Part shown: positions 1 to 64,000 of the stretch, in pieces
How the letters are laid out: each line of letters opens with the position of its first letter
How positions within the stretch are numbered: position 1 is the stretch's first letter
DNA from: a virus
Taxonomy: Duplodnaviria; Heunggongvirae; Uroviricota; Caudoviricetes
Virus record (IMG/VR): IMGVR_UViG_3300035492_000080
Location: 1 to 64,000 of that record
Direction: 5' to 3' (one strand)
DNA length: 64,000 nt
Notes under the pieces: generated by a model
Database searches by the model: none
Seen by the model: only the letters and a program-made list of their open reading frames with translations
Told to the model about the DNA's origin: nothing
Position numbers and translations under genes: made by a program

Positions 1-168
1 AGCGCTGGGTTTTTATTGAACGTATTGACAGGGATTGGTTGAATAGTGGTGCGGCTTCTATGGAAGCGTGGATGGCCTCTGCTGATAAAGAAACACAGAA
101 AGATATGTCTTCTATGAGCCGATATGTTGTAACTTATAAGAAAGGGTCGGAGGAAATGGATGAGTAAG
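1..168 (+). CDS. partial CDS (3' end of an upstream gene, unknown function)
   Basis: Frame 3 is open from the window edge to TAA at 166-168 and overlaps the nrdA start by 8 nt; no recognisable motif. Confidence 0.3.
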
Positions 169-2007
169 GAAGTAAGAGAATATCTTGGAATTGTAATCGA
201 TTACTCGAAGGATAAGGAGATTCCAGAGCAGGGGATCGCCATGCTCACTGGTAAAGGGTTTTATAAGAAAGAGTGGGAAGAGTCTCCACAAGAGACATTT
301 GCTCGTGGAGCCACTTGTTACTCCTTTGGTGACTATGAATTTGCTCAGCGCATCTACAACTATGCAAGTAATCAGTGGTTTGCTTTTGCTTCCCCTGTTC
401 AAAGTAATGCTGTAGAGGTCAATTGGCCTTCTTTCCGTGAAGATCAGTTCGAAGAGGCTGCTGAGTGGCTTGAAGAGAATGTTGACCCTGAAGGGATGCC
501 GATTAGTTGTTTCCTGTCGATGATCCATGATAGTAAACAAGGTCTTCTGACGGCCTCTGATGAGGCTAAACAGCTTTCTATGATGGGAGGTGGTGTTGGG
601 GTATGGGCTGCAAATAGAAGCCCTGATGAGAAGAGTACAGGCGTTATGGCACATGCTCGTGACTATGATGCAATGACTCTTGCTTACCGACAGACAGCAA
701 CCCGTCGTGGATCGATGGCGATGTATATGGATATTGACCATCCAGAAATTATGTCTTTCTTGCAAATGCGTAATCCGATTGGTGGCGATAGCAATAAGAA
801 GTGCTTCAACCTAAATCATGGCATTAATATCACTGATAAATTCATGATTGCTATGATTAATGGTGAAGAGTATGAGCTTATTGACCCCAAGCATGGCCCA
901 ACTGGACGTATGGTGAAAGCTCGTGAAGTTTGGGAAGAGATTCTTGAACTCCGCAAAGAAACAGGTGAGCCGTACCTGCTATTCAAAGACACTGTAAACC
1001 GGAATATTCCTTCGTGGATTACCAAGCCAACTTATCGTGTAAATCAGAGCAACCTCTGTTCTGAGATTACGTTGATGACAAGCTTGAAGCGTACAGCTGT
1101 TTGTTGCCTGAGCAGTCTAAACCTTGAGAAGTATGATGAGTGGAAAGATACAAATATCGTTGCAGATTTGATCCGTCTCCTGGACAACGTGCTTGAGTAT
1201 TTCATTCGTCTTGCCCCAAGTGAGTTGAAGCGTGCTGTTCACTCTGCTTCAAAAGAGCGTGCCCTTGGACTTGGTACTCTTGGCTGGCATTCCTACCTGC
1301 AAAGTAAGGATATTCCGTTTGAGAGTGGTGGTTTTAACAGTGCTATTCAACAGACTCACAAGGTGTACGGTGATCTTCGAGAAAAGGCAATTGCTGAGAG
1401 CAAGCGCTTGGCTGTATTGCGTGGTGAAGCTCCAGATTGCATGGGAAGTGGTATGCGGAACAGTCACCTGTTTGCTATTGCTCCTAATGCCTCTTCGAGC
1501 AGTATTGTTGGTGCATCTCCAAGCATTGAGCCTTGGGCTGGTAATTGTTTCAACGCAGAAGGGAGAGCAGGTAGTTTCCTAATTAAGAACAAATATCTTA
1601 AGAAGAAACTTCAAGAACTTGGTAAAGATACAGAAGAGGTGTGGAGCAGCATTACAGTGAATGAGGGGAGTGTTCAACACCTTGATTTCCTAGATGACCA
1701 CACCAAAGCAGTATTTAAGACAGCTTATGAAATCTCCCCAATGTGGGTGATTGAACAGGCTTCTGTACGTCAGGGATATATCTGTCAGAGTCAATCTGTA
1801 AACCTGTCCCTGCCCGCGGATGTTACGGCTCAGGAGCTTTGTGACATTCACGTTATGGCTTGGGCAAAAGGTCTGAAGAGTTTGTATTACTGCCGTGGCA
1901 AATCTGCAACTAAGGCAAATGTTGGCACTGGTAGCGATCGTCCTCTGAATTCTGTCCCGGTGAGAGCCAAGATTGAATATGAAGGTTGTTTGAGTTGTGA
2001 GGGATAA
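160..2007 (+). CDS. nrdA: ribonucleoside-diphosphate reductase alpha subunit (class I, short form without N-terminal ATP-cone)
   Basis: 615 aa; NLCSEI active-site motif, catalytic Cys/Glu region, C-terminal Cys pair (GCLSCEG); followed directly by beta subunit. Confidence 0.9.
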   Translation: MSKEVREYLGIVIDYSKDKEIPEQGIAMLTGKGFYKKEWEESPQETFARGATCYSFGDYEFAQRIYNYASNQWFAFASPVQSNAVEVNWPSFREDQFEEAAEWLEENVDPEGMPISCFLSMIHDSKQGLLTASDEAKQLSMMGGGVGVWAANRSPDEKSTGVMAHARDYDAMTLAYRQTATRRGSMAMYMDIDHPEIMSFLQMRNPIGGDSNKKCFNLNHGINITDKFMIAMINGEEYELIDPKHGPTGRMVKAREVWEEILELRKETGEPYLLFKDTVNRNIPSWITKPTYRVNQSNLCSEITLMTSLKRTAVCCLSSLNLEKYDEWKDTNIVADLIRLLDNVLEYFIRLAPSELKRAVHSASKERALGLGTLGWHSYLQSKDIPFESGGFNSAIQQTHKVYGDLREKAIAESKRLAVLRGEAPDCMGSGMRNSHLFAIAPNASSSSIVGASPSIEPWAGNCFNAEGRAGSFLIKNKYLKKKLQELGKDTEEVWSSITVNEGSVQHLDFLDDHTKAVFKTAYEISPMWVIEQASVRQGYICQSQSVNLSLPADVTAQELCDIHVMAWAKGLKSLYYCRGKSATKANVGTGSDRPLNSVPVRAKIEYEGCLSCEG

Positions 2008-2016
2008 GGAGAAAGA

Positions 2017-3039
2017 ATGAGTGTATTTAAAGAGAGTGCCGCATATAGGCCTTTCATCTATCCTTGGGCAGTGGAGGCAGCCAAGAAGCACTCCATTGAT
2101 ATGCACTGGCATGAAAATCAGATTGAGCTTCAAGATGATCTTCGTCAGTACAATTCGAAGGATGGTTTGAAGACAAAAAATGTCAGCCATGAAGTACATA
2201 AAAATATCGTTGACAAAGTGATCTGTCTATTCACTGAGATGGATAAGACTGTTGGTGAGGGCTACACGAAAGTGTTGCCCTTTGTCAAGAATAATGAAAT
2301 CCGTAATATGATGCTCACCTTTGCTTCTCGTGAGGTGATTCACCAGCGGAGTTATGCTCTTCTGGCTGAGACATTTGGTTTCAGTGATAGTGACTGGATT
2401 TCTTTTGCTGATTATGCTGAAATGCGTGAGAAGCTGGACACGATGACAGACAGCTACCTCACGGAAGATATGCGTGATGAGATGAAATTCTGTATCAACC
2501 TGTCTCAGATTCTTCTTGGTGAAGGGATTGGATTATTTGCTGCATTCACTGTCTTGCTGAATTTTAAGCGGCAGGGATTGTTTGTAGGCTTCAACGACGT
2601 GAATCAGTGGAGCTTGACAGACGAACAAGAACACGTTGTGAACAACATCCGCACTCTGAAAGAGGCGATGAAAGACCTCACTGAAGTGGAAAGGATTCTA
2701 CTTTATGAGATTATTGAACAACTGATTCAGCGTTATGTCGCCGCTGAACATTGCTTCATTGATCTTGTGTATGAGATGGGTGATCAGGAAGACTTAACCA
2801 AGGCAGATTTGAAAGATTATATCCTCTATCTTGGTGAGCTTCGGAGATTCCAGATTGGCATGATTTCTGCTGGCGAGGTGAGGAAGAACCGTGTGGAGTG
2901 GATGGAGTGGATGCTTTCTGGTGCCCGTCATGGGAATTTCTTTGAGAAGCGCATCACCGACTACAGTCACACAGGGTTGATCGGAGAAATCAACTACAAC
3001 AAATACGCCTCAATTCTTGCAGAAAAGGGCATTCAGTGA
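2017..3039 (+). CDS. nrdB: ribonucleoside-diphosphate reductase beta subunit (class Ia, di-iron/tyrosyl radical)
   Basis: 340 aa; EVIHQRSYALL iron-ligand motif typical of NrdB; GGAGA RBS; adjacent to nrdA. Confidence 0.9.
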   Translation: MSVFKESAAYRPFIYPWAVEAAKKHSIDMHWHENQIELQDDLRQYNSKDGLKTKNVSHEVHKNIVDKVICLFTEMDKTVGEGYTKVLPFVKNNEIRNMMLTFASREVIHQRSYALLAETFGFSDSDWISFADYAEMREKLDTMTDSYLTEDMRDEMKFCINLSQILLGEGIGLFAAFTVLLNFKRQGLFVGFNDVNQWSLTDEQEHVVNNIRTLKEAMKDLTEVERILLYEIIEQLIQRYVAAEHCFIDLVYEMGDQEDLTKADLKDYILYLGELRRFQIGMISAGEVRKNRVEWMEWMLSGARHGNFFEKRITDYSHTGLIGEINYNKYASILAEKGIQ

Positions 3040-3167
3040 TAAGGGAGGTGCTGATGGTTGGCGTTGGAGAAGGTTAAAAATATAGGTTGACAGCACCTTG
3101 AAGCTGATCCACAATAGCCACCATTGCTTAGCCGCTTTGGTGGCTTTTCCGTTTCTGGAGAGAATTT

Positions 3168-3476
3168 ATGAGAATCTATATAGAGGAAGGGGCTAATGTC
3201 CCCTATGTTAAGTGGGTAGGGGATGAAGTATTCCAGACTATAATGAATGTTCTAAATGCTCATGGTGCTGAGCGGGTGATCAATAAGTTGACAGCAAGGC
3301 ACCGCCGAGGCCGAGCGGAGGTAACTTGTTCCCACATATTCTCAAGGAATAATGAGGCTATTCTGAATAGTCTCGAAGCAGCAGGTGCTGAAATCATTTT
3401 TATCTGTGGGATTTTCGAAACACCTGAAGATTTCGCAATGAAAGTATATTTACTAGAGAATGGTCGTAAAGAATGA
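3168..3476 (+). CDS. hypothetical small protein (paralog of 6607..6951)
   Basis: 102 aa; N-term MRIYIEE and C-term LEAAGAEIIFICG resemble MRVFIQDD / LEVIGAEIVFVVC of ORF 6607. Confidence 0.5.
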   Translation: MRIYIEEGANVPYVKWVGDEVFQTIMNVLNAHGAERVINKLTARHRRGRAEVTCSHIFSRNNEAILNSLEAAGAEIIFICGIFETPEDFAMKVYLLENGRKE

Positions 3477-3793
3477 AAATATTTATTGAAAAGAAGATCG
3501 ATGCAGGTGGTAGGTTCATTACAACAGATTCAGAAGAGAGTTTTAATGTCTTATTGAACATTGCGCACTCAACTGGTGCTATGGACGACGAGGCTCTGGA
3601 TGTTGTCTACTTCCGAGATGGATATAAATGCTTGGTAATCATCGATGAGGGTGGAATGTCTAAGCAGTGGTGGGACGCTTTAAGAGTTGCAAGGGTGTCG
3701 GGGTTTAAGATGATTACTGTGGACACACGCCATCGTTCTTTTAAAAGTGCCATTATGAAAATGGGCTATACGTTATTCTCCCATTCACAATGA
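3473..3793 (+). CDS. hypothetical small protein (paralog of 6948..7304)
   Basis: 106 aa; overlapping stop/start with previous gene; SEESFNVLLNIAHSTGA resembles SESYEVFVNVLITLFGKS. Confidence 0.45.
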   Translation: MKIFIEKKIDAGGRFITTDSEESFNVLLNIAHSTGAMDDEALDVVYFRDGYKCLVIIDEGGMSKQWWDALRVARVSGFKMITVDTRHRSFKSAIMKMGYTLFSHSQ

Positions 3794-3797
3794 AGAG

Positions 3798-4043
3798 GTG
3801 AAAATGAAAATCAAGAGCAAATACAAAAAGTTGATGATCTGCCTAATATGTTTCCTTTTGGGAATTGGAAACCTGAAACTGTTTTCAATCATTGCTGGAA
3901 CATTCTCAATATCTTCACTCATTTGTTTAATTGCCGGTATGTCTTTTCTAGGTGCTTCTGTTGCATTCACAATCATCTTCTTTGAAGAAGATTTCAAAAG
4001 GTGGAGCAGTGCCATCTGGGCGTGGGTAAATAGTGATGATTGA
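3798..4043 (+). CDS. small membrane protein (2 predicted TM helices)
   Basis: 81 aa, hydrophobic segments, RBS GAGGTG upstream. Confidence 0.3.
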   Translation: MKMKIKSKYKKLMICLICFLLGIGNLKLFSIIAGTFSISSLICLIAGMSFLGASVAFTIIFFEEDFKRWSSAIWAWVNSDD

Positions 4044-4093
4044 CCTCCAATAAGATTTCATTTAAAATGTCTAGTATTTAAGGAGATAATGCC

Positions 4094-4408
4094 TTGATGA
4101 CGAATAACCAAATTTGCCAACACTTTATCAGAGAGCATTACTATTTCACGAATTGTAATAGGACTCGTGTAAGACTTCATTGGGAAATTTTGATCCCTGA
4201 AAAATGGTTGGTGGTGGAAACCCTTCGAAGAATTATTGACACTACGTTCGGACAAGATATGTTTAATCGGCAGTGGAAGTGGAACAGTCAGGATAAGATG
4301 ATGCACAGTGACCCGCTCACGGAATCAGAGCCACCTTGTGTGTTTAAGAAGCAAGAAGATGCTATCGAGTTTGTGAAAATGTACCTTATTGCTATTGGTA
4401 AATGTTGA
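4094..4408 (+). CDS. hypothetical protein
   Basis: 104 aa ORF with GGAGA RBS; no motif recognised. Confidence 0.3.
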   Translation: MMTNNQICQHFIREHYYFTNCNRTRVRLHWEILIPEKWLVVETLRRIIDTTFGQDMFNRQWKWNSQDKMMHSDPLTESEPPCVFKKQEDAIEFVKMYLIAIGKC

Positions 4409-4734
4409 TGAGATTTATTAAAAAGAAATTTCTGTCGAACAAAGCATTTGACGAAGAAGGGAACATTGTTGTAAGGTGTGAAACACAGAAGAAGCTCCAA
4501 AAGACCTGTGGCAAAGTGGACAGGTGGGCTAGAAATATGAATGCTGAGGTTGTAATCAGGGCTTGTTTTGGTGATCCTGTTAAGTTAGACTTCAGTGTTC
4601 ATTCAGAATCCTCTTTTAAAAAGAGGAAGAAAAAGCTCAAGAAAATGATTGAACTTCTTGAAGAGTTGGGAGAGAATATGGATATCCAGTGGGAAGATTT
4701 GAAACAGCGCATTAAGAAGGAGGAAAATAAGTGA
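4402..4734 (+). CDS. hypothetical Lys-rich protein
   Basis: 110 aa, overlapping start with previous ORF, C-terminal KKRKKKLKK basic patch. Confidence 0.35.
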   Translation: MLMRFIKKKFLSNKAFDEEGNIVVRCETQKKLQKTCGKVDRWARNMNAEVVIRACFGDPVKLDFSVHSESSFKKRKKKLKKMIELLEELGENMDIQWEDLKQRIKKEENK

Positions 4735-4846
4735 TTTATTCACTTGCAATAATCGGAGCAGCTGTTATCATGGTGCTCGTCGGGCTTGGGGCAAACTCTC
4801 TTGCCAACAAGCTCGAAAACAAAAACATTGAAAAGGAGGAAACTAA

Positions 4847-6139
4847 TTGAATAAAGTCCAAAAGATTTGCCTAGCAGCACTGGCGGCAGTTGCTCTAGTA
4901 GCGGCCACTTTCAACAGCATCTTCGTATATAACGAGGCTGGCTATCAAACTCACGTCCGCACCATTTTTGGTGAAGAAAAGGTTGTAACTGATGTAGGCT
5001 ATGCAACTAAGTGGTTTGGTCGTGCAACTCCTTGGAAACAAGCACAAACACTCCAATTCACAATGTCTGACTCGGACACTACTGATGAAGGTGTTGCAGT
5101 ACAGGGTTTCAAAGTGGTGTTCCTCGGCAACGTTGATGCCACTGTAGAAGCTTCTACTCGATTCCGTATGCCGCAAGGTGAACAGTTTTTGCGAATCGCT
5201 CGTGAATACCGAACTCCTGAAAACTTCATGGCAACTGCTGTAGCTCCTGCTGTAAAAGAGACTCTGCAAACTACTGCTTCTCTGATGAGTGCTGATGATT
5301 ACTTTGCAGGCGCTCGTTCTGAGTTTGGTGCTGAATTTGAGAATCAGTTGAAGCAAGGCCAGTATGTCATCAAGCGTAAAGAGGTAGTTCGTAAGAACAT
5401 TCGTGGTCGCAACGAACAGGCTGGGTTGGTGAGTGGTGTTGCCGAAGTCGATGAAATTAGTCAGCGTACTGATTTTGTAACTGAAAAGATGGCGGATGCT
5501 AATGGTAATCCTGTTCGAAAAGCTCAACAGTTTGTTGGCTTGGGTGTAGAAGTGGTTGAGGCCCGTATCACCAACATCCTGCCAAATGATATGTATCGTC
5601 AGCGGATGGTGAAGGTTCAAACTGCTCTGGCTGAACTGGCTGTAGCACGTCAAAACCGACTGAAGGAAGAAGAAGAAAAACTGCTGGTCACTGCTCGTGG
5701 TGAGAAGGAAGTGGAAGCCAAGCGTCAAGAAACTCTGAAAGAGCAGATTGAACAAACCACTAAAGCTCAAACTGCTAAGCAACTGGCTATCATCGACGCA
5801 GAACGTCAGCAAGAGTCTGCTCGGATTGCTAAAAACACTTCTCAAGAACTTCTTGACAAAGCTCGGATTGATGCTCAAGCAACCAAAACTCTGGCCGATG
5901 CAGAAGCCTACGCTAAAGAGGCTGTAATTAAGGCGGATGGTGCTCTTGATAAGAAACTGGAAGCTTTCGTAAAAACTCAGGAAGTTTGGGCCAAGGCTTA
6001 CTCGGTAGCTCCGGTTCCTGTAACTGTAATGGGTGGTAATGGTGAAGCTGGTCGTGGCAATGCCTCCCAAGACTTTATGTCCATCCTTGCAATGAAAGCT
6101 GCAAAAGACCTGCAACTGGATATGACTGTTAAGAAATAA
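4847..6139 (+). CDS. membrane-anchored SPFH/band-7-like protein with long C-terminal coiled coil (putative)
   Basis: 430 aa, TTG start after AAGGAGG RBS, N-terminal signal/TM helix, central region resembling HflK/C-prohibitin core (GVEVVEARITNILP), then a heptad-rich E/K/Q tail. Confidence 0.45.
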   Translation: MNKVQKICLAALAAVALVAATFNSIFVYNEAGYQTHVRTIFGEEKVVTDVGYATKWFGRATPWKQAQTLQFTMSDSDTTDEGVAVQGFKVVFLGNVDATVEASTRFRMPQGEQFLRIAREYRTPENFMATAVAPAVKETLQTTASLMSADDYFAGARSEFGAEFENQLKQGQYVIKRKEVVRKNIRGRNEQAGLVSGVAEVDEISQRTDFVTEKMADANGNPVRKAQQFVGLGVEVVEARITNILPNDMYRQRMVKVQTALAELAVARQNRLKEEEEKLLVTARGEKEVEAKRQETLKEQIEQTTKAQTAKQLAIIDAERQQESARIAKNTSQELLDKARIDAQATKTLADAEAYAKEAVIKADGALDKKLEAFVKTQEVWAKAYSVAPVPVTVMGGNGEAGRGNASQDFMSILAMKAAKDLQLDMTVKK

Positions 6140-6141
6140 GT

Positions 6142-6171
6142 TTGACAAGAGAGTCTGGATTGTAAGATAAT
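6142..6171 (+). promoter_or_regulatory. sigma70-like promoter (TTGACA-17/18-GATAAT) for the 6204..7718 gene set
   Basis: TTGACA at 6142 with AGATAAT about 17-18 nt downstream. Confidence 0.3.
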
Positions 6172-6172
6172 A

Positions 6173-6205
6173 GGGGCATGGCGAAAGCTGTGCCCCTTTT
6201 CTTTT
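6173..6205 (+). terminator. rho-independent terminator
   Basis: GGGGCA-N12-TGCCCC hairpin followed by TTTTCTTTT, right after the 4847..6139 stop. Confidence 0.5.
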
Positions 6206-6605
6206 GTCTGGAGGAAATATGAAAAATAAAGTTGTTATTGCGATACAGGATATGTCAAGTTGGGGAAGTTATATGATGGCCACTGACCTGTCTCCAGTAA
6301 TTAACTATTTCAACGCAATCGGGGTTGTTAAGGATGAGAATTTCTTTGGATTACCGGGTCAAGCGCCTTATGCAGAAATCGTCAGTAGTGTTTCAAGTGA
6401 ACCCCTCTTCCTGTACCCAATAAACTCGGCCATCTATACAGAAGAGGGTATGATGAATTGGGCTTACATCGGAAAAGATGTAAGAGAGGATATGAAACGA
6501 CTATTACAACTTCTTGATTACGAGGTGATTGAGCCAGAATTGTTTATGGCTGGAACGGCAGTTGCTGAAGCTGTCGAGAGAATGAAACCATATTTGGAGG
6601 AATAA
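6204..6605 (+). CDS. hypothetical protein
   Basis: 133 aa, GGAGGAAAT RBS; acidic. Confidence 0.45.
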   Translation: MSGGNMKNKVVIAIQDMSSWGSYMMATDLSPVINYFNAIGVVKDENFFGLPGQAPYAEIVSSVSSEPLFLYPINSAIYTEEGMMNWAYIGKDVREDMKRLLQLLDYEVIEPELFMAGTAVAEAVERMKPYLEE

Positions 6606-6606
6606 G

Positions 6607-6951
6607 ATGAGAGTTTTTATTCAGGATGATGATACATCCAATATCCAATTTGTTGAACTTGGCAGGAACTCTCGTCCAATAATTGAAAACATTGTCTCAA
6701 CACTGTTTGGAGAGAAGTATTCTAAAGAAAGTTATATAGAAAGGGATGAGGTTGCTTGCGAGGTGCCGTGGTCCAGCTGGGCGGGTGGCCGCACGACGCT
6801 GGCTGTGCAGAATGATGCGATGGATTCTCTAATCTCCGCACTTGAGGTTATTGGTGCTGAGATAGTCTTCGTTGTATGTTATGAGGAAAGGGCAGTGAAG
6901 TTTCATGAAAGACTTTATACTATTTATGACTATTCTTGGGAGGATGAATGA
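6607..6951 (+). CDS. hypothetical small protein (paralog of 3168..3476)
   Basis: 114 aa; shared MR[IV][YF]I..D/E N-terminus and xLExxGAEI[IV]F motif. Confidence 0.5.
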   Translation: MRVFIQDDDTSNIQFVELGRNSRPIIENIVSTLFGEKYSKESYIERDEVACEVPWSSWAGGRTTLAVQNDAMDSLISALEVIGAEIVFVVCYEERAVKFHERLYTIYDYSWEDE

Positions 6952-7304
6952 GCGCCACTAAAGAGAAACATCTTCGTATATTGGTTGAAAATGCAAATGT
7001 CTATGAAGCTGTTTGGGTTGCTGCATCAAATAGTGAATCCTATGAAGTGTTTGTGAATGTTCTTATCACACTCTTCGGGAAGAGTAGGATGTGGAGGATG
7101 TATTCAGGCGGTGGACTGTTTATTATAACTGATTCGGAAATGGTGGATATTGTTAAACTTTTGGAGAGTTTTGACGTACAGGTGGTTGAAATTCAACATA
7201 GTGAATTTAGTGGTGGTACATTTGAAACTTCTATTGCTAATGCTGGCGAAAAGTTTTATGATGGGTCAGCATTCATGGGACGTTTTTATGAAATTTCTTG
7301 TTGA
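6948..7304 (+). CDS. hypothetical small protein (paralog of 3473..3793)
   Basis: 118 aa; overlapping start; similarity to ORF 3473. Confidence 0.45.
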   Translation: MSATKEKHLRILVENANVYEAVWVAASNSESYEVFVNVLITLFGKSRMWRMYSGGGLFIITDSEMVDIVKLLESFDVQVVEIQHSEFSGGTFETSIANAGEKFYDGSAFMGRFYEISC

Positions 7305-7337
7305 ATATGATATTAAGTTGAGGAAAGGAAATTATTT

Positions 7338-7718
7338 ATGAAAATCGTTTGCTGCTTAGAAGATGTTGATAAAGCAACCTGGGCCTGCTATTGTGTTTTT
7401 GATGATATTTCAATTTTTCAAAGATACATGTGCTCTAGATTCAGGACTGTAGAATTTGGACCTGATCCTTATGAAACTGGTGACGGAAGTTACAAGATAG
7501 AAGGTTATAGTGGGTATATGGAAGCTTTCGTTTGTCATGATTACTACGGGACAAGTAATTGGATGGTAATTTCTAACGCCCTGATTGATGAACTTTTAGA
7601 AGAAGCAAAGTCTCTTGGATACGAAGTGAAGAAGGTCTACAAGTCTCAGACGGGAATACCTAAAGCTTCCGATGTTGTAACAGTAACAGAATTTTTAAAA
7701 TCACACTATTTAGAATAA
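7338..7718 (+). CDS. hypothetical Cys-containing protein
   Basis: 126 aa; AGGAAAGGAAAT RBS; last gene before strand switch. Confidence 0.45.
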   Translation: MKIVCCLEDVDKATWACYCVFDDISIFQRYMCSRFRTVEFGPDPYETGDGSYKIEGYSGYMEAFVCHDYYGTSNWMVISNALIDELLEEAKSLGYEVKKVYKSQTGIPKASDVVTVTEFLKSHYLE

Positions 7719-7765
7719 AAAAAAAAACCCGCCAAAAGGCGGGTTAAATTCTTATTATTTTTATT
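7716..7765. terminator. bidirectional rho-independent terminator at strand-switch
   Basis: A11-CCCGCC-AAAA-GGCGGG-TTAAATTCTTATTATTTTTATTTTT; a T-tract follows the hairpin on both strands; convergent genes on both sides. Confidence 0.6.
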
Positions 7766-8051
7766 TTTGATTCTTTGAAAGCAATTGAATCTCTTGCTCC
7801 AACAAATCATACCTTCTCTTATTAACGTAGCTGTCACTTTCCACTTTCTTTCTAAGGTCAATGAGTTCGTCCATTATTTTCTCATTCTCCTTTTCAGCCC
7901 TCTCCTGAAATTCCCTTCTTAGAGCCTCATATTCATATTCTCGTGTGGCTGATTTCGTTGCGTAGAGTATGGTTGTCCCTACCGCTACAGCTAACAATAT
8001 AGACAGTAAAGTCATCATCGCCATCAAGAAGTAATTCTGAAACTTTTGCAT
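7761..8051 (-). CDS. membrane-anchored coiled-coil protein (lysis-associated?)
   Basis: 96 aa, N-terminal TM helix then charged helical region; adjacent to lysis cassette. Confidence 0.4.
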   Translation of the reverse strand: MQKFQNYFLMAMMTLLSILLAVAVGTTILYATKSATREYEYEALRREFQERAEKENEKIMDELIDLRKKVESDSYVNKRRYDLLEQEIQLLSKNQK

Positions 8052-8086
8052 GATGGCCCTTACTCTTACCCTGTCTCCTACAGGGA

Positions 8087-8386
8087 TTAATTCTTATACT
8101 TAGCTTGCAATTCAATTTGTTTTAAGATGAGGTCCATTTTATTATTAATGTCACCAATCCTTGTATCAACAAACGAAATGATATCTTGCTTGGTAGTAAG
8201 GAGTTTCTGTTCTGTAACAGAGGTGGCTTGTAATTGATAAACCCTTTCTTCCAAAACCTGCATTCGATTGTGTTGCCACGTTATACCAAGTACAAGGAAT
8301 GGGATAAGGAATTTACCAACAGTGTCCACCATCACCTTCCAACCATCATCTTTCTCCGCTGCCATAAATTTTCTCTTTCTCTTCAA
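8087..8386 (-). CDS. membrane-anchored coiled-coil protein
   Basis: 99 aa, TM helix (FLIPFLVLGITW) then a coiled coil. Confidence 0.4.
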   Translation of the reverse strand: MKRKRKFMAAEKDDGWKVMVDTVGKFLIPFLVLGITWQHNRMQVLEERVYQLQATSVTEQKLLTTKQDIISFVDTRIGDINNKMDLILKQIELQAKYKN

Positions 8387-8651
8387 TCTGCTTTACAGCA
8401 GTGTCTAGTCTATTATTACACTCTGACACATGCTCAGCAGAGGCCACATAAGCCTCTGAGACTGCGTAGAATGCGGTTTCGTAACTATCCCCTAGCTCAC
8501 CTACAGGCTCCATCTTACAATTGCGTAGGAGGGCTTTCTGAGGGCTTACTACTAGGACAGTTTGAGTTGGCGGTGCAAGCGGCTTTGTCGAGAAGCAGCC
8601 TGACAGTACCAAGAGTGACAGCAACGTCGCTGCTATCTTCCCTATCTTCAT
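8346..8651 (-). CDS. outer-membrane spanin-like lipoprotein (Rz1-like), overlapping out of frame with i-spanin gene
   Basis: 101 aa; lipobox LLVLSGC, Pro-rich mature N-terminus; lies in a different frame across the 3' part of 8515..8982. Confidence 0.5.
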   Translation of the reverse strand: MKIGKIAATLLSLLVLSGCFSTKPLAPPTQTVLVVSPQKALLRNCKMEPVGELGDSYETAFYAVSEAYVASAEHVSECNNRLDTAVKQIEEKEKIYGSGER

Positions 8652-8982
8652 TCTTGCTTGCTCCTGTTGGGCAACGTTGTTTGTTGAGTTTGTTTTTCAA
8701 ATCTGCAAACACATCCTCAATAGCTTCTTGTTTTTCTAGAGCTTCAGTTAGGAGGTTGTCTGTAGATTTTTGGTCTAGGATAAATTTCTCTTTCTCAGAA
8801 GAACAAGCTGCAAGCTTCTCGCTAAGAGAGGTGATTTCACCAGAAAGTTTACCTGTCGTCTTGTATTCTTGTTTCAAGAGATACCCTAGTCCAGAGCATG
8901 CGAGCAGGAGAATAAAAGATGTAATGGCTAGGAATTTAGTCATGCTTATTCTCCTTGTCATCTTCATAAAACATTTTCCCAT
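8515..8982 (-). CDS. inner-membrane spanin-like protein (Rz-like)
   Basis: 155 aa; N-terminal TM helix, long coiled coil, immediately downstream of holin/endolysin. Confidence 0.5.
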   Translation of the reverse strand: MGKCFMKMTRRISMTKFLAITSFILLLACSGLGYLLKQEYKTTGKLSGEITSLSEKLAACSSEKEKFILDQKSTDNLLTEALEKQEAIEDVFADLKNKLNKQRCPTGASKNEDREDSSDVAVTLGTVRLLLDKAACTANSNCPSSKPSESPPTQL

Positions 8983-9190
8983 CTTCTAGGTCTTGCTTGA
9001 TGAATCTCCCAATGAAACCAATGACACCGAAAGTGATGGCTGTTGTTGCCAGCATTCCGAATGCCATTGACCCAGAGAGCACACCAAGAACTGCTAAGCC
9101 AGAGATAGATAGGGCTGTGAGAAGATTTCCAATCAATGCAATCACTGAATAGCTCTTCCACAAAGATTTCCAATTATCTACTAGCTTCAT
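8936..9190 (-). CDS. holin (two-TM, pinholin-like)
   Basis: 84 aa, two hydrophobic helices, charged C-terminal tail, directly downstream of endolysin. Confidence 0.55.
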   Translation of the reverse strand: MKLVDNWKSLWKSYSVIALIGNLLTALSISGLAVLGVLSGSMAFGMLATTAITFGVIGFIGRFIKQDLEDGKMFYEDDKENKHD

Positions 9191-9707
9191 AAATCTCCTT
9201 AATCTCTTTAGGAGGATTACCCATACACCATTGGTATTCGTTGGTGCGTCTGATAACGAGTCCTTTCAGCACAATCATTACACCATTTTGTCTGGCGTAA
9301 ATCCAACGTGTAAGTTGTTCGCAGCTTGCTTCATACTCTTTGTTATTGAGTTTTCGTAGAAGGGTGCTACTGCTGACGTTTCCAATTCCAACATTGAATG
9401 TGAAATCTACTAAAGCAGCGTGCATGTATGGAGATAGGTAATCCACTTTAACAACTCTTTGAAGTTGCTTATCGTGCTTAATCAAATCCTTACCAAGTTG
9501 TTCAACGCACTGCTCTTCAGTAAATTTCATTCCAACCCGAAGCTCTGGTCCTGTGTGACCATAACAAGATGTGACAATTCCTACAGGGTCTCTGTATGTA
9601 CCTAAAACAACGCCCTCAGAAGGAGCCGTTAAATAAGCTCCCCCGAGGGCCAAACTTCCTGATAAACCCATTGCAAGCAATTGCTTATAGATTTTATTCT
9701 TATTCAA
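9174..9707 (-). CDS. endolysin, GH24 lysozyme-like with N-terminal signal-anchor-release (SAR) domain
   Basis: 177 aa; hydrophobic Gly/Ala-rich N-terminus; EGVVLGTYRDPVGIVTSCYGHTG matches the T4-lysozyme-type catalytic E..D..T region. Confidence 0.65.
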   Translation of the reverse strand: MNKNKIYKQLLAMGLSGSLALGGAYLTAPSEGVVLGTYRDPVGIVTSCYGHTGPELRVGMKFTEEQCVEQLGKDLIKHDKQLQRVVKVDYLSPYMHAALVDFTFNVGIGNVSSSTLLRKLNNKEYEASCEQLTRWIYARQNGVMIVLKGLVIRRTNEYQWCMGNPPKEIKEIYEASR

Positions 9708-9708
9708 T

Positions 9709-11172
9709 TTAAACTCCGTAAGCTACCCACAAAAGATAGGAGTTGGTTGTTGATTTCGCAATTGTTGCACCTGTGTTTGAAAAGTTTATAACCCTTTCGT
9801 GTGCATCCTGTGCAGTAGTGGTGCCTACTTGTGTCACTTGGATTCCAAAACAAGCACTCTTGAACGGAGTTGTAAAAATCACTGAATGGGCGCTAGAACC
9901 TCCAAGTGGAGTTCTTCCCCACTGGATCATGAACCCACCGGGGAAAGTATACATCCCCTCTTCTTCTAATACCCTTTCACTGAAGAAAGATGTGATATCA
10001 AAAGCGTGAGTGTGGCTTGTACTTGTCGCAGCATTCCCACTGCTTGCAGAGATTGTACCGGGAGTTCCAAGAGAGATTGTCCTGTCAGCAGCAAAACTCC
10101 CACCACCAGTTAGTCCATTACCGGCTGTTAGGTTTCTTGTGTTCTGGACAGCGTTAACAATTCTTGTATCATCACCAGCAGCAACACTGCCTGCGGATGT
10201 CCCAACATCTCTTGTCGCAGAGTTACCAAGACCAAGATTATTACGTGCAGTTGCTACGTTTGTAAGTCCAGACAAATTGCCTGATTTCGGTAGCCAATCA
10301 ATTGCGTTTTCTACTGCTAGTGTTCCAAGCCCAAGATTAGTACGAGCAGTGACTACGTTCGTAAGCCCTGCAAGGTTTCCACTTTTCAGTAGGAAATCAT
10401 TCAGGGAAGTTGTAGCAACTTCAGTAAGTCCAAGGTTTGTCCTAGCAGCTGCTTTGTTAGGAACATCTGCAAGGTTTTGTGACTTCTTGAGGAACACACT
10501 ATTTGCAGTGGTTGGAACGACAATCACATTGTCAAGTGTTCCTTGTTCAACCTCTGTAGCTGTTGCAATTCTAGCAGTACCAACGATTGTAGTGGTAGCT
10601 TGTTGCAGCAAACTATTAAGTTGACCTAGTGGAATAGCATGAGAATTCTGTGTTGCATTAGCTACGGCAAAGACTTGGGTAGATTCACCAGCCTTATAAG
10701 CGTATCTATTATCCGCTTCAACACGACTCCAAACACTCAGGTTTTGACGTGCTTGAGGGTAGTTTGCGATATTGGCCAGCGTGTTATAGTTTGTTTGAAG
10801 AGTTGTAATCTTACCATCTACAACAGCTACACTTCCAAACTCTTCAAATGCTCTTTCCCAAGTTGCTCCGTTCAGTGGGTTTGCTGGGTCAATATTTGTG
10901 TGAGTTGTTTTTGCTTTATAGATAACGCCATCACTGCCCTGTACATAACTCTTACCAGCTTGATACTCAGTGGTTTGATCCCAAACAGAAATACCCATCT
11001 GGTTAATATGGGCCATGAAAGAATCTACGCGATTCTGGCTCCAGTTGAAATACTGGTAAGGTGGAATCTCTACAGACCACCCTTGTGTGATTTTCAGGTT
11101 AGCGGGAGCACTAATAATACCAGCGCTTGCCCACACCTGATTAATCGTAGTTGGTTTTGTAAATTGTGGCAT
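9709..11172 (-). CDS. tail fiber protein 2 (N-terminus shared with fiber 1, divergent repeat-containing distal part)
   Basis: 487 aa; N-term TQGWSVEIPPYQYFNWSQNR matches fiber 1; internal ARTNLGL repeat units. Confidence 0.7.
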   Translation of the reverse strand: MPQFTKPTTINQVWASAGIISAPANLKITQGWSVEIPPYQYFNWSQNRVDSFMAHINQMGISVWDQTTEYQAGKSYVQGSDGVIYKAKTTHTNIDPANPLNGATWERAFEEFGSVAVVDGKITTLQTNYNTLANIANYPQARQNLSVWSRVEADNRYAYKAGESTQVFAVANATQNSHAIPLGQLNSLLQQATTTIVGTARIATATEVEQGTLDNVIVVPTTANSVFLKKSQNLADVPNKAAARTNLGLTEVATTSLNDFLLKSGNLAGLTNVVTARTNLGLGTLAVENAIDWLPKSGNLSGLTNVATARNNLGLGNSATRDVGTSAGSVAAGDDTRIVNAVQNTRNLTAGNGLTGGGSFAADRTISLGTPGTISASSGNAATSTSHTHAFDITSFFSERVLEEEGMYTFPGGFMIQWGRTPLGGSSAHSVIFTTPFKSACFGIQVTQVGTTTAQDAHERVINFSNTGATIAKSTTNSYLLWVAYGV

Positions 11173-11622
11173 TTAATCTACCTCTAAATTATAATGTTCT
11201 ATAATAGGAAATGGGAGATTCCATAAATCTCTAGGAGTGATACGATATTGAGGGTATCTGAAACAAGACAGTCCACCCTCCTTTAATACGTAAGCTGTCA
11301 GTTCAGAGCAGAACCAATTATCTGTTGAGTGCCATCGCCTAATGAAGGGCATACCTAGAAGTCCTAGCCAATCATACTTCTTCCCAATCTCCTTATAGAG
11401 AGCTTTTATTGCCGCCTCTTCATCCTCGACAGGGAATTCCACGATTGCCCACTTCCTATCTCTTTTAAATTCTTCAAGAGGGGTGGCTACAACCCCACGA
11501 AACATTGTAGCCTCTATAACATAATCACCTACAACCACACCGCAGTGGCTCCACTCACTAAAGAGGACAGTGCGCAGGAGCCAACTACCTAGTTGATTGC
11601 TTGAAGAGAATGCAACTCTCAT
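11173..11622 (-). CDS. putative permuted papain-fold / NlpC-P60-like hydrolase
   Basis: 149 aa; His-containing SHCGVVVGD early and Cys motif WFCSELTAYVL late; this His-before-Cys order suggests a permuted papain fold; located between the two fiber genes. Confidence 0.3.
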   Translation of the reverse strand: MRVAFSSSNQLGSWLLRTVLFSEWSHCGVVVGDYVIEATMFRGVVATPLEEFKRDRKWAIVEFPVEDEEAAIKALYKEIGKKYDWLGLLGMPFIRRWHSTDNWFCSELTAYVLKEGGLSCFRYPQYRITPRDLWNLPFPIIEHYNLEVD

Positions 11623-12170
11623 ACAGGAAGGTTGTAATCAATAGTTATTTCACCAAGTTCATCGGAATTTTTTGATGACTTGATTTGATCCTCATATCTT
11701 TGACGCAACCCTGTCAAGTAAGCACTTAGTTGTTCAAATTGCTGTGTTTTCTGAAGTGTTCTCTGAAGATAATCCTCTCGTTCAATACCTCTTATGGAAG
11801 CAGCTGCATCAATCCAAGGCGTACTGGCGTTCTCGGGGTCCGCCTGCCATGCCTTGATTTCCCTATCCTGTGTAGGCCAAGTGTCCTTCTCAGCTTGCGG
11901 GTAAGATGCTGTGTGTGAATTAACCGCCTCTTCATAGAGGCGATTATTTTCAAGTAACTTCTCGTATTTCAATTCTTGGAAAGTTGGACCTTCAGGTTCT
12001 TCCAAGTAAAGATTACCGTCAACACCAACGGCAATACTCTTCCCGTCTGATTTTCCTGCAATTAGGTGGCTATACTCATCCTTAGATATGATGATAGAAC
12101 CCTCTGGAATATTTTCACCATGAATCTCAGTGATGTAAAATCCCAATGTGCTCGGGCTGTAGTAATACAT
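11619..12170 (-). CDS. tfa: tail fiber assembly protein (Tfa)
   Basis: 183 aa; characteristic N-terminus MYYYSPSTLGFY of Tfa proteins; immediately downstream of fiber gene. Confidence 0.65.
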   Translation of the reverse strand: MYYYSPSTLGFYITEIHGENIPEGSIIISKDEYSHLIAGKSDGKSIAVGVDGNLYLEEPEGPTFQELKYEKLLENNRLYEEAVNSHTASYPQAEKDTWPTQDREIKAWQADPENASTPWIDAAASIRGIEREDYLQRTLQKTQQFEQLSAYLTGLRQRYEDQIKSSKNSDELGEITIDYNLPV

Positions 12171-12182
12171 ATGTTTATCTCC

Positions 12183-14297
12183 TTAGTACCCCACTGCAAA
12201 CCAGTACAGTGGAATGGTTACACTCGATTGATGAACTCTGAATGTAGTGGCTGTTGGGGCTGCAGCAAGTTTTGGCGTGTCGTTGTAGGCGCTGTTAAAA
12301 ACAGACGTGAAAGACATGTAACAACAAGCTGTCGGGAATGCTATGTTGAATGATTGGTTTGTTGTGGAAGAGGTTGTATTTGAAATAGTCCCCCACTGAA
12401 TAATCATTCCAGTGCTAGTATCTTTAAACCACCCATCTCCGGCCAAACTTGCCGTATTGCCAGAAACCGTGGCCAGTGCAGCTTTTACAAATGCGGTGGT
12501 CGCAATTTGTGTACTGTTGGAGGCGGGAGCTGCTGTTGGGGCCATAGGCGTACCCGTCAGCGTCGGAGATGCACTTAATACAACACTCCCACTACCTGTA
12601 GAAGTTGTAACTCCGGTGCCACCGCGAGCAACGGCAAGTGTGCCTGTTGACACGTTTGCAGCATTCAACGCTGTTAGTTGACTACCGTTGCCACTGAACC
12701 CTGTAGTGTCGATTCTTCCACGCTCAACACCACCAACTGTGAAACCAATCACATCGGCTGCTGGGTGGTAGACACCAGTATCTAGGTCAGCTGTCCAAGT
12801 GAACGAAGGTGCAGCGGCAGTATCAGCATCAATACCTTGGAAACCACCACCAGTAGTAGAGGTGGCGTTGAATGTTGGAGCATTCAGAGTTCCAGTCATT
12901 GTTCCACCAGCTAAAGGTACTTTCGTACTATCGGCAATAGTGATGTTTGTTGTACCGTTAAAACTTACACCGTTAATTGTTCTAGCCGTCGCTAACTGAG
13001 TTGCTGTAGCAGCATTACCAGTGATGTTCACACCAGTATATGTACCACTCAAGCGAGCATCAGGTAGGATTCCAGTTGTTAGGTTAGCAGCATTGTTAGC
13101 ACCAAGTGTTGCTCTTGCTGTAGCAGCATCTTCATCATCTAGAAGTGATTGAATAAATGGAGTTACATTCCCAGAGTGGAAAACTTCAACCCATTCACCC
13201 CAAATACCTGCTGTAGTTGTATAACGATTACGAATAAACATCCTTACAACATTAGCACTGGTATTTACAAGACAAATTTGTGATTGTTCTGATGACGACC
13301 TACCTGTCATAATAAGTGAACCATAAGATGCACTTACCGGAGTGTTAGCAGTAGTATTTGTGAATGAATAAATCCCATTAACTGCAACAGTGTTGCAATC
13401 AGAGACTTGGGGTCCGGCAATAGCTCCAAGACCAAAATCACCAACTCTCAGAAGCCTGCCAGATGTAGCATCTGTACTTGAAGTTGTGGCGTTAGCAACA
13501 GCAGCAGTCCCAAGGCCAAGATTTGCGCGCGCGCCTGCGGCCGTCGAGGCTCCCGTACCACCATCTTCAATTGCCAGATCAGTGATACCACTGATTGTCC
13601 CACCTGTAATATTGATAGAGCCATCACTTTGAACAGCCAGACTACCAAGACCAAGAGTGTTTCTAGCAGCAGCAGCATCCACATCATCGATCAAACTTCT
13701 ACCAAAAGCAGAAATATCAGTCGTAGCAGCCGTACCACTACCTGTAAAATAAGGAAGTTTGTTAGCGGCTGAAGTGAGTCCAGAGATAGCAGTGAGGTTA
13801 GCATTCAATGTCTGGGCACTGATTGTTGTTCTTACACTTGCTGCATCAGCATCATCTAGAATTGTTCTAGCAAAGGCTGTTAGAGACGTTGTAGAGGCCG
13901 CTGTGCCGCTTGTAAAATAAGGAAGTTTGTTAGCGGCTGGGGTAACAGTTTTCAGTGCCTCAGAGGCCGCTGTGGAGGTTGTAAAGGCAACCACCCAATC
14001 AAGGGTTGAAGTACCCGGAACAACTCCAGTATTTGTGCGAACACACTTGTAGACAACTCCGTTGTATTGAACATAGCTCTTGTTGATGATATATTCAAGC
14101 TCACTATCCCACTCAGCAAAGCCTTTCTGTGTCAGGTAAGCGAGCTGCTTATCTTGTCTGTTTTCAAGCCAGTTCCAGTATTGGCGTGGTGGTACTTCAA
14201 CCAACCAGCCTTGTGTAATTTTTTCATTAGTTGGAGCAACATAGTCTCCAAGTTCAGCCCACAGGAGTTTCATATCCTGCTTAACATAATCTACCAT
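12183..14297 (-). CDS. tail fiber protein 1 (long, repeat-rich)
   Basis: 704 aa; Gly/Ala/Thr-rich with repeated TISAQTLNANLTAISGLTSAANKLPYFTG-type units; P2 gpH position after baseplate I. Confidence 0.75.
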   Translation of the reverse strand: MVDYVKQDMKLLWAELGDYVAPTNEKITQGWLVEVPPRQYWNWLENRQDKQLAYLTQKGFAEWDSELEYIINKSYVQYNGVVYKCVRTNTGVVPGTSTLDWVVAFTTSTAASEALKTVTPAANKLPYFTSGTAASTTSLTAFARTILDDADAASVRTTISAQTLNANLTAISGLTSAANKLPYFTGSGTAATTDISAFGRSLIDDVDAAAARNTLGLGSLAVQSDGSINITGGTISGITDLAIEDGGTGASTAAGARANLGLGTAAVANATTSSTDATSGRLLRVGDFGLGAIAGPQVSDCNTVAVNGIYSFTNTTANTPVSASYGSLIMTGRSSSEQSQICLVNTSANVVRMFIRNRYTTTAGIWGEWVEVFHSGNVTPFIQSLLDDEDAATARATLGANNAANLTTGILPDARLSGTYTGVNITGNAATATQLATARTINGVSFNGTTNITIADSTKVPLAGGTMTGTLNAPTFNATSTTGGGFQGIDADTAAAPSFTWTADLDTGVYHPAADVIGFTVGGVERGRIDTTGFSGNGSQLTALNAANVSTGTLAVARGGTGVTTSTGSGSVVLSASPTLTGTPMAPTAAPASNSTQIATTAFVKAALATVSGNTASLAGDGWFKDTSTGMIIQWGTISNTTSSTTNQSFNIAFPTACCYMSFTSVFNSAYNDTPKLAAAPTATTFRVHQSSVTIPLYWFAVGY

Positions 14298-14317
14298 GTA
14301 AACACCTTTTTAAAATA

Positions 14318-15046
14318 TTAATCAACCAAATTCGCCAAGAAACCACCAACAGAGGGATCATTCAGATCACCAGCACCATATGCACCGGGGAAACCTTCTG
14401 TTGCAAAAACCCTTGTACTTTGGAATTCTAAGAATTCATAATTAACACCGACCGTTTTTGGGAGTAGGCTTCCTGCACCTTGGAATTCGAATAAAAGGCC
14501 TTTTTCAGTTGGCGTTAGAAGTTTCCCAATACCAATTCTCACCTTTGCTGGTTCATATTCGTCAATGAATGCTTGTCCTGCTGAGAATAGGAATTTGAAA
14601 GCATTAATTGTATCTTCAGTTGTTGACTTAGTTGTATTCTTGATGATCTTTGCTTTAATCAGAAGACGATATTCCTCATCAGTCGGAACTCTACCACCTG
14701 CCTTAGTAACTCCAAGGCTGTAGAATGTCGAACCTGCTTGAGGGTCAGTCAAACTACCAAAACTTCCTGCTTGTGGCTCTGTCAAGAAACCAAAAAATTT
14801 AAATTGGTCAGCGGTCAGCAGACCGCGAGGTCTGCCAACAATCTCTCCAATAATGTCAAGCTGAGCGCCTACGGCAGTGTCAATACTACGCAGCTGCATC
14901 AAGCCCATCATTTGATCTTGTAGAATTACAGCTTCAGAAATCAAGAGTTGTAGATATCTGTCAAAAATATCTTTATCCTTAAACTGCTCTGTTACTCTAG
15001 ACCTAGCCTCATCCAAATAGTCAGTTGTGTTGAATGGATTCTGCAT
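14318..15046 (-). CDS. baseplate protein (P2 gpI-like position)
   Basis: 242 aa; gene order V-W-J-I-H-G. Confidence 0.45.
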   Translation of the reverse strand: MQNPFNTTDYLDEARSRVTEQFKDKDIFDRYLQLLISEAVILQDQMMGLMQLRSIDTAVGAQLDIIGEIVGRPRGLLTADQFKFFGFLTEPQAGSFGSLTDPQAGSTFYSLGVTKAGGRVPTDEEYRLLIKAKIIKNTTKSTTEDTINAFKFLFSAGQAFIDEYEPAKVRIGIGKLLTPTEKGLLFEFQGAGSLLPKTVGVNYEFLEFQSTRVFATEGFPGAYGAGDLNDPSVGGFLANLVD

Positions 15047-15060
15047 ATACTCTCCTGACG

Positions 15061-16527
15061 TTAGGCAAGAGTGATTGTGATATCATCTTGCGATAACGAA
15101 TAAATTTGATCGTAGTTGATTGGAATGTTTACCATGCCTGTTGGGCTTGCGCTTGTTCCAATTGTCAAACTATTAACTTGGTGTCCAGCAATTGAGTTGA
15201 TTGGTGTGTAGAGTCTTGTGTAGATAATATCATCACCAACTGAATAGTTGTTTTGGAAGTAGTCTACAAGAGCCTGTTTAATCATTGCTGGGCCAGCACC
15301 GGGGAAATTACTATCAGTTGCCAAAGACATACTGATATAAATTCTTACTGGAGTTGGACGTTTAAATGAGACGTTGTGCGATAACCCCTGACTATCAAGA
15401 ATACTCACTGTTGTATTGCCATAGCTCTTAATCCCCATTGGTTTGTTCTTCCAGATCGCATTACCAATCTCTGTTGTCAAACCACCTAGAACAATCGGCA
15501 TAAAGCTGTGTGCAGGAATACCTTTAGAATCTACCGTATCCCCATCATTCTCATAAACTACAACTTTTTCCACACCCTCCACAGACGCAATTTCAGAAGA
15601 GATGGATTCGATGATATTTGCAGCTTGTGTGAATTTCGTGTTTCTGAAACGTTCTCTAAGCTCAACATCTGTCTCTTCAACCCTTCCGGTTTCCGCCTTC
15701 AATGGGTTATAGATGCTATCCCACCCCGATTGAGGAACTGCAATCAGTGTAATCGTATTTGCTTGTTCTTCAATAGGACCAATCTCATCACAAGCCACAA
15801 CACCAAGTTTCAAAACTTTATTTACTACAAGGTTATTGCTAACTTCAAATGTAACTGTCTGGAAAGGATCAAGTCTTTCAACATATAAGAAAGAATTCTT
15901 CATATATGCCTTTACAACTGCACCCGCATTTGCATTAATATATGACATCAACGAGCTGGTAATTTCTTCAGCCGTTGCAGTTGAGTCAGAAGTGATTGTG
16001 AATGTTGTGTAGTTAATACCACCATCATTCGAGTATCTGATTGTGTAGGCTGCGCTGTTCTGCACCGTAAGTACAGAAACACCAATACCTGTCGCGCCTG
16101 CAAGAGAAAAGTAAACTGGTGAAGTTGGTGTATATGTTTTCTGTGTTGCAGCAGAGCGAGCTTTGGCGAGTGTTCCGACGAAGCTGCCGAAAGAACCTTC
16201 AAAGATACACTGTGCAATAGTTGGCCGGCTGCCAAATCTGGAAATTCCTGCTAGAGCAACCATATTATCAAGTGCGATTCCTGACGCGGCAGCGGGGTTG
16301 AATGCGTCATACACCTCTTGAGCGGCTTGCCACAAATCAGCTTGTGATGGGGCTAGGACAGAAATCATCCGACCAAGAGCTGTGTTCTCACCTGTATCAA
16401 CTGTATCTCCGGCTGGAACAACATCACCAAAAATTTGCTCAGCTCTTCTTTTAAGATCGGCAATGATATCTTCCAACCGTTTTACTTCAAAGCCTTCGTT
16501 AGAGAGTCCTGCCATTTCAAGCTCCAA
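15061..16527 (-). CDS. baseplate J-like protein
   Basis: 488 aa; size and position between gp25/W-like and I-like genes. Confidence 0.55.
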   Translation of the reverse strand: MELEMAGLSNEGFEVKRLEDIIADLKRRAEQIFGDVVPAGDTVDTGENTALGRMISVLAPSQADLWQAAQEVYDAFNPAAASGIALDNMVALAGISRFGSRPTIAQCIFEGSFGSFVGTLAKARSAATQKTYTPTSPVYFSLAGATGIGVSVLTVQNSAAYTIRYSNDGGINYTTFTITSDSTATAEEITSSLMSYINANAGAVVKAYMKNSFLYVERLDPFQTVTFEVSNNLVVNKVLKLGVVACDEIGPIEEQANTITLIAVPQSGWDSIYNPLKAETGRVEETDVELRERFRNTKFTQAANIIESISSEIASVEGVEKVVVYENDGDTVDSKGIPAHSFMPIVLGGLTTEIGNAIWKNKPMGIKSYGNTTVSILDSQGLSHNVSFKRPTPVRIYISMSLATDSNFPGAGPAMIKQALVDYFQNNYSVGDDIIYTRLYTPINSIAGHQVNSLTIGTSASPTGMVNIPINYDQIYSLSQDDITITLA

Positions 16528-16882
16528 TATTAATAGTGATAGGGTCTGTGATACCCTCTGAAGTTCTTACAGTGAACGTAACATCTAAAAATCTTGAGGA
16601 AACATCAAGTGTACTTTTATATGAAGTTATCTCAATGACCCCTTCATCACTTAAAATTTCTCTCTGAAAGATGGTATCCACTGTTGATTTGTTTTTAATT
16701 TTCCCAAAGACCCTTTGGTAATATGGGATTCCAATTGTAGTATCTAGAAAATATTCACCAAGGAAAGTTTGAAGCCTCACTTTCAACCTTTGGGCTACAG
16801 AAACTTTCTGTCCAACTGTAACTGGTACATCGCCATTAATGAAAACGATGTCATGAGTATCTTCATCTAGTAAAATGTCCAT
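16517..16882 (-). CDS. baseplate wedge protein (gp25 / GPW-like)
   Basis: 121 aa; size and conserved position upstream of J. Confidence 0.55.
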   Translation of the reverse strand: MDILLDEDTHDIVFINGDVPVTVGQKVSVAQRLKVRLQTFLGEYFLDTTIGIPYYQRVFGKIKNKSTVDTIFQREILSDEGVIEITSYKSTLDVSSRFLDVTFTVRTSEGITDPITINIGA

Positions 16883-16895
16883 TCATTATTCTCAA

Positions 16896-17633
16896 TTACA
16901 AAGGTGTGCCTGTAGTTCCACTTCCAGTCTGAACGCCTGTATGTCTGTGAGCATTCATATTCACTCCATCTAATGTGTACACTCCGTTTTGAACTAGGTT
17001 CCCATTGAATGTGAGATTGCCGTTCCAAACTGAATTCTGAATATTAAATGTTGCTGAAGTGGAATTGATAGTTGCAGATTGTGTGTTGATAGTGACATTT
17101 TTATTGTTTGTGTTAATAATCATATCACCACTAGCTTTCAATCTAATCTCGACCTCATTACCTGTGCCGATATTGTGGGCGATAACAGCATCGGACGTAT
17201 CATGGCTGAATGTTCTTTTAGAACTATTATTAATTGACTTAGAGAAGGGGAACAGGCCGGGAATGGCGATGGCATCCCTCTTGTCAAATTTTCTATAATC
17301 TGTCGGCATGGTTGGACTACCATCACCTTGCTTGAAGTTGTCAATACCTCTTTGTGAAAATATACAAAGAACAGTATCTCCTACATTAATCGGGAAGGTG
17401 AAGGCGGAAGTCTTTGATGCCGGGAATACCACAGGTACAGATAGAATAGGAGGATGATCTTCTGCGACCATTCCACTATTACCTCTATAAACCGTACTAA
17501 CTGAGGGCTGTACATCAACCATACTTTCATTCAAACTATTCTTTACCGCCAGAACAATACACGGGATTGCTGTATAGAGTTTAGATGTTTGATATTGAAA
17601 TGATTGTACAAAAAGTTCTTGTAAGCTCTCCAT
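16896..17633 (-). CDS. baseplate spike / gpV-like protein
   Basis: 245 aa; beta-rich C-terminus NGNLTFNGNLVQNG repeat-like; position before W. Confidence 0.45.
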   Translation of the reverse strand: MESLQELFVQSFQYQTSKLYTAIPCIVLAVKNSLNESMVDVQPSVSTVYRGNSGMVAEDHPPILSVPVVFPASKTSAFTFPINVGDTVLCIFSQRGIDNFKQGDGSPTMPTDYRKFDKRDAIAIPGLFPFSKSINNSSKRTFSHDTSDAVIAHNIGTGNEVEIRLKASGDMIINTNNKNVTINTQSATINSTSATFNIQNSVWNGNLTFNGNLVQNGVYTLDGVNMNAHRHTGVQTGSGTTGTPL

Positions 17634-18508
17634 TATGATAGTTCCTTATCTGTTGGTAATTCACAAAATCCTTCAACATACCAATCGTTATCTCTATAAC
17701 TTCCGTAATGTCTGGTTGATGTTACTTTGTAAATTCCATTAATTGTGCTGCTCTCAATCTTTATAATTGCTCCGGGCACAATATCTGTATTTAGGAGGGC
17801 TTTGAATTGAACACCTGTTTTTCTTGTACTGTCCCCTTTCCTTTTTGTTACAGGAGGTGATACAAAGTAAGGTAGTTCAATTAGCCCTGTATTTTTGTTT
17901 AAAACAACAGCAATATTTTTAGTTGTCAGGCCACCATCGTCTGCAACAGACAAGGTATTCTGGTCAACCCTATACTCAAGCCCATATGTCTCTGAAAGCT
18001 CTTCTAGCATTTGCTTAGGAGTTCCTGTCAATGGATATCCATAAACCACAGGGTTATTAATATTTGTCCCTGCATAGATTCCTCTAACAACTCCGGGCAT
18101 TGATTTCCTGACTTCCTCGATAACATCGGCTACTGTTTTACCAGGAGGAACTGTAGACTTCAGTGTTTGGTGGTTAAGGGCAACATATCCCTCCCCAAGT
18201 AGGAGTTGGGTGACTTTATCCTCTCCCTGCCTTCTTGTACTTACTTGTACAACTTCTCCATAAACTAGTCTATTAATTCCGAGTTCCTTGTATCCGCAAT
18301 AGAACTCACATGCGATAAATTCTGTTTGAAGTTTTCTAAGCGTATCTGTTGATAAGTTATAAACTTCAATACTTGCAGAATTGCCATTCTTTTTATTATC
18401 TGCATTTTTAGAGACTTCAAACGTGACATTAAGGTTTTCAATTAAAATGCCTTGGCCAGTCTTATAATCTCCAACAATTAGCTTATAGCCTCTGTCACGT
18501 TGAAGCAT
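17633..18508 (-). CDS. baseplate hub / tail-associated protein (gpD-like position)
   Basis: 291 aa; coupled start with downstream gene. Confidence 0.35.
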   Translation of the reverse strand: MLQRDRGYKLIVGDYKTGQGILIENLNVTFEVSKNADNKKNGNSASIEVYNLSTDTLRKLQTEFIACEFYCGYKELGINRLVYGEVVQVSTRRQGEDKVTQLLLGEGYVALNHQTLKSTVPPGKTVADVIEEVRKSMPGVVRGIYAGTNINNPVVYGYPLTGTPKQMLEELSETYGLEYRVDQNTLSVADDGGLTTKNIAVVLNKNTGLIELPYFVSPPVTKRKGDSTRKTGVQFKALLNTDIVPGAIIKIESSTINGIYKVTSTRHYGSYRDNDWYVEGFCELPTDKELS

Positions 18509-18510
18509 CT

Positions 18511-18837
18511 TTAATCCTCGTAAATATAATACAGACTGTAATATTGAGACATACGTGTGTAGTCTTTGGACAACACACCATTCTCTTGGGTGTTATGTAA
18601 TAGGAGAAAATAACCTGTCAGTCCAGAGTCTTCTAAACTATAATCTGCCATCATCGGATAGCTTGCTACAAGTTTATGACCTAGAACTACAGGTGTTTGG
18701 TCCTCTTTCCTAATATCCATTCTCCAAGCACTATCTCGATCATTCCACAAGAATGTGAGGATATATCTTTGATTCTCTAGGCCAACCGAGTATGTATAAT
18801 ACACCTCTGGATATGTTGGGAGTTGTAAAATGTTCAT
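18511..18837 (-). CDS. tail protein (gpX-like position)
   Basis: 108 aa ORF in tail module. Confidence 0.3.
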   Translation of the reverse strand: MNILQLPTYPEVYYTYSVGLENQRYILTFLWNDRDSAWRMDIRKEDQTPVVLGHKLVASYPMMADYSLEDSGLTGYFLLLHNTQENGVLSKDYTRMSQYYSLYYIYED

Positions 18838-18845
18838 TAATCACC

Positions 18846-19658
18846 TCAATCATTAAGACCTAAAGCACCCTTCAAAGGAGCGATGTCAGTCTTGCCAGAT
18901 TTCGCATCTGGGGCTTCTCCATCAACCTTGGTTGCAGATACATTCCCTTTATTTGATTTACTGGCAGACTTTTTTGAAAGTTTTTCAACAACATCTGCTG
19001 ATAATTTTTCTTCTCTCAGTGTTACAAAGGTAACTTGCTCAAGATCAAGAGTGACATCGACAGCATCACCTGTATCAACTGTCTCGTTGATTGATAATGT
19101 TGTGACATAACAATTGAATATTGCTTTCTGAATAATATTCCCTTTAAACTCTAGAACAGTGACCAGCTCATTTCCACGCTCAACACTCTTCAAAATCTCC
19201 TGAACCTCTTCAACCCAATCAGGTCTTTGTTGATCAGGAACTTCCACTGAGGGTGGTTGACCATCTATAAACTGTGTGACTGTCTCTGGAAGAAACTTTA
19301 GAAGGGGGCTTGGCCCCCCTCCAATTACAGGTCCGCCTTCTTGAACATACTCAACTCCATTATCTGCAACTCCACTCTTTGTCCCTTGGATGGGTTGTGA
19401 GTTGTAGATTCCACGCTCCGACAAGCCAAAAGATTTCGCTTCCGCTGTAGAGATGAAAGGGCGAGTTGTGTTGAAGTCAGCGTTTGCAATAACTCCAGAG
19501 ATTGAAAACTTAGGGTTTTCTTTTGAAACGTTGTCTGTTACAACACTACCGTCTTCGATTGGATGACGAGTAACGCTGCTTCTGTAATCTCTTCTGTAAG
19601 AAAGCACAGCATCAAACCAGATCAAGTCCCCATTAGACCTTTGAATAGCTACTGTCAT
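18846..19658 (-). CDS. tail protein downstream of tape measure (gpU-like position)
   Basis: 270 aa; overlapping start with TMP stop. Confidence 0.35.
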   Translation of the reverse strand: MTVAIQRSNGDLIWFDAVLSYRRDYRSSVTRHPIEDGSVVTDNVSKENPKFSISGVIANADFNTTRPFISTAEAKSFGLSERGIYNSQPIQGTKSGVADNGVEYVQEGGPVIGGGPSPLLKFLPETVTQFIDGQPPSVEVPDQQRPDWVEEVQEILKSVERGNELVTVLEFKGNIIQKAIFNCYVTTLSINETVDTGDAVDVTLDLEQVTFVTLREEKLSADVVEKLSKKSASKSNKGNVSATKVDGEAPDAKSGKTDIAPLKGALGLND

Positions 19659-22180
19659 TCTTGCCTATTCTCCGTAAACTGCATACCTGCTTTAGTGATT
19701 TCACCTTTGAACCATTCAGATACTTGATTCTGATAAACCGAAAGGTCCATAGGATCAAGACTACTACCTGCATTCAATTCGAGATTAATATCACCGAAGT
19801 TAAATTGAACATTCTTATTTTGACCTGCTTTGGCAATTGCTTCTACTCTTTCACGAAGCTGCTCACCCGTGAGGCCTTGATTCTCTCTAGCAATCTTAGG
19901 AAGAATTTCATGACCAGATTGGGCATACTCTCTCATAGCTCTGTTGCGATCCATGTTACTAATGTCATTGATCACTCCAAACGATGCTTTAAACGACGAG
20001 AATGCAGCGTCGTTGATTGAATCCAACGCACCCTTCCAATCACCATCTTTCATTTTCAAAATCGTCTCTAGAAGCTTTCCAATGGCGTCTGTCATGTTTG
20101 TCATGCGGTTGATGACAATATCAGCTCCACCGGAATCAGAAAACCATCCAAACAACTGCTTCCATCCGTCGAAAGACATCTTACCAACCTCAATTAGGTT
20201 GTTGACTAGTGCCTTCATAGACTCAGCAAGTTTCGAAAATGACTCTTGTGTGGCAGGGTCTAGTGACTCAAACAAGTCTTTAAATAAGCTATCCTCACCA
20301 TTCGACCAACGAGATAGATCATCAAACACCATTGAAAGTGCTGTAGCTACCAGTACAAGTTTACCAAATGGTAATAGGGCAACTCCAACTGCTCCTGCAA
20401 TCATTGCAAGGGCTTCTTTTGATATCCCAATAGTGTCTGCTAGGTAGTCGAAACCTCTTCCAAGCGTTTTAATGCCTCCAAGCACACCCTGAATAATATA
20501 AGAGATTCTTTCGAACATCTTCCCAAGGGTTACTCCCGAATCATTAACATCTCCGAGAGCATCGGCCAGAGCCTTCCAGATTCTAACGAAGCCACCTTCG
20601 AGACCATTCTTACCAGCAACTTCTACAAGAGTAGAAAACTGGTTATTAAATCTTTCTTGTTGTGCAGCCGAGGATTGCATGGCTTTTTCCAAAGCCCCAC
20701 CCTCTCTAGCTCGCTTGGACATAATCTTAGCAAACTCAACAAGGTACTCACTGCTTACCTTGCCTTCCTGCATCATCTTCATCAATTCTTTAGAAGTGAC
20801 TGTACGACCTTCCTTATTGCTAACAGCTTCAGCCATCATACCAACAACCGCTGGCATACGATCACCAAGCTGCATTTTAAGTTCTTCAGCCATGACTTGC
20901 TCTTTGTTCATCATCTGTTCGATGGCTCTCAAAGAACCTTTCATATCATCACCACTCAAGCCCATTACTCGGCCATATTCAGTGGTTGATCTGAAGATTT
21001 GTTCTACGTCGGTTTGTGCCATCCCGGCAGTTTTACCAGACGCAATCATTCTAGCAAAAGGTGAAGCTGTTTCTTTCCAAGAGAAACCAACTTCATTGGC
21101 CATGCTCTTCAAACGTTGTAGGGCTTCTTCACCAGCCTTCTCACTGCCAGTTACAGCAGTAAGGGCCATTTTCTGTCCCATAATTTCTTGGTTGAGTCTA
21201 TTGGCTTGGACAAGAGCATAACCTGCTCCTACACCGGGCAGGAAGGCCGATAGGGAAGACATTCCAGCTCCAATGGCCCCACCTACAGCTCCGCTGGACA
21301 AAATGCCATTAGAGGGCCTTCCAACGCGATTACGGTGGAGTGCTGCTCTCTCCATAGCTTGAGCTTTTATAACGGCAGCTTCTCTTACAGCAGCGGCTTT
21401 TTTCTCACCAGCTTCTTTAATAGCTGCTGTTCGTTTAGCAATTGCCTCAATTCTTCTGTTTGAATTCTCTTCTCGTTTCGCAGCGGCTTCGGCTCTCTCA
21501 GCAGCTCTAACTCTAGCCTTCTCAATCCTTGAAGCTTCCCTCGCATATTCCTGCTGGGCTTTTTTCAGATATTGAGCACGTTGCTTCTCATCCGCAATAG
21601 CTTTAGCTGCCTGTTCGGCCCTCTCTTTAGCCATTCTATTTTCAGCAAATGCTAGATTACCAAATCTTCCAGCCGCCGCTACGTTCGTGTTTGAAGAAAG
21701 TCTTGCACGGATTGCTTCTTTTAGTTGATAAAAATCTCTACGGTTATCACCAACCGATGCACTCCGCTGCTTTGCAGATTTCTCAACCTGAGAGAGTCTA
21801 CCAAAACCTGTTTTCTTTTCATAAGCGTTTCCAAGACTTTGTGCTTGCTTCTGGAAGCGAGCCGTAAGTCTTGCTTGGTTTTCTAGTTTCTTAAAATATC
21901 TTTCTGAAATCTCAGAGGCTTTCTTTCCAACCTCTGCTTGTTTCCAAAATGCTTCAGTAGTTTTTTCAACTTCAGCTCTTTGTTTACCAATCTCTTTTGT
22001 GCCTTTAGAAATTGACTTAGCGAGAGAACGGGTTACATTCTTAGAAGCTTTGTTCGCTGTAACTTCAAAGTTATGGAGGCCTCTTTCAAGGTCCGCAAGC
22101 TTCTTATCAAGTTGAGTGAGCTTGCTTATATCCGCCTTGATACCAATCTCTGCGAAAAAATCAGCAATTTTGTTCGACAT
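19655..22180 (-). CDS. tail tape measure protein
   Basis: 841 aa, highly alpha-helical/coiled-coil, Ala/Lys/Glu-rich N-half, Gly-rich hydrophobic segments, follows chaperone. Confidence 0.75.
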   Translation of the reverse strand: MSNKIADFFAEIGIKADISKLTQLDKKLADLERGLHNFEVTANKASKNVTRSLAKSISKGTKEIGKQRAEVEKTTEAFWKQAEVGKKASEISERYFKKLENQARLTARFQKQAQSLGNAYEKKTGFGRLSQVEKSAKQRSASVGDNRRDFYQLKEAIRARLSSNTNVAAAGRFGNLAFAENRMAKERAEQAAKAIADEKQRAQYLKKAQQEYAREASRIEKARVRAAERAEAAAKREENSNRRIEAIAKRTAAIKEAGEKKAAAVREAAVIKAQAMERAALHRNRVGRPSNGILSSGAVGGAIGAGMSSLSAFLPGVGAGYALVQANRLNQEIMGQKMALTAVTGSEKAGEEALQRLKSMANEVGFSWKETASPFARMIASGKTAGMAQTDVEQIFRSTTEYGRVMGLSGDDMKGSLRAIEQMMNKEQVMAEELKMQLGDRMPAVVGMMAEAVSNKEGRTVTSKELMKMMQEGKVSSEYLVEFAKIMSKRAREGGALEKAMQSSAAQQERFNNQFSTLVEVAGKNGLEGGFVRIWKALADALGDVNDSGVTLGKMFERISYIIQGVLGGIKTLGRGFDYLADTIGISKEALAMIAGAVGVALLPFGKLVLVATALSMVFDDLSRWSNGEDSLFKDLFESLDPATQESFSKLAESMKALVNNLIEVGKMSFDGWKQLFGWFSDSGGADIVINRMTNMTDAIGKLLETILKMKDGDWKGALDSINDAAFSSFKASFGVINDISNMDRNRAMREYAQSGHEILPKIARENQGLTGEQLRERVEAIAKAGQNKNVQFNFGDINLELNAGSSLDPMDLSVYQNQVSEWFKGEITKAGMQFTENRQE

Positions 22181-22197
22181 TTAATCACCTGTTATTG

Positions 22198-22435
22198 TTT
22201 AGCTTGGTCAGCGATTCGCTTACTCACAACTTCTATTGTCTCATTAACATCAATCATCTCAAGCATATCCATTACATCTTCAACGTCATAAACTGTCTGA
22301 AGTTCATTATAAGTTGCTAATTTTAATGGATTTGAAAGAATAGTGTATATTCTAAAGTCAACACTGAACTTGTTTTCAATATCTTTTAGCTCTGTCGGTC
22401 CAGAGTGATTAGAGTGTTCAGGAGCACTTACCCCT
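22198..22435 (-). CDS. putative -1 frameshift extension of tail assembly chaperone (GT / E'-like product)
   Basis: About 79 codons open in the -1 frame with no start codon; begins inside the C-terminus of 22428..22802; T5 run GGTTTTTAC near the overlap. Confidence 0.35.
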
Positions 22436-22802
22436 GAACTTCCTCTCCGATACCGACCATCGTAAAAACCGATCCGTAGTTGAACTCTACGATTTCTTTA
22501 GTAAGTTTGAACAGTTTTTCATACTCACCAGCAAACTCATAGTCAAAGTTGATTGTCATCTTATTCTTAGTTGCTGATGTGCATAGTTCTTTTACCAGCA
22601 CTTCAATCTCAACCTGATCAAGATTCTCAATGAGTTTTTCAATAGCCTGAGAGACGCCACCCTCAGATTTAGTCAGCTCGCCAAATGCAGGGCCAACAAG
22701 CTTAGTGATTTGCTTGAGAAGTTTAAGACCTTTAGTTGCTGGAATAGTTTGAAGCAAATAAACGTCACCACCAATAACGACTTCTTTTTGTTTAAGAGCC
22801 AT
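22428..22802 (-). CDS. tail assembly chaperone (gpG/E-like)
   Basis: 124 aa acidic protein immediately upstream of TMP; a -1 frame ORF continues past its stop (see 22198..22435). Confidence 0.5.
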   Translation of the reverse strand: MALKQKEVVIGGDVYLLQTIPATKGLKLLKQITKLVGPAFGELTKSEGGVSQAIEKLIENLDQVEIEVLVKELCTSATKNKMTINFDYEFAGEYEKLFKLTKEIVEFNYGSVFTMVGIGEEVQG

Positions 22803-22816
22803 AATTACCTCCGAAA

Positions 22817-23344
22817 TTAATTAAAAAATGATCCGACACTATCAACAGCGTCCGAAGCGATGCCAGAGATATTGTCTACGACTTTACCTAGGCCTTCCCC
22901 GATTGTATTGAAGATGTCTGGGAGTTGTTTTGCGTTACCACCAACTGTTGTAGTGGTTTCTAGCATTTGGATAGTCCACACACGATTTGAGAAATCATTT
23001 GTGAATGTAAGCTGAGGGAGACTTGAAACATAAGCCTCAGAGGAAGAAATCTCAGTACGTCCAGAATTATCTTTCAGTGAGATTTGAAGGCGAGAGGATT
23101 GCGTAGACTGGTCAGCAACAAGTAGTTGAGAGAAAACATCGTTGCTTGTTGATGTCTGTAGAAGTTCAAGTGTGATTACCGCACTTGTGTCTAGATTTTG
23201 TACCCGAGTATTACGTCCCCTGATACCTTTTACCATCTTGAATGTCTCTGAATTCCACGATACCTGAATACTTGAAATTCCTGTGATAACGTATCCGCAA
23301 ACTGTGAGAACAACTTCCGATGGTGAGTATGTTAATGTGGCCAT
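22817..23344 (-). CDS. tail tube-like protein, paralog 3
   Basis: 175 aa; conserved C-terminal W-x-I...VGGN motif shared with the two upstream paralogs. Confidence 0.45.
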   Translation of the reverse strand: MATLTYSPSEVVLTVCGYVITGISSIQVSWNSETFKMVKGIRGRNTRVQNLDTSAVITLELLQTSTSNDVFSQLLVADQSTQSSRLQISLKDNSGRTEISSSEAYVSSLPQLTFTNDFSNRVWTIQMLETTTTVGGNAKQLPDIFNTIGEGLGKVVDNISGIASDAVDSVGSFFN

Positions 23345-23848
23345 TTAGATAATCCCGAAGTTTTTCAGGAGAGGCAACATGCTTGTTCCTAATGACAAGG
23401 CTTGTTCCATCATTGACTGAGGAACGTTACCACCAACGTGAAGTGTGGCTTGTGTGCATCCTAGAACCCAAGTTCTAGATTCAATTCCATTACTGAATGA
23501 CACATTTGGAATATCTTCAATCCACGAGGTTAGTGCTAGGAAGTTTGTTGTACCCCTTCCATCTTTAATGAAAAGTGGAAATTTACCAATCTGTGTGGCA
23601 ACATCGATGTTGTACAATGATGATAGAAAGTCATTGGCTCCACTAGACTGTGCTAGTGTAAGTTCAACTTTAAAGCTTTCATCCTTTCTATAAATTCTTG
23701 CAACTTCTCCATCCATAGATTTCATGACAGAGAATGGCTTAATATCTTTGATTATATTGACAAATGTTCCATCAACATAACCTTCAACTTGATAAAACCC
23801 AGCGATAGTAACCGACACATCTTTTGGTGAATAGTGAACTAGGCTCAT
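23345..23848 (-). CDS. tail tube-like protein, paralog 2
   Basis: 167 aa; RTWVLGCTQATLHVGGN motif. Confidence 0.45.
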   Translation of the reverse strand: MSLVHYSPKDVSVTIAGFYQVEGYVDGTFVNIIKDIKPFSVMKSMDGEVARIYRKDESFKVELTLAQSSGANDFLSSLYNIDVATQIGKFPLFIKDGRGTTNFLALTSWIEDIPNVSFSNGIESRTWVLGCTQATLHVGGNVPQSMMEQALSLGTSMLPLLKNFGII

Positions 23849-23890
23849 ACTATCTCCTAAAATTAAGGGGCGTTTCCGCCCCTATGTGTA

Positions 23891-24412
23891 TCAAGTCCAG
23901 CGAGAATCAACAGTTACGCCAAGAGCTTCCAGAGTGGCTTGATCGTCAGCGCTAAGCTTAGAGTTACCACCAATGTAAGTTTCTAGACGGACAGCATGGA
24001 TAACCCATTCACGAAGTTGCATAGAGTTACCAAATGCACTGTTAGGTACAACCGCAATATATGCTTCTTCAGCGAAGAAGTTTGAACGGCCAGAGTTGTC
24101 TTTAACTGTGATAGAGAAAAGTCCACTGCTGTCACGGGTGTTCTTATCATTCACATAAAGTTGTGTAAGAACGTCGTTACTGTTTGAAGTTTGTTGCAGC
24201 GGAACAGTGAGTGTTGCTGAAGTGTTTGCTTTGTAGATACGGGTATTAGTATCGTCAGCACCAGTGTAGAGTTCAAAGGTGTCACTATTTCTTTCAATGG
24301 AGATAATACTGTCTTCACTGAAACCCGAAAGGATGTGACTGATACCAGTGCTCTCTTGTGTCAGAATGATAGTTACGTCATTCGGTGCAAAAGTGGCAAG
24401 TCTTTGTGTCAT
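23891..24412 (-). CDS. tail tube-like protein, paralog 1
   Basis: 173 aa; REWVIHAVRLETYIGGN motif; immediately after sheath gene. Confidence 0.5.
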   Translation of the reverse strand: MTQRLATFAPNDVTIILTQESTGISHILSGFSEDSIISIERNSDTFELYTGADDTNTRIYKANTSATLTVPLQQTSNSNDVLTQLYVNDKNTRDSSGLFSITVKDNSGRSNFFAEEAYIAVVPNSAFGNSMQLREWVIHAVRLETYIGGNSKLSADDQATLEALGVTVDSRWT

Positions 24413-24471
24413 TTCATTTTTCCTGTAAAAGAAGCCCTCCGAAGAGGGCTAAAAGTTGAACTAGAGTTGAC

Positions 24472-25758
24472 TTAAACAGTCACAGTGCCTCTAATCTTGA
24501 CCTTGTGGATTGCACCGGCCAGACGGGCTTCAAATGTGATACCTTCAAACACGCGAGATGCTCTTAGGTTTGGCTCAAGCTCAAGTACGTTAGGAACGAA
24601 GACTTGATACTGTGGTGCTGGAGCAATACCACCAACACGAACACCTTCGGCCAACTGAGCACGAATCTCAGCTTCGATGATTGTTGCACCTGCTTGTGTG
24701 TAAGGGATTTTCTTACTGTTAGCAAGACGGAACCAAATTCTCTCGGTCATACGAGCTTCTAGCCAAAGAGCAAATACCATCACATCGATAAATTCACCGC
24801 CAATCATTCTTCCAGAAGTGGTAGCGCGAGCGCCTCCAATCTCTTCAAATGTAATGACGTATTTATTTTCGAGGTTAGCAGTTGCAGTACCACCGAGCTT
24901 ACTCACAGTGACACCAGTCAGGTCTTTATAGGCCCAAGTATTGCTTCCCGGTTGTTCTTGAAGTTGGTATGCCATAAGAGCACATTCTGGGTATTCAGAA
25001 TCGGCATTTTCAGAGAACATCACAAAAGTCTTGTCATAGCCAAGTGCCTTAAGTTTAGAAGCTAGGTCTGTGTCTACAGAGGTCTTTGTGGCTGCATCTT
25101 GTGTTGAGACACCGTAGATTTTCTTACGGGCTTCGATTGCGGCGGCAAGCGCAAGAACATCTGCCTCGATGTGAGTCTCTGTGGTCAGGCCAAACCAATT
25201 GCTATTTTCAGCTTCTACAGCTTGAAGAGCCTCTACCCAAGTTTCAGTAGAAGGTGCAGCAGAACTTTGAAGTCCATCCCCAACTTTAAGCGACCAATCT
25301 ACTGTCGAAGCTACTGTAAGAGTTCCGTCTAGGTTATCTGTTACAGTTACGCCTTGGTGCGGACTAACATCATAGGAGGCTTTGAGACCGGCCGCGATAG
25401 CTGTGGAGGTTGCAACAGCTTCTGATGTATAAGTGTAAGGTGTGTCGCTGATTGTCATAGAATATTGTGTAGTATTCTGGACAGAGGTTACAGACACAGT
25501 AAATTGTGCAATTTGTCTACGTCCAATAACGATTTGGCTTGGTCTTAGTTCCTGACCAAACATGCGTTGAGCGGCAGTATAGACACTACTTGTTGGACCA
25601 AAATCCTCACCGAGTGCTTCGATGCTGGTGTAAACTCTTGCTCTTTCTTTAAAGTTTGCGTGTGTTCCGATGAACAGAGGTGTGTTGAAACCAGCACGCG
25701 AAACAGGGGTTGTTTCACGAGAGATTTGAACCTCAATGATATCTGTCAAGGTTGTCAT
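24472..25758 (-). CDS. tail sheath protein (putative)
   Basis: 428 aa; position upstream of tube genes in a contractile-tail module. Confidence 0.5.
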   Translation of the reverse strand: MTTLTDIIEVQISRETTPVSRAGFNTPLFIGTHANFKERARVYTSIEALGEDFGPTSSVYTAAQRMFGQELRPSQIVIGRRQIAQFTVSVTSVQNTTQYSMTISDTPYTYTSEAVATSTAIAAGLKASYDVSPHQGVTVTDNLDGTLTVASTVDWSLKVGDGLQSSAAPSTETWVEALQAVEAENSNWFGLTTETHIEADVLALAAAIEARKKIYGVSTQDAATKTSVDTDLASKLKALGYDKTFVMFSENADSEYPECALMAYQLQEQPGSNTWAYKDLTGVTVSKLGGTATANLENKYVITFEEIGGARATTSGRMIGGEFIDVMVFALWLEARMTERIWFRLANSKKIPYTQAGATIIEAEIRAQLAEGVRVGGIAPAPQYQVFVPNVLELEPNLRASRVFEGITFEARLAGAIHKVKIRGTVTV

Positions 25759-25767
25759 TTATAATCC

Positions 25768-26289
25768 TCAAGGAATATTGATTGTTTGTTGGAAGGTTTG
25801 ATAGTCGCCAAGAATCTCAACACTGTCGATAACATCGACATTTTGATAAGACTCGACTTGATATCCAAAATAAAGATCGATCTGGTAAAACATGTACCAG
25901 TCTGTTTCTCTTTTCTTTGGTACTTTTCTAACACTACTCTTCCGCATATATGAAAGAGCATTTTTTAAGAAAACTTCTTGTACTGGTGTCGTGTCAATTT
26001 TATAGAAGAAGTCATTAGCCAAATCCGCTGCTCTAAAATCATCAGATTTACCAGCAAATTCGATTCGTACTCGACAGGTGTAATGGGAAGCAACTTGCTG
26101 ATTACCTGTCATATCGGTAAACGATGAGACGTATTCTTGGCCTTCCTGTTTAACACTCCCAATATCAAAGATAACGTATGGTGTTACTGGTTCAGGTCCA
26201 TTACTGTATGCTTGAATTATCTGGTTTGATGGAAAAACCAGCGCCAGACTGTCATAAAGTTTTTCTCGGAGGTCACTATAAATGCTCAT
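25768..26289 (-). CDS. head-tail connector / tail completion protein
   Basis: 173 aa; between capsid and sheath modules. Confidence 0.35.
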   Translation of the reverse strand: MSIYSDLREKLYDSLALVFPSNQIIQAYSNGPEPVTPYVIFDIGSVKQEGQEYVSSFTDMTGNQQVASHYTCRVRIEFAGKSDDFRAADLANDFFYKIDTTPVQEVFLKNALSYMRKSSVRKVPKKRETDWYMFYQIDLYFGYQVESYQNVDVIDSVEILGDYQTFQQTINIP

Positions 26290-26660
26290 GTAATCTCCTT
26301 CCTAACAGCAATGGCTTTGAAGTGATTAAGAATCCCCATCTTATATTCAGACACTTTTCTCACCTCAAACAACTTCCCATCCCAAGAAATAATATCGCCC
26401 TCTCTTGGAGAACTTCCTTCTAGTCTCTGATAAAGCGGAGAAGTTGTATAAACTTTAATTGCCTCTTTGCTTCTTTCCGCCTCTGGGAGGATCATTGTAT
26501 CTGTACTCTTCAAAACAGGCTGGATATTAGCTTTAATTTGCAAAGACTCTGGAGAATCTGCTGTCCAAACGCCTTTAATCCAAGAACCACCAGCAATTCT
26601 TGAAACGGTAACTTCTACAACCCCATTCAGAGGGAGTAGCAGTGGAGGTGAAATACTCAT
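26286..26660 (-). CDS. head-tail adaptor protein
   Basis: 124 aa; overlapping start/stop. Confidence 0.35.
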   Translation of the reverse strand: MSISPPLLLPLNGVVEVTVSRIAGGSWIKGVWTADSPESLQIKANIQPVLKSTDTMILPEAERSKEAIKVYTTSPLYQRLEGSSPREGDIISWDGKLFEVRKVSEYKMGILNHFKAIAVRKEIT

Positions 26661-27169
26661 ACTTCTCTCCCGTTAACTTTAGCTTTAACACCATCAACCA
26701 ATGTTCCACTCTCAACAAGAGGATCAGAAGAGCTTGAACCCCTTGAGTCCCTCATCTCCTTGGTGGCATCAGTGATATAATTGTTTGGGCCTGTGTAGTT
26801 GATTATGCTCTCGCGCAATTGTGCTACAACAATGTCTGCTAAAGCTTCCATCTTTTGCTCTGGAGACATCTTGCCTTGCAGAACATACCTTTGATACTTC
26901 TTAATTGCAGCTCTGATCTGCCGGATATTTTCAGAATCGGTTACGGCCATCTCAAAGAATGGACGTGGTGGAGTTGAAGTTCCTTCAAATAGGCCCCCGT
27001 TGTCATGCCCATTCTCAACAAGCATTGCAACTTCAGCAACACTCTCAGCACCACGAGGGTTTGCATAGGTATCCTCTTCAAAGAATCCCCACTCAATCTT
27101 TCCACCGTTCATTTTTCTAAGATCGGCAATAAGCTTCTTCAACCCGTGTGTGTTGCTTTTAACTTTCAT
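26657..27169 (-). CDS. head-tail connector protein
   Basis: 170 aa. Confidence 0.35.
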   Translation of the reverse strand: MKVKSNTHGLKKLIADLRKMNGGKIEWGFFEEDTYANPRGAESVAEVAMLVENGHDNGGLFEGTSTPPRPFFEMAVTDSENIRQIRAAIKKYQRYVLQGKMSPEQKMEALADIVVAQLRESIINYTGPNNYITDATKEMRDSRGSSSSDPLVESGTLVDGVKAKVNGREV

Positions 27170-27681
27170 CAGAAGATTCCGCCCCTGTCTTCGTCATAAA
27201 CCCTAGTCCCTTCAGAGAATCCTCTGTAAATTCTTGGAGATGGGTTGTCAGGATTTGCATCATTCTCTTTCATATCTTTCTTAGAAATCCCACCCGCATA
27301 AACTTGAGCGCGGTCAAGTAGCATCTGAGGATTTCTGAGAAGCTCTACAAGGAAATCTTTGTAGTTCTTAAACATCTCAGCACCATAAACTTCGATGTCA
27401 CCTGTACGTTGACGAGAATATCGCGCTAGGCTTCCAAGAATATATCTAGCTGCTTCTAGGGCGGCAGCGGTTTCGCTATTACTGTGTTTATCAAGTAGAT
27501 ATTGGTAAGTTTCATCAGAAAGATACTCAATCTCCACCATCGTATCACCAACAATAAGTCTAAGTCTGTCGGTTGCACTATATGCAGGATTGTTTGTAAA
27601 GCTCATTATATTCTCCTTTCTTTTAAAGGAATTCTCAAAGAAAACCCCTTTAAAAGAAAGGAGCCTCCGAAGAGGCTCCAT
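27169..27681 (-). CDS. head completion / connector protein
   Basis: 170 aa; directly downstream of MCP. Confidence 0.35.
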   Translation of the reverse strand: MEPLRRLLSFKGVFFENSFKRKENIMSFTNNPAYSATDRLRLIVGDTMVEIEYLSDETYQYLLDKHSNSETAAALEAARYILGSLARYSRQRTGDIEVYGAEMFKNYKDFLVELLRNPQMLLDRAQVYAGGISKKDMKENDANPDNPSPRIYRGFSEGTRVYDEDRGGIF

Positions 27682-27686
27682 TTCAA

Positions 27687-28712
27687 TTAGGCAGTGAAGC
27701 CACGAACAACTAGCTGAGGACGAGTCAGCATGTTGATGAAGTTTGTTTCAGTTTCAATTTCGATCTTCTCACCTTTTGGATCGGTGTATTCGAAAGCGTA
27801 AACTTCTTCACCAACAGTGTTAGTGAATTCAAACTTGTTGGCTGGGCCGTAGTATGTAACGAATAGATCGCTAATACCAGTTGGAACAAACACAGCATCA
27901 CCGGCTGGGATCAGACGGTTGCCGTTGTAGTTGCCACGGTATTCAACAAACTTAACACCACCGTGGAAGAACTCACGATACATGGTGCTTGGTCCGCCAG
28001 CGCGTTGACGCAGAGGCTCTTGAGTCGAAGCGTAGAACTGGTAAGCTGCTTTAATGCTCTCGTGAGAGATAAGCTTGCTGAAGAACTCAGGCGAGCAGAG
28101 AGCCATAACGCCGCTGGCGCTGCCACCCATACCAGCGTTGTCCTGCACATGGGCGATAACTTCTTCCAGTTTCTCAAGGATGTTGGTAGAAGTTGTTCCA
28201 AGAGCAAAGTCAACAACTTTCTGAGTAACGCCGAAAGACGAGAACCAGTTGATGTTAACAGTTCCGTTTGGAGCGTACACAGTACCAGCAGTCAGAGCTT
28301 GGCAACGAGCAGCTTCCAGAGTCCAAGCGTGGGACATACGGATACGTTCAAGTTTACGGGCACGAACAGCAGCCAGAGTTTCGGCAGCATCGTTAGGACC
28401 GTAAGCGCGCTTCCCTTGGATATCACTTGGGGTGATATAATCAGCGAATGGGAAGTGCGGAATAGCGAACGAGTGCAGTTCACGAACGCTGTCTTTGTTC
28501 TGATAAGCACGCTCACCACGAACGCGGTCAAGGATCAGAGTAGCATCACGGCTCGACTTCTCGATAGTGATAGTGTGCTCAGCAACACCTTCGCTGCTGA
28601 ATAGACCCATTGCGTTGACCAGACCCCATTGGTTCGGAATGGTCAGGATTTCTTGGGTGAAATCTGTAAGTTCAAACTGACCGTTAGGACCAAAAGAACG
28701 TGTAATAGCCAT
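27687..28712 (-). CDS. major capsid protein (HK97-fold class, putative)
   Basis: 341 aa, high-GC, strongly biased codon usage; follows decoration and protease/scaffold genes. Confidence 0.6.
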   Translation of the reverse strand: MAITRSFGPNGQFELTDFTQEILTIPNQWGLVNAMGLFSSEGVAEHTITIEKSSRDATLILDRVRGERAYQNKDSVRELHSFAIPHFPFADYITPSDIQGKRAYGPNDAAETLAAVRARKLERIRMSHAWTLEAARCQALTAGTVYAPNGTVNINWFSSFGVTQKVVDFALGTTSTNILEKLEEVIAHVQDNAGMGGSASGVMALCSPEFFSKLISHESIKAAYQFYASTQEPLRQRAGGPSTMYREFFHGGVKFVEYRGNYNGNRLIPAGDAVFVPTGISDLFVTYYGPANKFEFTNTVGEEVYAFEYTDPKGEKIEIETETNFINMLTRPQLVVRGFTA

Positions 28713-28738
28713 TAATTATTTCTCCGATTAAGTTAGTA

Positions 28739-29110
28739 TTAAAGAGTCTTCTCGACGATCATGCCTTTACCTTTAAGAACTGCATGAACAGCATCTTTTT
28801 CGGCAGAAGCATCAACGTCAGCACCATAAGAAAGATTGAAATCTTTCAGGATTACAGGGCCACGAGCCAGAACTAGCAGCTTGTGAACGCCCGGAGCGAG
28901 GTCTTTAACACGCTCATCAATCAGGACGTAAGAAGTATTTGCTGTAGTTGCTACAGTAACAAGAGTGCCAGCGTCGTCTAGAACAGCACCAAGTTTCATG
29001 CCAGCAACAACGGTAACGTCAACCACTTCACGGCAGTAGCCCATTGCTGGCTCATATTCGTGGGCGATGACAGAAGATAGACGTTGGATGTCAGTTGCGA
29101 TAAGTGTCAT
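28739..29110 (-). CDS. head decoration / hypothetical capsid-associated protein
   Basis: 123 aa between protease-scaffold and MCP. Confidence 0.35.
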   Translation of the reverse strand: MTLIATDIQRLSSVIAHEYEPAMGYCREVVDVTVVAGMKLGAVLDDAGTLVTVATTANTSYVLIDERVKDLAPGVHKLLVLARGPVILKDFNLSYGADVDASAEKDAVHAVLKGKGMIVEKTL

Positions 29111-29140
29111 ATTTGAATTTCTCCAATTAGCTAATTAGGA

Positions 29141-30493
29141 TTACTTGTTGTATTTTGCTTTTAGAATCTTTGCTGTATCACTTAGAGAGTCTTCGTCGCC
29201 TTGTTCGGCAACACCCAATTCAGTAAACAGTTCAGAGTTTTCGAGGGCTTTTGCTTTTTTATCCAGAGATGCAACTACAGTTTCAAAAGCAGCATCTTCT
29301 AGAGTCTCTAGGGAAGCCATCAAAGCCTCCGCTTCTTCTGCTGAAACAACAGAAAGCAGTTTACCTTTGCGAGCATCCGCTTTAGCCTGTGCAGCAGCAA
29401 GCTCAGCATCAAGACGAGCTTGTTCGGCGTCGGCTTCAATTTGAGCAAGAGTTTCTTTAGCTTTTGTAAGTTCTACTTCTAGTGAAGTTTTAGCTTCAAT
29501 AGCAGCTGTCAGTTGAGCACTTACATCGGCAAATTCGGCAGTCAGTGTTGCGTGAGCTGCTTGAAGTTCCACGAGTTCTTGCATTTTTGCAGTATCCTCT
29601 TTGTTTGATTTTAGAAAACGAGCGGTAAGCATTTTAGAGTCAGTCTCCACACTTGCTACAGTCGATAGGTACGAATAAAATTCTTCAACTTCCATAACCT
29701 TATCTGCAAGGCCGAGTTGAATTGCTTTATCAGCTAGGAATGTTTTAGCTTCTGTGTTCTTAACACGTTCAGCATCCATCCCTCTCATTTGAGCAACATG
29801 GGAAACAAAATCCCCATAAAGCATATTTACCTTCTCTTGAAGGTCTTCCAAAAACTCTTCAGCAAATTCACCATCTGAGTTAAAAGGAATCTTTGATTTA
29901 CCGGCATAAACATAGGTATCTTCAACACCCATATTTTTCATGGCTTTGTTGGCATTTCTAAGCCTCACAACCACACCGATACTTCCAACTTCTGCCGATG
30001 GATTCATTACAATCTCATCTGAAATAGAAGACAGTGCATACGCAGCAGAAGCAGCCATACCATCAACGTATGTGATGATCTTTGCTCCATGTGCATCTGC
30101 CATTGAGCGTAGGCGTTTCGCTGTCTCGAATACTGCGTAAGCCTCTCCACCGGGGCTGTCAGTGTCCAAAACGATTGTCTTGGCGCCTTGCTCAAGGAGA
30201 GTTTCAAAATCTGCTAGAAGACTTTGATAACTTGTTGGAGCTTCACCACACATAGGCTGATAGTGAAGATATGTGAGTGGGCCTTGAAGCTCAACAATTC
30301 CAACTTTTGTGTCTGAATTGTAAGTTAGTTGTCTTTCAGAGTTTTTAGCTTTGTTATCCAAAGCCATCTGGAAATTTTCTGAATTTCTAGTGTCGAAGAA
30401 AGCAGCCACTCTATCAAAAGCGGCTGCTTCCATCATCTGAGGACTACCAACAACTTTGTCCGCTAGGCGGACTAGGGAGTGGGATTTGATCAT
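29141..30493 (-). CDS. prohead protease (S49 / ClpP-SppA family) fused to scaffold-like coiled-coil domain
   Basis: 450 aa; DSPGGEAYA and EVGSIGVV serine-peptidase motifs in N-half; Ala/Glu-rich coiled-coil C-half. Confidence 0.7.
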   Translation of the reverse strand: MIKSHSLVRLADKVVGSPQMMEAAAFDRVAAFFDTRNSENFQMALDNKAKNSERQLTYNSDTKVGIVELQGPLTYLHYQPMCGEAPTSYQSLLADFETLLEQGAKTIVLDTDSPGGEAYAVFETAKRLRSMADAHGAKIITYVDGMAASAAYALSSISDEIVMNPSAEVGSIGVVVRLRNANKAMKNMGVEDTYVYAGKSKIPFNSDGEFAEEFLEDLQEKVNMLYGDFVSHVAQMRGMDAERVKNTEAKTFLADKAIQLGLADKVMEVEEFYSYLSTVASVETDSKMLTARFLKSNKEDTAKMQELVELQAAHATLTAEFADVSAQLTAAIEAKTSLEVELTKAKETLAQIEADAEQARLDAELAAAQAKADARKGKLLSVVSAEEAEALMASLETLEDAAFETVVASLDKKAKALENSELFTELGVAEQGDEDSLSDTAKILKAKYNK

Positions 30494-30502
30494 GTGTTCC
30501 TC

Positions 30503-31975
30503 TTAATTATCCATATTACTTACCGATGTGTCAGAGTCAGCAGCACTATTTGATGTACCATTTCCACCACCTTTAGACATTCCGTCACCGGAACGACTTC
30601 TGTTGTTTGGAAGAAGCTTCTCATCAATAGGCTTGTCCTTATCATAAGGAGTTGCTCCAAAACCACGTTCACGGATAATGTTGGCAATCTCTCTATCAAA
30701 CTCGATAGCATTAACAGAGAATACACGTTGAACCAACTTACCGAACTCATCAATATCTTCTTCGTCAAGATCACTATAAACAAACTTTGGATACTCTTCA
30801 TCATCCCAACCATTAAGTGCAAAGGTTTGTGGAATCAGGTCTTTATTCAAAGTATCTGCAATCTCTCTAAGACGAGCTTCAATCGCCATCGCCATAATAG
30901 AAGTTTTACTACCTGCCAGAGCAAAACTACCAACCTGATCTTGACCAAGCTTTAGGAAGTCTGCAAACAAAGCAGTTAGGATTTTGTAGTCATATCGCTT
31001 GATAATCTCTGATGTGTCATACTGACGACCAGAAGCAACAGACAAGAGTTCAAACTGGAACAGTGGTTGCCTCGACTCTGGGTCATAGGCGTTTGGTAGA
31101 ACAATACCAGATTGCTCATTTCGTTCTAGATTACGAACCATGTTTTTATAATATTCATAGATCGCTTTCTGTTCTGGAGTTGCATCAGGAGACATATAAA
31201 TTGGCGGAATCTTAACGATTGGAGTACCAACCATGTTACGCACAATACCGATTGCTTCCTGTTCTTCAATAGTCGTTCTATATTTCCAAGAGATATAGCA
31301 ACTCTTCAGTAGAGAATTACCTTCTGGGTTGTCCCTTTCAGGATTAACTCTGAACAACATGAATTTGTTTCTAGGAATCTTGATCTTGCTTCCATGTTTC
31401 TGAGAAAGAGCGTTATACCTTCCATAGTGAATTACTGTTGAAAGGTCTTGCTCCACTGCAAGAAGCTCTCTGCCATCGTCAGAGAATTCCCAACCAGAGA
31501 TAGTGTCTTGCGATCTAATAGGAAGTTTTTTCCATCCGATGAGCCCGTCATCGTATTTACTCCCTTTTGATCTGTATCTTTTTCTATAAACTTTCTCTTG
31601 CACAGAGAAACCATAGGTGTATGATGATGAAACGTCTTGAATAAATTCTGACCAAGTGTGGTCCATATCATTCATACACTGTTCAATAAACTTTGCTTTA
31701 TTTTGTTGTTCAGGATTTGCGTTCTTTGGAGGTTCTACTTTCCAATCAATCCTAGACAACATCATTTTAAACAGATTAATTGCAGAAGAGATTGTTGCAT
31801 CTTTTTGCATATTCTTGTAAGTTTTTATAACTGCTGGCCAACGTAGCTCAAGCTTACTTTCTTCAAGAATTTGTTTATTGCTAATCTTCAGTCCAGTGGT
31901 GCCAACCTCACCAAGTTTAATTCTTGGAGCTGTTGAATCACCGGGAGCAAGATTCGTTGTTTCCGTATCAGTCAT
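30503..31975 (-). CDS. portal protein
   Basis: 490 aa; between TerL and protease; Gly/Ser-rich acidic C-terminal tail. Confidence 0.6.
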   Translation of the reverse strand: MTDTETTNLAPGDSTAPRIKLGEVGTTGLKISNKQILEESKLELRWPAVIKTYKNMQKDATISSAINLFKMMLSRIDWKVEPPKNANPEQQNKAKFIEQCMNDMDHTWSEFIQDVSSSYTYGFSVQEKVYRKRYRSKGSKYDDGLIGWKKLPIRSQDTISGWEFSDDGRELLAVEQDLSTVIHYGRYNALSQKHGSKIKIPRNKFMLFRVNPERDNPEGNSLLKSCYISWKYRTTIEEQEAIGIVRNMVGTPIVKIPPIYMSPDATPEQKAIYEYYKNMVRNLERNEQSGIVLPNAYDPESRQPLFQFELLSVASGRQYDTSEIIKRYDYKILTALFADFLKLGQDQVGSFALAGSKTSIMAMAIEARLREIADTLNKDLIPQTFALNGWDDEEYPKFVYSDLDEEDIDEFGKLVQRVFSVNAIEFDREIANIIRERGFGATPYDKDKPIDEKLLPNNRSRSGDGMSKGGGNGTSNSAADSDTSVSNMDN

Positions 31976-31983
31976 TACAGCTC

Positions 31984-33390
31984 CTAGATATTAAATTGAT
32001 TTTTTCGTGACATATCTGGAAGAACAAAGTTTGATGGAATTTGAGCAGATTGAGCTAGATGCTTGAATGCGTCAGACGTGGCATCCACTTGGTCATCTTT
32101 AACTTTTCTGCTTCCGTCGAAGTTTTCTAGTTCGTCAACATACTCATCATTCCACGCACCTCTCACCATTTGAACGTGGCGGGCTTCTGCTACGGCAGCA
32201 AAAGGAGAGAATCTCAAAACCTTAGACTGCGATGCTTGGAATATGCGAGCATAGAAGCCACGCTCTGCCAGCTCTTTCACAATAGATTGTGCATATGCTT
32301 TACCAGCAGCGCCAGGGTCACAAGGGATGATGATGTCTGTCTCTTGACCGTCATGGATAGCTGTTTGAATAATCTGCTCAATCACGCCATGTGCTCTGTC
32401 TCGAAATCTCACAACATCCTCAATACAGTATTTACCATATCTGTCACGAGACATTAGGACTCCAGCCGTCCAGTCAGGATCACGGTTTGATTCTGATGGA
32501 ATGCTTCCACTAATGTCCCAAGCTCTAACGCGCTTCATGACAACTAGTGGCCGAACTGGTACAACCTCTAACCACTCACCTTTGAAATATCCGGCTGCTT
32601 CTTCTTTAGCATACCAAGAGCCTTCAAGGAGACGCATCTTTTCAACACGCTTCAATCCAAGCAGGAACGCCAAGTATTTTGGGTTCTTTTGAATACCAAT
32701 CGGATTGTCATAGATGTTTGCACTGATGAAAGTGATTGTCAGGATGTGTTCATCTTTCAAGTGAGGGCATTTAGCGAGCAGCTCTTCTTTTGTCATAGCA
32801 AAGAGAGGCTTACCACCATCGTTAGTGAAGTAACGAATAACCCCATCTCTCTCAGGGAGAGGTACGCCAGTCTCAGGGTCTAGATGCCATTCAACCCAAT
32901 TTCTCAAAAACGAGTTATACAGAGGGTTACAAGTCATCACAAGCTGACTACTCATTTTTGCTTTAGAACGAAGACGTGACATCAAATAAAGTACACTAAC
33001 TTCGTGTTGGTGTTGAGCTTCGTCAAATACTACAAGTGAGTATTGACCACCGTCAAAGTTATATCTATCTTCTGGACGATCTAAACCAGCAAAAGAAATT
33101 ACAGCTCCACTTGGAAAAGTTGCTGATAACTTCTGTTCATGGAAGTTAGGCTTAAATGGTTTATACATCTGCTTTGCTTCATCAAACAAACCACCAGACT
33201 GTGTAAGTTGTGTGCGAGTTTGACGAATAAATACTGCACGGAAGTGCGGGTCATTAATTTGACCAAGCGCTTTAAGTAGGGCACAGTGTGATTTACCACA
33301 ACCTGCACCTCCACCATAAATGATAATATCTGCCTTGCAAGTAAGGAACATTTGTTGCTTTGCAGAGGCAGGTCCGTATATATTTGACAT
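31984..33390 (-). CDS. terL: terminase large subunit
   Basis: 468 aa; Walker A GGGAGCGKS, Walker B VVFDEAQ, C-terminal nuclease-like acidic residues. Confidence 0.8.
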   Translation of the reverse strand: MSNIYGPASAKQQMFLTCKADIIIYGGGAGCGKSHCALLKALGQINDPHFRAVFIRQTRTQLTQSGGLFDEAKQMYKPFKPNFHEQKLSATFPSGAVISFAGLDRPEDRYNFDGGQYSLVVFDEAQHQHEVSVLYLMSRLRSKAKMSSQLVMTCNPLYNSFLRNWVEWHLDPETGVPLPERDGVIRYFTNDGGKPLFAMTKEELLAKCPHLKDEHILTITFISANIYDNPIGIQKNPKYLAFLLGLKRVEKMRLLEGSWYAKEEAAGYFKGEWLEVVPVRPLVVMKRVRAWDISGSIPSESNRDPDWTAGVLMSRDRYGKYCIEDVVRFRDRAHGVIEQIIQTAIHDGQETDIIIPCDPGAAGKAYAQSIVKELAERGFYARIFQASQSKVLRFSPFAAVAEARHVQMVRGAWNDEYVDELENFDGSRKVKDDQVDATSDAFKHLAQSAQIPSNFVLPDMSRKNQFNI

Positions 33391-33443
33391 ACTACCTCCT
33401 AATTGATTCTATTGAAGAGGCTGTTTCCAACCTCTTCTAACAA

Positions 33444-34085
33444 TCAACTAATATCTTTATAAGGATTTATTTCGAAGGTGAATCCCTTGAAATAGTCAAT
33501 CTTATCTTTCTCAACCGCTGTCTCATGCTCTAGCTTGATCTTGTTGCCAAGCTGGATCACCAAAGCCCTGTCAGACGTTCCATAACGAGCGACAAGGTAG
33601 AACTGGTAGCGTGGTAGCCATTTACTGCTTTCTCTTCGTGGGGAGGCTTTTAGGAGCTGCCAGCCTGTGTTTCTGAAGTCATCTCTGACAACATCCTGTC
33701 CACCAATCTTTGTGAAGTGGTATTCCCTAACATCACAGCCTAGGACATAGCGTTTGAAGTTGTTGAACGGGTTACGAACAGCTAACCACCAGAATCTATT
33801 TTTCCAGAGACGACTATCTGCTCCGAAGCAATTAGCATCCCACCAACCACGATGATCGCCTGTGCTACTGTCTTCGATGTTATCCCAAGGCCAGAACACT
33901 TTAGGAAATTTTTCTCGAATCCAGTAGCGGTTTGTATTATACTGAGTGAAACGTTGCTTACTGTCTTCTTCAAACTTACCGAACAATAGCATCACAGGTA
34001 CAATAAAAATTCCTGTAATCATCCCAATAAGCTGGATAAGGAAGAAAACTGTCCAGCTAAAAAGTGCAATAAAAATGTCTTTCAA
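33444..34085 (-). CDS. Trp-rich membrane-anchored protein, unknown function
   Basis: 213 aa; N-terminal TM helices, many W/R residues (GWWDANCFGAD). Confidence 0.4.
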   Translation of the reverse strand: MKDIFIALFSWTVFFLIQLIGMITGIFIVPVMLLFGKFEEDSKQRFTQYNTNRYWIREKFPKVFWPWDNIEDSSTGDHRGWWDANCFGADSRLWKNRFWWLAVRNPFNNFKRYVLGCDVREYHFTKIGGQDVVRDDFRNTGWQLLKASPRRESSKWLPRYQFYLVARYGTSDRALVIQLGNKIKLEHETAVEKDKIDYFKGFTFEINPYKDIS

Positions 34086-34160
34086 AACACAGTCTCCAAA
34101 ATAATTGCCCCGCTAGGACGGGTGGGCCACCGGGAGGAATAAGCCTAGCTCAAATTTAAA

Positions 34161-34307
34161 TTATTTCTGCTTTTGCTTAAACTTAACGCCAACCTGCCAC
34201 TTACTGAGTGTTACGATTTCTTTAAAACTTTTAGCTTGATTAGCCTTAAAAGTTTTAATGTCTTGCTCTGTAAGTTTATAATCTTCTTTATCAACTTGTT
34301 TAAACAT
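34161..34307 (-). CDS. small Lys-rich ORF (48 aa), possible
   Basis: ATG 5 nt after GGAGAG RBS; below the ORF-track size cutoff. Confidence 0.2.
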   Translation of the reverse strand: MFKQVDKEDYKLTEQDIKTFKANQAKSFKEIVTLSKWQVGVKFKQKQK

Positions 34308-34332
34308 ATTCTCTCCTATCATGTTTTAAATT

Positions 34333-34422
34333 TGGAGGCGAGTAAAGGAATCGAACCCTCACCTGTTCATCACAAGTGGCCGGGGGTTCAAGCCCCGTTT
34401 GTACCCTTTGTAGCTACTCGCC
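34333..34422 (-). tRNA. tRNA-Ser (anticodon TGA), type II with long variable arm
   Basis: CCA encoded; acceptor GGCGAGT/ACTCGCC; anticodon stem CGGGG/CCCCG, loop CTTGAAC; T-loop TTCGATT. Confidence 0.7.
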
Positions 34423-34781
34423 TAATTTCGTGGTCTTCCATTGCCCTTATTTAAAGAGCGGAATGTTGGTGTGAGTGCATGGCAGTTTGGACAAAGAAGT
34501 CTAAGGTTTTCCTCAGAATTATTTGTATGATTACCGTCGATGTGGTCTATCTCAAGAGGGATTCTTCCAGTAAAGAGATTTACAGAATTCCAACCACAAC
34601 TTGAACACTTATTTTCATATTTAATGAATAAATATTTCCTAATGTGTGCGCTTATTGAAGTTTTCCCACGCATCCCTGTCTCTAAACCAGATTTCCATTT
34701 TTCGATATAGTCTAAATATTTCTTCTCTGCTGCAACAAGACTCTTAGCTCGTTGTAAGATAGAGTCATGTCTCCTACTCAA
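34422..34781 (-). CDS. HNH homing endonuclease
   Basis: 119 aa; CxxC...EIDHIDGNHTNNSEENLRLLCPNCH motif; inserted between tRNA genes. Confidence 0.7.
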   Translation of the reverse strand: MSRRHDSILQRAKSLVAAEKKYLDYIEKWKSGLETGMRGKTSISAHIRKYLFIKYENKCSSCGWNSVNLFTGRIPLEIDHIDGNHTNNSEENLRLLCPNCHALTPTFRSLNKGNGRPRN

Positions 34782-34816
34782 TACTCACTCTCCTATGTTG
34801 CCGCACCTTTGTAACT

Positions 34817-34905
34817 TGGCAGTGTATGAAGGATTCGAACCTTCGGGGCTGTTACACCCTACGGTTTAGCAAACCGCTACCTTCGGCCAGCTCGGTCAAT
34901 ACACT
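34817..34905 (-). tRNA. tRNA-Ser (anticodon GCT), type II
   Basis: CCA encoded; acceptor AGTGTAT/ATACACT; anticodon stem GCGGT/ACCGT, loop TTGCTAA; T-arm GAAGG-TTCGAAT-CCTTC. Confidence 0.7.
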
Positions 34906-34914
34906 ATTTAAATT

Positions 34915-34991
34915 TGGTGAGTCGCCTTGGAATCGAACCAAGTTAAGTCAGGTTAAAAGCCTGATGCCTAGCGCCGGTCGGCCAACAACTC
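34915..34991 (-). tRNA. tRNA-Lys (anticodon TTT)
   Basis: 77 nt; acceptor GAGTTGT/GCGACTC (two G-U); anticodon stem TCAGG/CCTGA, loop CTTTTAA. Confidence 0.65.
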
Positions 34992-34996
34992 ATATT

Positions 34997-35074
34997 TGGT
35001 GCCCTCAGAGAGACTCGAACTCTCAGAACCTTGTTTCTAAGACAAGTATGTATACCAAATTCCATCACAAGGGC
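34997..35074 (-). tRNA. tRNA with anticodon TAG (Leu-reading) but short variable region; isotype uncertain
   Basis: 78 nt; 7-bp acceptor, T-arm GAGAG-TTCGAGT-CTCTC, anticodon stem CTTGT/ACAAG, loop CTTAGAA. Confidence 0.5.
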
Positions 35075-35179
35075 AAATTGGCGGCGCATTTGTAAATGAT
35101 GCCAGTGCTAGCAACATCACACCAACCTACCTCGCTAGCAGGCAGTCTAGTACGCCATAAAATTGGTGATATATTATCT

Positions 35180-35266
35180 TGGTGGATGAAGGAAGGAATT
35201 GAACCTCTAGCCAAGGGCGGGCGGGTTACAGCCGCCTGATAGTAGCCATCTATCTCTACAACATCC
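35180..35266 (-). tRNA. tRNA-Tyr-like (anticodon GTA), long variable arm, irregular acceptor/D region
   Basis: Perfect anticodon stem GGCGG/CCGCC, loop CTGTAAC; T-loop TTCAATT; acceptor pairing imperfect (2 T.T). Confidence 0.45.
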
Positions 35267-35272
35267 GTTAAT

Positions 35273-35348
35273 TGGTCTAGATGGGTGGGATCGAACCACC
35301 GGCCTTCGGTTTCCAAAACCGACCGTCTACCGCTGACAATACACCTAG
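35273..35348 (-). tRNA. tRNA-Pro (anticodon TGG)
   Basis: 76 nt; acceptor CTAGGTG/CATCTAG; anticodon stem TCGGT/ACCGA, loop TTTGGAA; T-arm GGTGG-TTCGATC-CCACC. Confidence 0.7.
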
Positions 35349-35355
35349 ATAAAAT

Positions 35356-35432
35356 TGGCTGGCAATCTGCGATTCGAACGCAGCACATCGTGATTAACAG
35401 TCACGCCCCACCACCTAGGTCGGTTATTGCCA
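35356..35432 (-). tRNA. tRNA-Asn (anticodon GTT)
   Basis: 77 nt; acceptor TGGCAAT/ATTGCCA; anticodon stem CGTGA/TCACG, loop CTGTTAA; T-arm CTGCG-TTCGAAT-CGCAG. Confidence 0.7.
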
Positions 35433-35525
35433 ATAAATTAGTTACTCCGTAATGAGGAATTTGAGCATTGTTAAGAGGCTTCTCATATTCCGAAGATTTT
35501 GGTGAGCTAGCAATCACCTTCTGTT

Positions 35526-35602
35526 TGGTAGCAAGTGTGGGTAACGATCCCACCTAAACCAGCTTATGAGACTGGTGACATCACCTGACAGTCGAACTTG
35601 CT
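35526..35602 (-). tRNA. tRNA with CAT anticodon (Met, initiator or Ile-lysidine)
   Basis: 77 nt; acceptor AGCAAGT/ACTTGCT; anticodon stem CCAGT/GCTGG, loop CTCATAA; non-canonical T-loop ATCGTTA. Confidence 0.6.
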
Positions 35603-35611
35603 ATTTAAAAT

Positions 35612-35685
35612 TGGTAGCCAGAGTTGGGAACGATCCAACTTCTTTCGCTTATCAGGCGAATGTAATACCTTTATACTATCCGGCT
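35612..35685 (-). tRNA. tRNA-Ile (anticodon GAT)
   Basis: 74 nt; acceptor AGCCGGA/TCTGGCT; anticodon stem TTCGC/GCGAA, loop CTGATAA; T-arm GTTGG-ATCGTTC-CCAAC. Confidence 0.65.
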
Positions 35686-35834
35686 AAATGGTACGGCGTG
35701 CCATATAGGCGTTACCGATAGTACCATAAAATTTGGCGCTGCCATTGCTCTAGAGAGAGCAGGCTTTCCATTCACCCTTTGCACCACAACAGCTTTTAAC
35801 TGAGAGATTGTGGAAACTAGATAGCAGCATAATT

Positions 35835-35910
35835 TGGTGGCTCCCGATGGTAACGATCCATCCTCTCTTGCTTTTCAAACAAGTGCATAATCCGTCTCAG
35901 CTAGAGAGCC
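35835..35910 (-). tRNA. tRNA-Phe (anticodon GAA)
   Basis: 76 nt; acceptor GGCTCTC/GGGAGCC; anticodon stem CTTGT/GCAAG, loop TTGAAAA; T-arm GATGG-ATCGTTA-CCATC. Confidence 0.6.
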
Positions 35911-35915
35911 GTAAT

Positions 35916-35991
35916 TGGCGAGTATAACGGGAGTCGAACCCGCAACGAGCACATAGACAGTGTGCCTTCCTTCCCAGAGGAATCCATACCC
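35916..35991 (-). tRNA. tRNA-Asp (anticodon GTC)
   Basis: 76 nt; acceptor GGGTATG/TATACTC (G-U pairs); anticodon stem GCACA/TGTGC, loop CTGTCTA; T-loop TTCGACT. Confidence 0.65.
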
Positions 35992-35992
35992 A

Positions 35993-36265
35993 TTATTTAG
36001 GAATGTTTGTCCAATCTTGGCCATTAATACTTTTATTAAAGTATTTAACTTTTCTCAGTAACGCGAGGAAATCATCTCTCAACTCAAGCGGAACCATATT
36101 TACAAAGATTTTACAATCATCCAAAAATTTACGAAAAACCACCTTATTTTTAGTGGTTAAAGGTGGTCTGAGAGTATAAGAAATGGCAAACCTCTTACTG
36201 CCATCTGCACATTTACAATTGTTAGGTCTTTCACAACCAAGACAATAATACTTTGTGATACTCAT
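35993..36265 (-). CDS. small Cys-rich protein (possible zinc-binding), embedded in tRNA island
   Basis: About 90 aa from internal ATG (MSITKYYCLGCERPNNCKCADG...); the longer ORF-track version would overlap tRNA-Gly. Confidence 0.35.
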   Translation of the reverse strand: MSITKYYCLGCERPNNCKCADGSKRFAISYTLRPPLTTKNKVVFRKFLDDCKIFVNMVPLELRDDFLALLRKVKYFNKSINGQDWTNIPK

Positions 36266-36283
36266 AAGACCTCCTATCTTATT

Positions 36284-36360
36284 TGGTGCGGGTGCTCGGA
36301 TTCGAACCGAGGTCTTCTGGGTGGAAGCCAGACATAATAACCAAGCTATACAACACACGC
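36284..36360 (-). tRNA. tRNA-Gly (anticodon TCC)
   Basis: 77 nt; anticodon stem TCTGG/CCAGA, loop CTTCCAC; T-arm CTCGG-TTCGAAT-CCGAG; one acceptor mismatch. Confidence 0.6.
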
Positions 36361-36369
36361 GAATAATTT

Positions 36370-36461
36370 GAACATGCTGGGAATCGAACCCAGATTACCA
36401 TTAGCACGGAATCGAACCGTGTCTTCGGCCTGCGCAAAACCGTACACCAAGTATCATGCTC
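36370..36461 (-). tRNA. unusual 92-nt tRNA-like element with two tandem T-arm-like hairpins; no encoded CCA
   Basis: 7-bp acceptor GAGCATG/CATGTTC pairs across 92 nt; hairpins CACGG-TTCGATT-CCGTG and CTGGG-TTCGATT-CCCAG; anticodon arm not confidently assignable. Confidence 0.35.
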
Positions 36462-36466
36462 AAAAT

Positions 36467-36540
36467 TGGTGCCCCATCACAGAATCGAACTGCGTTCACG
36501 GCGTTACAAAGGCCGGGTAATACCAATATACGAAAAGGGC
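36467..36540 (-). tRNA. tRNA-Thr (anticodon TGT)
   Basis: 74 nt; anticodon stem CGGCC/CGCCG (C.C closing), loop TTTGTAA; T-loop TTCGATT; acceptor GCCCTTT/ATGGGGC 6 of 7. Confidence 0.5.
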
Positions 36541-36554
36541 AAATAAACTAAATT

Positions 36555-36629
36555 TGGTTGGAGCCAGAGATTCGAACTCTCCTTCCGAGGTCACAACCCA
36601 GCGTGCTATCCGCTAACACTAAACTCCAC
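36555..36629 (-). tRNA. tRNA-His (anticodon GTG) with extra 5' G(-1)
   Basis: Acceptor TGGAGTT/GGCTCCA preceded by G; D stem GTGT/GCAC; anticodon stem CTGGG/CTCGG (G-U pairs), loop TTGTGAC. Confidence 0.6.
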
Positions 36630-36635
36630 ACTGTT

Positions 36636-36712
36636 TGGCGCTCCCTGCTGGACTCGAACCAGCAACATTCCGCTTAGAAGGCGGAAAGTCTATCCAATTG
36701 ACCTAAGAGAGC
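36636..36712 (-). tRNA. tRNA-Arg (anticodon TCT)
   Basis: 77 nt; acceptor GCTCTCT/AGGGAGC; anticodon stem TCCGC/GCGGA, loop CTTCTAA; T-arm GCTGG-TTCGAGT-CCAGC. Confidence 0.7.
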
Positions 36713-36734
36713 AACTTTTCTGATTTACTTTATA

Positions 36735-36762
36735 AGTATATCATAGCTTTTCTTAGTGTCAA
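36735..36762 (-). promoter_or_regulatory. strong sigma70-type promoter (TTGACA-16-TATACT) driving the tRNA operon
   Basis: On minus strand TTGACActaagaaaagctatgaTATACT, about 20 nt upstream of the first tRNA (Arg) 5' end. Confidence 0.55.
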
Positions 36763-36784
36763 TAGGTTTTCTTGAAAATAAATA

Positions 36785-36826
36785 AAAATCTTTAAATAAA
36801 ATAAAAACCCTGTGAGCAGTTGGTTT
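36785..36826 (-). terminator. rho-independent terminator for minus-strand transcript ending with 36943..37299
   Basis: CCCTGTGAG-N11-CTCACAGGG hairpin followed on minus strand by TTTTTATTTTATTT. Confidence 0.6.
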
Positions 36827-36942
36827 ACTCACAGGGAGTCTTCGAACTAGGCAAAGCCGAAGATACCAAGCCGAGGCTTGATTCTGTTACAGTGTACTCT
36901 AGCTTCTCAGCGTTGCACCGGAGCCAATACACAGGAATGCTT

Positions 36943-37299
36943 TTACTCTGCTTTCGGTGCGTCGGTAGGAACGATATTTGTAAAATCAATGATTGGGGCT
37001 TTTGGGATGCTCTCATCATCTTCTTCGTCAACCTTCTGCTTAGCTGGAGCTTCAAGCATTTGATAAATTTCTTTGTATTCCGACAAAATAGTTTTAGCAG
37101 CTTGCATTTGTACCGTCGCAGGCGTACTATCTGCCTGCATCAATTCAACCATTTTCTCTACTGCCTCTGGGAGGCTCTTCTCAAGTTTTTTAAGAAGTGC
37201 GCGTAGTTTGGTGTTTGGTGTACCGCGCCTGATCTGCTCTACTTTGGATGGTCGGCCATTTGGGTTGCCTGACTGGCCCTGAACGAATGGCATAATCAA
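36943..37299 (-). CDS. protein with N-terminal GQSGNPNGRP motif (DUF5681-like; candidate small terminase subunit / DNA-binding protein)
   Basis: 118 aa; MPFVQGQSGNPNGRPSK N-terminus typical of a phage family often annotated as terminase small subunit; acidic C-terminus. Confidence 0.4.
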   Translation of the reverse strand: MIMPFVQGQSGNPNGRPSKVEQIRRGTPNTKLRALLKKLEKSLPEAVEKMVELMQADSTPATVQMQAAKTILSEYKEIYQMLEAPAKQKVDEEDDESIPKAPIIDFTNIVPTDAPKAE

Positions 37300-37378
37300 T
37301 CCTTTAAAAGTTATTTATTAATCTACATACCTATGTTAACATGAAAAACCTATTAAGTCAATAGGTAACATTAAATAT

Positions 37379-37606
37379 TTAATCTGAATCTTTTCTTACT
37401 AGAGATTCGGATTGGATACCTAGTTCAGATAGTAAATTTTCTGTAAGTTCTGCAAATGCGTAATCTCTGTCAACAAAAAGGTCTTCAAGGTCCATCATAA
37501 CCAAGCAGTGACAGTTTGAGCACAAATCTCTAAACGAACCATCTGAATTTTTTCTTGATAACTCCTTAGCGTTAAGTATATTATCACAACTAATACATCT
37601 ACTCAT
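37379..37606 (-). CDS. small zinc-ribbon protein
   Basis: 75 aa; CxxC...CxxC (CISCDN...CSNCHC). Confidence 0.35.
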   Translation of the reverse strand: MSRCISCDNILNAKELSRKNSDGSFRDLCSNCHCLVMMDLEDLFVDRDYAFAELTENLLSELGIQSESLVRKDSD

Positions 37607-37758
37607 AATTCACTATTTATCTCCTAATATAAATATATTTATTTAAATATTTAAAATATATAAATTAATAATTATAAATATTTAATATATTTATAATTAT
37701 ACCATTAGTATTACAGATTGTCAATACCCTTGGTGAAAATTTTTATGAGATTTTTCTG

Positions 37759-37786
37759 TTGACTTCGCTGAAATCTGTGTTAAGAT
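37759..37786 (+). promoter_or_regulatory. sigma70-like early promoter (TTGACT-16-TAAGAT)
   Basis: Located in 240-bp AT-rich divergent region upstream of first plus-strand early gene. Confidence 0.35.
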
Positions 37787-37847
37787 AGATGCTCAATTTG
37801 GAATTCAGTAAGAATTCTTGTCAAGTCACTGATTTTGGAGGTATTTC

Positions 37848-38084
37848 ATGAGAGAAACTAAACAGGTGGTCACTTCTTCGTTTGCAAAGCTGGTTCAGGA
37901 GGTTGAGATTTTGGTGAAAGACGGTTACAGTGTGATCCACGATGGTGTTGCAGGCCCTTACCACCAAGTGCTAGGCAATTTTATCGTAAACTTTGAGCGT
38001 GAAGTTGAAGCTAAAGAAGAGGTTGACAACCAGACAGAAGAGGTTCAGAATACACAACGTCGTAATCGCAAAGGTGCTAAATAA
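37848..38084 (+). CDS. hypothetical acidic protein
   Basis: 78 aa, GGAGGT RBS. Confidence 0.4.
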   Translation: MRETKQVVTSSFAKLVQEVEILVKDGYSVIHDGVAGPYHQVLGNFIVNFEREVEAKEEVDNQTEEVQNTQRRNRKGAK

Positions 38085-38374
38085 TGTCTAAAGAAGCTGT
38101 TGATAAGATCGTTCGTAAGTGCATTGGTAATATGCAAGAAATGTTCAAGTCACTTGGAATGGGGGATGTAGTTTCTACTTCTGAAGAAGAAATTGAGATG
38201 ATGGTTAATGTCATGCTCCCGCATTTCAATATCTCTGAAGAGAAGTTCAACGAGTGCGAAGAATTCCTCAACTCTGAAACTTTTCAAGAGTATTCGACAA
38301 TGATTAAGAATATGGGAGAAGCCCTCCTGACTCATGCACAGGATATTGCTAAGAGTTCTGGAGTTGTTCACTAA
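38084..38374 (+). CDS. hypothetical acidic protein
   Basis: 96 aa; ATGA start/stop overlap with previous. Confidence 0.4.
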   Translation: MSKEAVDKIVRKCIGNMQEMFKSLGMGDVVSTSEEEIEMMVNVMLPHFNISEEKFNECEEFLNSETFQEYSTMIKNMGEALLTHAQDIAKSSGVVH

Positions 38375-38417
38375 TTTCTGAGAGGGGCTTATACAGCCCC
38401 TTACTTAAGGAGGTGCC

Positions 38418-39179
38418 ATGCCGAGAAAAAATGGGAACGTTACACGCGGTGAGCGTCGTCAAAGTCAACGCAATAAGCAACAAAAAACAGAACGTGTTCT
38501 TGACCCTCGTTTCAATGAAGAGCGTGAGAAGCTTATTAAGCCAGTCCTAGCTAAAAATGCTCATCAGAAAGAGTATCTGCGCAGTATCATGAGTAATATG
38601 ATCACTGTGGGCAGAGGGAGTGCTGGCACGGGCAAAACTTGGTGTGCTGCGGCGATGGCTTCTAATATGTACCTTAAGGGGGAAATTGATAAAATTGTTG
38701 TAATGCGACCACTTGTCGGGATGGGCAAATCTTCTGGTTTTTGGCCGGGGACGATTCAAGATAAACTTGGACCATACCTTGCTCCAATTCTCTCTACAAT
38801 CCGTGAACGTATTGGCGATGCTAGGTATGAGAACGATTTCAATAAAAATATCGTAATTCAGCCAATGGAAGCTGTTCGTGGTATGAATTTTAATGAAAAA
38901 ACATTCATCATTATTGATGAAGCTCAGAACTGCACACCTGAAGAAATTAGAAGTCTTACCACCCGTCTGGCCGAGGGGAGTAGGGCAGTATTTTGTGGTG
39001 ACAGTAAGCAAAAAGATTTGCAAGGGATGTCTGGGATAGATTATCTTTGTAATCTTATCAGCAAGCACAGTATCGAGAATTGTGGATTTGTTGACTTTAC
39101 ACCGGAAGATATCGTGCGATCAGGCTTGACACGAGTTTTTGTTGAGTTGTATGATGCCGAAGGACCATGCCCTAAATAA
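38418..39179 (+). CDS. phoH: PhoH-like ATPase
   Basis: 253 aa; Walker A GSAGTGKTW, Walker B IIIDEAQN, typical phage PhoH length. Confidence 0.8.
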   Translation: MPRKNGNVTRGERRQSQRNKQQKTERVLDPRFNEEREKLIKPVLAKNAHQKEYLRSIMSNMITVGRGSAGTGKTWCAAAMASNMYLKGEIDKIVVMRPLVGMGKSSGFWPGTIQDKLGPYLAPILSTIRERIGDARYENDFNKNIVIQPMEAVRGMNFNEKTFIIIDEAQNCTPEEIRSLTTRLAEGSRAVFCGDSKQKDLQGMSGIDYLCNLISKHSIENCGFVDFTPEDIVRSGLTRVFVELYDAEGPCPK

Positions 39180-39191
39180 GGAGGAAATTAT

Positions 39192-39869
39192 TTGAACACT
39201 GAAAATCGCCGCAACCCGCAACGAGTGCCAATGAATTTTAAGCCAACGGCACTTGTTAAAACATATCAAAGTAATGTTATTGACATTTACCTTGATGATG
39301 AAATTACCAGCCCTTCAGATTATCGTGAAGTTTACCATGCACTGTCTAATGCTGGTCCTCAAGACTTGGTGAAAATTCATATCAATTCACCCGGTGGGCG
39401 ACTTGACTCTGGTATTCAGATTATCAACCATATTCGTCATTGTGAGGCACTTGTTGTCGGTGTTTTGCATATGGACTGTGCATCTATGGCTTCTGGAATT
39501 TTCTTGGCATGTCATGATTGGGAGATCAATAAGTTTTCAACTATGATGGTTCATAGTTGTTCCTATGGTGCTGGCGGTAAACAGAGTGATATTAAGAACC
39601 GTGTAAACTTCATGACAGATTTTAATGAAAAATTTATTCGTGAGATTTATACTGGATTCTTGACTGAGGAAGAGATTGACCTTATCCTTAAGGGCGACGA
39701 TATTTATTTTTCTGCTGAAGAGATTGACAAGAAACTTGAACAGTTTAAACAATATCGTGAAAGCCTTAAGAACAGTGAGAGTACATCTGAGCTTAAGGAA
39801 GAGGAAGAGATTGTAATTAAGGCTAAGCCTGCGCGTAAGCGTACCTCTAAGTCGGAGAAGCAGGCGTGA
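39192..39869 (+). CDS. ClpP-family serine protease homolog (stand-alone, early region)
   Basis: 225 aa; INSPGG and CASMAS (ClpP active-site Ser region) motifs; TTG start after AAGGAGG; Lys/Glu-rich tail. Confidence 0.55.
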   Translation: MNTENRRNPQRVPMNFKPTALVKTYQSNVIDIYLDDEITSPSDYREVYHALSNAGPQDLVKIHINSPGGRLDSGIQIINHIRHCEALVVGVLHMDCASMASGIFLACHDWEINKFSTMMVHSCSYGAGGKQSDIKNRVNFMTDFNEKFIREIYTGFLTEEEIDLILKGDDIYFSAEEIDKKLEQFKQYRESLKNSESTSELKEEEEIVIKAKPARKRTSKSEKQA

Positions 39870-39941
39870 GCCTGCTTTAAAAGCTCATGGAGGATTTGAT
39901 CTATAGTATTCAAGAATACGTCAATCAGGAGGAATCTTTTT

Positions 39942-40226
39942 GTGGACGTGAAATTGAAAAAACAAATCTCTTTCTGCAAGTTCCTTCGAATCAGGAACAG
40001 TACCGAGAGCATCCCTGTTCGATCTTTCCGGCTAATGAGGAATAAGTATGAGCCGGAACTTGCCCTAGAGGCATATAAGTATGGAGACTTCGTTTATGCG
40101 ATATTTCGTTGCAAGAAGCAAAATGGTAATCGTCTCGCTACTTATTGTGTTAGGTATTGGGTCGGAGATTATGGGAGACTTGACCTATTTTCATACACTG
40201 TTGACACCTCATTTCGAGGTTTCTGA
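39942..40226 (+). CDS. hypothetical protein
   Basis: 94 aa ORF. Confidence 0.3.
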   Translation: MDVKLKKQISFCKFLRIRNSTESIPVRSFRLMRNKYEPELALEAYKYGDFVYAIFRCKKQNGNRLATYCVRYWVGDYGRLDLFSYTVDTSFRGF

Positions 40227-40504
40227 TGGTGGTTGATTGGATTAGAGATAAATATTCCTACAACTTAGTTATAGATACTATCGTACCTCGTTATAAACAC
40301 TCGGATGGTATTTTCAGGGTTGAGACAACAAGTGTAGTTATAAGTAACTTCCTCAAATCTCTTGGTTATGATGGGATTACCCCTGACGGAGCTAGAAAGT
40401 CTTTCTTAATAGAGGGAGATATTCAGTTTTTATTTGATTTTTTGAAAGTTCTGGGTATTGAAAAGAAATATGTATGGAGGACCACGGTTTATGTCAAAGA
40501 TTAA
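40226..40504 (+). CDS. hypothetical protein
   Basis: 92 aa, ATGA overlap. Confidence 0.35.
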   Translation: MVVDWIRDKYSYNLVIDTIVPRYKHSDGIFRVETTSVVISNFLKSLGYDGITPDGARKSFLIEGDIQFLFDFLKVLGIEKKYVWRTTVYVKD

Positions 40505-40754
40505 AATTACTATTCTTGAAGTTAAAGATATGAATCAGGAAGAGTTTACGCCTCCCTCAAAGTGGTATTTTATCAACGCACTCGGTCAGCATATCTATAT
40601 TCACTGTCGTGATCGCACTAATGCCGAGCAATATATCACCGAGACTTATGGTAAGGGTTTCTATAAACTTCGCACATCTTCTCTAGAGAAGAATAAGGGG
40701 GAAGTTACTTGTAAAGGCACTGCTACCCGGAAAGGACAGAAATCTTATAATTGA
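40458..40754 (+). CDS. hypothetical protein
   Basis: 98 aa; start may be internal (MSKIKITILE at about 40491). Confidence 0.3.
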   Translation: MKRNMYGGPRFMSKIKITILEVKDMNQEEFTPPSKWYFINALGQHIYIHCRDRTNAEQYITETYGKGFYKLRTSSLEKNKGEVTCKGTATRKGQKSYN

Positions 40755-40766
40755 TAGGAGAGGGAG

Positions 40767-41252
40767 TTGTTTGATTTTAATAAAATTGTCATAGATAGAG
40801 CCTCACCTTCAGGTATTGCTTGGAGAAACGGTAAGCCCGCAGGTACGCTACGAAAGGATGGGTATTGGAGGGTTGGAAAGGAAAAGGTATATGTCCACAA
40901 AATTGTATGGGAACTTTACTATGGGACCGTGCCTGAAGGTTTTGAGGTTGACCATATTGACGGAAACCCTTCTAACAACTTAATTGAAAATTTACAAATA
41001 AAAACACACGCTGAAAATATGTGCAACACTAAGAAAAGGAAGCACAATAAAACAGGAGTTAATGGGGTGAGTAAGCTTGTTGTGGGAGACTATTCATACT
41101 ACACAGCTCAATGGCATGAGGGAGGTAAACTTATTGTGAAAAGGTTTTCAATTAATAAACTTGGCGACAATTTGGCACTAGCTCTTGCTGTTCAGGCTCG
41201 TAAATCTGCTGAGCAGCTATTAAATAAGTTTACTAACAGGCATGGGACTTAA
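40767..41252 (+). CDS. HNH homing endonuclease (AP2-domain type)
   Basis: 161 aa; VDHIDGNPSNNLIENLQIKTHAENM. Confidence 0.7.
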   Translation: MFDFNKIVIDRASPSGIAWRNGKPAGTLRKDGYWRVGKEKVYVHKIVWELYYGTVPEGFEVDHIDGNPSNNLIENLQIKTHAENMCNTKKRKHNKTGVNGVSKLVVGDYSYYTAQWHEGGKLIVKRFSINKLGDNLALALAVQARKSAEQLLNKFTNRHGT

Positions 41253-41560
41253 TGGATATCAGGGACATTATTATAAATGGGCAAACCTTGAAAAGTGCCC
41301 TTAATGACTTAACAACATATGTGTTAAAAACATTAGGAAGTCCTAAGTACACAACCCAAACCTCGCACACGATATTCTTCTCATACCCGAAGTATGATAT
41401 ATGTTTCTATCTTTCCACATCTACAAATAACTTAAACTTCGCCATAGATTCATATGATAGGCGCGTTAGGAACTACCTTGAGTCAGCTGGGACAGTTTAT
41501 GATTTAAACCAGTTCAAAGATATAGTGGAGATACTTATGGAGGGTGAGAATGCAGATTAA
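41252..41560 (+). CDS. hypothetical protein
   Basis: 102 aa. Confidence 0.35.
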   Translation: MDIRDIIINGQTLKSALNDLTTYVLKTLGSPKYTTQTSHTIFFSYPKYDICFYLSTSTNNLNFAIDSYDRRVRNYLESAGTVYDLNQFKDIVEILMEGENAD

Positions 41561-42227
41561 AGATTTAGATTTGAGAGGATTTAAAGGAAGAATCTTCTTC
41601 ACTACTGATTTACATGGCCACTATAACCTCCTTCATGAAAAATTGAAGGAGGTGGCATTTAATGGGGATAAGGATATTCTTCTGGTTGGTGGGGATTTGT
41701 GTGACAGAGGCCCAGACAGTCAATATGTTTTAGATTACTTGAATGAACCTTGGTTCATATCAATTATGGGTAATCATGAGAAGATGTTGATTGATGCTTA
41801 TGAGAACCCATCAGATAGGAATTGCTATGAGATGCTATTTTTGAATGGTGGTGAGTGGTTTTACAACATTCCTAAAACTAAGCAAAAGGCCATTTATGAC
41901 AGTTTCAAGGAACTCCCATTAGCAATCAAGGTTATAACTGATTCGGAAACAGTTGGAATCGTCCATGCCCAATGTCCCTACGATGATTGGGAAGAATTTT
42001 CCAAAATGACCAAAGCAGAAATTGAGTGGGATGGTGCTGCAACTTCTCAATGGGCTAGGAGTAACTACTTATACCGGAAAGACATCACTATTGGTGGTGT
42101 AGATCGTTTACTTGTTGGACACTCTCCGACAAGTACAGGAGAGGTTGAGGTAATTGGTAATACTTGGTATTGTGACCTTGGGTCTTTCTTCAGAGATAAG
42201 CTCTGTTTATTGGAGATTGGAATTTGA
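41544..42227 (+). CDS. Ser/Thr protein phosphatase (lambda PPase-like metallophosphoesterase)
   Basis: 227 aa; TTDLHG, GDLCDRGPDS, GNHE motifs. Confidence 0.75.
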   Translation: MRMQIKDLDLRGFKGRIFFTTDLHGHYNLLHEKLKEVAFNGDKDILLVGGDLCDRGPDSQYVLDYLNEPWFISIMGNHEKMLIDAYENPSDRNCYEMLFLNGGEWFYNIPKTKQKAIYDSFKELPLAIKVITDSETVGIVHAQCPYDDWEEFSKMTKAEIEWDGAATSQWARSNYLYRKDITIGGVDRLLVGHSPTSTGEVEVIGNTWYCDLGSFFRDKLCLLEIGI

Positions 42228-42637
42228 AAGATAAATATATTGAAGCTCTACTAGATATGGCTGAAAGGTTTGGGCAGACAAGTGAAGCAGTTCGTTTAAA
42301 AGTTGGATGCCTTATCTACAAAAATGACTCAATTATTTCAATGGGTGTTAATGGTCAGCCAGAAGGTTGGCCATCCGAGTTCTGTGAAGGTGAAGACGGG
42401 AAAACTTTGCCAACAGTGAGGCATGCTGAAGATGCTGCTTTGCAGAAGCTTTGCAGAAGCACAGAAACTTCTGTAGGGTCAGTGATGTTTATAAGTCATG
42501 CACCTTGCCTCCCCTGCGCAATAAAGATTGCAACCGCAAAAATTTCTGCGGTATACTACCGCTATGATTATCGACTTAGTGATGGGATTGACTATCTTAG
42601 GTCGAAAGGAATTTTGGTTGAGAAATGTTCGGATTAG
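42224..42637 (+). CDS. dCMP / cytidine deaminase family zinc enzyme
   Basis: 137 aa; HAEDAAL and PCLPCA zinc-binding motifs. Confidence 0.7.
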   Translation: MKDKYIEALLDMAERFGQTSEAVRLKVGCLIYKNDSIISMGVNGQPEGWPSEFCEGEDGKTLPTVRHAEDAALQKLCRSTETSVGSVMFISHAPCLPCAIKIATAKISAVYYRYDYRLSDGIDYLRSKGILVEKCSD

Positions 42638-42882
42638 ACGAGCCAACAATTCTTGAGTGGTGGGAAGAGTGTCAGAAGAGGCTCCCACCAAGAACCAATC
42701 AAATTGGCAGTAAGCTTTTCATGTATATGAAAATCACTGTAATAGAAATTCCTAACAAGGCCTGCTATAATTATCTTGCAGCCTGCGGGTACAGGTGTAA
42801 TCGGAATGGTGAGATGTTACTTTCTGTAAAAGAGTACGATGAGTATATTTCATTTCAAAAAATGATGCTGGAGGGAAAATAG
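42625..42882 (+). CDS. hypothetical protein
   Basis: 85 aa. Confidence 0.3.
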   Translation: MFGLDEPTILEWWEECQKRLPPRTNQIGSKLFMYMKITVIEIPNKACYNYLAACGYRCNRNGEMLLSVKEYDEYISFQKMMLEGK

Positions 42883-43688
42883 TGATTAAATATGAGCTGA
42901 GATGTTCCACATATTTCGTGGATACGATGAAGTTCCCCGGTGGGGAGGTGGGTGTTCGCTTGCCTTCTCCAAAGCATATGAGCGGCGACATCAAGCTTAC
43001 TGCCCACTTGAAAAATAGTGACAATGTGATGCAGTTGCTGATGACTGTGGATGCTATTCGTCGTAATCATCCCGGCTCGAAGATTCATGCAACAATCCCT
43101 TACATCCCATACGCACGGCAAGACCGCGTATGTAATCAGGGTGAGAGTTTAAGTATTGCTGTGATGGCCTCGCTCATTAATTCATGCAAATTTGACACTG
43201 TGACCACGCTTGATCCACACTCAGACGTTGTAGGTGCTCTCATCAACAATCTTGAAATCATCGAACAACATGATATTTTCCAGTGTGTGAAAACATCTTG
43301 GGAAAACACTCACATTGTTGCCCCTGATGGTGGCGCATACAAGAAATGTATGAAGTTTGCACAACGTGTAGGAGCTGCTGGGGTAATTGTCTGTAACAAG
43401 GTGAGAAACCTCAAGACCGGACAGATTGAGAGCCTCACTTGTAGTGAAAATGTTGGAGGAAAAGAGCTTTTTGTTCTAGATGACATTTGTGATGGTGGTA
43501 GAACCTTCGTCGAACTTGCTCAGGAGCTAAAAGGGGCAAAGAGTATTTCTCTGGCGGTGACACACGGAATTTTCTCAAAAGGTGTGGAAGTTGTTGCAAA
43601 GCATTTTGACACTGTGTACACTACCAACTCATTCCACGGCAATGAGCTGCCAGAAGATTGGGCAGATGTTGTGCAGATTAATTATTAA
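42882..43688 (+). CDS. prs: ribose-phosphate pyrophosphokinase (PRPP synthetase)
   Basis: 268 aa; PRPP-binding loop VLDDICDGGRTF, PYARQDR motif. Confidence 0.8.
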   Translation: MIKYELRCSTYFVDTMKFPGGEVGVRLPSPKHMSGDIKLTAHLKNSDNVMQLLMTVDAIRRNHPGSKIHATIPYIPYARQDRVCNQGESLSIAVMASLINSCKFDTVTTLDPHSDVVGALINNLEIIEQHDIFQCVKTSWENTHIVAPDGGAYKKCMKFAQRVGAAGVIVCNKVRNLKTGQIESLTCSENVGGKELFVLDDICDGGRTFVELAQELKGAKSISLAVTHGIFSKGVEVVAKHFDTVYTTNSFHGNELPEDWADVVQINY

Positions 43689-43697
43689 GGAGGGATA

Positions 43698-45245
43698 ATG
43701 AAACTACGGGCCGCAACCGTCACCGACGGATATAAAGTAGGTCACGGCAACATGTATGCCGATGGCACTGAAAAAGTATATAGCAACCTCACCCCACGGA
43801 GTGATAAAATTTATCTTCGAAATGCCACAAAATTTTATGATGGAAAATTGGTTTTTGTAGGTGCTCAGGGTGCTGTTCAAGAAATTCAAGAAATGTGGCA
43901 TCAAACATTTTTTGATATTCCAGCTATCGTGGCTGTCAGTGAATATGCCCGCCGTATGGCCACCTATCTTGGTGGAGAGGTGAAAGCAACTGAACAGCTG
44001 AATGAACTTCACAAGCTCGGTTATCTGCCGCTGGAGATTAAGGCTCTGCCGGAAGGTAGTAAGGTGAAGATGGGCATTCCTGTGATGACAATTACCAACA
44101 CTGATAGTCGCTTCTTCTGGCTTGTCAACTATCTGGAAACTGTTATCAGTAATCTGGTGTGGAAACCATCCACTAACGCAACGATTGCTGCTGAATACAA
44201 AGCAATTTGTGAGCATTACGGCAAACTGACTGGAATGGACGAATTCTCCATTTCTATTCAATGCCATGACTTCTCCATGCGTGGTATGTCTGGTCCTGAA
44301 GATGCTGCCCGGAGTGGCTTTGCACACCTGATAAGTTTTATTGGAACCGACACTCTACCGGCAATGGATTATGCAGAAATGTATTATGATGCTGATCCAG
44401 AAAGTTTGATTGCTATTTCTGTCCCGGCAACGGAACATGCTGTAGCTACAAATAATATCCTATATCTGGAACAGGGTGTACAGGTTATTCCAACAGGTTG
44501 GGATGTTCGCAAGGTAGCTGAGTTGCGCTTCATGCAAGACCTTATCACACGCAAATATCCAACCGGCATTGTGAGCTATGTTGCAGATAGCTTTGACTTT
44601 TGGTCGGTAGTTACTGAGATTGTGCCTTCTCTGAAAGAAGTTATCCTTTCTCGTGAAGCGAATGGTGCAGCTCCCGGTAAGTTGGTGATTCGCCCTGACT
44701 CCGGTGATCCTGTGAAAGTTATTTGTGGAGATGTTGGTGCTCCGATTGGTTCCCCTGAATTTAAAGGTGCTGTTGAGTGCCTGTGGGAAACCTTTGGCGG
44801 AACTGAAACCTCCACTGGCTATAAGCTTCTGGACAGTCACATTGGCCTGATCTACGGTGACAGTATCACCACACAGCGTTGCGAAGAGATTCTTCGCCGT
44901 TTGCAAGAAAAAGGCTTTGCTTCTGGTAATGTGGTGTTTGGTGTTGGAAGTTATACTTATCAGTGTAACACCCGTGACACTTTCGGTTTTGCTGTTAAGG
45001 CAACATACTCTGAAGTTAATGGTGTTCCTGTGAACATTTTTAAAGACCCGAAAACAGATAGCAAGAAGAAGAGTGCAAAAGGGCTTCTGTGTGTTGAACG
45101 TGATGAAGATGGTGAATTCAAGCTGTATGATGAAGTTAGTAAAACAGCAGAACTTGAAGGTTATCTGTACACCATTTTCAAAGATGGTGAGTGGGTGAAG
45201 CGCACAAATCTTGAAGAAATTCGGAGCCGTCTGGTATGGGAGTGA
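43698..45245 (+). CDS. nadV: nicotinamide phosphoribosyltransferase (NAMPT / NadV)
   Basis: 515 aa; length and conserved blocks of NAPRTase family, directly after prs. Confidence 0.8.
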   Translation: MKLRAATVTDGYKVGHGNMYADGTEKVYSNLTPRSDKIYLRNATKFYDGKLVFVGAQGAVQEIQEMWHQTFFDIPAIVAVSEYARRMATYLGGEVKATEQLNELHKLGYLPLEIKALPEGSKVKMGIPVMTITNTDSRFFWLVNYLETVISNLVWKPSTNATIAAEYKAICEHYGKLTGMDEFSISIQCHDFSMRGMSGPEDAARSGFAHLISFIGTDTLPAMDYAEMYYDADPESLIAISVPATEHAVATNNILYLEQGVQVIPTGWDVRKVAELRFMQDLITRKYPTGIVSYVADSFDFWSVVTEIVPSLKEVILSREANGAAPGKLVIRPDSGDPVKVICGDVGAPIGSPEFKGAVECLWETFGGTETSTGYKLLDSHIGLIYGDSITTQRCEEILRRLQEKGFASGNVVFGVGSYTYQCNTRDTFGFAVKATYSEVNGVPVNIFKDPKTDSKKKSAKGLLCVERDEDGEFKLYDEVSKTAELEGYLYTIFKDGEWVKRTNLEEIRSRLVWE

Positions 45246-45697
45246 TGAGATATCGTCAAGGCGACCTTATCCAAGCTCTGAAGAATGGGGAGGTGGGTGT
45301 AATAGCTCACCAAGCCAACTGCATGAATACAATGGGAAGTGGGGTTGCAAAAGCTATCCGTGAAAACTTCCCTGAAGCATATGCGGCAGATTGCGAGACA
45401 GAGCGGGGAGATGCCGATAAACTTGGCAACTATACTTTTGCAGAGAATGAGCATGGGTTGATTTTTAATCTATACGGGCAGTATAATTATGGTCGAGATG
45501 GTGCTCACTATACTCAACTGGCCTCTCTTGAAGAAGCTCTTGAGAATATGGCAATATACTTGACGGATATTGGCTATAAAGGTAAAGTGGGAATCCCGAA
45601 GCTCGGTTGCGGGTTGGGAGGTGCTGATTGGAACCAAGTAGCTCGTGTAGTTTCTCGTGCTCTTGATAACTTTGAAGTGATTGTTTATTCAATTTAA
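45236..45697 (+). CDS. macro-domain protein (ADP-ribose binding / hydrolase family)
   Basis: 153 aa; IAHQANCMNTMGSGVAKAI and KLGCGLGG glycine-rich motifs; overlaps nadV stop. Confidence 0.6.
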   Translation: MGVMRYRQGDLIQALKNGEVGVIAHQANCMNTMGSGVAKAIRENFPEAYAADCETERGDADKLGNYTFAENEHGLIFNLYGQYNYGRDGAHYTQLASLEEALENMAIYLTDIGYKGKVGIPKLGCGLGGADWNQVARVVSRALDNFEVIVYSI

Positions 45698-45708
45698 GGA
45701 GGAATATA

Positions 45709-45941
45709 TGTTTTTCTTTTGGCGTACTAAAAAAGAAAGCCCGGAAGCACTAGTAGAAGATGCTCTGAGTGGATTCAATGCAGCAGTGGAGAAGATGAAC
45801 ACTGCTACTGCTCAAATCGAGAGTGCAATTGTTAACCACGAGGTGAATATTTCTGAAATTCAGAAGAAAATCACTGAAGCACAAGAAGCTAAGAGTCGTA
45901 TCACTCGGATCAGTGAGAAGTTTAAGGAGCTGCTAGCTTAA
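45709..45941 (+). CDS. hypothetical coiled-coil protein
   Basis: About 77 aa from ATG at 45709 after AGGAGGAAT RBS. Confidence 0.3.
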
Positions 45942-46501
45942 TGGCAGTTTTCTTTACTTCGGATAATCACCACAGGCATAAGAATATCATCGAATATAGT
46001 GATCGACCTTGGAAGTTCGAAGACCAAACCGCCGAGCTAATTGCTCGGTGGAACAGTCGAGTTGGTAAAAATGATGATGTTTACCACCTTGGAGATTTTG
46101 TGTTTGCCGGTGCAAAAAATTTCAACCAAGTGGTTGAAATAATTAAATCACTTAATGGTAGAATCCATTTTATTAAAGGAAACCATTGTGACTGGAAACT
46201 TTGGGAGATGATCAAGAAAGAGAAACTCCAAAATGTTGTGTGGATTCGGGATTATGCTGAAATCAGTGTAAATAAGCAGAAGATTATTCTGTCGCACTAT
46301 CCATTTGCAATCTGGAACCAGAGTCATCGAGGGAGTTGGCATTTGCATGGCCACTGCCACGGAAGTTATCAGGGCGATGGTAAGGTGTTGGATGTTGGTA
46401 TCGACAACCATCCTGACTTCCAAGTGTTTTCTTTTGAGGAAATTGAGCACTTTATGTCACAGCGTGAATTTGTACAAAACTCACACCACAGGGGAGATTG
46501 A
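45941..46501 (+). CDS. calcineurin-like metallophosphoesterase (putative polynucleotide 3'-phosphatase)
   Basis: 186 aa; DNHH..GDFV..GNHC..HGH motifs; co-located with RNA ligase and kinase. Confidence 0.65.
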   Translation: MAVFFTSDNHHRHKNIIEYSDRPWKFEDQTAELIARWNSRVGKNDDVYHLGDFVFAGAKNFNQVVEIIKSLNGRIHFIKGNHCDWKLWEMIKKEKLQNVVWIRDYAEISVNKQKIILSHYPFAIWNQSHRGSWHLHGHCHGSYQGDGKVLDVGIDNHPDFQVFSFEEIEHFMSQREFVQNSHHRGD

Positions 46502-46502
46502 G

Positions 46503-47387
46503 ATGTTTGCGGATTTGATTGAAAAGAAGCTGGTAAAAGAGAAGAAGTACCCAAATGGATTGTCCATCTACAAATATAACAACCGGGTTTTCTATGACAA
46601 CCTTTGGCATCTGGACAATCGAATCCTCGAAGCTCGTGGAATGGTTTTGAATTCTAATGGTGAGAAGGTTATTTGGCCATTCACTAAAGTGTTTAATCGT
46701 TTCGAAAACGGTACAGATTGTGACCCAAATAGTCTAGTTGAAATGGTTGAGAAGGTTAACGGGTTTATGGCGGCGGCACGGATGTGGAATGGTGAGCTTC
46801 TAGTAAGCAGCACTGGAACTCTTGATTCCGACTATGTAAAGCTTGCACGAAAAGTCATCATGGGATGTCAACCCCTTAATGCGGACTTCTGGGATACCTA
46901 TTCTGGACTGACGCTGATGTTTGAAATCTGTGATGAGAGCGACCCACACATTGTTGAAGAGAAGCCGGGGGCATACTTGATTGGTGGCCGTGATATGACA
47001 ACTGGTGATATGCTTCAAGAAGCACAACTTGATGTGATTGCAGACGAGGGAGGTTTCCTGCGTCCACAACACTCTCTTATTTTCTTCGATCAACTCACGG
47101 AGGTTGTAAAAACCTACAAGAAAGAAGGGTTTATGGTGAGGGATGGGTATAGCGGGAAGTATTTGATGAAAATCAAGTCACCTCACTATCTCATCAAGAA
47201 GTTTCTTATGAGAATGGGTGATGCAAAGACAAAACTCATGTTTACAGACACCAATGAACTTTTTAGACAACTGGATGAAGAGTTTTACTGTGTAATTGAG
47301 TGGATTATCACTAACTTCACGGAAGAGCAGTGGACTTCGATGAATGATCAGGTGAGACGAGCAAAGTTGGAGGAATATTTTGGATAA
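46503..47387 (+). CDS. rnlA: RNA ligase 1 (RnlA-like, tRNA repair)
   Basis: 294 aa from internal ATG; YKYNNRVFYDNLWHLDNRILEARGMVL aligns with T4 RnlA N-terminal nucleotidyltransferase region; stop of upstream gene abuts. Confidence 0.65.
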   Translation: MFADLIEKKLVKEKKYPNGLSIYKYNNRVFYDNLWHLDNRILEARGMVLNSNGEKVIWPFTKVFNRFENGTDCDPNSLVEMVEKVNGFMAAARMWNGELLVSSTGTLDSDYVKLARKVIMGCQPLNADFWDTYSGLTLMFEICDESDPHIVEEKPGAYLIGGRDMTTGDMLQEAQLDVIADEGGFLRPQHSLIFFDQLTEVVKTYKKEGFMVRDGYSGKYLMKIKSPHYLIKKFLMRMGDAKTKLMFTDTNELFRQLDEEFYCVIEWIITNFTEEQWTSMNDQVRRAKLEEYFG

Positions 47388-47784
47388 GAGAACTCTTTAT
47401 ATCATTCGTGGACTGCCGGGGGCTGGTAAGTCCACGTTTGCAACAACTCTTAGGAACTCACTTAAGTGCCTGGTGTGGGAAGCTGATCAATACCACACGG
47501 TTAATGGGGAATACCAGTGGAAGCCTGAGAATGTTCGTGCAGCCCATATGTGGTGTCAGGATGGTGTCCGTTCCTGTATGTCCGCAGGACACACAAACGT
47601 GATTGTTTCAAACACATCTACTACAGAGAAAGAGATGAAACCGTATCTTGATATGGCTGGAATTTATGGGTATGATGTTGTCTCATTGGTTGTGGAAAAC
47701 CGTCATGGAAACCCTTCTATTCATGGCGTTCCAGAAGAAACCATGAAAAATATGGAAAACCGTTTTTCTATTAAGTTGAGGTGA
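47380..47784 (+). CDS. P-loop polynucleotide 5'-kinase (Pnk kinase domain only)
   Basis: 134 aa; Walker A GLPGAGKST; overlaps rnlA stop. Confidence 0.55.
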   Translation: MDKRTLYIIRGLPGAGKSTFATTLRNSLKCLVWEADQYHTVNGEYQWKPENVRAAHMWCQDGVRSCMSAGHTNVIVSNTSTTEKEMKPYLDMAGIYGYDVVSLVVENRHGNPSIHGVPEETMKNMENRFSIKLR

Positions 47785-48071
47785 GTGTGGCAGATAAACC
47801 AGATTTAAAAGTATTGTCTTTCACGGACTACCAGAAAAAGGCTGAAAGAAAAAAGAAAGTTGAAGACTTTATTATTAAGTTGAAATCTTTATTCCACATC
47901 AAGAAGGGGTTCGAAAAATATCGAGTAGTGCAGTGGGGAACATATAGTGATACTGGATCAACCTATGTTATTCTTCAAAACTTGAAAAGTGGAAAAATCA
48001 AAGAAAAGGTAGTATCTCGTGTACCTGTTGACAAACAGGCTGTAGAACTTTTTGTACGAAATCTTTGGTAG
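47781..48071 (+). CDS. hypothetical protein
   Basis: 96 aa. Confidence 0.35.
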   Translation: MSVADKPDLKVLSFTDYQKKAERKKKVEDFIIKLKSLFHIKKGFEKYRVVQWGTYSDTGSTYVILQNLKSGKIKEKVVSRVPVDKQAVELFVRNLW

Positions 48072-48079
48072 GAGGATTG

Positions 48080-49135
48080 ATGGAAAAGAAGACGTTGTAT
48101 GGTTTGGACAAGGGTGGTGAATTTAAAGTGTGGGAGATTTCCACCTCTGGTGACATTCTGACGATTGTTCACGGGAAAGAGGGCGGGAAGATGCAAACCA
48201 AGGATGAAACCATTAAAGGTAAGAATATTGGTCGGGCCAATGAAACATCTCCGGCTGAGCAAGCTGAGTTGGAGGCTATGAGCCGTTGGCGTAAGCAGGT
48301 TGATAAGGGCTATCGTGAAAGTAAAGAAGAGCTTAAAGAGCTTCCTATTCTTCCAATGCTAGCACATGATTACTTGAAACAAGGTCATCGTATTGAATAC
48401 CCGTGCTATGGATCGCCTAAGCTAGATGGTGTTCGTTGCCTTGCAATCCGTCATGAGGATCGGGTAGAATTGAAATCTCGTGGAGGTAAGGAATATTTCG
48501 TTGAGCACATTCAACGAGATTTGCTTGGCTCTATGCTACCGGGAGAGATTTTTGATGGGGAGCTTTACATTCACGGTAAATACCTCGAAGAGATTGTTTC
48601 TGCTGTAAAGAAACCAAATGCAGATACCCCGTCTCTGAAGTTTATTATCTTCGACATTGTAAACGATAAAACGTTTGATGGACGGATTCAAGACCTTGCA
48701 GTTGTTCAACGTTTTGGGAAGTCTGTTGAAGAACTTAAATACGTCGTTCTTTACAGCGAGCAGGAGATGAAACAGAAGCACAAGGAATATGTTGCTGCTG
48801 GGTATGAAGGTATTATGCTTCGCAATGGTGACGGTTTGTATGAATCTGGTAAGCGCTCGGCAGATTTGCAGAAATACAAAGAGTTCTTTGATGAAGAGTT
48901 TGTTATCATTGATGTTCGGGAAGATGCTAATGGCAATGCCGTACTTGAGGTGTATGACAACACTGCTGGATGTAATTTCAGTGTTTGCTACGGCAACCAT
49001 GAAGAGCGTAAACATCAGCTTAAAGAAAAACATCTTTACATTGGAAAGAAAATCACTGTAAAATATCAGACTCGGTACAAGGATAGTAAACTTCCGCAAT
49101 TCCCTACAGGTGTAGCTATTAGGGATTACGAATGA
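48080..49135 (+). CDS. ATP-dependent DNA ligase (T7-type, short)
   Basis: About 351 aa from ATG after GGAGG; motif I KLDGVR, OB-fold C-terminus. Confidence 0.75.
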   Translation: MEKKTLYGLDKGGEFKVWEISTSGDILTIVHGKEGGKMQTKDETIKGKNIGRANETSPAEQAELEAMSRWRKQVDKGYRESKEELKELPILPMLAHDYLKQGHRIEYPCYGSPKLDGVRCLAIRHEDRVELKSRGGKEYFVEHIQRDLLGSMLPGEIFDGELYIHGKYLEEIVSAVKKPNADTPSLKFIIFDIVNDKTFDGRIQDLAVVQRFGKSVEELKYVVLYSEQEMKQKHKEYVAAGYEGIMLRNGDGLYESGKRSADLQKYKEFFDEEFVIIDVREDANGNAVLEVYDNTAGCNFSVCYGNHEERKHQLKEKHLYIGKKITVKYQTRYKDSKLPQFPTGVAIRDYE

Positions 49136-49314
49136 ACTTAGAAGAGTCTGTTGAAAAGTATGATGAATATGTTTTGAAGATTAAGAAGCTGAATATTGGA
49201 AATGCTTGGAACTCTCCAATCATCATGCACCACGAAGCATGCACAGATTTCTCTTGGAAAGGGTATTCTTATGAGAATAAAGAATATTATTTTAGTGAGG
49301 GGTTTTCTTTATAA
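49132..49314 (+). CDS. hypothetical small protein
   Basis: 60 aa. Confidence 0.25.
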   Translation: MNLEESVEKYDEYVLKIKKLNIGNAWNSPIIMHHEACTDFSWKGYSYENKEYYFSEGFSL

Positions 49315-49325
49315 GTCATAAAAGA

Positions 49326-49550
49326 ATGAAAACTGCTAAAATTTCAGTTGAGCATAGTTGGGATGGTACTGAAACATTGCATGTGTATATGCGATTGTAT
49401 GGAAACACTAAACTCTCTCGCTGGTGGAATATGGTGTCGTCGTTTGGTGCTTTGAACGTAAAGAATTTTGATGAGGCGATTGAAACCGTACAACAAATTA
49501 TTGATATGTCTGATTCAATTTATGGAGGAAAAAATGAACGAAGTAAATAA
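49326..49550 (+). CDS. hypothetical small protein
   Basis: 74 aa. Confidence 0.3.
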   Translation: MKTAKISVEHSWDGTETLHVYMRLYGNTKLSRWWNMVSSFGALNVKNFDEAIETVQQIIDMSDSIYGGKNERSK

Positions 49551-49950
49551 TGAAGTGATTAACACGACTGACCTGCAACAATTCTCTGTTCAGCAGTTTA
49601 TGAGTAAACTTGGCTATACACTGTATCGCACTCAACATGGTGGACTGGTGTTCCTGTATAATTATGCAGGTAAGCACGAATACCGGATGATCGGGATGAA
49701 CACAGCAATCTCTCTTCACAATAGTGGTTGGGACAAGGTTGATGGGAAAGCAACATTCAAGAGTGCAAGCCCTAGCATCGACATCACTGCTGACGCTTAC
49801 ACTGTTGTTCAGGCTGTGTCGGCCAAGGTTGTTGAAAAGGTGAAACTGCAATACTCCTGCAAAAAGAAAACTCTCGTTTGTGGTGATAAAAGCAACCACT
49901 TCGTAAAGTTTGCACTGCCGGAGTATGAATTCCTCTTTATCGGTGAGTAA
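49534..49950 (+). CDS. hypothetical protein
   Basis: About 138 aa from ATG after GGAGGAAAAA RBS. Confidence 0.35.
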   Translation: MNEVNNEVINTTDLQQFSVQQFMSKLGYTLYRTQHGGLVFLYNYAGKHEYRMIGMNTAISLHNSGWDKVDGKATFKSASPSIDITADAYTVVQAVSAKVVEKVKLQYSCKKKTLVCGDKSNHFVKFALPEYEFLFIGE

Positions 49951-50281
49951 AATGTACTACTCTACGGTGGGGTTTGAGGAATACAAGAATTTGGAAGCAG
50001 AGGTTTCTCTTGGTGATATGCTTCGGGGCGGTAAGATGAAGATTGTGTGGTATTCAAAGCACCTCCCCACGTTCAAAGCACAGTTCTGTGAGAAAAATAA
50101 AACTCTGAAAATCACTCTTCCTAAAAATTCCAAAATCAAAAACTGGTTTGACACTAAGTATGGCCAACGGGACATTTACCTAGCACACATCGAAGATGTT
50201 GAATCTCTCTACGCAGAGATTTGTGAGATTGATCAGATGTTTGATTGGGTGTATAATACAAAAACCACTAAAGGGGCCTAG
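49910..50281 (+). CDS. hypothetical protein
   Basis: 123 aa. Confidence 0.35.
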   Translation: MHCRSMNSSLSVSKMYYSTVGFEEYKNLEAEVSLGDMLRGGKMKIVWYSKHLPTFKAQFCEKNKTLKITLPKNSKIKNWFDTKYGQRDIYLAHIEDVESLYAEICEIDQMFDWVYNTKTTKGA

Positions 50282-50293
50282 TGCCCCTTTTAT
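50273..50293 (+). terminator. rho-independent terminator
   Basis: GGGGC-ctagt-GCCCC then TTTTAT; stop codon of 49910..50281 lies in the loop. Confidence 0.5.
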
Positions 50294-50307
50294 ATTGGAG
50301 GTGGATT

Positions 50308-50535
50308 ATGCGAAGGACTAAAAAGACCTCACCCATAGAAAAACCTAAACGGGTGGGTGAAACCGCCCGGCAGGTTGATGAAAAGCCTCGTGACCCAATG
50401 TCCTCTTGGGATGCGTACATTACGGAAATCAAGAAGGTGATTGGTAGAGCACTAACCGAGACTGAGTACAGCTTACTGATGCAACAATATATTCGTGCAG
50501 TGAGTGTGATTGAGGCAGTGGAAAAACTCTCATGA
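50308..50535 (+). CDS. hypothetical protein
   Basis: About 75 aa from ATG after GGAGGTGG. Confidence 0.35.
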   Translation: MRRTKKTSPIEKPKRVGETARQVDEKPRDPMSSWDAYITEIKKVIGRALTETEYSLLMQQYIRAVSVIEAVEKLS

Positions 50536-50765
50536 AACCCGTAAAGATTATTCCAACAGGTTATGCAAACCACTGGTTTGTAGTGACCAGTGCGCTCCCA
50601 CAAACCTACTTGAATTATCTAGATCAGCTTGGTAGAATGCCATTTGAAATTCATACAGGGTTTATTATTATAAGAGATTCTGAATTAAAGGAGTTGATTG
50701 ACAACTTCAAACTTCTAGGGGTAGAGTACACTCTGAGGGAGAAGAAATGGGAGCAATCCGAATAG
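50532..50765 (+). CDS. hypothetical protein
   Basis: 77 aa. Confidence 0.35.
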   Translation: MKPVKIIPTGYANHWFVVTSALPQTYLNYLDQLGRMPFEIHTGFIIIRDSELKELIDNFKLLGVEYTLREKKWEQSE

Positions 50766-51083
50766 ATGTTTCTAAAGGAGGGTTGTGTGAACAATACAGT
50801 GATTGGGTATAAGACAAGTTTAGGGGGTGTCCTATATTTCTTCAAAGAAGAGATGTCAAAGGAGGCTGTCAATGTCTTCTCCACGGCTGGCATTAAACAA
50901 GAACATGGATATTTTTACTTACATTCTGAATCTAAAGAATTAGAAAGGATTTTCAACACCCTGCTCATCATTGAGCACAATATTGAATTGATGGAGATTA
51001 GAGGTTATGAACTCTTCAGTCGAAGCACCAGAAATGGTATATCCAAATCCCATATGATTACGAGGGACAGATGGACACTATAA
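50766..51083 (+). CDS. hypothetical protein
   Basis: 105 aa. Confidence 0.35.
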   Translation: MFLKEGCVNNTVIGYKTSLGGVLYFFKEEMSKEAVNVFSTAGIKQEHGYFYLHSESKELERIFNTLLIIEHNIELMEIRGYELFSRSTRNGISKSHMITRDRWTL

Positions 51084-51379
51084 TCATATACCGGATATGC
51101 GATGCAGAGGATGATTATAAACCCTTTCCGCCAAATCTGGAAAAGAGGTATAAAGTGTACAAGGAGGGTCTTAGTGTTGAAGTAGAAAATGTAATAGAAT
51201 CACTCGGAATTGACAGAGCATTATCTACGAATTTTTACCACATGGATGGTGAAGTGGTGAGTGAGTTTTCAAAAATACTCTTGATGCTGGGAATTGGCGT
51301 TGACATTACAAGCATTAGCTGGAATAATTACGTCAAGATGGCTATTAAAGCGAACTACCCTCATTGGCAGTCAAACTAA
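51071..51379 (+). CDS. hypothetical protein
   Basis: 102 aa. Confidence 0.35.
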   Translation: MDTIIIYRICDAEDDYKPFPPNLEKRYKVYKEGLSVEVENVIESLGIDRALSTNFYHMDGEVVSEFSKILLMLGIGVDITSISWNNYVKMAIKANYPHWQSN

Positions 51380-51475
51380 TGAGGTATTACTGCGAGATAT
51401 CACTGTGAGGTATTGAACATGGAAACCATAACAGCTTATACAATTTCTTAGTCTTCCCTTCAGGGTGAAACGGGA

Positions 51476-51730
51476 ATGTACACTATCTTCAAAAGGGATA
51501 TTAACAAAACCGTTCAAAATGCACTGGAATCCATTGATCTTGAAGACTATGCAAATATGTTCAGCTTCTACTCTGATCAAGAGAGTGGTGTTACCAATCT
51601 TCTAGAAATCTTAGGCTACTCTTTGCGTAAGGAGACAGTGACACTTAGTGAGTTTCACAGGTATTTGAATACTCAAAGTAATTGGGACATATTGAAAGGA
51701 GACAAGACATTTGGTTATACAGTCTTATAA
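51476..51730 (+). CDS. hypothetical protein
   Basis: 84 aa. Confidence 0.3.
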   Translation: MYTIFKRDINKTVQNALESIDLEDYANMFSFYSDQESGVTNLLEILGYSLRKETVTLSEFHRYLNTQSNWDILKGDKTFGYTVL

Positions 51731-51992
51731 AAGTGAGAGTGGATCACATTGGACTCTGTTCAAGATTGACTTGCCGGACAATTGCAAGAATGCCCTGACC
51801 ACTGCTGGAATACTAAATACAAGACAAAGATTTATATTCCCGGACACTGTTGGTACTAAGGAGAGAGTTTCAAACATCCTATCTATGCTTGATATCTCAG
51901 TTGTGTGGGAACAAACGGCTAGCGTGTCCGATGTATGGAATTATTATCAATCACAATACCTAGCATTGGAAGACACGGACAGTGATAATTGA
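51711..51992 (+). CDS. hypothetical protein
   Basis: 93 aa. Confidence 0.3.
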   Translation: MVIQSYKSESGSHWTLFKIDLPDNCKNALTTAGILNTRQRFIFPDTVGTKERVSNILSMLDISVVWEQTASVSDVWNYYQSQYLALEDTDSDN

Positions 51993-52503
51993 AACAATCA
52001 ATGAACAGACAGGTGAGATATTATTTGAATGGGATGAGGAGGTGTCTTACAAATCTCCAAAACCAACACCTCCGCTGGACGGTGTGTATGATGAAGACAC
52101 ACTCAAGAAATACTGCTCAGACCCATCTAGGAAATCTAGGGGAGATATTGGCTATCTAGTGGACTTCCTCTCAACAGGAGGAATTACTCAGGTGGATATG
52201 CTTGTACTAAAAACTCTCTGTTTAGATGTACAGATTCACAACTTTGCTGTATCTTCTCTTCCAAGAATAGCTTCAAACATCTCTTACACAGAGAGGGCTG
52301 TCAGAGGAAGTATCAAACACCTGCAATCGGTAAACCTCCTAAAAGTGGTGAATACTCGCTTCTACGAAGATGGAACTCCCTACACACTCTACTGGATACA
52401 CCCTAAAATTGCTTTCAAGGGTAGTTATTTTAAGTGGCGGATTTCTTGTGCAGAGAATGACATCACCTCCCTGTACACCCCTCTAAACACCTACGAAATA
52501 TGA
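51982..52503 (+). CDS. hypothetical protein (last gene of plus-strand block)
   Basis: 173 aa. Confidence 0.35.
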   Translation: MIIETINEQTGEILFEWDEEVSYKSPKPTPPLDGVYDEDTLKKYCSDPSRKSRGDIGYLVDFLSTGGITQVDMLVLKTLCLDVQIHNFAVSSLPRIASNISYTERAVRGSIKHLQSVNLLKVVNTRFYEDGTPYTLYWIHPKIAFKGSYFKWRISCAENDITSLYTPLNTYEI

Positions 52504-52505
52504 AT

Positions 52506-52523
52506 GTGGAAAAAAATTTCCAC
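52506..52523. repeat. perfect palindrome GTGGAAAAAAATTTCCAC
   Basis: Seen directly after stop of 51982..52503. Confidence 0.6.
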
Positions 52524-52736
52524 ATTCTCCCCTGTAGCCCTCTAAAATCAGGGGGGTCTAGTTGGCACATATATAATAACACCTGTTTCCCGCTCTTCAT
52601 ATTGCATACCCAATATATTGCAATTCCCCTCATATTGCCCTTCCTAATTTCTCTATTTTTTTTTTTCTAAAAATTCAAATAGGGACATTCCATATTAGCT
52701 GATCTTCCATATTGGAAATATCCAATCCTCCTTACA

Positions 52737-52778
52737 CCCAATCGGGGTTTCTTATTAGGTTTCTCATTGGGTTTCTTA
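52737..52778 (+). repeat. three tandem units GGTTTCT(T/C)ATT
   Basis: GGGGTTTCTTATTAGGTTTCTCATTGGGTTTCTTATT. Confidence 0.5.
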
Positions 52779-53190
52779 TTTTCCGCGAGTATTACTATGA
52801 GTGTTTAGCCACCCTCCAGGGTGAATTCCCACTACTAACATAATTTTAAAATATCCACTAGTAAAAATCCAATTGTATTTACTAATTACATCAATTCATA
52901 TTGATAGACAACCTCTATTTGAATAGTGTCCTCATATTATAGGTGGCTTCTATTGTGTACAGCATATTGATAGACAACATATATTGGAATGTGAACATTC
53001 AATTTATCAAACATCATGCCAACTCCCCATATTGGGTGGTCAATACTCATATTGTATTTATCTATTATATTGGGTGTATTACATAAAGGATTTATATTGA
53101 ATTGTGGCATATATGTTGCTTATGTTTATTATTAGATATAATTATATGTTTTAAGTGTGTAATAAATAAAGTTAATAAGTGGGTGGGCTT

Positions 53191-53280
53191 AACCAATGCC
53201 TACCATTACTAACCAATAGGCGTTATTATTAACCAATGCCTACAATTACTAACCAATTATGGGAATTACTAACCCGACAA
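53191..53280 (+). repeat. four and a half tandem 20-bp iterons beginning AACCAAT, flanked by AT-rich DNA
   Basis: AACCAATGCCTACCATTACT / AACCAATAGGCGTTATTATT / AACCAATGCCTACAATTACT / AACCAATTATGGGAATTACT / AACCCGACAA. Confidence 0.7.
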
Positions 53281-53490
53281 GGTATTTATTAACTAAATGG
53301 CCGTTATTATTAACAATTACACAAAAACAATAAAGCGGGGGAGCATATTGGAGGGAGTTGCATATTGGACAGCCTTTCATATTGTGTTGTGCATATTGGC
53401 TGTAATGCTTGTATATTGCGGGCTGTGGGGCATTCTGAGGGGGGTAGAATGCACGTTCTGTGCTAACTAGTGGGTATGTATTGGGAGGCA

Positions 53491-53518
53491 ATAAAAAGGC
53501 CCGCCAAAGGGGCGGGCC
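53491..53518 (-). terminator. rho-independent terminator for minus-strand small-gene block
   Basis: GGCCCGCC-aaagg-GGCGGGCC hairpin with TTTTTAT on minus strand. Confidence 0.55.
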
Positions 53519-53535
53519 ATTGTTTTGTGTATTGT

Positions 53536-53781
53536 TTATTGACTAGCTTTACAGTGTTCACACTCACACGGCTTAATGTCTTTCACACTTTCTAGAAAGT
53601 CTTTTGTATTGCTTTCATGTATGCAATGAACCTCCCCAGCAATCCACCCCTTTTTAAGGGCCACCCATATCGAATACGGAGTTTCCCCATAACCGTCCTC
53701 CTCTGTCCAATACTCCTCTATGATGTTGGCGTTCTTATCAATCCATGCCTTAATTGCTTTGGATATCTTGTGGCTTCGCAT
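53536..53781 (-). CDS. hypothetical small Cys/His-containing protein
   Basis: 81 aa; C-terminal CECEHC. Confidence 0.35.
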   Translation of the reverse strand: MRSHKISKAIKAWIDKNANIIEEYWTEEDGYGETPYSIWVALKKGWIAGEVHCIHESNTKDFLESVKDIKPCECEHCKASQ

Positions 53782-54056
53782 ATCAACTCCCTCTGTTGTT
53801 TTATGGTAGTCGTTTAGGACTAAATATTTTCCTTTGTTCTAGGAGCTTTCTATATAGATTTGCTCTGCTAGTCTTTGTTTTTGTGTCGATACGTCCGTGC
53901 AGGATATACCAGCGTTTGAGCATTTGCAGATTGTCCACAATCAATCCTCCAATGCTTCACATTTGAACAGTTCATAGCTAGCAGGATACGTTCTATCTAG
54001 TTCCTGCAGAGCTTGTGTGCAATCGAACTGTGCCAGAGTCTTTTTGATAGTGGTCA

Positions 54057-54242
54057 TTATTTCGATCCCTTATGTTCAATGCGTTGGATTAAATCTTTAT
54101 AATACTCGACTTGCTGTTTTGCCCGGTCGAACTGTTCCAGATTGTTTGCACACGCGATGGCCTCGCGTGCTTTTTCAAGTTCCTTTTTGAGGCGACCGAG
54201 TTTTTCAGAATTCCCTTTTAGAAACATACGCCACCCATCCAC
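54057..54242 (-). CDS. hypothetical small coiled-coil protein
   Basis: 61 aa. Confidence 0.25.
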   Translation of the reverse strand: MDGWRMFLKGNSEKLGRLKKELEKAREAIACANNLEQFDRAKQQVEYYKDLIQRIEHKGSK

Positions 54243-54451
54243 ACGCCCAGCTTAAATGCCGCTGGAACAACGAACATCACGCAAGCAACAAAAACCAAGG
54301 AATAGATGCAAAGCATATAATTGGTTACTTGATTATCTGTCATCACAGATTCCCCTCATAAGTTCGTTTTGATGGGCGCCATCCTACCTAAATCAAGTGG
54401 TGAGCATAATTGATATTTTCAAAGGAAAAGCAAAAAGCCGATAGGGCTATC

Positions 54452-54814
54452 CTATCGGCCTCTCAGAGTGCCTGTGCTTCGTTTTGAGCGTGTTTTGTCA
54501 CTTCTTAATGGCATCGTATAGGCTAGTGCTCTAATCGCCTCCAATGTGCCTTGTGGGGCCTCTGGTGATGCTTCCTCGTACACTGCTCCCCACTTGTCAG
54601 TGAGAATGCCAGCCAGCCCGGCCCCGTCCAGTGAGAATGCGACAAAGCGCCTATGCCGGCCGCTGTCAGATTCGAACACTCTCACAATTGCACAGGGAAA
54701 CTTCAAAACCTGCAAAAGCCTCTCATAAGCGCAATCGGGAATAAATTGGCATTTATTAATTGGAGCGTAAACACTCTCATCGTATACGGCAGCTGGCCTC
54801 TTACTACTTAGCAT
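54452..54814 (-). CDS. hypothetical protein (GC-rich)
   Basis: 120 aa; terminator-like hairpin GCCGATAGG-gctat-CCTATCGGC downstream. Confidence 0.35.
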   Translation of the reverse strand: MLSSKRPAAVYDESVYAPINKCQFIPDCAYERLLQVLKFPCAIVRVFESDSGRHRRFVAFSLDGAGLAGILTDKWGAVYEEASPEAPQGTLEAIRALAYTMPLRSDKTRSKRSTGTLRGR

Positions 54815-54817
54815 GGA

Positions 54818-55093
54818 TTAGCTGCCTATCTGTTCATAAATCCACGCCCGCTGGCCACTAATAGTGAGTCCAGCGCTCCAAACGGAGAAAAGCCCGCAAG
54901 CCTCTCCATCCTCCCCGTGCCTACTCATTGGCTGTTCACGTCGCAGAGGGAAGTGGTCATTCTCACTAAAACCTTTCTCCTTTAATGTAAGTTCCAGTGC
55001 CTGATCCGGTGATGATGCTTCGACGTTTTCCACTTCAACACACTGGGCAAGGTTAATTCCGTAATAAAACTTGACATCAAAAAAGCGCCTCAT
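54818..55093 (-). CDS. hypothetical protein
   Basis: 91 aa. Confidence 0.3.
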   Translation of the reverse strand: MRRFFDVKFYYGINLAQCVEVENVEASSPDQALELTLKEKGFSENDHFPLRREQPMSRHGEDGEACGLFSVWSAGLTISGQRAWIYEQIGS

Positions 55094-55299
55094 TTTTTCA
55101 CCTCAAAAATATTCCCCGCTTCGTCTTCAACATGTACGCCGACAACACCGGCAAAGCATCGCCCTTTGTTAATCAAGGCGAACATATCTTTTGCGTGTCC
55201 CATTGCCGTTTGTTTAGTTTTCCACTCGGTGCGGTTTTTCACACTTAGACAAGACGAAGTGCCGTTTTCATACAATAGGTGGACACTGTATTTAGACAT
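55090..55299 (-). CDS. hypothetical protein
   Basis: 69 aa. Confidence 0.3.
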   Translation of the reverse strand: MSKYSVHLLYENGTSSCLSVKNRTEWKTKQTAMGHAKDMFALINKGRCFAGVVGVHVEDEAGNIFEVKK

Positions 55300-55311
55300 T
55301 TTGTTTCCCCC

Positions 55312-55716
55312 TTACTTGAAATAAACGTTTAGCGTATCTTTCCAATAGATGCCGCCGTGCTCGCCCAATGTGTCCCATTGATCGCGGGGCAATTCTCGCC
55401 ACTCTGGTAATTCAATATCTTGAGAATGGGAAGTTTTATAAAACTTCCCTTCGACGTTATAGAGAAAAATTGTTTTACCTTCGACCATTGCATCAAGAAA
55501 GCCGTCACGATAAGCATTTAATTCTGTAAAGAAAGACTTTGGTGTTCTTTTTGGGGCACGGTTGATAAAGTTATCAATCCATTGTTGTGACTTTTCGTGC
55601 ATTTCATTTTGGGTATATTTACCAATACCATATCGGATAGCTATCCGAATGCTTCTTTTAGTTTCATTAAAAGCGCGAATTGTTTGCATGGAAACAGTCA
55701 TATCATCACCTTTCAA
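55312..55716 (-). CDS. hypothetical protein
   Basis: 134 aa. Confidence 0.35.
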   Translation of the reverse strand: MKGDDMTVSMQTIRAFNETKRSIRIAIRYGIGKYTQNEMHEKSQQWIDNFINRAPKRTPKSFFTELNAYRDGFLDAMVEGKTIFLYNVEGKFYKTSHSQDIELPEWRELPRDQWDTLGEHGGIYWKDTLNVYFK

Positions 55717-55995
55717 TCAATAAGACTTGCGAACACCAAAGCGCGGGCCAAGTTCGAAAACATAATCCGGCATACATGCACTGCTATCGCAAGGAAACAT
55801 ATCGTCGGGGTCCGGTTTTCCTTTCCAAAGAAGGAGCGTCACGCCTTGCCCATTTTTGGGATCAACGTCTAGATCATCCCAAGTAGACGCTAGCGCTTGT
55901 TTTGCTGCCTTTACACTCCCCCACTGTGTGTACTCGTCCGCGCCGGGCAAAGCATAACTACCACTCTCGTAAATTAATTGACCGTATACGTTCAT
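55717..55995 (-). CDS. hypothetical protein
   Basis: 92 aa. Confidence 0.3.
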   Translation of the reverse strand: MNVYGQLIYESGSYALPGADEYTQWGSVKAAKQALASTWDDLDVDPKNGQGVTLLLWKGKPDPDDMFPCDSSACMPDYVFELGPRFGVRKSY

Positions 55996-56005
55996 GATTC
56001 CACCA

Positions 56006-56215
56006 TCACTTCAATTTAATTGGTGTTAGAATAAGCCCGCGTTCGTATGCTTCATCAGCGGCAGCTTCTAATAAGCTTATATCTTCTGCGCCCGTGAATG
56101 CAGGGAATCCACCTGCATCGTCCACATAACCCCACCTTAAATATTCATCATAAATTACTGTCGTGACTTGCGGGTGTAGCTGTACTATATGGGCAAGCGC
56201 TTGTTCTACTTTCAT
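56006..56215 (-). CDS. hypothetical protein
   Basis: 69 aa. Confidence 0.3.
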   Translation of the reverse strand: MKVEQALAHIVQLHPQVTTVIYDEYLRWGYVDDAGGFPAFTGAEDISLLEAAADEAYERGLILTPIKLK

Positions 56216-56412
56216 GATTCCACCCTCACACGTTCATTAATAATCCCCACAATTACCGCCCATCCTCGCCAGAGCGGTAATAATTGAAATTATCGTTTAA
56301 TATCCACCGCCCAGCGCTTCACCGCACCAGCGCCTAGATCAACTTTCTTACCTTTCCCTTTGTAGGCACGTTGTGCCGTCCTGCTCTTAAAATAAATTTT
56401 CATATTTCCCCC

Positions 56413-56820
56413 TTAATTTGTGACAATCAAAAGTTCGCCAGTGTAACCGAGTGCCCGTGCCGTCGCCTTTAGCGCTTCCTCGTGTTCACCCGTACCATGC
56501 ACAGACCGTGATAAAACAATGCCAGCACTTTGTAAAGCATCATTAATCGCTGCGCTTTCTTTGTTATAGCCATAGCCGCCAGCTTGCCCCGTTCCGCTAC
56601 CATAACAATCTTTACCAGAAAGCCAAATGGAAGCATAAACCGTGCTGCTATTGCGGCTGCGCCCCATATAAACGCGGCATGTTATACAATTTTTGAGGCC
56701 GCGAGCTGTTCTCGCCACAACATTATATGTTGAAACGGTTTCCTTTTCTTGTGAGTAGTTTTTACCGTTTTCGTTTAAACCGTCTTTGCGGATTTTTGCT
56801 TTGATAGTTTCGCGTGCCAT
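56413..56820 (-). CDS. hypothetical Gly-rich protein
   Basis: 135 aa; GSGTGQAGGYGYNKESAAINDALQSAG and HGTGEHEEALKATARALGYTGEL repeats. Confidence 0.35.
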   Translation of the reverse strand: MARETIKAKIRKDGLNENGKNYSQEKETVSTYNVVARTARGLKNCITCRVYMGRSRNSSTVYASIWLSGKDCYGSGTGQAGGYGYNKESAAINDALQSAGIVLSRSVHGTGEHEEALKATARALGYTGELLIVTN

Positions 56821-56962
56821 GATAGTTCCCCTTATTTACTCTAAACTTATTTAATTCGAAGTTTCCAGACGCCGCGAATTCGACTTATGCGAATAACAGC
56901 CCCGGCAGCTTTCAAAGCTTGCCCGGCTTCAACTGCCTGCTCTAGTTTCTGGAAAGTTAGCA

Positions 56963-57163
56963 TCAGAATGATTCCTCGCCTTGGATAAATGCCCCGTCCG
57001 AACGTTTAACCAGCAGCTCACCATTGGCCAGCTCATACAATCCGACACGACAGGGACCGGCAAAGGTGCGAATTGCCACAGGCTCACCATAAAGCCAGTT
57101 TTCATCGCTGGCCGTGGTCACGGCGATTTTGATTTTGTCACTGAAAAAAGGAATAGTTTTCAT
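56963..57163 (-). CDS. hypothetical protein
   Basis: 66 aa. Confidence 0.3.
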   Translation of the reverse strand: MKTIPFFSDKIKIAVTTASDENWLYGEPVAIRTFAGPCRVGLYELANGELLVKRSDGAFIQGEESF

Positions 57164-57360
57164 TATTTCATCCTCAATTGATTCTTGGCTGTGCTAACAG
57201 CATCGGATTCGTCTTGTGTGTGATAATCGGCCTCTGGCACTGGACCTATGCCAGCATAAGAGAATCGGACACGGAATTCTTGCCACACGCTGTCGCGGTA
57301 AATAATCGCCCGGTCGCCTTTGGCGTTTTCAAATGTTAGATGCTTGCGAAGTGCCATCAC
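57163..57360 (-). CDS. hypothetical protein
   Basis: 65 aa. Confidence 0.3.
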   Translation of the reverse strand: MMALRKHLTFENAKGDRAIIYRDSVWQEFRVRFSYAGIGPVPEADYHTQDESDAVSTAKNQLRMK

Positions 57361-57538
57361 TTATTACCCCTGCGGATTAGTTCGAGTGTTTCTTCCTCGC
57401 GTTTCCTCACAATGCATTCGGCGTGGTTTGGGAAAAGTGCCGTATAGTCTGAAGGCTTTCCGCCAAACCTTCTAGCGCGCTCGGCTGCGCTAGGTTTCAA
57501 GACTACCCTCAGCCCGCAAATATTGCATTTTGCCATGT
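57359..57538 (-). CDS. small zinc-ribbon protein (59 aa, below ORF-track cutoff)
   Basis: MAKCNICGL...NHAECIVRK; ATGA overlap with downstream gene. Confidence 0.3.
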
Positions 57539-57541
57539 TAG

Positions 57542-57712
57542 ATAACCTCCAAAACTGTTAAAGCAAAAACAGTTGCGAGCAGGAAAAAGCCAGCGGCGAT
57601 GGCGAAAGCCAGAAGCATATATCCTGTGCCAGTGAAAGCAAAAAATAACATCACAAAAGCCAGAACAAGAAACATCACAGCGAAAACACCATTTAACAGC
57701 TTCATCCGCTAC
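57542..57712 (-). CDS. small hydrophobic membrane peptide (56 aa)
   Basis: MKLLNGVFAVMFLVLAFVMLFFAFTGTGYMLLAFAIAAGFFLLATVFALTVLEVI; two TM helices. Confidence 0.3.
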
Positions 57713-58325
57713 CCTCTGAAAATTTCCTTTCGACAGGCGCCATTCTATAGAAAGTTTTGAGCATGGATAATTGAATGTTTCTATTAAACCAATAGGAATA
57801 ACCTATCGCCTCGGAGCATGACAAATGGAAGGAAACGCGCGTGCGAATAGCACAGCACCGCTTGCCCGTCAATACACTGGACATCCACACAGTATGCTCT
57901 AAAACCTTCTATTTTGCGTTTTAAGAGGGTTTTGTCGTGACCCGCTACCCTTGCCTCAGATTCTTCCGATCTCACTTTTAAGAATGTTTCTCATCTAATT
58001 AGGAAGTGTGAATTGATAGGCTGTCACTATGGTGGAGCGACCTGGGCGAACGAGTGACGATGAAATAAAAGCTTTGCATTCTGTGAAAGCATTTCCGTAT
58101 AATATGCACATGGCGGGAAACGCAGGCATAAGGGAGGCCGAGCACCGGAGACAAACACTGGGGGAGCCTGCGATCTATGTTGGCATAGAATTTGCTTTAA
58201 CAAAAACTATGCCAACTATTTTTATTGACAGCTGCACAGTTTTTATGGGAAGCTGATACAAATTTTCGGCACCCGGTCACGGGAGGCCCGCCTGCGCCCT
58301 AAAGGAAAATAAAGTTAGCCTTCTA

Positions 58326-58345
58326 ACTATTAGTGAGCTAATAGT
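58326..58345. promoter_or_regulatory. perfect inverted repeat ACTATTAG-tgag-CTAATAGT (operator-like)
   Basis: Read directly; lies in intergenic region upstream of the minus-strand small-gene block. Confidence 0.5.
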
Positions 58346-58381
58346 GCGCCAGCTATCGACAGCTAACTAATTATTGCCTAG

Positions 58382-58407
58382 CTATTAATTAGCCTCCTAT
58401 TAATTAG
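58382..58407. promoter_or_regulatory. two copies of near-palindromic CTATTAATTAG (plus related CTAACTAATTA upstream)
   Basis: gCTATTAATTAGcctcCTATTAATTAGttgg. Confidence 0.5.
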
Positions 58408-58527
58408 TTGGCTAATTTTTGGTGACGATCCCAGCAAATTCCTTCCTGTTCAATACAAAAAGAGAGAAGACACTTTCATCCTCTCTCTTATCAAAAGCGC
58501 CACGTTCATAATTTCTCTCGATCAAAA

Positions 58528-58610
58528 CCTATCGAGTATTAATTTCCAGCGCGAGAAACCTATCGAGTATTAATTTCTCTCGACCAAAATCTATCGAGTA
58601 TTAAAATTTC
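58528..58610 (+). repeat. three direct repeats CCTATCGAGTATTAAT(T)TTC at 31-32 bp spacing, each flanked by a CTCGA..TCGAG inverted half-site
   Basis: Copies at 58528-58546, 58559-58577 and 58591-58610; tctCTCGATcaaaacctATCGAGtat palindromic arrangement. Confidence 0.6.
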
Positions 58611-58953
58611 AAGTGGCAACAGTCTGCTTGTTGAGGGCCATATCGTCTTTTACCTTCGACAAGAAAGCTCTTTCATCAACATCTTGATAGTCAATAACTA
58701 CCACTTGAACCTCTGGGAAATCAGACCTGATTTGGTCCAGTGCTCTTGTAAAGTTATACTCATCATCTATTTCATAATCTAGGCACCCGTGGTCTGGGTA
58801 CACCGTCTTTTCAATCGGTTTGCTTAGAAGTGAATTAAATAAATTCTGTGCGTAGTCATCGCTCATTGTGATGAACGGATAAACCACATGCTTATCAATG
58901 TAGATTTTGTGCAATCGAAACCTCCAACAGGGCGGACTAAAATATCCGCCCAT
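58609..58953 (-). CDS. hypothetical protein
   Basis: 114 aa. Confidence 0.35.
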   Translation of the reverse strand: MGGYFSPPCWRFRLHKIYIDKHVVYPFITMSDDYAQNLFNSLLSKPIEKTVYPDHGCLDYEIDDEYNFTRALDQIRSDFPEVQVVVIDYQDVDERAFLSKVKDDMALNKQTVAT

Positions 58954-59019
58954 TTTTCATGGGCCTATTAAAATATCCAAGTAAAAATATCCTGCCAAAC
59001 AAGTATCCGGCCAAGTATC

Positions 59020-59367
59020 CTAACCAGCAATTACCATATTAACTCCCAAGGCTGAACTTACCGCTTCAACAAAAGCTTCATATATTATTCCTTTATCAAA
59101 TTGGAGTTCAGCTTCTACAGGGACTACCAGCAGCTTAAATCCAGCGGACTCAACCATATCCCTTAGTTGAAAAATCTGATCAAAATGTATAACACACACT
59201 TTAGGGAAGATAATACTCTCAGGATCAACCAGATATCCGGGAAGGGGACCATCTTCTGATGAACCACCAATCATATGGATTATGTTTTTCAGTTCATGGT
59301 TTGGAGAAGATGCGAATGGAATTGAAGAATGTGATTCAACAAACAGCCTGATAACTGGTTCGCTCAT
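59020..59367 (-). CDS. hypothetical protein
   Basis: 115 aa. Confidence 0.35.
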   Translation of the reverse strand: MSEPVIRLFVESHSSIPFASSPNHELKNIIHMIGGSSEDGPLPGYLVDPESIIFPKVCVIHFDQIFQLRDMVESAGFKLLVVPVEAELQFDKGIIYEAFVEAVSSALGVNMVIAG

Positions 59368-59666
59368 GAAGTCTCCTTTGAACTAAGGTACAAATCCCAG
59401 AAGAATTTGATTGGGTGATGGATTATGCGCACCTTGAATGACAGTTGTTCTAGATACCCAACCAATTTTATAAGCCGATCATGACTAATCACTCCCACTG
59501 TTGGGTATACATCAACACTATCTAAATTATCATCTACACCAGACAATCGAATAAATTGATTAAAAATGTTGACCGCAATAGCACTGTCAGTTGTTATGTA
59601 CGGACACAGAGAGCCCTCCTGTACATGGAGGGTGATTAGATTGCCATCTCCCAGATTATCATCCAC
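59364..59666 (-). CDS. hypothetical protein
   Basis: 100 aa. Confidence 0.3.
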   Translation of the reverse strand: MDDNLGDGNLITLHVQEGSLCPYITTDSAIAVNIFNQFIRLSGVDDNLDSVDVYPTVGVISHDRLIKLVGYLEQLSFKVRIIHHPIKFFWDLYLSSKETS

Positions 59667-60039
59667 CAGACTCTTCCTTCTTGCGCTTGCGTTCTTTTCT
59701 AGCCCTCACCTTTTCAATCTCAGCCACTACCTCTGCCCTAATTGTTGCCATCTTGTAAAGTGTAGGCCCATCAAGTTTTTCGTACAACCAACCCTCTTCC
59801 ACCATGACGACATCACAAGCATCTCTCCACTCCGTAGCTACAGTGAGGTCGGACTCTTTAACATAATTTGTCCCATTCCACGTTGTTCTGCGATAAGCCG
59901 TTGCAAGCTTAATCCGCTTCCTGCTTTCTACAACAATACCAAAACACATCCTTGATTTGTCGTGATAAACACACAACCCACCCTCAATGATATCTTGATT
60001 CAAACAATCCTTATAGACAGTTAGTACAGTATTAGACAT
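59659..60039 (-). CDS. hypothetical protein with basic C-terminal tail
   Basis: 126 aa; RARKERKRKKEE tail. Confidence 0.35.
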   Translation of the reverse strand: MSNTVLTVYKDCLNQDIIEGGLCVYHDKSRMCFGIVVESRKRIKLATAYRRTTWNGTNYVKESDLTVATEWRDACDVVMVEEGWLYEKLDGPTLYKMATIRAEVVAEIEKVRARKERKRKKEESGG

Positions 60040-60047
60040 TCCACCTC

Positions 60048-60551
60048 CTATTCAAGCTCAATAGTGTCTTTCCTCATCACAATCTTTGTGTACCTATCAC
60101 AGTAGTCAGGCTCACCACTATAACTAATCTTTTTCCAACCAGAAGTCTCCAGATAATTGGTGACATCATCTCTCGTTATGTGGTGTTGCAAAAGTCTCGC
60201 CTTATTACTGACAGATATCTCTCCGAAACGAGCTTCAAAGAAATTGTTCAAATCCTTGGTGACAACCCTATTAGAATCTCCATACCGAAGCACAACAACA
60301 GTCGGAAGGTAGCCTTTTAGGTGTGTGATAAGAGTTCCTCCACCGAGCACCAAAGGCTTTAATACCAACATCACTGGCCAAGCCACTGCCCATAGCGGTT
60401 TTTCGCCTTGCAACCACTCACTTGTTCCTGTGCTATACCTCAACCACATTGTTGCAGTGGCGTGAATCAGAAGACCAATCGACACATAAATTCCAACACA
60501 CAGCAGTATGAATAGTAGGGTTAAAAGAAAAGCAGTAGTTATAGGGTCCAA
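60048..60551 (-). CDS. membrane protein, paralog A (two N-terminal TM helices plus C-terminal soluble domain)
   Basis: 167 aa; C-terminal NYLETSGWKKISYSG similar to neighbour's NFLEVSGWRKIKHSR. Confidence 0.45.
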   Translation of the reverse strand: MDPITTAFLLTLLFILLCVGIYVSIGLLIHATATMWLRYSTGTSEWLQGEKPLWAVAWPVMLVLKPLVLGGGTLITHLKGYLPTVVVLRYGDSNRVVTKDLNNFFEARFGEISVSNKARLLQHHITRDDVTNYLETSGWKKISYSGEPDYCDRYTKIVMRKDTIELE

Positions 60552-60555
60552 GGCA

Positions 60556-61092
60556 TCACTCCTTATTCAAATTAACAATGGTATTCTTTCTCACAAACTT
60601 CGTGAAATAGATTTTCTTTCGTGAGTGTTTAATCTTCCTCCACCCAGAAACTTCCAGAAAATTCATACAGTCTTCAACCTCAGAGTGTAAGATCCCTTTA
60701 CAGTCGAGAAAGTGTGGCATTCGGTCTTCAGTATACCCCTTTGCCTGCAAGAAATTGAAAACCTCTTGGGGAATCCGGTAGTTACTCTCCATATATTTTA
60801 AAGTAATAACTTCATATCCGAACTTTACGTTCAACTTATGAATGAGGGTTTCTGTCAGCGAATAGGCAACTATCGCAAGCCCGATAACCAGAGCAACCGG
60901 CCAAAGAATCACAGGCAATGCGCCATTCGGCCCGCCATTCATTAACTTTTCACCAGTCAAATATTTTGATGAAGTGTTAATTAACACCAAGACAAGACCC
61001 CCGAAAAGCAGGTATACAACTATAAGGCACAGGAATGACATAAAAATTGCAAAAGTAGACACAAATAAACTCCTTATAACTAGAAGGGACAC
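60556..61092 (-). CDS. membrane protein, paralog B
   Basis: 178 aa; same architecture as 60048..60551. Confidence 0.45.
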   Translation of the reverse strand: MSLLVIRSLFVSTFAIFMSFLCLIVVYLLFGGLVLVLINTSSKYLTGEKLMNGGPNGALPVILWPVALVIGLAIVAYSLTETLIHKLNVKFGYEVITLKYMESNYRIPQEVFNFLQAKGYTEDRMPHFLDCKGILHSEVEDCMNFLEVSGWRKIKHSRKKIYFTKFVRKNTIVNLNKE

Positions 61093-61117
61093 ATGTGTGT
61101 CCCTTGATAACTACTAA

Positions 61118-61591
61118 TCACCCAACAACTTCAAGGTCATCGATGTTCCATGCTCGCCGACCACGAAGGTCACGATCTGTGTATACAACGTTCTCCATAG
61201 CTTTCAGGCAAATCAGTACCCGTGCTTTGCGGTTGTTCTCACGGCCTTCAGGGCAGCTCCAGCGCTGTGCTACTCCTTTCTTAAGCCTTACCTCCACACC
61301 TTCCTTGATAACGTTACTGCGTAGCTTTTGGAAGGCTTCTGCTTCATGCTGAGCGGGAGCGGGCTGATGTTGCACCTCTCCTTGAGCAGTCTTGGTGGCA
61401 GTGGACAGTTCCCTGTGCTTATCAACCCACTGCTCCACTGTAAGGGATTCCACCCCTCCCTTTACCCCAGAGCTAGGCCAGACGTGGGCATTTCCTCCAG
61501 CAAAGAAGCAAACACCCTTCCCTTTCACAAGATATTCCTTAATTCCTTGCTGCTTGAGAGCCTTGTTTACAAGAGCTGTTGTCGTTTTCAT
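61118..61591 (-). CDS. hypothetical protein
   Basis: 157 aa. Confidence 0.35.
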   Translation of the reverse strand: MKTTTALVNKALKQQGIKEYLVKGKGVCFFAGGNAHVWPSSGVKGGVESLTVEQWVDKHRELSTATKTAQGEVQHQPAPAQHEAEAFQKLRSNVIKEGVEVRLKKGVAQRWSCPEGRENNRKARVLICLKAMENVVYTDRDLRGRRAWNIDDLEVVG

Positions 61592-61602
61592 CTACCTGTC
61601 CC

Positions 61603-61893
61603 TTATTTGAGTTTTTTAATAAGCCATTCTGTGTTTTCGGTGAGAATCTCATCTTCCCGTTTCCTACCGAGCTGGAATACTCGCATAGCAGTGTCCGAGT
61701 ACGCCTTTTCCAGTCGTTCACGAAGAAGCTTCTCATGCTCAAGGTTAACATCTTCTGCGAAGATTGCAAGCATCAATCCTCCCTGAGCCATCCCGAATTT
61801 AAACTCGATCAAGCGGATATCATCTGACTCAATGATATCTTGTATACACTTCTCAACAAAAGAAGTGACAAATGACATATGAATTTTTGACAT
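61603..61893 (-). CDS. hypothetical protein
   Basis: 96 aa. Confidence 0.35.
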   Translation of the reverse strand: MSKIHMSFVTSFVEKCIQDIIESDDIRLIEFKFGMAQGGLMLAIFAEDVNLEHEKLLRERLEKAYSDTAMRVFQLGRKREDEILTENTEWLIKKLK

Positions 61894-61908
61894 ACCGGCC
61901 TCTCAGTA

Positions 61909-62331
61909 TCAAACAAATTCGTAAACGATGCCACCGCATTTTACTTTATGAAGTTTTTCGAGGTTGATGTTAATCCACCGCTCATCCTTGTCAACATCAC
62001 AGGCCGTGAAATACTCAGGTTTGTGGGCGATGGGGTTCCCATGTGCCAGCGAAGCGTGGCCCTCTGTAAAGGCTTTGTGCTCCATGCGTTTGCAATTTGC
62101 AACACGGACAGAACCATCCTTTTTCTCAAACTCGACAGAGAAGAATTTTCCACCAAAGCTGTCTAAGAGAGCACGTTTCTGGGAGGTATTCATATTAACT
62201 TTCATTTTCTTTGTCTCCATCAAGAATTTGTTTTTGATGTGGAGAGTATAGGAGGTATTCTCCTTTCTCGTCAAGAATATTTTCTCTTGTTTTGAGAATT
62301 TTTCCAACACTGTGCCGATAAGAGATGGCAT
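61909..62331 (-). CDS. DUF2693-like SH3 beta-barrel phage protein (start probably internal, about 97 aa)
   Basis: FFSVEFEKKDGSVRVANCKRMEH...ERWININLEKL pattern typical of a small phage beta-barrel family. Confidence 0.35.
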   Translation of the reverse strand: MPSLIGTVLEKFSKQEKIFLTRKENTSYTLHIKNKFLMETKKMKVNMNTSQKRALLDSFGGKFFSVEFEKKDGSVRVANCKRMEHKAFTEGHASLAHGNPIAHKPEYFTACDVDKDERWININLEKLHKVKCGGIVYEFV

Positions 62332-62680
62332 AACCTAGTGCCACGATGAAACATAGAACACTGAAAGGTGAGCAAACAAGTGCAAGAGGGATTGCCACCA
62401 GTAGCCAGAAAATAGAAAGGAATAGGTTGAGATGAGGCATATAACCTCCAAAAAGGGGGGTTGGAGTGATGCCATCCTTGGCAAGCGACAGGGGTTATCG
62501 CCAACGCCACTCCATCTTGCGTACAACACCATCATAACACACAGCAGGCTCATTGCAAGCTGTTTTAGCGTTTCCTCCGCTTGTTGCGGAAATCAGATGA
62601 CCAGAACGGAGGCTCTTGCCGAATCACCGGAGCAGTCCAATGCACATTCATTGGTATCATGGTATTCACTGTGGTTTCCT

Positions 62681-63163
62681 CTAAATTACAGGTGGCTGCT
62701 CGGGCCGCGCTATGGGGGCGGCGTAGAGCTTTCGGATTTCCCAAACGTCCGGCAACCCTTTTGCCAGCTGCTGAGCGTTGGCTTCTGCACACCACGCGGC
62801 GCGCTCGGCAGTGCTGTCTTGCCACCAGCGTTCCTCTACTTTCTGCCCTGGCAGGTATCGCACTTGCCACTGCTCCACCGGCTGCTGCTCGGGCGTGTTA
62901 GCTTTGCTAACGTTCTGCGCGGCGTTGGTTTCTAGGCGCGCTTCAACCTTACCGAGTAGTTCCATCATGTATTCAGCAGAATCGTGGTTTCCGCCTTCGG
63001 CATATATCTCGACGACCAAATTAAGCAGATCGTTTAGCTCGGGGTCTGCAACGTTGAAGGCGTCGCGCCGCTCATCCTGCGGCGGAGGAATAGCAGGGCT
63101 GTTTTCCTGCTGAGTGGCGGAGAGCAATTCAACCAGTTCCTCATCCTCTTCTTTCGAATTCAT
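62681..63163 (-). CDS. hypothetical acidic protein (GC-rich)
   Basis: About 160 aa from ATG at 63163 preceded by AGGAGA; the longer ORF-track version would overlap the upstream gene. Confidence 0.4.
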   Translation of the reverse strand: MNSKEEDEELVELLSATQQENSPAIPPPQDERRDAFNVADPELNDLLNLVVEIYAEGGNHDSAEYMMELLGKVEARLETNAAQNVSKANTPEQQPVEQWQVRYLPGQKVEERWWQDSTAERAAWCAEANAQQLAKGLPDVWEIRKLYAAPIARPEQPPVI

Positions 63164-63567
63164 ATTATCTCTCCTATACAAGCATTTCTGATAGTCGTTC
63201 GGTGAGTCTTGCTCGGCTGATCGCCATGCTTCTTGAGTGGGTATGTAATCCCCCACCAACTAGCAATACCTTCACCAAGAGATGCACGATCAATGGGATT
63301 TGGGCTATAACCCCGCTTCACCGCTTCCTGACACAAAGCATAGTAGCGATTGGCTATGAATTCAAGCTTTTCATAGAAAAATAGCACATGGCCAGTTCCC
63401 ATTGTATAGGAAGTTGGCTGCTTGAGTTTCTTCTTCATGTTGTAGCGGTTGATCTTGCGATCTTGAGCTTTCCTCACTAAGCCAAACACACGAGTGATTT
63501 CATGTATCTCACCCATCAAATGTTTGTTGTGCAGCTCAGCAGGAGGAACAAGATTAATCCGTGTCAC
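63160..63567 (-). CDS. denV: pyrimidine-dimer DNA glycosylase (T4 endonuclease V / DenV-like)
   Basis: 135 aa; MTRINLVPPAELHNKHLMGEIHEITRVFGLVRK closely matches the T4 endo V N-terminus including catalytic Thr2 and Glu23. Confidence 0.75.
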   Translation of the reverse strand: MTRINLVPPAELHNKHLMGEIHEITRVFGLVRKAQDRKINRYNMKKKLKQPTSYTMGTGHVLFFYEKLEFIANRYYALCQEAVKRGYSPNPIDRASLGEGIASWWGITYPLKKHGDQPSKTHRTTIRNACIGEII

Positions 63568-63633
63568 TACTCATCTCCTTTCTTATGCTTCTTCTTACGA
63601 TTGTATTTACTCTTGTCCCTGTGTGTAGACGGT

Positions 63634-63933
63634 TTATTCAACCGCTCCATATACTTCTTTACGAAATTTCTTGCCATTAAAATATAACACCTCCATGCTA
63701 ACATCAAGACACTTGATAGTTTCTATTATGTTTTCAAGCTTCCTAACATCCTTGTCCGTTTCAACATAAATTTCAAAACTCTGTGAAAGCTCTCCCATAG
63801 AGCTATTGAAGAAACTATTATAGCCCATTGCACTTAAAATATTACTAACTTCATGCCTTCGGTTGGCGATTGTTATGATGCTATCACCGACACCAACATT
63901 ATTTTTCAACTGAATCTTGACATCACAGGACAT
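63634..63933 (-). CDS. hypothetical protein
   Basis: 99 aa. Confidence 0.3.
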   Translation of the reverse strand: MSCDVKIQLKNNVGVGDSIITIANRRHEVSNILSAMGYNSFFNSSMGELSQSFEIYVETDKDVRKLENIIETIKCLDVSMEVLYFNGKKFRKEVYGAVE

Positions 63934-64000
63934 ACCAATCCCTCTGGATTACTCCCCCACGAAAATCTTCAATCCTTTCTAGGACAATGAGGATTTCCAT

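Follow-up and report, generated by a model that had tools for sequence, protein, structure and literature searches.

The gene-free stretch of about 1 kb (1,032 bp) at the junction of two converging gene blocks in an uncultured tailed phage of about 89 kb is probably, if with some reserve, a conserved, non-coding, cis-acting DNA module that binds protein and serves genome replication and/or packaging, as its sequence and its analogies with mapped phages suggest. The gap is non-coding and conserved, and on this reading it would be neither a gene nor an RNA, nor would it form a cluster of promoters. In the following, the window means the whole 64,000 nucleotides of DNA analysed; the circular assembly amounts to about 89.1 kb and has the gene content of a virulent Felix O1/PAK_P1-like myovirus, and genome-wide counts refer to 81.4 kb of it. 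The gene boundaries given in the preliminary description hold, with one ORF on the plus strand at 51982-52503 and the other on the minus strand at 53536-53781. Its statement that no ORF of any length lies between them stands in so far as none is kept in related phages, but mechanical ORFs of up to 80 aa do occur in the gap. The two transcription blocks are predicted to stop at the gap edges, with a bidirectional terminator on the right. To the left lies a NadV gene (43698-45245, plus strand), with 7.3 kb of small genes between it and the gap. GC skew tracks gene orientation across the window and is uninformative on an origin. From left to right, the gap and its two neighbours comprise the following features.

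51982-52503, plus strand: gene for a winged-helix protein of 173 aa, the final gene of the plus block and the constant left neighbour of the gap
52502-52527, unstranded: inverted repeat (arms of 11 bp, spacer of 4 nt) that takes in part of the stop codon and has no T-tail on the plus strand
52538-52579, plus strand: left-edge block, CCCTCTAAAATCAGGGGGG (imperfect dyad) and then ACATATATAATAA (-10-like, no -35)
52598-52714, plus strand: heptamer array A, four YATATTG and one CATATTA, the first three spaced at 16-17 bp
52643-52710, plus strand: T11 run (52656-52666) and then CTAAAAATTCAAATAGGGACATTCCATATTAGCTGATC, a block of 85% A+T, near-invariant in three phages
52744-52780, plus strand: three tandem GGTTTCT(T/C)ATT units, period 12
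52795-52862, plus strand: deeply conserved block with box 1 GTTTAGCCA (52803-52811), the dyad CACCCTCCAGGGTG (52810-52823), GAATTCCCACTA, and AAAATATCC (52848-52856)
52897-53100, plus strand: heptamer array B, seven YATATTG and one CATATTA, containing the duplicated 16-mer CATATTGATAGACAAC
53101-53180, unstranded: A+T-rich segment (78-85% A+T), candidate unwinding element
53159-53197, plus strand: conserved block GTAATAAA..AATTAATAAGTGGGTGGGCTTAACCAAT that includes box 2 GCTTAACCA (53187-53195)
53190-53330, plus strand: iteron block of seven TAAC-phased 20-bp units, four of them with TAACCAAT, that is, box 2 amplified
53319-53335, plus strand: conserved ACACAAAAACAATAAAG, with a similar sequence in relative L157
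53344-53419, plus strand: heptamer array C, five YATATTG at spacings of 17, 17, 14 and 20 bp
53430-53452, unstranded: hairpin GCATTCT-N9-AGAATGC, the same with another loop in relative L143, a different hairpin in relative L142
53498-53518, unstranded: bidirectional intrinsic terminator, its G+C stem 8 bp long and followed by a T-rich tail on either strand
53520-53537, plus strand: right-edge element, with a similar TGTATTGTTT in L157
53536-53781, minus strand: gene of 81 aa without conservation in L142 and L143, last in a minus-strand block of small genes of about 13 kb that runs up to the gap

The most prominent elements are the heptamers. The array of CATATTG copies in one orientation that the preliminary description had noticed is real: 11 exact copies lie within 52598-53398, all on the plus strand, and the window as a whole has 14. 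The genome-wide count proposed there places 11 of 16 copies within the 1,032 bp of the gap (81.4 kb of the ~89.1 kb counted), and at the outside rate only 0.03 would be expected on its plus strand (Poisson P~9e-25). With either pyrimidine at the first base (YATATTG), the gap has 16 copies on the plus strand and one on the minus strand between 52598 and 53419 (binomial p=2.7e-4 for the orientation), against 0.12 expected on the plus strand (Poisson P between about 1e-29 and 4e-29), while the other 63 kb of the window have six and seven, respectively, and the other ~80 kb of genome covered have 18 on both strands summed. The dinucleotide model of the gap itself expects 0.28 copies of CATATTG and 0.50 of TATATTG, and a k-mer scan ranks CATATTG first, with an enrichment of about 335-fold. 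Two CATATTA variants (52691 and 52933) are also present. Array A includes a head-to-head pair, CAATATATTG, and is recognised by TRF at period 17; the duplicated 16-mer of array B, claimed earlier, is found at 52897 and 52963.

Outside the gap, CATATTG appears about 3-fold depleted (5 observed against 13-17 expected), which is suggestive only and is not seen in the flanks of L143.

Comparison with related uncultured phages shows how these parts are maintained. In an alignment of the window with two close relatives, L142 and L143, the gap has 73% column identity, although the flanking protein reaches just 56-79% identity and many of the small genes nearby cannot be aligned. Columns are invariant for 76% of heptamer positions versus 47% in the rest of the gap (p=1e-8), and 13-16 heptamers stand at matching positions in the two relatives while the spacers drift. 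For the seven sites of array B, a heptamer is present at 13 of the 14 aligned positions in L142 and L143, a count which allows C or T at the first base and one CCTATTG; the site at 52897 is an alignment gap in L143, yet L143 has the same CATATTGATAG at 10884. All five sites of array C are conserved in position in both, the last being TGTATTG in each, and array A is locally inverted in L142, with two inverted copies there. Distant relatives have the same block order with another word, always in a single orientation: AATAATG (10 forward, 0 reverse), CATAACA (counted as ATAACA, 9 and 0) or CAATGAG (7 and 0). Common to these deeper relatives are the GYTTARCCA boxes, AAAATATCC, a T-run and the A+T-rich segment. 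Across six lineages, this succession of blocks comes after one and the same winged-helix gene, directly or past one or two small genes, and by sequence comparison the arrayed word appears frozen among close relatives and swapped wholesale in distant ones. The invariant heptamer columns, the maintained copy number and the replacement of the word en bloc with its orientation kept support the suggestion that the heptamers are a protein-binding array. As readers of the heptamer, IHF, Chi, the strand bias of Type III restriction sites and primase sites were considered and rejected, for misfit of sequence or in view of the exchange of the word from one lineage to another. Contig ends inside the gap (L144, L156 and L158) were rejected as physical termini, as they coincide with homopolymers or repeats.

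A nucleotide search of 50,697 phage records with the gap, in a near as well as a distant mode, gave no match, nor did protein-guided IMG/VR scans with both flanking genes; the same kind of scan with the ligase returned distant loci only, without the gap. Exact patterns of the conserved blocks were not found in viral and metagenome contigs, and a 10-mer sharing scan over 81 kb detected no second copy or partner site of the gap module. A gapped scan of viral contigs for three CATATTG brought up unrelated tandem repeats, over 120 of them, and told nothing about the gap.

Besides the heptamers, the gap holds several smaller elements, some of which the preliminary description had listed. The sequence taken there for a perfect palindrome, GTGGAAAAAAATTTCCAC, is actually the inverted repeat at the left edge, with arms GAATGTGGAAA and TTTCCACATTC; L142 retains part of this repeat and L143 lacks it. 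In the left-edge block, which a promoter scan does not call as a promoter, ACATATATAATAA is invariant in the window, L142 and L143, with similar blocks in L156, L157 and L159, and a perfect TATAAT is conserved at 52572-52577. The T11 run is present as described, and T-runs of 6-17 occur in the gaps of relatives, being 12-17 long at the equivalent early position in L156, L157 and L158. The three tandem GGTTTCT(T/C)ATT units are likewise there (TRF period 12, 2.9 copies); because the unit is single in L142 and L143, the triplication appears to be an expansion specific to the window. Box 1 and AAAATATCC are both found in L142, L143, L157, L158 and L159, while L160 has only a box-1-like GTGTTTAGCC together with AAAATATCG and gives no match to the box-1 regular expression. 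Box 2 is present in L142, L143, L159 and L160 and as a variant in L157. GYTTARCCA is the consensus of these two deeply conserved boxes, one of which is amplified into the iterons. The 20-bp iterons noted earlier were recovered as well (TRF periods 20 and 40); TRF confirms the first ~3.4-4 units only (53190-53274), and units 5-7, TAACCCGA, TAACTAAA and TAACAATT, are read from the sequence. At the right edge, the stem of the terminator differs in sequence in L142 and L143 with its pairing preserved by compensatory changes, its plus-strand T-tract is invariant, and similar hairpins stand at the right edge in L157 and in the cultured phage VCM.

A packaging or genome-end function, one of those offered in the preliminary description, proves viable from synteny with the mapped repeat of PaP1, from the PhageTerm termini of PAK_P3 and from the junction design of T7; by these analogies, we regard it as an evenly balanced proposition that the ends of the virion DNA, as a direct terminal repeat, would lie inside the gap. 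The best matches of TerL are Nankokuvirus terminases (50% identity, 100% coverage, E=4e-146), and at this identity it is likely, not certain, that the phage and Nankokuvirus have a packaging mode in common. The nearest cultured relatives are PaP1, PAK_P3 and VCM (TerL 50%, NadV 56-60% identity). In PaP1 (Pakpunavirus), a terminal redundancy of 1,190 bp has been mapped by run-off sequencing; it lies at the junction that ends the NadV/ligase block, on the same side and at the same distance as the gap in the window, with NadV (6742-8430, minus strand) followed by small genes and then by the junction. The arrangement in VCM (Otagovirus) is the same, with a gap of 1.3 kb at this junction and a G+C hairpin at its right edge; in both phages, the junction reached at the end of the NadV/ligase block is poor in genes over 1.3-2.3 kb. 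For PAK_P3 (Nankokuvirus), DTR termini have been predicted by PhageTerm (~63 kb), and they match a gene-free, untranscribed gap of 921 bp with oriented repeats. Oriented short repeats are in fact common to the gaps of all three phages, but their words are other and less regular, and these gaps have no sequence similarity to the gap of the window; moreover, the terminal repeat of PaP1 contains ORFs and the flanks of the PAK_P3 gap are co-directional. Near the three gaps, no homologue of the winged-helix gene was found. Since neither sequence nor this homologue is shared, the argument from synteny is positional only. The assemblies run through the gap, as expected for a collapsed repeat, and this fits a headful or permuted genome equally well.

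The concatemer junction of T7 shows the same design. The 160-bp terminal repeat of T7 reportedly lies between arrays of short repeats, SRL and SRR (Dunn and Studier 1983). In 739 gene-free bp, CCTAAAG occurs 13 times forward and never in reverse, so that both phages have a gene-free junction (~0.7 kb in T7) with a heptamer in one orientation, which in T7 is spaced at ~12-25 bp inside and on both sides of the repeat, with small dyads interspersed. The differences are also clear, however: T7 is a podovirus with the promoters phiOL, phiOR and A0 in its junction, its word is another, an iteron block is lacking there, as is a winged-helix gene next to it, and the ends in our gap are a candidate only. 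To our knowledge, the role of the oriented heptamer arrays of T7 is still unsettled. Among virulent myoviruses, the Vibrio phage ICP1 has an ORF-less space of about 1.3 kb with a pac site or terminus beside a predicted rolling-circle origin, and resembles the window in linking replication and packaging by a gene-free space, whereas its packaging is predicted to be headful and its sequence is unrelated. As proposed for ICP1, a genome end and an origin can both be present in one such space, and the two readings would not exclude each other.

An origin function, also among the earlier suggestions, is viable as well, given a core rich in A+T, the presence of iterons and the RepL/HTH_36-like scores of the winged-helix gene next to them. 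It is quite possible, at somewhat less than even expectation, that this core would be a replication origin, or the site where the repeat is opened and duplicated. The A+T-rich segment adjoins the repeats and is kept at the same place in L142, L143, L158 and L159. Direct repeats of ~17-22 bp in phase are represented by the seven 20-bp units in the window, while number and spacing vary between phages: L142 has four units at ~31 bp, and L143, with one unit plus two copies of ACGTTATAGCC, has essentially no such repeats. In the origins of lambda and of theta plasmids, direct repeats of ~20 bp stand in helical phase beside an A+T-rich segment, and the gene of the cognate winged-helix initiator lies beside or over them. 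The gap is similar in its phased 20-bp repeats beside an A+T-rich segment and in having a winged-helix gene next to it, but its iterons are its least conserved part, its dominant repeat is a 7-mer at 14-20 bp, and DnaA boxes are not enriched (TTATCCACA with at most one mismatch, 18 in the window versus 18.4 expected, one of them in the gap). In SaPI origins, the initiator ORF is directly followed by 6-12 short iterons (5-6 nt) that form two sets with an A+T-rich centre between them; the iterons are specific to the element and are read by the C-terminal winged helix of an initiator that is a helicase, with at least two iterons per side in opposite directions. Arrays B and C likewise flank an A+T-rich centre on the 3' side of a winged-helix gene, yet the 16 copies share a single direction, there is a third array 400 bp off, and SaPI origins are far shorter. 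With no opposed orientation and with a 173-aa neighbour that has no helicase domain, the gap falls outside the definition of a SaPI-type origin. A convergent junction is, in addition, an unusual place for an origin.

The 173-aa protein has a winged-helix fold in a structure model from 12 sequences, which replaces a first shallow one (pLDDT 57). Its family scores weakly as RepL, HTH_36 and DnaD_N in Pfam, the fold matches transcription regulators as well as initiators, and a profile search of PDB sequences with the protein gave generic winged-helix matches only. The recognition helix differs between the window and L143 though both use YATATTG, so that this protein cannot be assigned as the reader of the heptamer.

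Several other readings of the gap were weighed. The best of them takes it for an origin only, in which the winged-helix neighbour, as initiator, would bind the boxes, the iterons or the heptamers and melt the A+T-rich segment, the genome ends being elsewhere or permuted. The position of the A+T-rich core between direct-repeat arrays, immediately 3' of a gene with RepL/HTH_36/DnaD_N scores, the layout resembling the SaPI ori, and a lineage-specific turnover of repeats that is typical of initiator-iteron pairs all suit it. We nevertheless find it unlikely: Pfam and fold evidence fails to separate initiators from regulators, L143 does not keep the iterons, 400 bp separate the core from array A and the conserved blocks on the left, the heptamers all run in one direction, DnaA boxes are at expectation, and related phages keep a terminal repeat in a comparable gene-poor gap, in PaP1 at the same junction.

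It is improbable that the gap would be an array for structuring the chromosome or insulating transcription, coated by a nucleoid-associated or repressor-like phage protein so as to anchor a DNA loop or block read-through between the converging blocks, with no direct role in replication or packaging. The arrays do lie between two converging blocks, and in PAK_P3 the gene-free, untranscribed termini region anchors a 14-kb Hi-C loop over the early genes, for which a NAP-like factor has been proposed. That anchor coincides with the termini, however, so the function is not clearly a separate one; the blocks are already parted by a strong bidirectional terminator; and this reading leaves the A+T-rich core unexplained, along with the iterons and the initiator-like neighbour.

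Transcription of the gap itself is still less convincing as an explanation. A long ncRNA or 3' UTR of ~930 nt on the plus strand, starting near the TATAAT at 52572-52577 or by read-through out of the winged-helix gene and ending at the terminator, with its 16 CAUAUUG as a sponge, would agree with the strict strand bias, which suits an RNA motif, with the invariant plus-strand T-tract, with the perfect conserved TATAAT and with the lack of a plus-strand intrinsic terminator before 53498. It is very unlikely all the same, as there is no -35 element or promoter call, an Rfam covariance search of the gap gave nothing better than E=0.47, the fold z-scores are only -2.3 (20 shuffles) and -1.4, two heptamers are inverted in L142, and the equivalent gap of PAK_P3 is reported as untranscribed, with no ncRNA mapped there. 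Phage T5 reportedly has a repeat-rich non-coding region at the inner edge of its terminal repeat, and a gap rich in repeats and dyads beside small, probably early genes recalls its ejection-stop or first-step-transfer signal; this is highly improbable here, the region standing at the 3' end of the small-gene block and not between early genes and the remaining genome, and two-step DNA transfer not being known from this phage group. Two further functions named in the preliminary description can hardly be upheld. For a cluster of phage-specific or sigma70 promoters, the word does hold a -10-like CATATT and a TTG, and one TATAAT is conserved, but sigma70-like sites are at or below chance (4 versus 6.9 expected), the word is not reused upstream of genes elsewhere (5 scattered copies in 80 kb), the spacing of 14-20 bp is too tight for independent promoters, and transcripts from every copy would enter DNA without genes, head-on to the converging block. 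The heptamer boxes of P1 parS resemble the oriented arrays, but a partition (centromere-like) site of a plasmid-prophage is just as hard to credit in a phage with the gene content of a virulent myovirus, and no ParA/ParB family is present among the called genes with Pfam data of 1-13.6, 45.2-67.0 and 74.7-89.2 kb, the structural region having been scanned for large ORFs only.

Returning to a module for replication and/or packaging, its parts could work together as follows. Arrays of 4, 7 and 5 copies surround the A+T-rich segment and the GYTTARCCA box amplified into 20-bp iterons. The arrays would be loading sites, from which a lineage-specific DNA-binding factor coats the DNA directionally; the winged-helix protein may bind the boxes and iterons beside the A+T-rich segment; the core formed by these would open the DNA, as an origin or as the site that opens and duplicates the repeat; and the arrays may show the terminase where the concatemer junction lies, as those of CCTAAAG would around the T7 terminal repeat. 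As the boxes are constant and the word is swapped, two recognition systems appear separable, the boxes and iterons going with the 173-aa protein and the heptamers with a co-evolving factor. A bolder idea, which we hold to be rather doubtful, is that the arrays would be a polar "address code" of the lineage, each having its own word of 7-8 bases, repeated 10-16 times in one direction beside the genome end. Its reader would be a fast-co-evolving phage protein, borne by the virion or made early and loading directionally, which would orient the packaging motor and/or anchor an early-gene loop such as that seen by Hi-C in PAK_P3. If true, phages would have in this code an equivalent of KOPS or parS-type orienting sequences, and the heptamer arrays of T7 would be explained as well.

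Gene-free, repeat-dense junctions are common in virulent phages, and their parts are rarely assigned. Junctions with oriented words are already known from T7, and the present one differs in its word, its winged-helix neighbour and its iterons. It also offers a natural experiment, in which one architecture is seen in at least six lineages with the word frozen at near and swapped at far distance, while the boxes and the winged-helix neighbour are constant. If the genome ends map here, the finding would tie in with the 2026 Hi-C result that the termini region of PAK_P3 anchors a DNA loop, and the architecture would be a signature for locating termini and origins in the genomes of uncultured Felix O1/PAK_P1-like phages.

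The repeats named in the preliminary description are all present in the gene-free gap (52504-53535 of the window). Eleven copies of CATATTG and five of TATATTG (together YATATTG, the heptamer) lie on the plus strand of 52598-53419, and the single reverse copy in the gap is part of a head-to-head pair, CAATATATTG. The same-orientation bias is borne out (16:1, p=2.7e-4), as is the enrichment: at the rate outside the gap, 0.12 plus-strand copies are expected per 1,032 bp against 16 found (P~4e-29), and the dinucleotide content of the gap itself predicts less than one copy. Two details need correction: the perfect palindrome is actually an inverted repeat whose 11-bp arms are separated by 4 nt, and mechanical ORFs, the longest of 80 aa, are present where no ORF of any length had been described. 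The heptamers are typically spaced by 14-20 bp, show no consensus extending past YATATTG, and form three arrays:

Array A, 52598-52714, plus strand
Array B, 52897-53100, plus strand
Array C, 53344-53419, plus strand

In 80.4 kb of the ~89.1-kb genome beyond the gap, there are 5 CATATTG and 13 TATATTG, both strands summed. CATATTG is about 3-fold rarer there than expected (13-17 copies by Markov orders 1-4) while TATATTG is not depleted, which hints at counter-selection against ectopic sites; the CATATTG depletion is not seen again in 19.5 kb of flanks of L143, a close-relative contig. Two further repeat-rich stretches occur in the minus-strand small-gene block. The one at 58330-58610 has three CTATCGAGTATTAAT(T)T at ~31-bp spacing and two TATTAATTAG; in the one at 58935-59020, (A/G)TATCC occurs five times, three times as AAATATCC, and its core is that of the AAATATCCA copies found at 52716 and 52849 of the gap. 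Both stretches may serve the early block as operators or promoters.

The whole window is 100% identical to an 89,218-bp JGI metagenome contig, and likewise to a Logan contig. A 127-bp overlap between the JGI contig ends gives a circular assembly of ~89.1 kb; it maps to window 57036-57162, and the arbitrary break of the circle falls inside the window. The genes are arranged around the gap as follows:

160-3039, plus strand: ribonucleotide reductase
About 8-34 kb, minus strand: lysis, tail, head and terminase genes
34333-36712, minus strand: 14 tRNA genes in a cluster that separates the terminase region from the metabolic block
38.4-52.5 kb, plus strand: DNA/nucleotide-metabolism block (PhoH, ClpP-like protease, PRPP synthetase, NadV, RNA ligase, DNA ligase)
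From 53536, minus strand: small-gene block

No nucleotide similarity to deposited phages was found, and among cultured phages those of Pseudomonas in the genera Otagovirus, Pakpunavirus and Nankokuvirus are closest (NadV 56-60%, TerL 50% identity). An NAD+ salvage module (42882-45697: PRPP synthetase, NadV, Macro-domain phosphatase) borders on the genes for RNA and DNA ligase, an arrangement also seen in PaP1 and PAK_P1-like phages. NadV (43698-45245) is uninterrupted, unlike in L143 (2117-4258), where it is split by a ~650-bp insertion with a NUMOD4/HNH_3 endonuclease ORF, which is an intron or homing endonuclease. Directly upstream of TerL, a 213-aa ORF (33444-34085) of the DUF7338 / phrog_2143 family is, by position, a candidate small terminase subunit.

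Among 5.8 billion proteins, the 173-aa winged-helix protein encoded at the left border of the gap (51982-52503, plus strand) has just two further 90%-identity clusters, found in the close relatives L142 (79% identical) and L143 (56%). Both have a gene-free gap between converging genes, of 1,081 bp and 1,009 bp respectively. Column identity in the alignment of the three gaps is 73%, and no ORF is common to them; the NadV and ligase genes show 82-86% identity, and many small genes near the gap are unalignable. The relatives' gaps hold 13 and 16 YATATTG, mostly at matching positions, and invariant columns make up 85/112 in heptamers against 436/920 in the remaining gap (p=1e-8). In L142 (1470-1500) the left-most array is locally inverted, leaving two CAATATG copies, so the orientation in array A is not absolutely fixed. 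The near-invariant blocks of the three gaps, and the terminator, are:

ACATATATAATAA
T11 run, then CTAAAAATTCAAATAGGGACATTCCATATTAGCTGATC
CTATGrGTGyTTAGCCACCC...AGGGyGAATTCCCACTA...AAAATATCCACTA
GTAATAAA..AATTAATrAGTGG..GGGCTTAACCAwT
TTGTTTTGTGTATTGTTT
53498-53518, both strands: bidirectional intrinsic terminator, G+C hairpin

The terminator stem differs in sequence from phage to phage with its pairing kept. The three GGTTTCTYATT units are peculiar to the window phage, and the iterons (~20-bp units amplified from the second GYTTARCCA box) vary in number and spacing, L142 having 4 units at ~31 bp and L143 essentially one.

Based on a profile of the three winged-helix proteins, ten more distant homologues were obtained from 1.84 billion representatives, and six contigs were read. 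In the resulting small set (three close relatives, plus four to five that are more distant, some on truncated contigs), the layout is constant where the contig is long enough: ligase/DUF7390 block, winged-helix gene, gap, minus-strand small genes. In distant relatives, the winged-helix gene and the gap are sometimes separated by a homing endonuclease or by one or two small genes; in L156 and L157, HNH genes are inserted directly behind the winged-helix gene. The distant gene-free stretches measure 0.6-1.3 kb, that of L160 being smaller and broken by one called ORF. Their blocks follow a common order:

1. C-rich or G-run dyad
2. T-run
3. First box, G(Y)TTARCC
4. AAAATATCC
5. Array of a short word
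6. A+T-rich segment
7. Second box, GCTTAAC(C/A)A
8. ACACAnAAACAAT
9. Second array
10. Hairpin terminator, then TGTATTGTTT

The arrayed word varies with lineage: AATAATG in L157 (10 forward, 0 reverse), CATAACA in L159 (ATAACA 9/0) and CAATGAG in L158 (7/0), while in L160, the most remote relative, box 1 itself is repeated four times. A lineage-specific word beside shared boxes therefore points to two recognition systems. One would be a box that evolves slowly and has been amplified into iterons in some lineages; the other, a fast-switching heptamer, would always be arrayed and always keep a single orientation with respect to the winged-helix gene.

The AlphaFold model of the 173-aa protein (12-sequence alignment) is confident (pLDDT 83.5): residues 65-140 fold as a canonical winged helix, and a small beta/alpha part lies at the N-terminus. 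The protein is certainly DNA-binding and a possible replication initiator. Across the family, Pfam matches include HTH_36 (3/12, best 5.5e-9), RepL (3/12, best 1.2e-6) and DnaD_N (1), besides MarR, CggR_N and others. The recognition helix differs between the window phage and L143, yet both use YATATTG; therefore the protein is tentatively assigned to the boxes and iterons rather than the heptamers.

As to function, we judge the chances to be about even that the genome ends lie in the gap. PaP1, the one mapped relative, has a 1,190-bp terminal redundancy determined by run-off sequencing (PMC3652863). Its record shows the minus-strand block with NadV, PRPP synthetase, RNA ligase and DNA ligase reaching position 499 and the opposite block ending at 89,883; the redundancy falls within the 2.3-kb junction between them, on the same side of NadV and at the same distance as the present gap. 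In PAK_P3, the predicted termini (DTR, PhageTerm) at about 63 kb, in a region described as without genes or transcription and forming one of the anchors for a 14-kb Hi-C loop that spans the early genes (PMC13510664), coincide with a 921-bp gene-free gap (62,818-63,738). VCM has a 1.3-kb gap at the junction equivalent to PaP1's. All three carry short words repeated in one orientation, as here (e.g. CCCCAG 8/0, CCCATG 7/0, ATGACAAG 4/0, CTCTATGAG 4/0). Sequence similarity to the present gap is absent, and none of the three has a winged-helix homologue beside it. PaP1 (HQ832595, 90.2-91.6 kb) and VCM (NC_029065, 97.3-97.6 kb) have in common several repeats of a dyad, GATAGC-N3-4-GCTATC, a possible common operator that is absent from the present gap. 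The T7 concatemer junction is of similar design: 739 bp are gene-free (right-end non-coding DNA, 160-bp repeat, left-end non-coding DNA), and contain 13 CCTAAAG, all in one orientation, together with variants, 12-25 bp apart, as checked directly in the T7 sequence. Terminase relatedness and the circular assembly also favour genome ends here.

A replication origin in the gap is a tentative reading, somewhat short of an even chance. The A+T-rich core beside amplified boxes and the constant winged-helix neighbour with its replication-family scores speak for it. So does the way in which arrays B and C flank the core, as in SaPI origins, where 6-12 short iterons, recognised by a winged helix, lie directly 3' of the initiator gene on either side of an A+T-rich centre (PMC9371898). 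However, the iterons are variable, DnaA boxes are not enriched, the heptamers are oriented one way and the winged-helix fold is generic.

Other readings are unlikely. For a long ncRNA, no promoter is called in the gap, no Rfam match is found and folding is weak; at the PAK_P3 termini, ONT-cappable-seq reported no ncRNA. A partition site is improbable, no ParA/ParB family being seen among the genes with Pfam data in the 81.4 kb read of the ~89.1-kb genome, and a promoter cluster and a T5-like ejection-stop signal are unlikely as well.

From sequence, conservation and analogy, we infer that the gap acts in cis, as a DNA module for replication and/or packaging. An origin and genome ends are compatible within it; in ICP1, a 1.3-kb ORF-less space with the pac site or terminus adjoins a predicted rolling-circle origin (PMC7145576).

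Follow-up and report, generated by a model that had tools for sequence, protein, structure and literature searches.

What are the clustered repeats in a gene-free segment of a phage's early region for, and does a protein read them? The segment, here called hub 2, lies in the window, by which we mean the whole stretch of 64,000 nucleotides that was analysed; its source phage is a myovirus distantly related to Pakpunavirus (Pseudomonas PAK_P1-like), Otagovirus and phiPMW-like phages. An earlier sequence-only reading had described positions 58284-58610, the right third to half of hub 2, as a regulatory hub that a dimeric regulator might bind, with four classes of element: a perfect palindrome, a duplicated near-palindrome, a hairpin and three direct repeats. 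All four classes were located in the sequence and are non-random. In the best reading, this stretch is part of a conserved gene-free transcription-control hub in the early-gene region.

Anatomy of the gene-free hub

The hub and its right-hand border contain the following features:

57706..58608, no strand: the whole gene-free hub 2, ~900 bp
58074..58222, plus strand: sigma70-type promoter TTGCAT-N18-TATAAT (58074-58103) and the small RNA sRNA-A (~58108-58222), which form the context of the repeats
58181..58196, plus strand: TGGCATAGAATTTGCT, matching the sigma54 consensus (-24/-12) and situated in the 3' hairpin of sRNA-A, within its left arm
58315..58342, no strand: copy A of a 28-bp repeat, with dyads TTAGCCTTCTAA (58315-26) and TTAGTGAGCTAA (58330-41)
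58351..58372, no strand: linker AGCTATCGACAGCTAACTAATT, with one extra CTATCGA and an exact CTAACTAAT
58387..58420, plus strand: hairpin AATTAGCC...GGCTAATT followed by T5, the minimum-free-energy structure (z = -3.07 for 58300-58430)
58389..58416, no strand: copy B of the 28-bp repeat, with dyads TTAGCCTCCTAT (58389-400) and TTAGTTGGCTAA (58404-15)
58452..58489, minus strand: intrinsic terminator of the leftward gene X, a 13-pair stem (58489-58460) and then TTTTGTATTG
58509..58604, no strand: three direct repeats with the core CAAAAC/GAAAC plus CTATCGAGTATTAA
58609..58953, minus strand: gene X (pipeline calls of 85-114 aa), without known domain

The JGI contig end at window position 57036 is an assembly break and lies inside an ORF. 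A genome terminus or packaging site at hub 2 was considered and rejected, as the homologous hub is internal both in MAG1 (by 12.8 kb) and in the PaP1 record (~12.6 kb from its end).

The perfect palindrome ACTATTAG-TGAG-CTAATAGT (58326-58345) and the two copies of CTATTAATTAG (58382-58392 and 58397-58407; the only two matches in 64 kb at up to one mismatch) were found as described, but they are pieces of a 28-bp direct repeat rather than separate palindromes: the former overlaps copy A, and both of the latter overlap copy B. The two copies are 79% identical and 74 bp apart, and each holds two 12-bp dyads of the TTAGC-NN-GCTAA type. The four dyads, symmetric as in repressor operators, are the sole four best matches to this type of motif in 64 kb. 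Likewise, all three matches to TTAGCNNGCTAA at up to one mismatch fall in the dyad cluster, and GCTAA/TTAGC half-sites occur five times in 110 bp against 0.17 expected, the greatest density anywhere in the sequence (corrected P ~6e-4). A lone palindrome with 8-bp arms is not significant in 64 kb; the significance comes from the cluster, which is also AT-richer than its background (66% versus 58%). Within the linker, CTATCGA equals the core of the three direct repeats downstream, and CTAACTAAT is common to the window's first hub (52.5-53.5 kb).

In the three direct repeats, CTATCGAGTATTAA starts at 58529, 58560 and 58591. Their spacing, given earlier as 31-32 bp, is indeed regular, with a period of exactly 31 bp. 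The 34-nt units are 79-94% identical and have no further occurrence in the window, and AA/TT helical periodicity over the repeats reaches the 98th percentile of the window. An inverted CTCGA half-site had been assigned to every repeat; it is present in repeats 1 (CTCGAT, 58517) and 3 (CTCGAC, 58579), giving a CTCGAY-N8-ATCGAG dyad in each of these units, and absent from repeat 2. Among viral contigs, the repeat 15-mer returned single chance matches only. No GGA sites of the CsrA/RsmA type were found in the window's repeats, and the PhoB, LexA, TyrR, ArcA, IHF and Fis consensus sequences, compared by eye, gave no convincing fit.

The hairpin between the two repeat families is real as well; it is, however, no operator but the intrinsic terminator of gene X. 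Its arms AAGAGAGA (58460-67) and TCTCTCTT (58482-89) form 13 pairs counting G-T pairs, and the stem, with the U-tract typical of intrinsic terminators, starts 120 nt past the gene X stop codon on the same strand. That stop codon abuts repeat 3. Gene X is one of three tandem weak paralogues, and a profile of the three, compared with PDB sequences, retrieved nothing significant. The second hairpin (58387-58420) is possibly a weak terminator for rightward transcripts. We also considered and rejected a type III toxin-antitoxin locus (ToxI-like): the minus strand does have repeats and then a terminator, yet every ORF behind them is at most 63 aa long, and the 18-25-nt spacings in relatives are too short for ToxI-like RNAs.

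The repeats had further been placed upstream of the leftward small-gene block and interpreted as possible tandem early promoters read leftward; neither proposal was supported. The elements lie 600-900 bp away from the block, an interval that holds a conserved sRNA gene read rightward and the similarly conserved region of the block's own TAGAAT promoter. The arrays overlap no recognisable promoter, whereas operators of repressors overlap or flank one; the nearest credible promoters, those of sRNA-A and the leftward TAGAAT of the small-gene block (57742-47), are 200-850 bp off. No repeat unit has a usable minus-strand -35/-10 pair, and a leftward transcript started within the repeats would meet the terminator (58489-58452) after only 20-80 nt. 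The homologous repeats of relatives are without promoter-like hexamers, and the RNA-seq-based annotation of PAK_P4 puts no promoter there. Rightward tandem promoters, whose transcripts would be antisense to gene X, could draw on one weak sigma70-like match (9/12, TCGACC-16-TAAAAT, 58580-58607, plus strand), the only one of its kind in the repeats and located in unit 3, and a rightward terminator beyond gene X (58930-58951) could bound such an antisense RNA. The region nevertheless holds no more promoter-like sites than shuffled sequences do (3 versus 3.5), and we consider tandem promoters in either direction highly improbable.

Conservation of the module in distant relatives

Hub 2 is the local form of a control region common to a family of PAK_P1/FelixO1-like phages. 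Its order of modules is conserved in Pakpunavirus, Otagovirus, P. putida phages and metagenomic relatives; MAG1, phiPMW, Amme-3, Bitten, PN09, L152, L081 and L119 all have it. The first half consists of a leftward TAGAAT promoter, a GTGC-GAATA-GCAC palindrome, and a sigma70 promoter with sRNA-A, a conserved structured small RNA encoded in the hub; searches of hub 2 against Rfam, at gathering and at permissive thresholds, matched no family. The second half comprises a TAGC-type repeat cluster, a hairpin, and 2-4 repeats made of an A-tract and CT(G/A)TC(C/G)AGT, which in relatives lie beside the right-hand gene, at its terminator or 3' end. In six distant relatives, 2-4 copies of AAAAA-N-CTGTC[C/G]AGT occupy the equivalent position, and the window's core, an A-tract plus CTATCGAGT, is the local form of this family-wide repeat. 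Core variants of the family are CTATCGAGT, CTGTCCAGT (in arrays in MAG1) and CTCTCTAGT; none was found in phiPMW.

It is the sequence motifs of the repeats, and not foldability alone, that recur in distant relatives, with copy number and spacing varying among these. Phasing is not a conserved property, as the spacing ranges from 18 to 47 bp in relatives. Because motif sequence is kept while copy number and spacing vary, recognition by a protein is favoured over a role as RNA stems.

Within 57300-59400, the DNA resembling known phages is non-coding only, at 75% identity compared to 66-68% for capsid and terminase genes. Across six Pakpunavirus sequences, the flanking promoter and spacer DNA differs and the TAGC cluster shows no change. 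The homologous hub of PAK_P4 carries promoters and an RNA-seq-annotated ncRNA, PAK_P4as16, whose annotation runs up to the TAGC cluster without entering it. MAG1 has seven leftward early promoters of the 41-nt family, a promoter repeat described for PAK_P1-like phages (Henry 2015, PMC4309531), and every one of them is on the side of the hub that faces the terminal repeat. The RNA and promoters of PAK_P4 and the promoter placement in MAG1 clearly show that the hub handles transcription. A 46.8-kb contig (L030) contains an sRNA-A-like element, a TTAGC cluster and direct repeats in the same order, immediately upstream of parA; this module had no match among PLSDB plasmids.

Close relatives were sought in three ways. 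Megablast against 50,697 phage records gave none, exact-protein look-ups gave only contigs 100% identical to the window, and a protein-based scan of viral contigs gave none. All available contigs of the source phage are 100% identical across the hub, and there is consequently no within-species variation to compare.

The repeats could also act in RNA, as hairpins in the gene X 3'UTR and/or, in the case of the palindromes, as stems of a rightward ncRNA ending at 58420. The repeats do sit between the gene X stop codon and its terminator, the hairpin and T5 at 58387-58420 could end a rightward RNA, and an RNA-level role is possible because the region folds well single-stranded, with both stretches folding better than shuffled sequences (z = -2.6 and -3.1). 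However, in Amme-3, phiPMW and L119 the terminator precedes the repeats, which places them outside the 3'UTR there. Moreover, the TAGC-NN-GCTA dyads would leave 2-nt loops, the motifs are conserved without compensatory changes, and the PAK_P4 ncRNA annotation stops short of the TAGC cluster. We give this explanation little weight.

Candidate functions of the repeat arrays

Our preferred but tentative reading is that the repeats are arrays of DNA sites at which a sequence-specific protein would control transcription, either within the hub or passing through it. The 28-bp dyad repeats and the 31-bp repeats would be double-stranded recognition sites for one or two proteins, encoded by the phage or by the host. 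Bound multimers might build a nucleoprotein complex at the junction of two leftward transcription units, where its neighbours would be the sRNA genes, which read rightward, and the leftward TAGAAT promoter. Such a complex would influence transcription within or across the hub: combined with the terminator it might form a roadblock or insulator, and/or it might activate or repress promoters 100-800 bp away.

Of the earlier proposal of a regulatory hub with a dimeric regulator, the non-coding regulatory hub stands; the repeats, being genome-unique, clustered, partly dyad-symmetric and built on motifs that recur in distant relatives, resemble sites for a sequence-specific and probably multimeric protein. 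The spacing of 18-47 bp in relatives weakens strict cooperative binding on the same face of the helix. None of the 30 small proteins flanking the hub has a DNA-binding domain (HTH, RHH or other; Pfam/PHROG), which counts against protein docking, and the HTH proteins annotated in MAG1 and Amme-3 are without a credible homologue in the window. The same anatomy would suit an origin-like or DNA-entry element about equally well.

As an iteron-type origin or cis-acting replication element, the repeats would bind an initiator, the AT-rich dyads would melt, and the rightward promoters would activate or prime replication. The three direct repeats have helical periodicity and, as required of an array of at least three regularly spaced units, recur at exactly 31 bp; the adjoining dyad cluster is AT-richer (66% versus 58%), strong rightward promoters lie just upstream, the annotated PAK_P4 ncRNA reaches as far as the border of the TAGC cluster, and the position of the L030 module upstream of parA is a plasmid-replicon-like context. 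On the other hand, hub 2 contains neither a DnaA box nor an IHF consensus, GC skew keeps its sign across the hub in both the window and MAG1, and nothing similar was found when PLSDB plasmids were queried with the window hub. There is no initiator gene nearby, the hub of relatives is far from polymerase and primase genes, and their repeat spacing is irregular. The first hub is the more iteron-like of the two, with seven units at exactly 20 bp and a GC-skew extreme. Taken together, an origin at hub 2 is unlikely.

A different role for the arrays would be that of sigma54 enhancers, with the dyads and repeats binding an activator of the hub's TGGCAY-N5-WTGCW promoters. Outside the stretch 58284-58610, TGGCATAGAATTTGCT shows the GG-N10-GC arrangement within TGGCAY-N5-TTGCW; this exact -24/-12 match (58181-58196) is 120-420 bp from the arrays. 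In three distant genomes this motif is almost restricted to the two gene-free hubs (7/7 unique copies in MAG1 with 0.3 expected, 3/5 in Amme-3 and 2/3 in the window), and in relatives GG and GC are fixed and the N5 spacer is variable. Three dyad sites are a typical enhancer layout, and the minus-strand copies in MAG1 have the TAGC cluster and repeats 30-390 bp upstream, at classical enhancer distances. Pseudomonas phage YuA offers a precedent for a sigma54-like promoter (PMC10914365). The motif is, however, also the stem of a conserved hairpin with substitutions that suit RNA pairing, and it is found on either strand or both. The window's sole exact copy points at the arrays, which would then be downstream of the promoter, and a search short of genome-wide found no activator gene. 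Enhancer function is, in our estimate, quite unlikely, as is its wider form, in which both hubs would be sigma54-dependent centres where an activator bound at the TTAGC dyads and at the repeats of A-tract/CTNTCNAGT type fires promoters nearly confined to the hubs. If true, it would tie hub RNA or early gene expression to the signalling state of the host.

The position of hub 2 also brings to mind a DNA-entry or boundary element as in T5, in which the hub would be the inner edge of the first-entering early region and the repeats would bind an entry-pausing factor from host or phage. By synteny with MAG1, whose record has a 1,225-bp terminal repeat, the first hub is the terminal-repeat region; PaP1 has a terminal redundancy of 1190 bp (PMC3652863). 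Hub 2 lies 4-5 kb inside this region (12.8 kb in MAG1), and all MAG1 early promoters of the 41-nt family fall between the genome end and hub 2. It is a gene-free repeat block near the terminal repeat, a position inferred from MAG1 synteny, and its repeat order is better conserved than the ORFs; similarly, the untranslated repeat regions of T5 exceed the ORFs around them in conservation (bioRxiv 10.1101/866236). Hub 2 and the terminal hub have motif families in common, just as the T5 repeat regions share inverted repeats. Against this, the DnaA boxes that are paired in T5-type regions are absent here, the annotations of relatives show further sigma70 promoters past the hub, and the L030 context beside parA does not suit such an element. 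To our knowledge, two-step injection has been described for no member of this phage family, which also argues against entry control. We judge it improbable.

Finally, the arrays could be a partition-type centromere or operator bound by a ParB-, KorB- or KorA-like protein. The TTAGC/GCTAA half-sites equal those of the IncP-1 operators for KorA, GTTTAGCTAAAC, and KorB, TTTAGCSGCTAAA (PMC2680271), and the L030 arrays are directly upstream of parA. Yet the half-sites are 2 bp apart here and 0 or 1 bp apart in the KorA and KorB operators, no ParA, ParB, KorA or KorB was found near the hub, the phage looks virulent and the resemblance is short. A partition site is very hard to credit.

This group counts among its members the PAK_P1-like phages used in therapy trials, and the non-coding DNA of the group is barely studied. 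As far as we know, publications on it are limited to the dispersed 41-nt promoter repeats and a small number of RNAs defined by RNA-seq. A gene-free module of ~0.6-0.9 kb, containing a structured small RNA, two repeated DNA motif families and terminators, has been kept while almost every gene around it diverged. Such retention implies that the module has an important role in cis during early infection, be it transcription control, replication start or genome entry. Once named, a protein reading the repeats would open a way into how these phages organise the early-to-middle transition, and therapeutic phages could be engineered or attenuated through a conserved target.

Comparison with known systems

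The 31-bp repeats share their phage group and early region with the 41-nt promoter repeats of PAK_P1-like phages (PMC4309531), one copy of which drives the second hub RNA in Pakpunavirus. Those repeats are dispersed sigma70 promoters (TTGACA-N17-TAGAAT), whereas the 31-bp repeats are tandem and without such hexamers. The arrays resemble NtrC, NorR and PspF enhancer sites in having several dyads 100-400 bp from a putative -24/-12 match, with A-tract bending in between. They differ in that the promoter here is putative and its orientation inconsistent among relatives.

The repeat regions RR1-3 in the left terminal repeat of T5, a candidate injection stop, are likewise gene-free blocks of hundreds of bp in an early ORFan region near the terminal repeat, conserved above neighbouring genes and with motifs common to separate repeat regions. 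T5 belongs to a different phage family (the phage studied here has a contractile tail, ~89 kb, and a ~1-kb terminal repeat in relatives), and hub 2, unlike RR1-3, encodes a conserved structured small RNA and has no DnaA boxes.

The hub also differs from the iteron arrays of RK2 oriV, P1 oriR, lambda ori and P4 ori/crr, being without an initiator gene, DnaA box, IHF site or GC-skew signal and having irregular spacing in relatives. It resembles them in its 3-5 core-sharing repeats at roughly helical spacing and in an array that adjoins an AT-richer segment and active promoters. A further likeness is a second cluster of related motifs ~5 kb from the hub, comparable to the pair of ori and crr in P4.

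Layout of the hub and its repeats

The palindromes and repeats at 58284-58610 occupy the right-hand third of a 900-bp gap without genes (57706-58608, termed hub 2) within a long series of small leftward genes. Read leftward, the elements are ordered as follows.

58953-58609, minus strand: gene X, with no recognised domain, whose stop codon adjoins repeat 3
58591, 58560 and 58529: three direct repeats, copies of CTATCGAGTATTAA with a period of exactly 31 bp
minus strand: intrinsic terminator, a 13-pair hairpin followed by TTTTGTATTG
past the terminator: dyad cluster
58074-58103, plus strand: TTGCAT-N18-TATAAT promoter of a small-RNA gene
57742-47, minus strand: conserved TAGAAT-type promoter region at the left edge of hub 2, preceding the minus-strand small-gene block

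The positions of the single elements are these.

58326-58345: palindrome with 8-bp arms
58382 and 58397: two copies of CTATTAATTAG
58460-67 and 58482-89: arms of the terminator hairpin
58315-42 and 58389-416: 28-bp direct repeat, copies 79% identical and 74 bp apart

All four elements claimed by the sequence-only reading were found, the even spacing of the three repeats being 31 bp rather than 31-32 bp; the inverted CTCGA half-site said to accompany each of them occurs with repeats 1 and 3 but not with repeat 2. Neither the 31-bp repeats nor the CTATTAATTAG pair occurs again in the 64 kb. The 8-bp-arm palindrome and the CTATTAATTAG copies are parts of the 28-bp direct repeat, and two 12-bp dyads of the TTAGC-NN-GCTAA type lie in each of its copies. 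The window has three matches to this type (at most one mismatch), all of them in the 28-bp repeats; the fourth dyad there has two mismatches. GCTAA/TTAGC half-sites reach their highest density in the window here (five in 110 bp, 0.17 expected).

The elements had been placed upstream of the small-gene block. Since the rightward small-RNA gene and the block's own TAGAAT promoter region intervene, they are not directly upstream of it. Tandem leftward promoters had also been proposed, yet a transcript begun in the repeats would end at the terminator after 20-80 nt. No promoter-like match was found on the minus strand of the three repeats, and such matches in the region do not exceed those in shuffled sequence; we give this explanation very little credence.

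To the right, gene X is separated from its neighbour by overlapping hairpins (58930-58964) that are terminator-like on both strands (GGGCGGACTAAAATATCCGCCC followed by ATTTTTC on the plus strand, GCCCATGAAAAATGGGC on the minus strand). Three successive small minus-strand genes at 58609-59666 (85-114, 115 and 100 aa) seem to be weak paralogues with a common FP-V-VI--D motif, and matched no family or solved structure. The start of gene X is ambiguous (114 or 85 aa depending on the pipeline), a TTG start with GGAGG spacing being also possible.

Conservation of the hub and its small RNA

The large ORFs of the phage matched PHROG families for ribonucleotide reductase, terminase, major head protein, tail sheath, tape measure, NAD-salvage enzymes and DNA ligase, and 14 tRNA genes cluster at 34.3-36.7 kb. 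A T4 endonuclease V-like pyrimidine-dimer glycosylase gene lies at 63160-63567 on the minus strand (Pfam Pyr_excise on the JGI gene call). The structural genes share just 66-68% nucleotide identity with Pseudomonas phages (Pakpunavirus, Otagovirus and phiPMW groups) and with Rheinheimera, Erwinia and Pectobacterium phages. Identical copies (100%) of the window sequence occur in an 89,218-bp JGI metagenome contig and two Logan contigs. Apart from these copies, phage, viral-contig and plasmid collections yielded no relative closer than the phages just named.

Viral and metagenome contigs were anchored on the conserved core GAGCACYGGAGRCAAAC and filtered by extended homology, which gave an assembly of hubs from MAG1, PAK_P4, phiMK, phiPMW, Amme-3, Bitten, PN09 and the metagenomic loci L029, L081, L119, L152 and L157. 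The same module order recurred.

Module 1: leftward TAGAAT promoter
Module 2: GTGC-GAATA-GCAC-type palindrome (window 57837-53)
Module 3: sigma70 promoter and small RNA
Module 4: second promoter and RNA, in most hubs (PAK_P4as16, annotated from RNA-seq)
Module 5: cluster of TTAGC..GCTAAC units, e.g. TAGCTTGCTAACCAATTAG in MAG1, AATTAGCAAGCTAACTA/TTAGTTAGCTTGCTAATT in Bitten, TTAGCGTGCTAACC in L152
Module 6: purine/pyrimidine hairpin, often present
Module 7: A-tract followed by CT(G/A/C)TC(C/G/T)AGT, 2-4 copies, adjoining the 3' end or terminator of the right-hand gene

One or two bases separate the repeat core of the window (CTATCGAGT) from that of Bitten, PN09 and L152 (CTGTCGAGT), and L081 shares the 31-bp spacing. 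Given the recurring order and the similar cores, the window's repeats are homologous to a family-wide feature. Conservation in relatives, which the sequence-only reading proposed to check, holds for the motif but not for copy number or spacing (18-47 bp). Six Pakpunavirus sequences agree fully in the TAGC cluster and the RNAs and differ in promoter flanks and repeat spacers.

Between 57300 and 59400, DNA similarity to deposited phages was confined to non-coding 58092-58235 (approximately 75%, 134 Pseudomonas phage records), the counterpart of which likewise lies in a 630-800-bp gene-free gap amid opposite-strand small genes. In this part of the hub, a conserved structured RNA (sRNA-A) and the TTGCAT-N18-TATAAT promoter that belongs to it span 58074-58222 on the plus strand. 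Alignment of 12 relatives supported two helices with compensatory changes: five G-C to A-U swaps in the CGGGC/GCACCG helix, and a small hairpin varying as GGC/GCC, GGTC/GACC, GAC/GTC and GCCCC/GGGGC with GGA in the loop every time, a look-alike of a CsrA/RsmA site. No Rfam family corresponds to sRNA-A. A 75-aa ORF overlapping it (58029-58256, plus strand), called a gene by metagenome pipelines, has no PHROG match; its apparent homology to relatives is spread over three reading frames and both strands, and it is probably not protein-coding. Upstream of the sRNA promoter, the palindrome GCGCGTGCGAATAGCAC (57837-57853) recurs in the same place in PN09, L029/L033, Amme-3 and L152 and has diverged in phiPMW and L081. 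A 21-bp tandem duplication (TTTTTATTGACAGCTG / TTTTTATGGGAAGCTG, 58219-58255) occupies the position of the relatives' second hub promoter (TTGACA-N16-TAGAAT); TTGACA is kept there but no -10 to go with it, which suggests that the second hub RNA has been reduced or lost.

The hub order also occurs directly upstream of parA in L030 (IMGVR_UViG_3300028786_000012, a 46.8-kb contig, 4600-5180), with an sRNA-A-like element under a TTGACT-N17-TAGAAT promoter, four TTAGC-type units and GACCCCTGTAGGGG direct repeats. The 8 kb of L030 examined share no proteins with the window. This layout, not typical of a phage, suggests a cis region of the replicon or partition type; a search of the plasmid database with the hub module of the window or L030 gave no match. 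An iteron-type origin would agree with this context and with the anatomy of the hub, but we consider it unlikely, as there are no DnaA or IHF sites and no skew signal, no initiator was found, and repeat spacing is irregular in relatives. A KorA/KorB-like centromere or operator appears less probable still.

Motifs shared with the first hub

A second gene-free stretch, the first hub (52504-53480), separates the block of rightward genes from that of leftward genes, and cumulative GC skew peaks there. Within it are seven YTAACCAAT units (53189-53317, period exactly 20 bp) and eleven CATATTG boxes; CCCCTGTAGCCC and AGTTGGCAC lie at 52530-52570, and a bidirectional terminator (53498-53518) forms its border. 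The syntenic junction of the MAG1 record has a 1,225-bp direct terminal repeat, and PaP1 has a 1190-bp terminal redundancy (PMC3652863); by synteny, the first hub is the counterpart of this terminal-repeat region. Hub 2 lies 4-5 kb inward of the first hub in the window and 12.8 kb inward in MAG1.

Motif families are common to both hubs, outside which CTAAC(C/T)AAT-like sites form no clusters. MAG1 has five WTAGC-N2-5-GCTAW dyads in the terminal hub, two at hub 2 and none elsewhere. TGGCAY-N5-WTGCW, which fits the sigma54 -24/-12 consensus, is nearly confined to the hubs in three distant genomes (7/7 unique copies in MAG1, 0.3 expected; 3/5 in Amme-3; 2/3 in the window).

58181-58196 and 53105-53120, plus strand: copies in the hubs of the window
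90, 145, 861, 1074, 12981, 12999 and 13150: copies in MAG1 (L166/L167)

Every copy in the MAG1 terminal repeat is partnered by a WTAGC-N3-5-GCTAW dyad. This restriction to the hubs, and the precedent of phage YuA (PMC10914365), would fit a sigma54-enhancer role; the motif also serves as an RNA stem and varies in orientation, and such a role is rather improbable.

Possible role of the repeats

We regard the dyads and direct repeats as putative double-stranded DNA recognition sites. Both kinds of element are clustered and occur nowhere else, and what is kept across large evolutionary distances is their sequence rather than their pairing. Several relatives have the repeats on the far side of the right-hand gene's terminator, and PAK_P4's abundant hub RNA ends before the TAGC cluster. 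Roles at the RNA level are correspondingly remote, TAGC-NN-GCTA requiring impossible 2-nt loops. Promoters on both strands, small RNAs and terminators show that the hub is engaged in transcription, which makes a transcription-controlling nucleoprotein complex the most economical role. Such a complex, assembled on the dyads and repeats, may control transcription in or through the hub, a reading we favour tentatively and at somewhat less than even chance. A search for the binding protein gave no candidate: none of the thirty small proteins flanking the hub has a recognisable domain, and the window offers no credible homologue of the HTH proteins that are annotated in relatives.

The repeats are a solid, moderately interesting lead whose worth hinges on finding the binding protein; one could argue that the structured small RNA nearby and the sigma54-like motif largely confined to the hubs are more striking. 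Repeat-rich non-coding control regions of phages are already known as a kind. For this hub module, its motif families and their cross-genus conservation, we found no description in the literature searched. A 41-nt early promoter family has been published for this phage group (PMC4309531). Its seven leftward early promoters in MAG1 all fall within the interval from the terminal repeat to hub 2, which places hub 2 at the inner boundary of that early region. A T5-like entry or boundary element lacks functional support in this phage family and is quite unlikely, but by anatomy the T5 element is the closest analogue of the hub.
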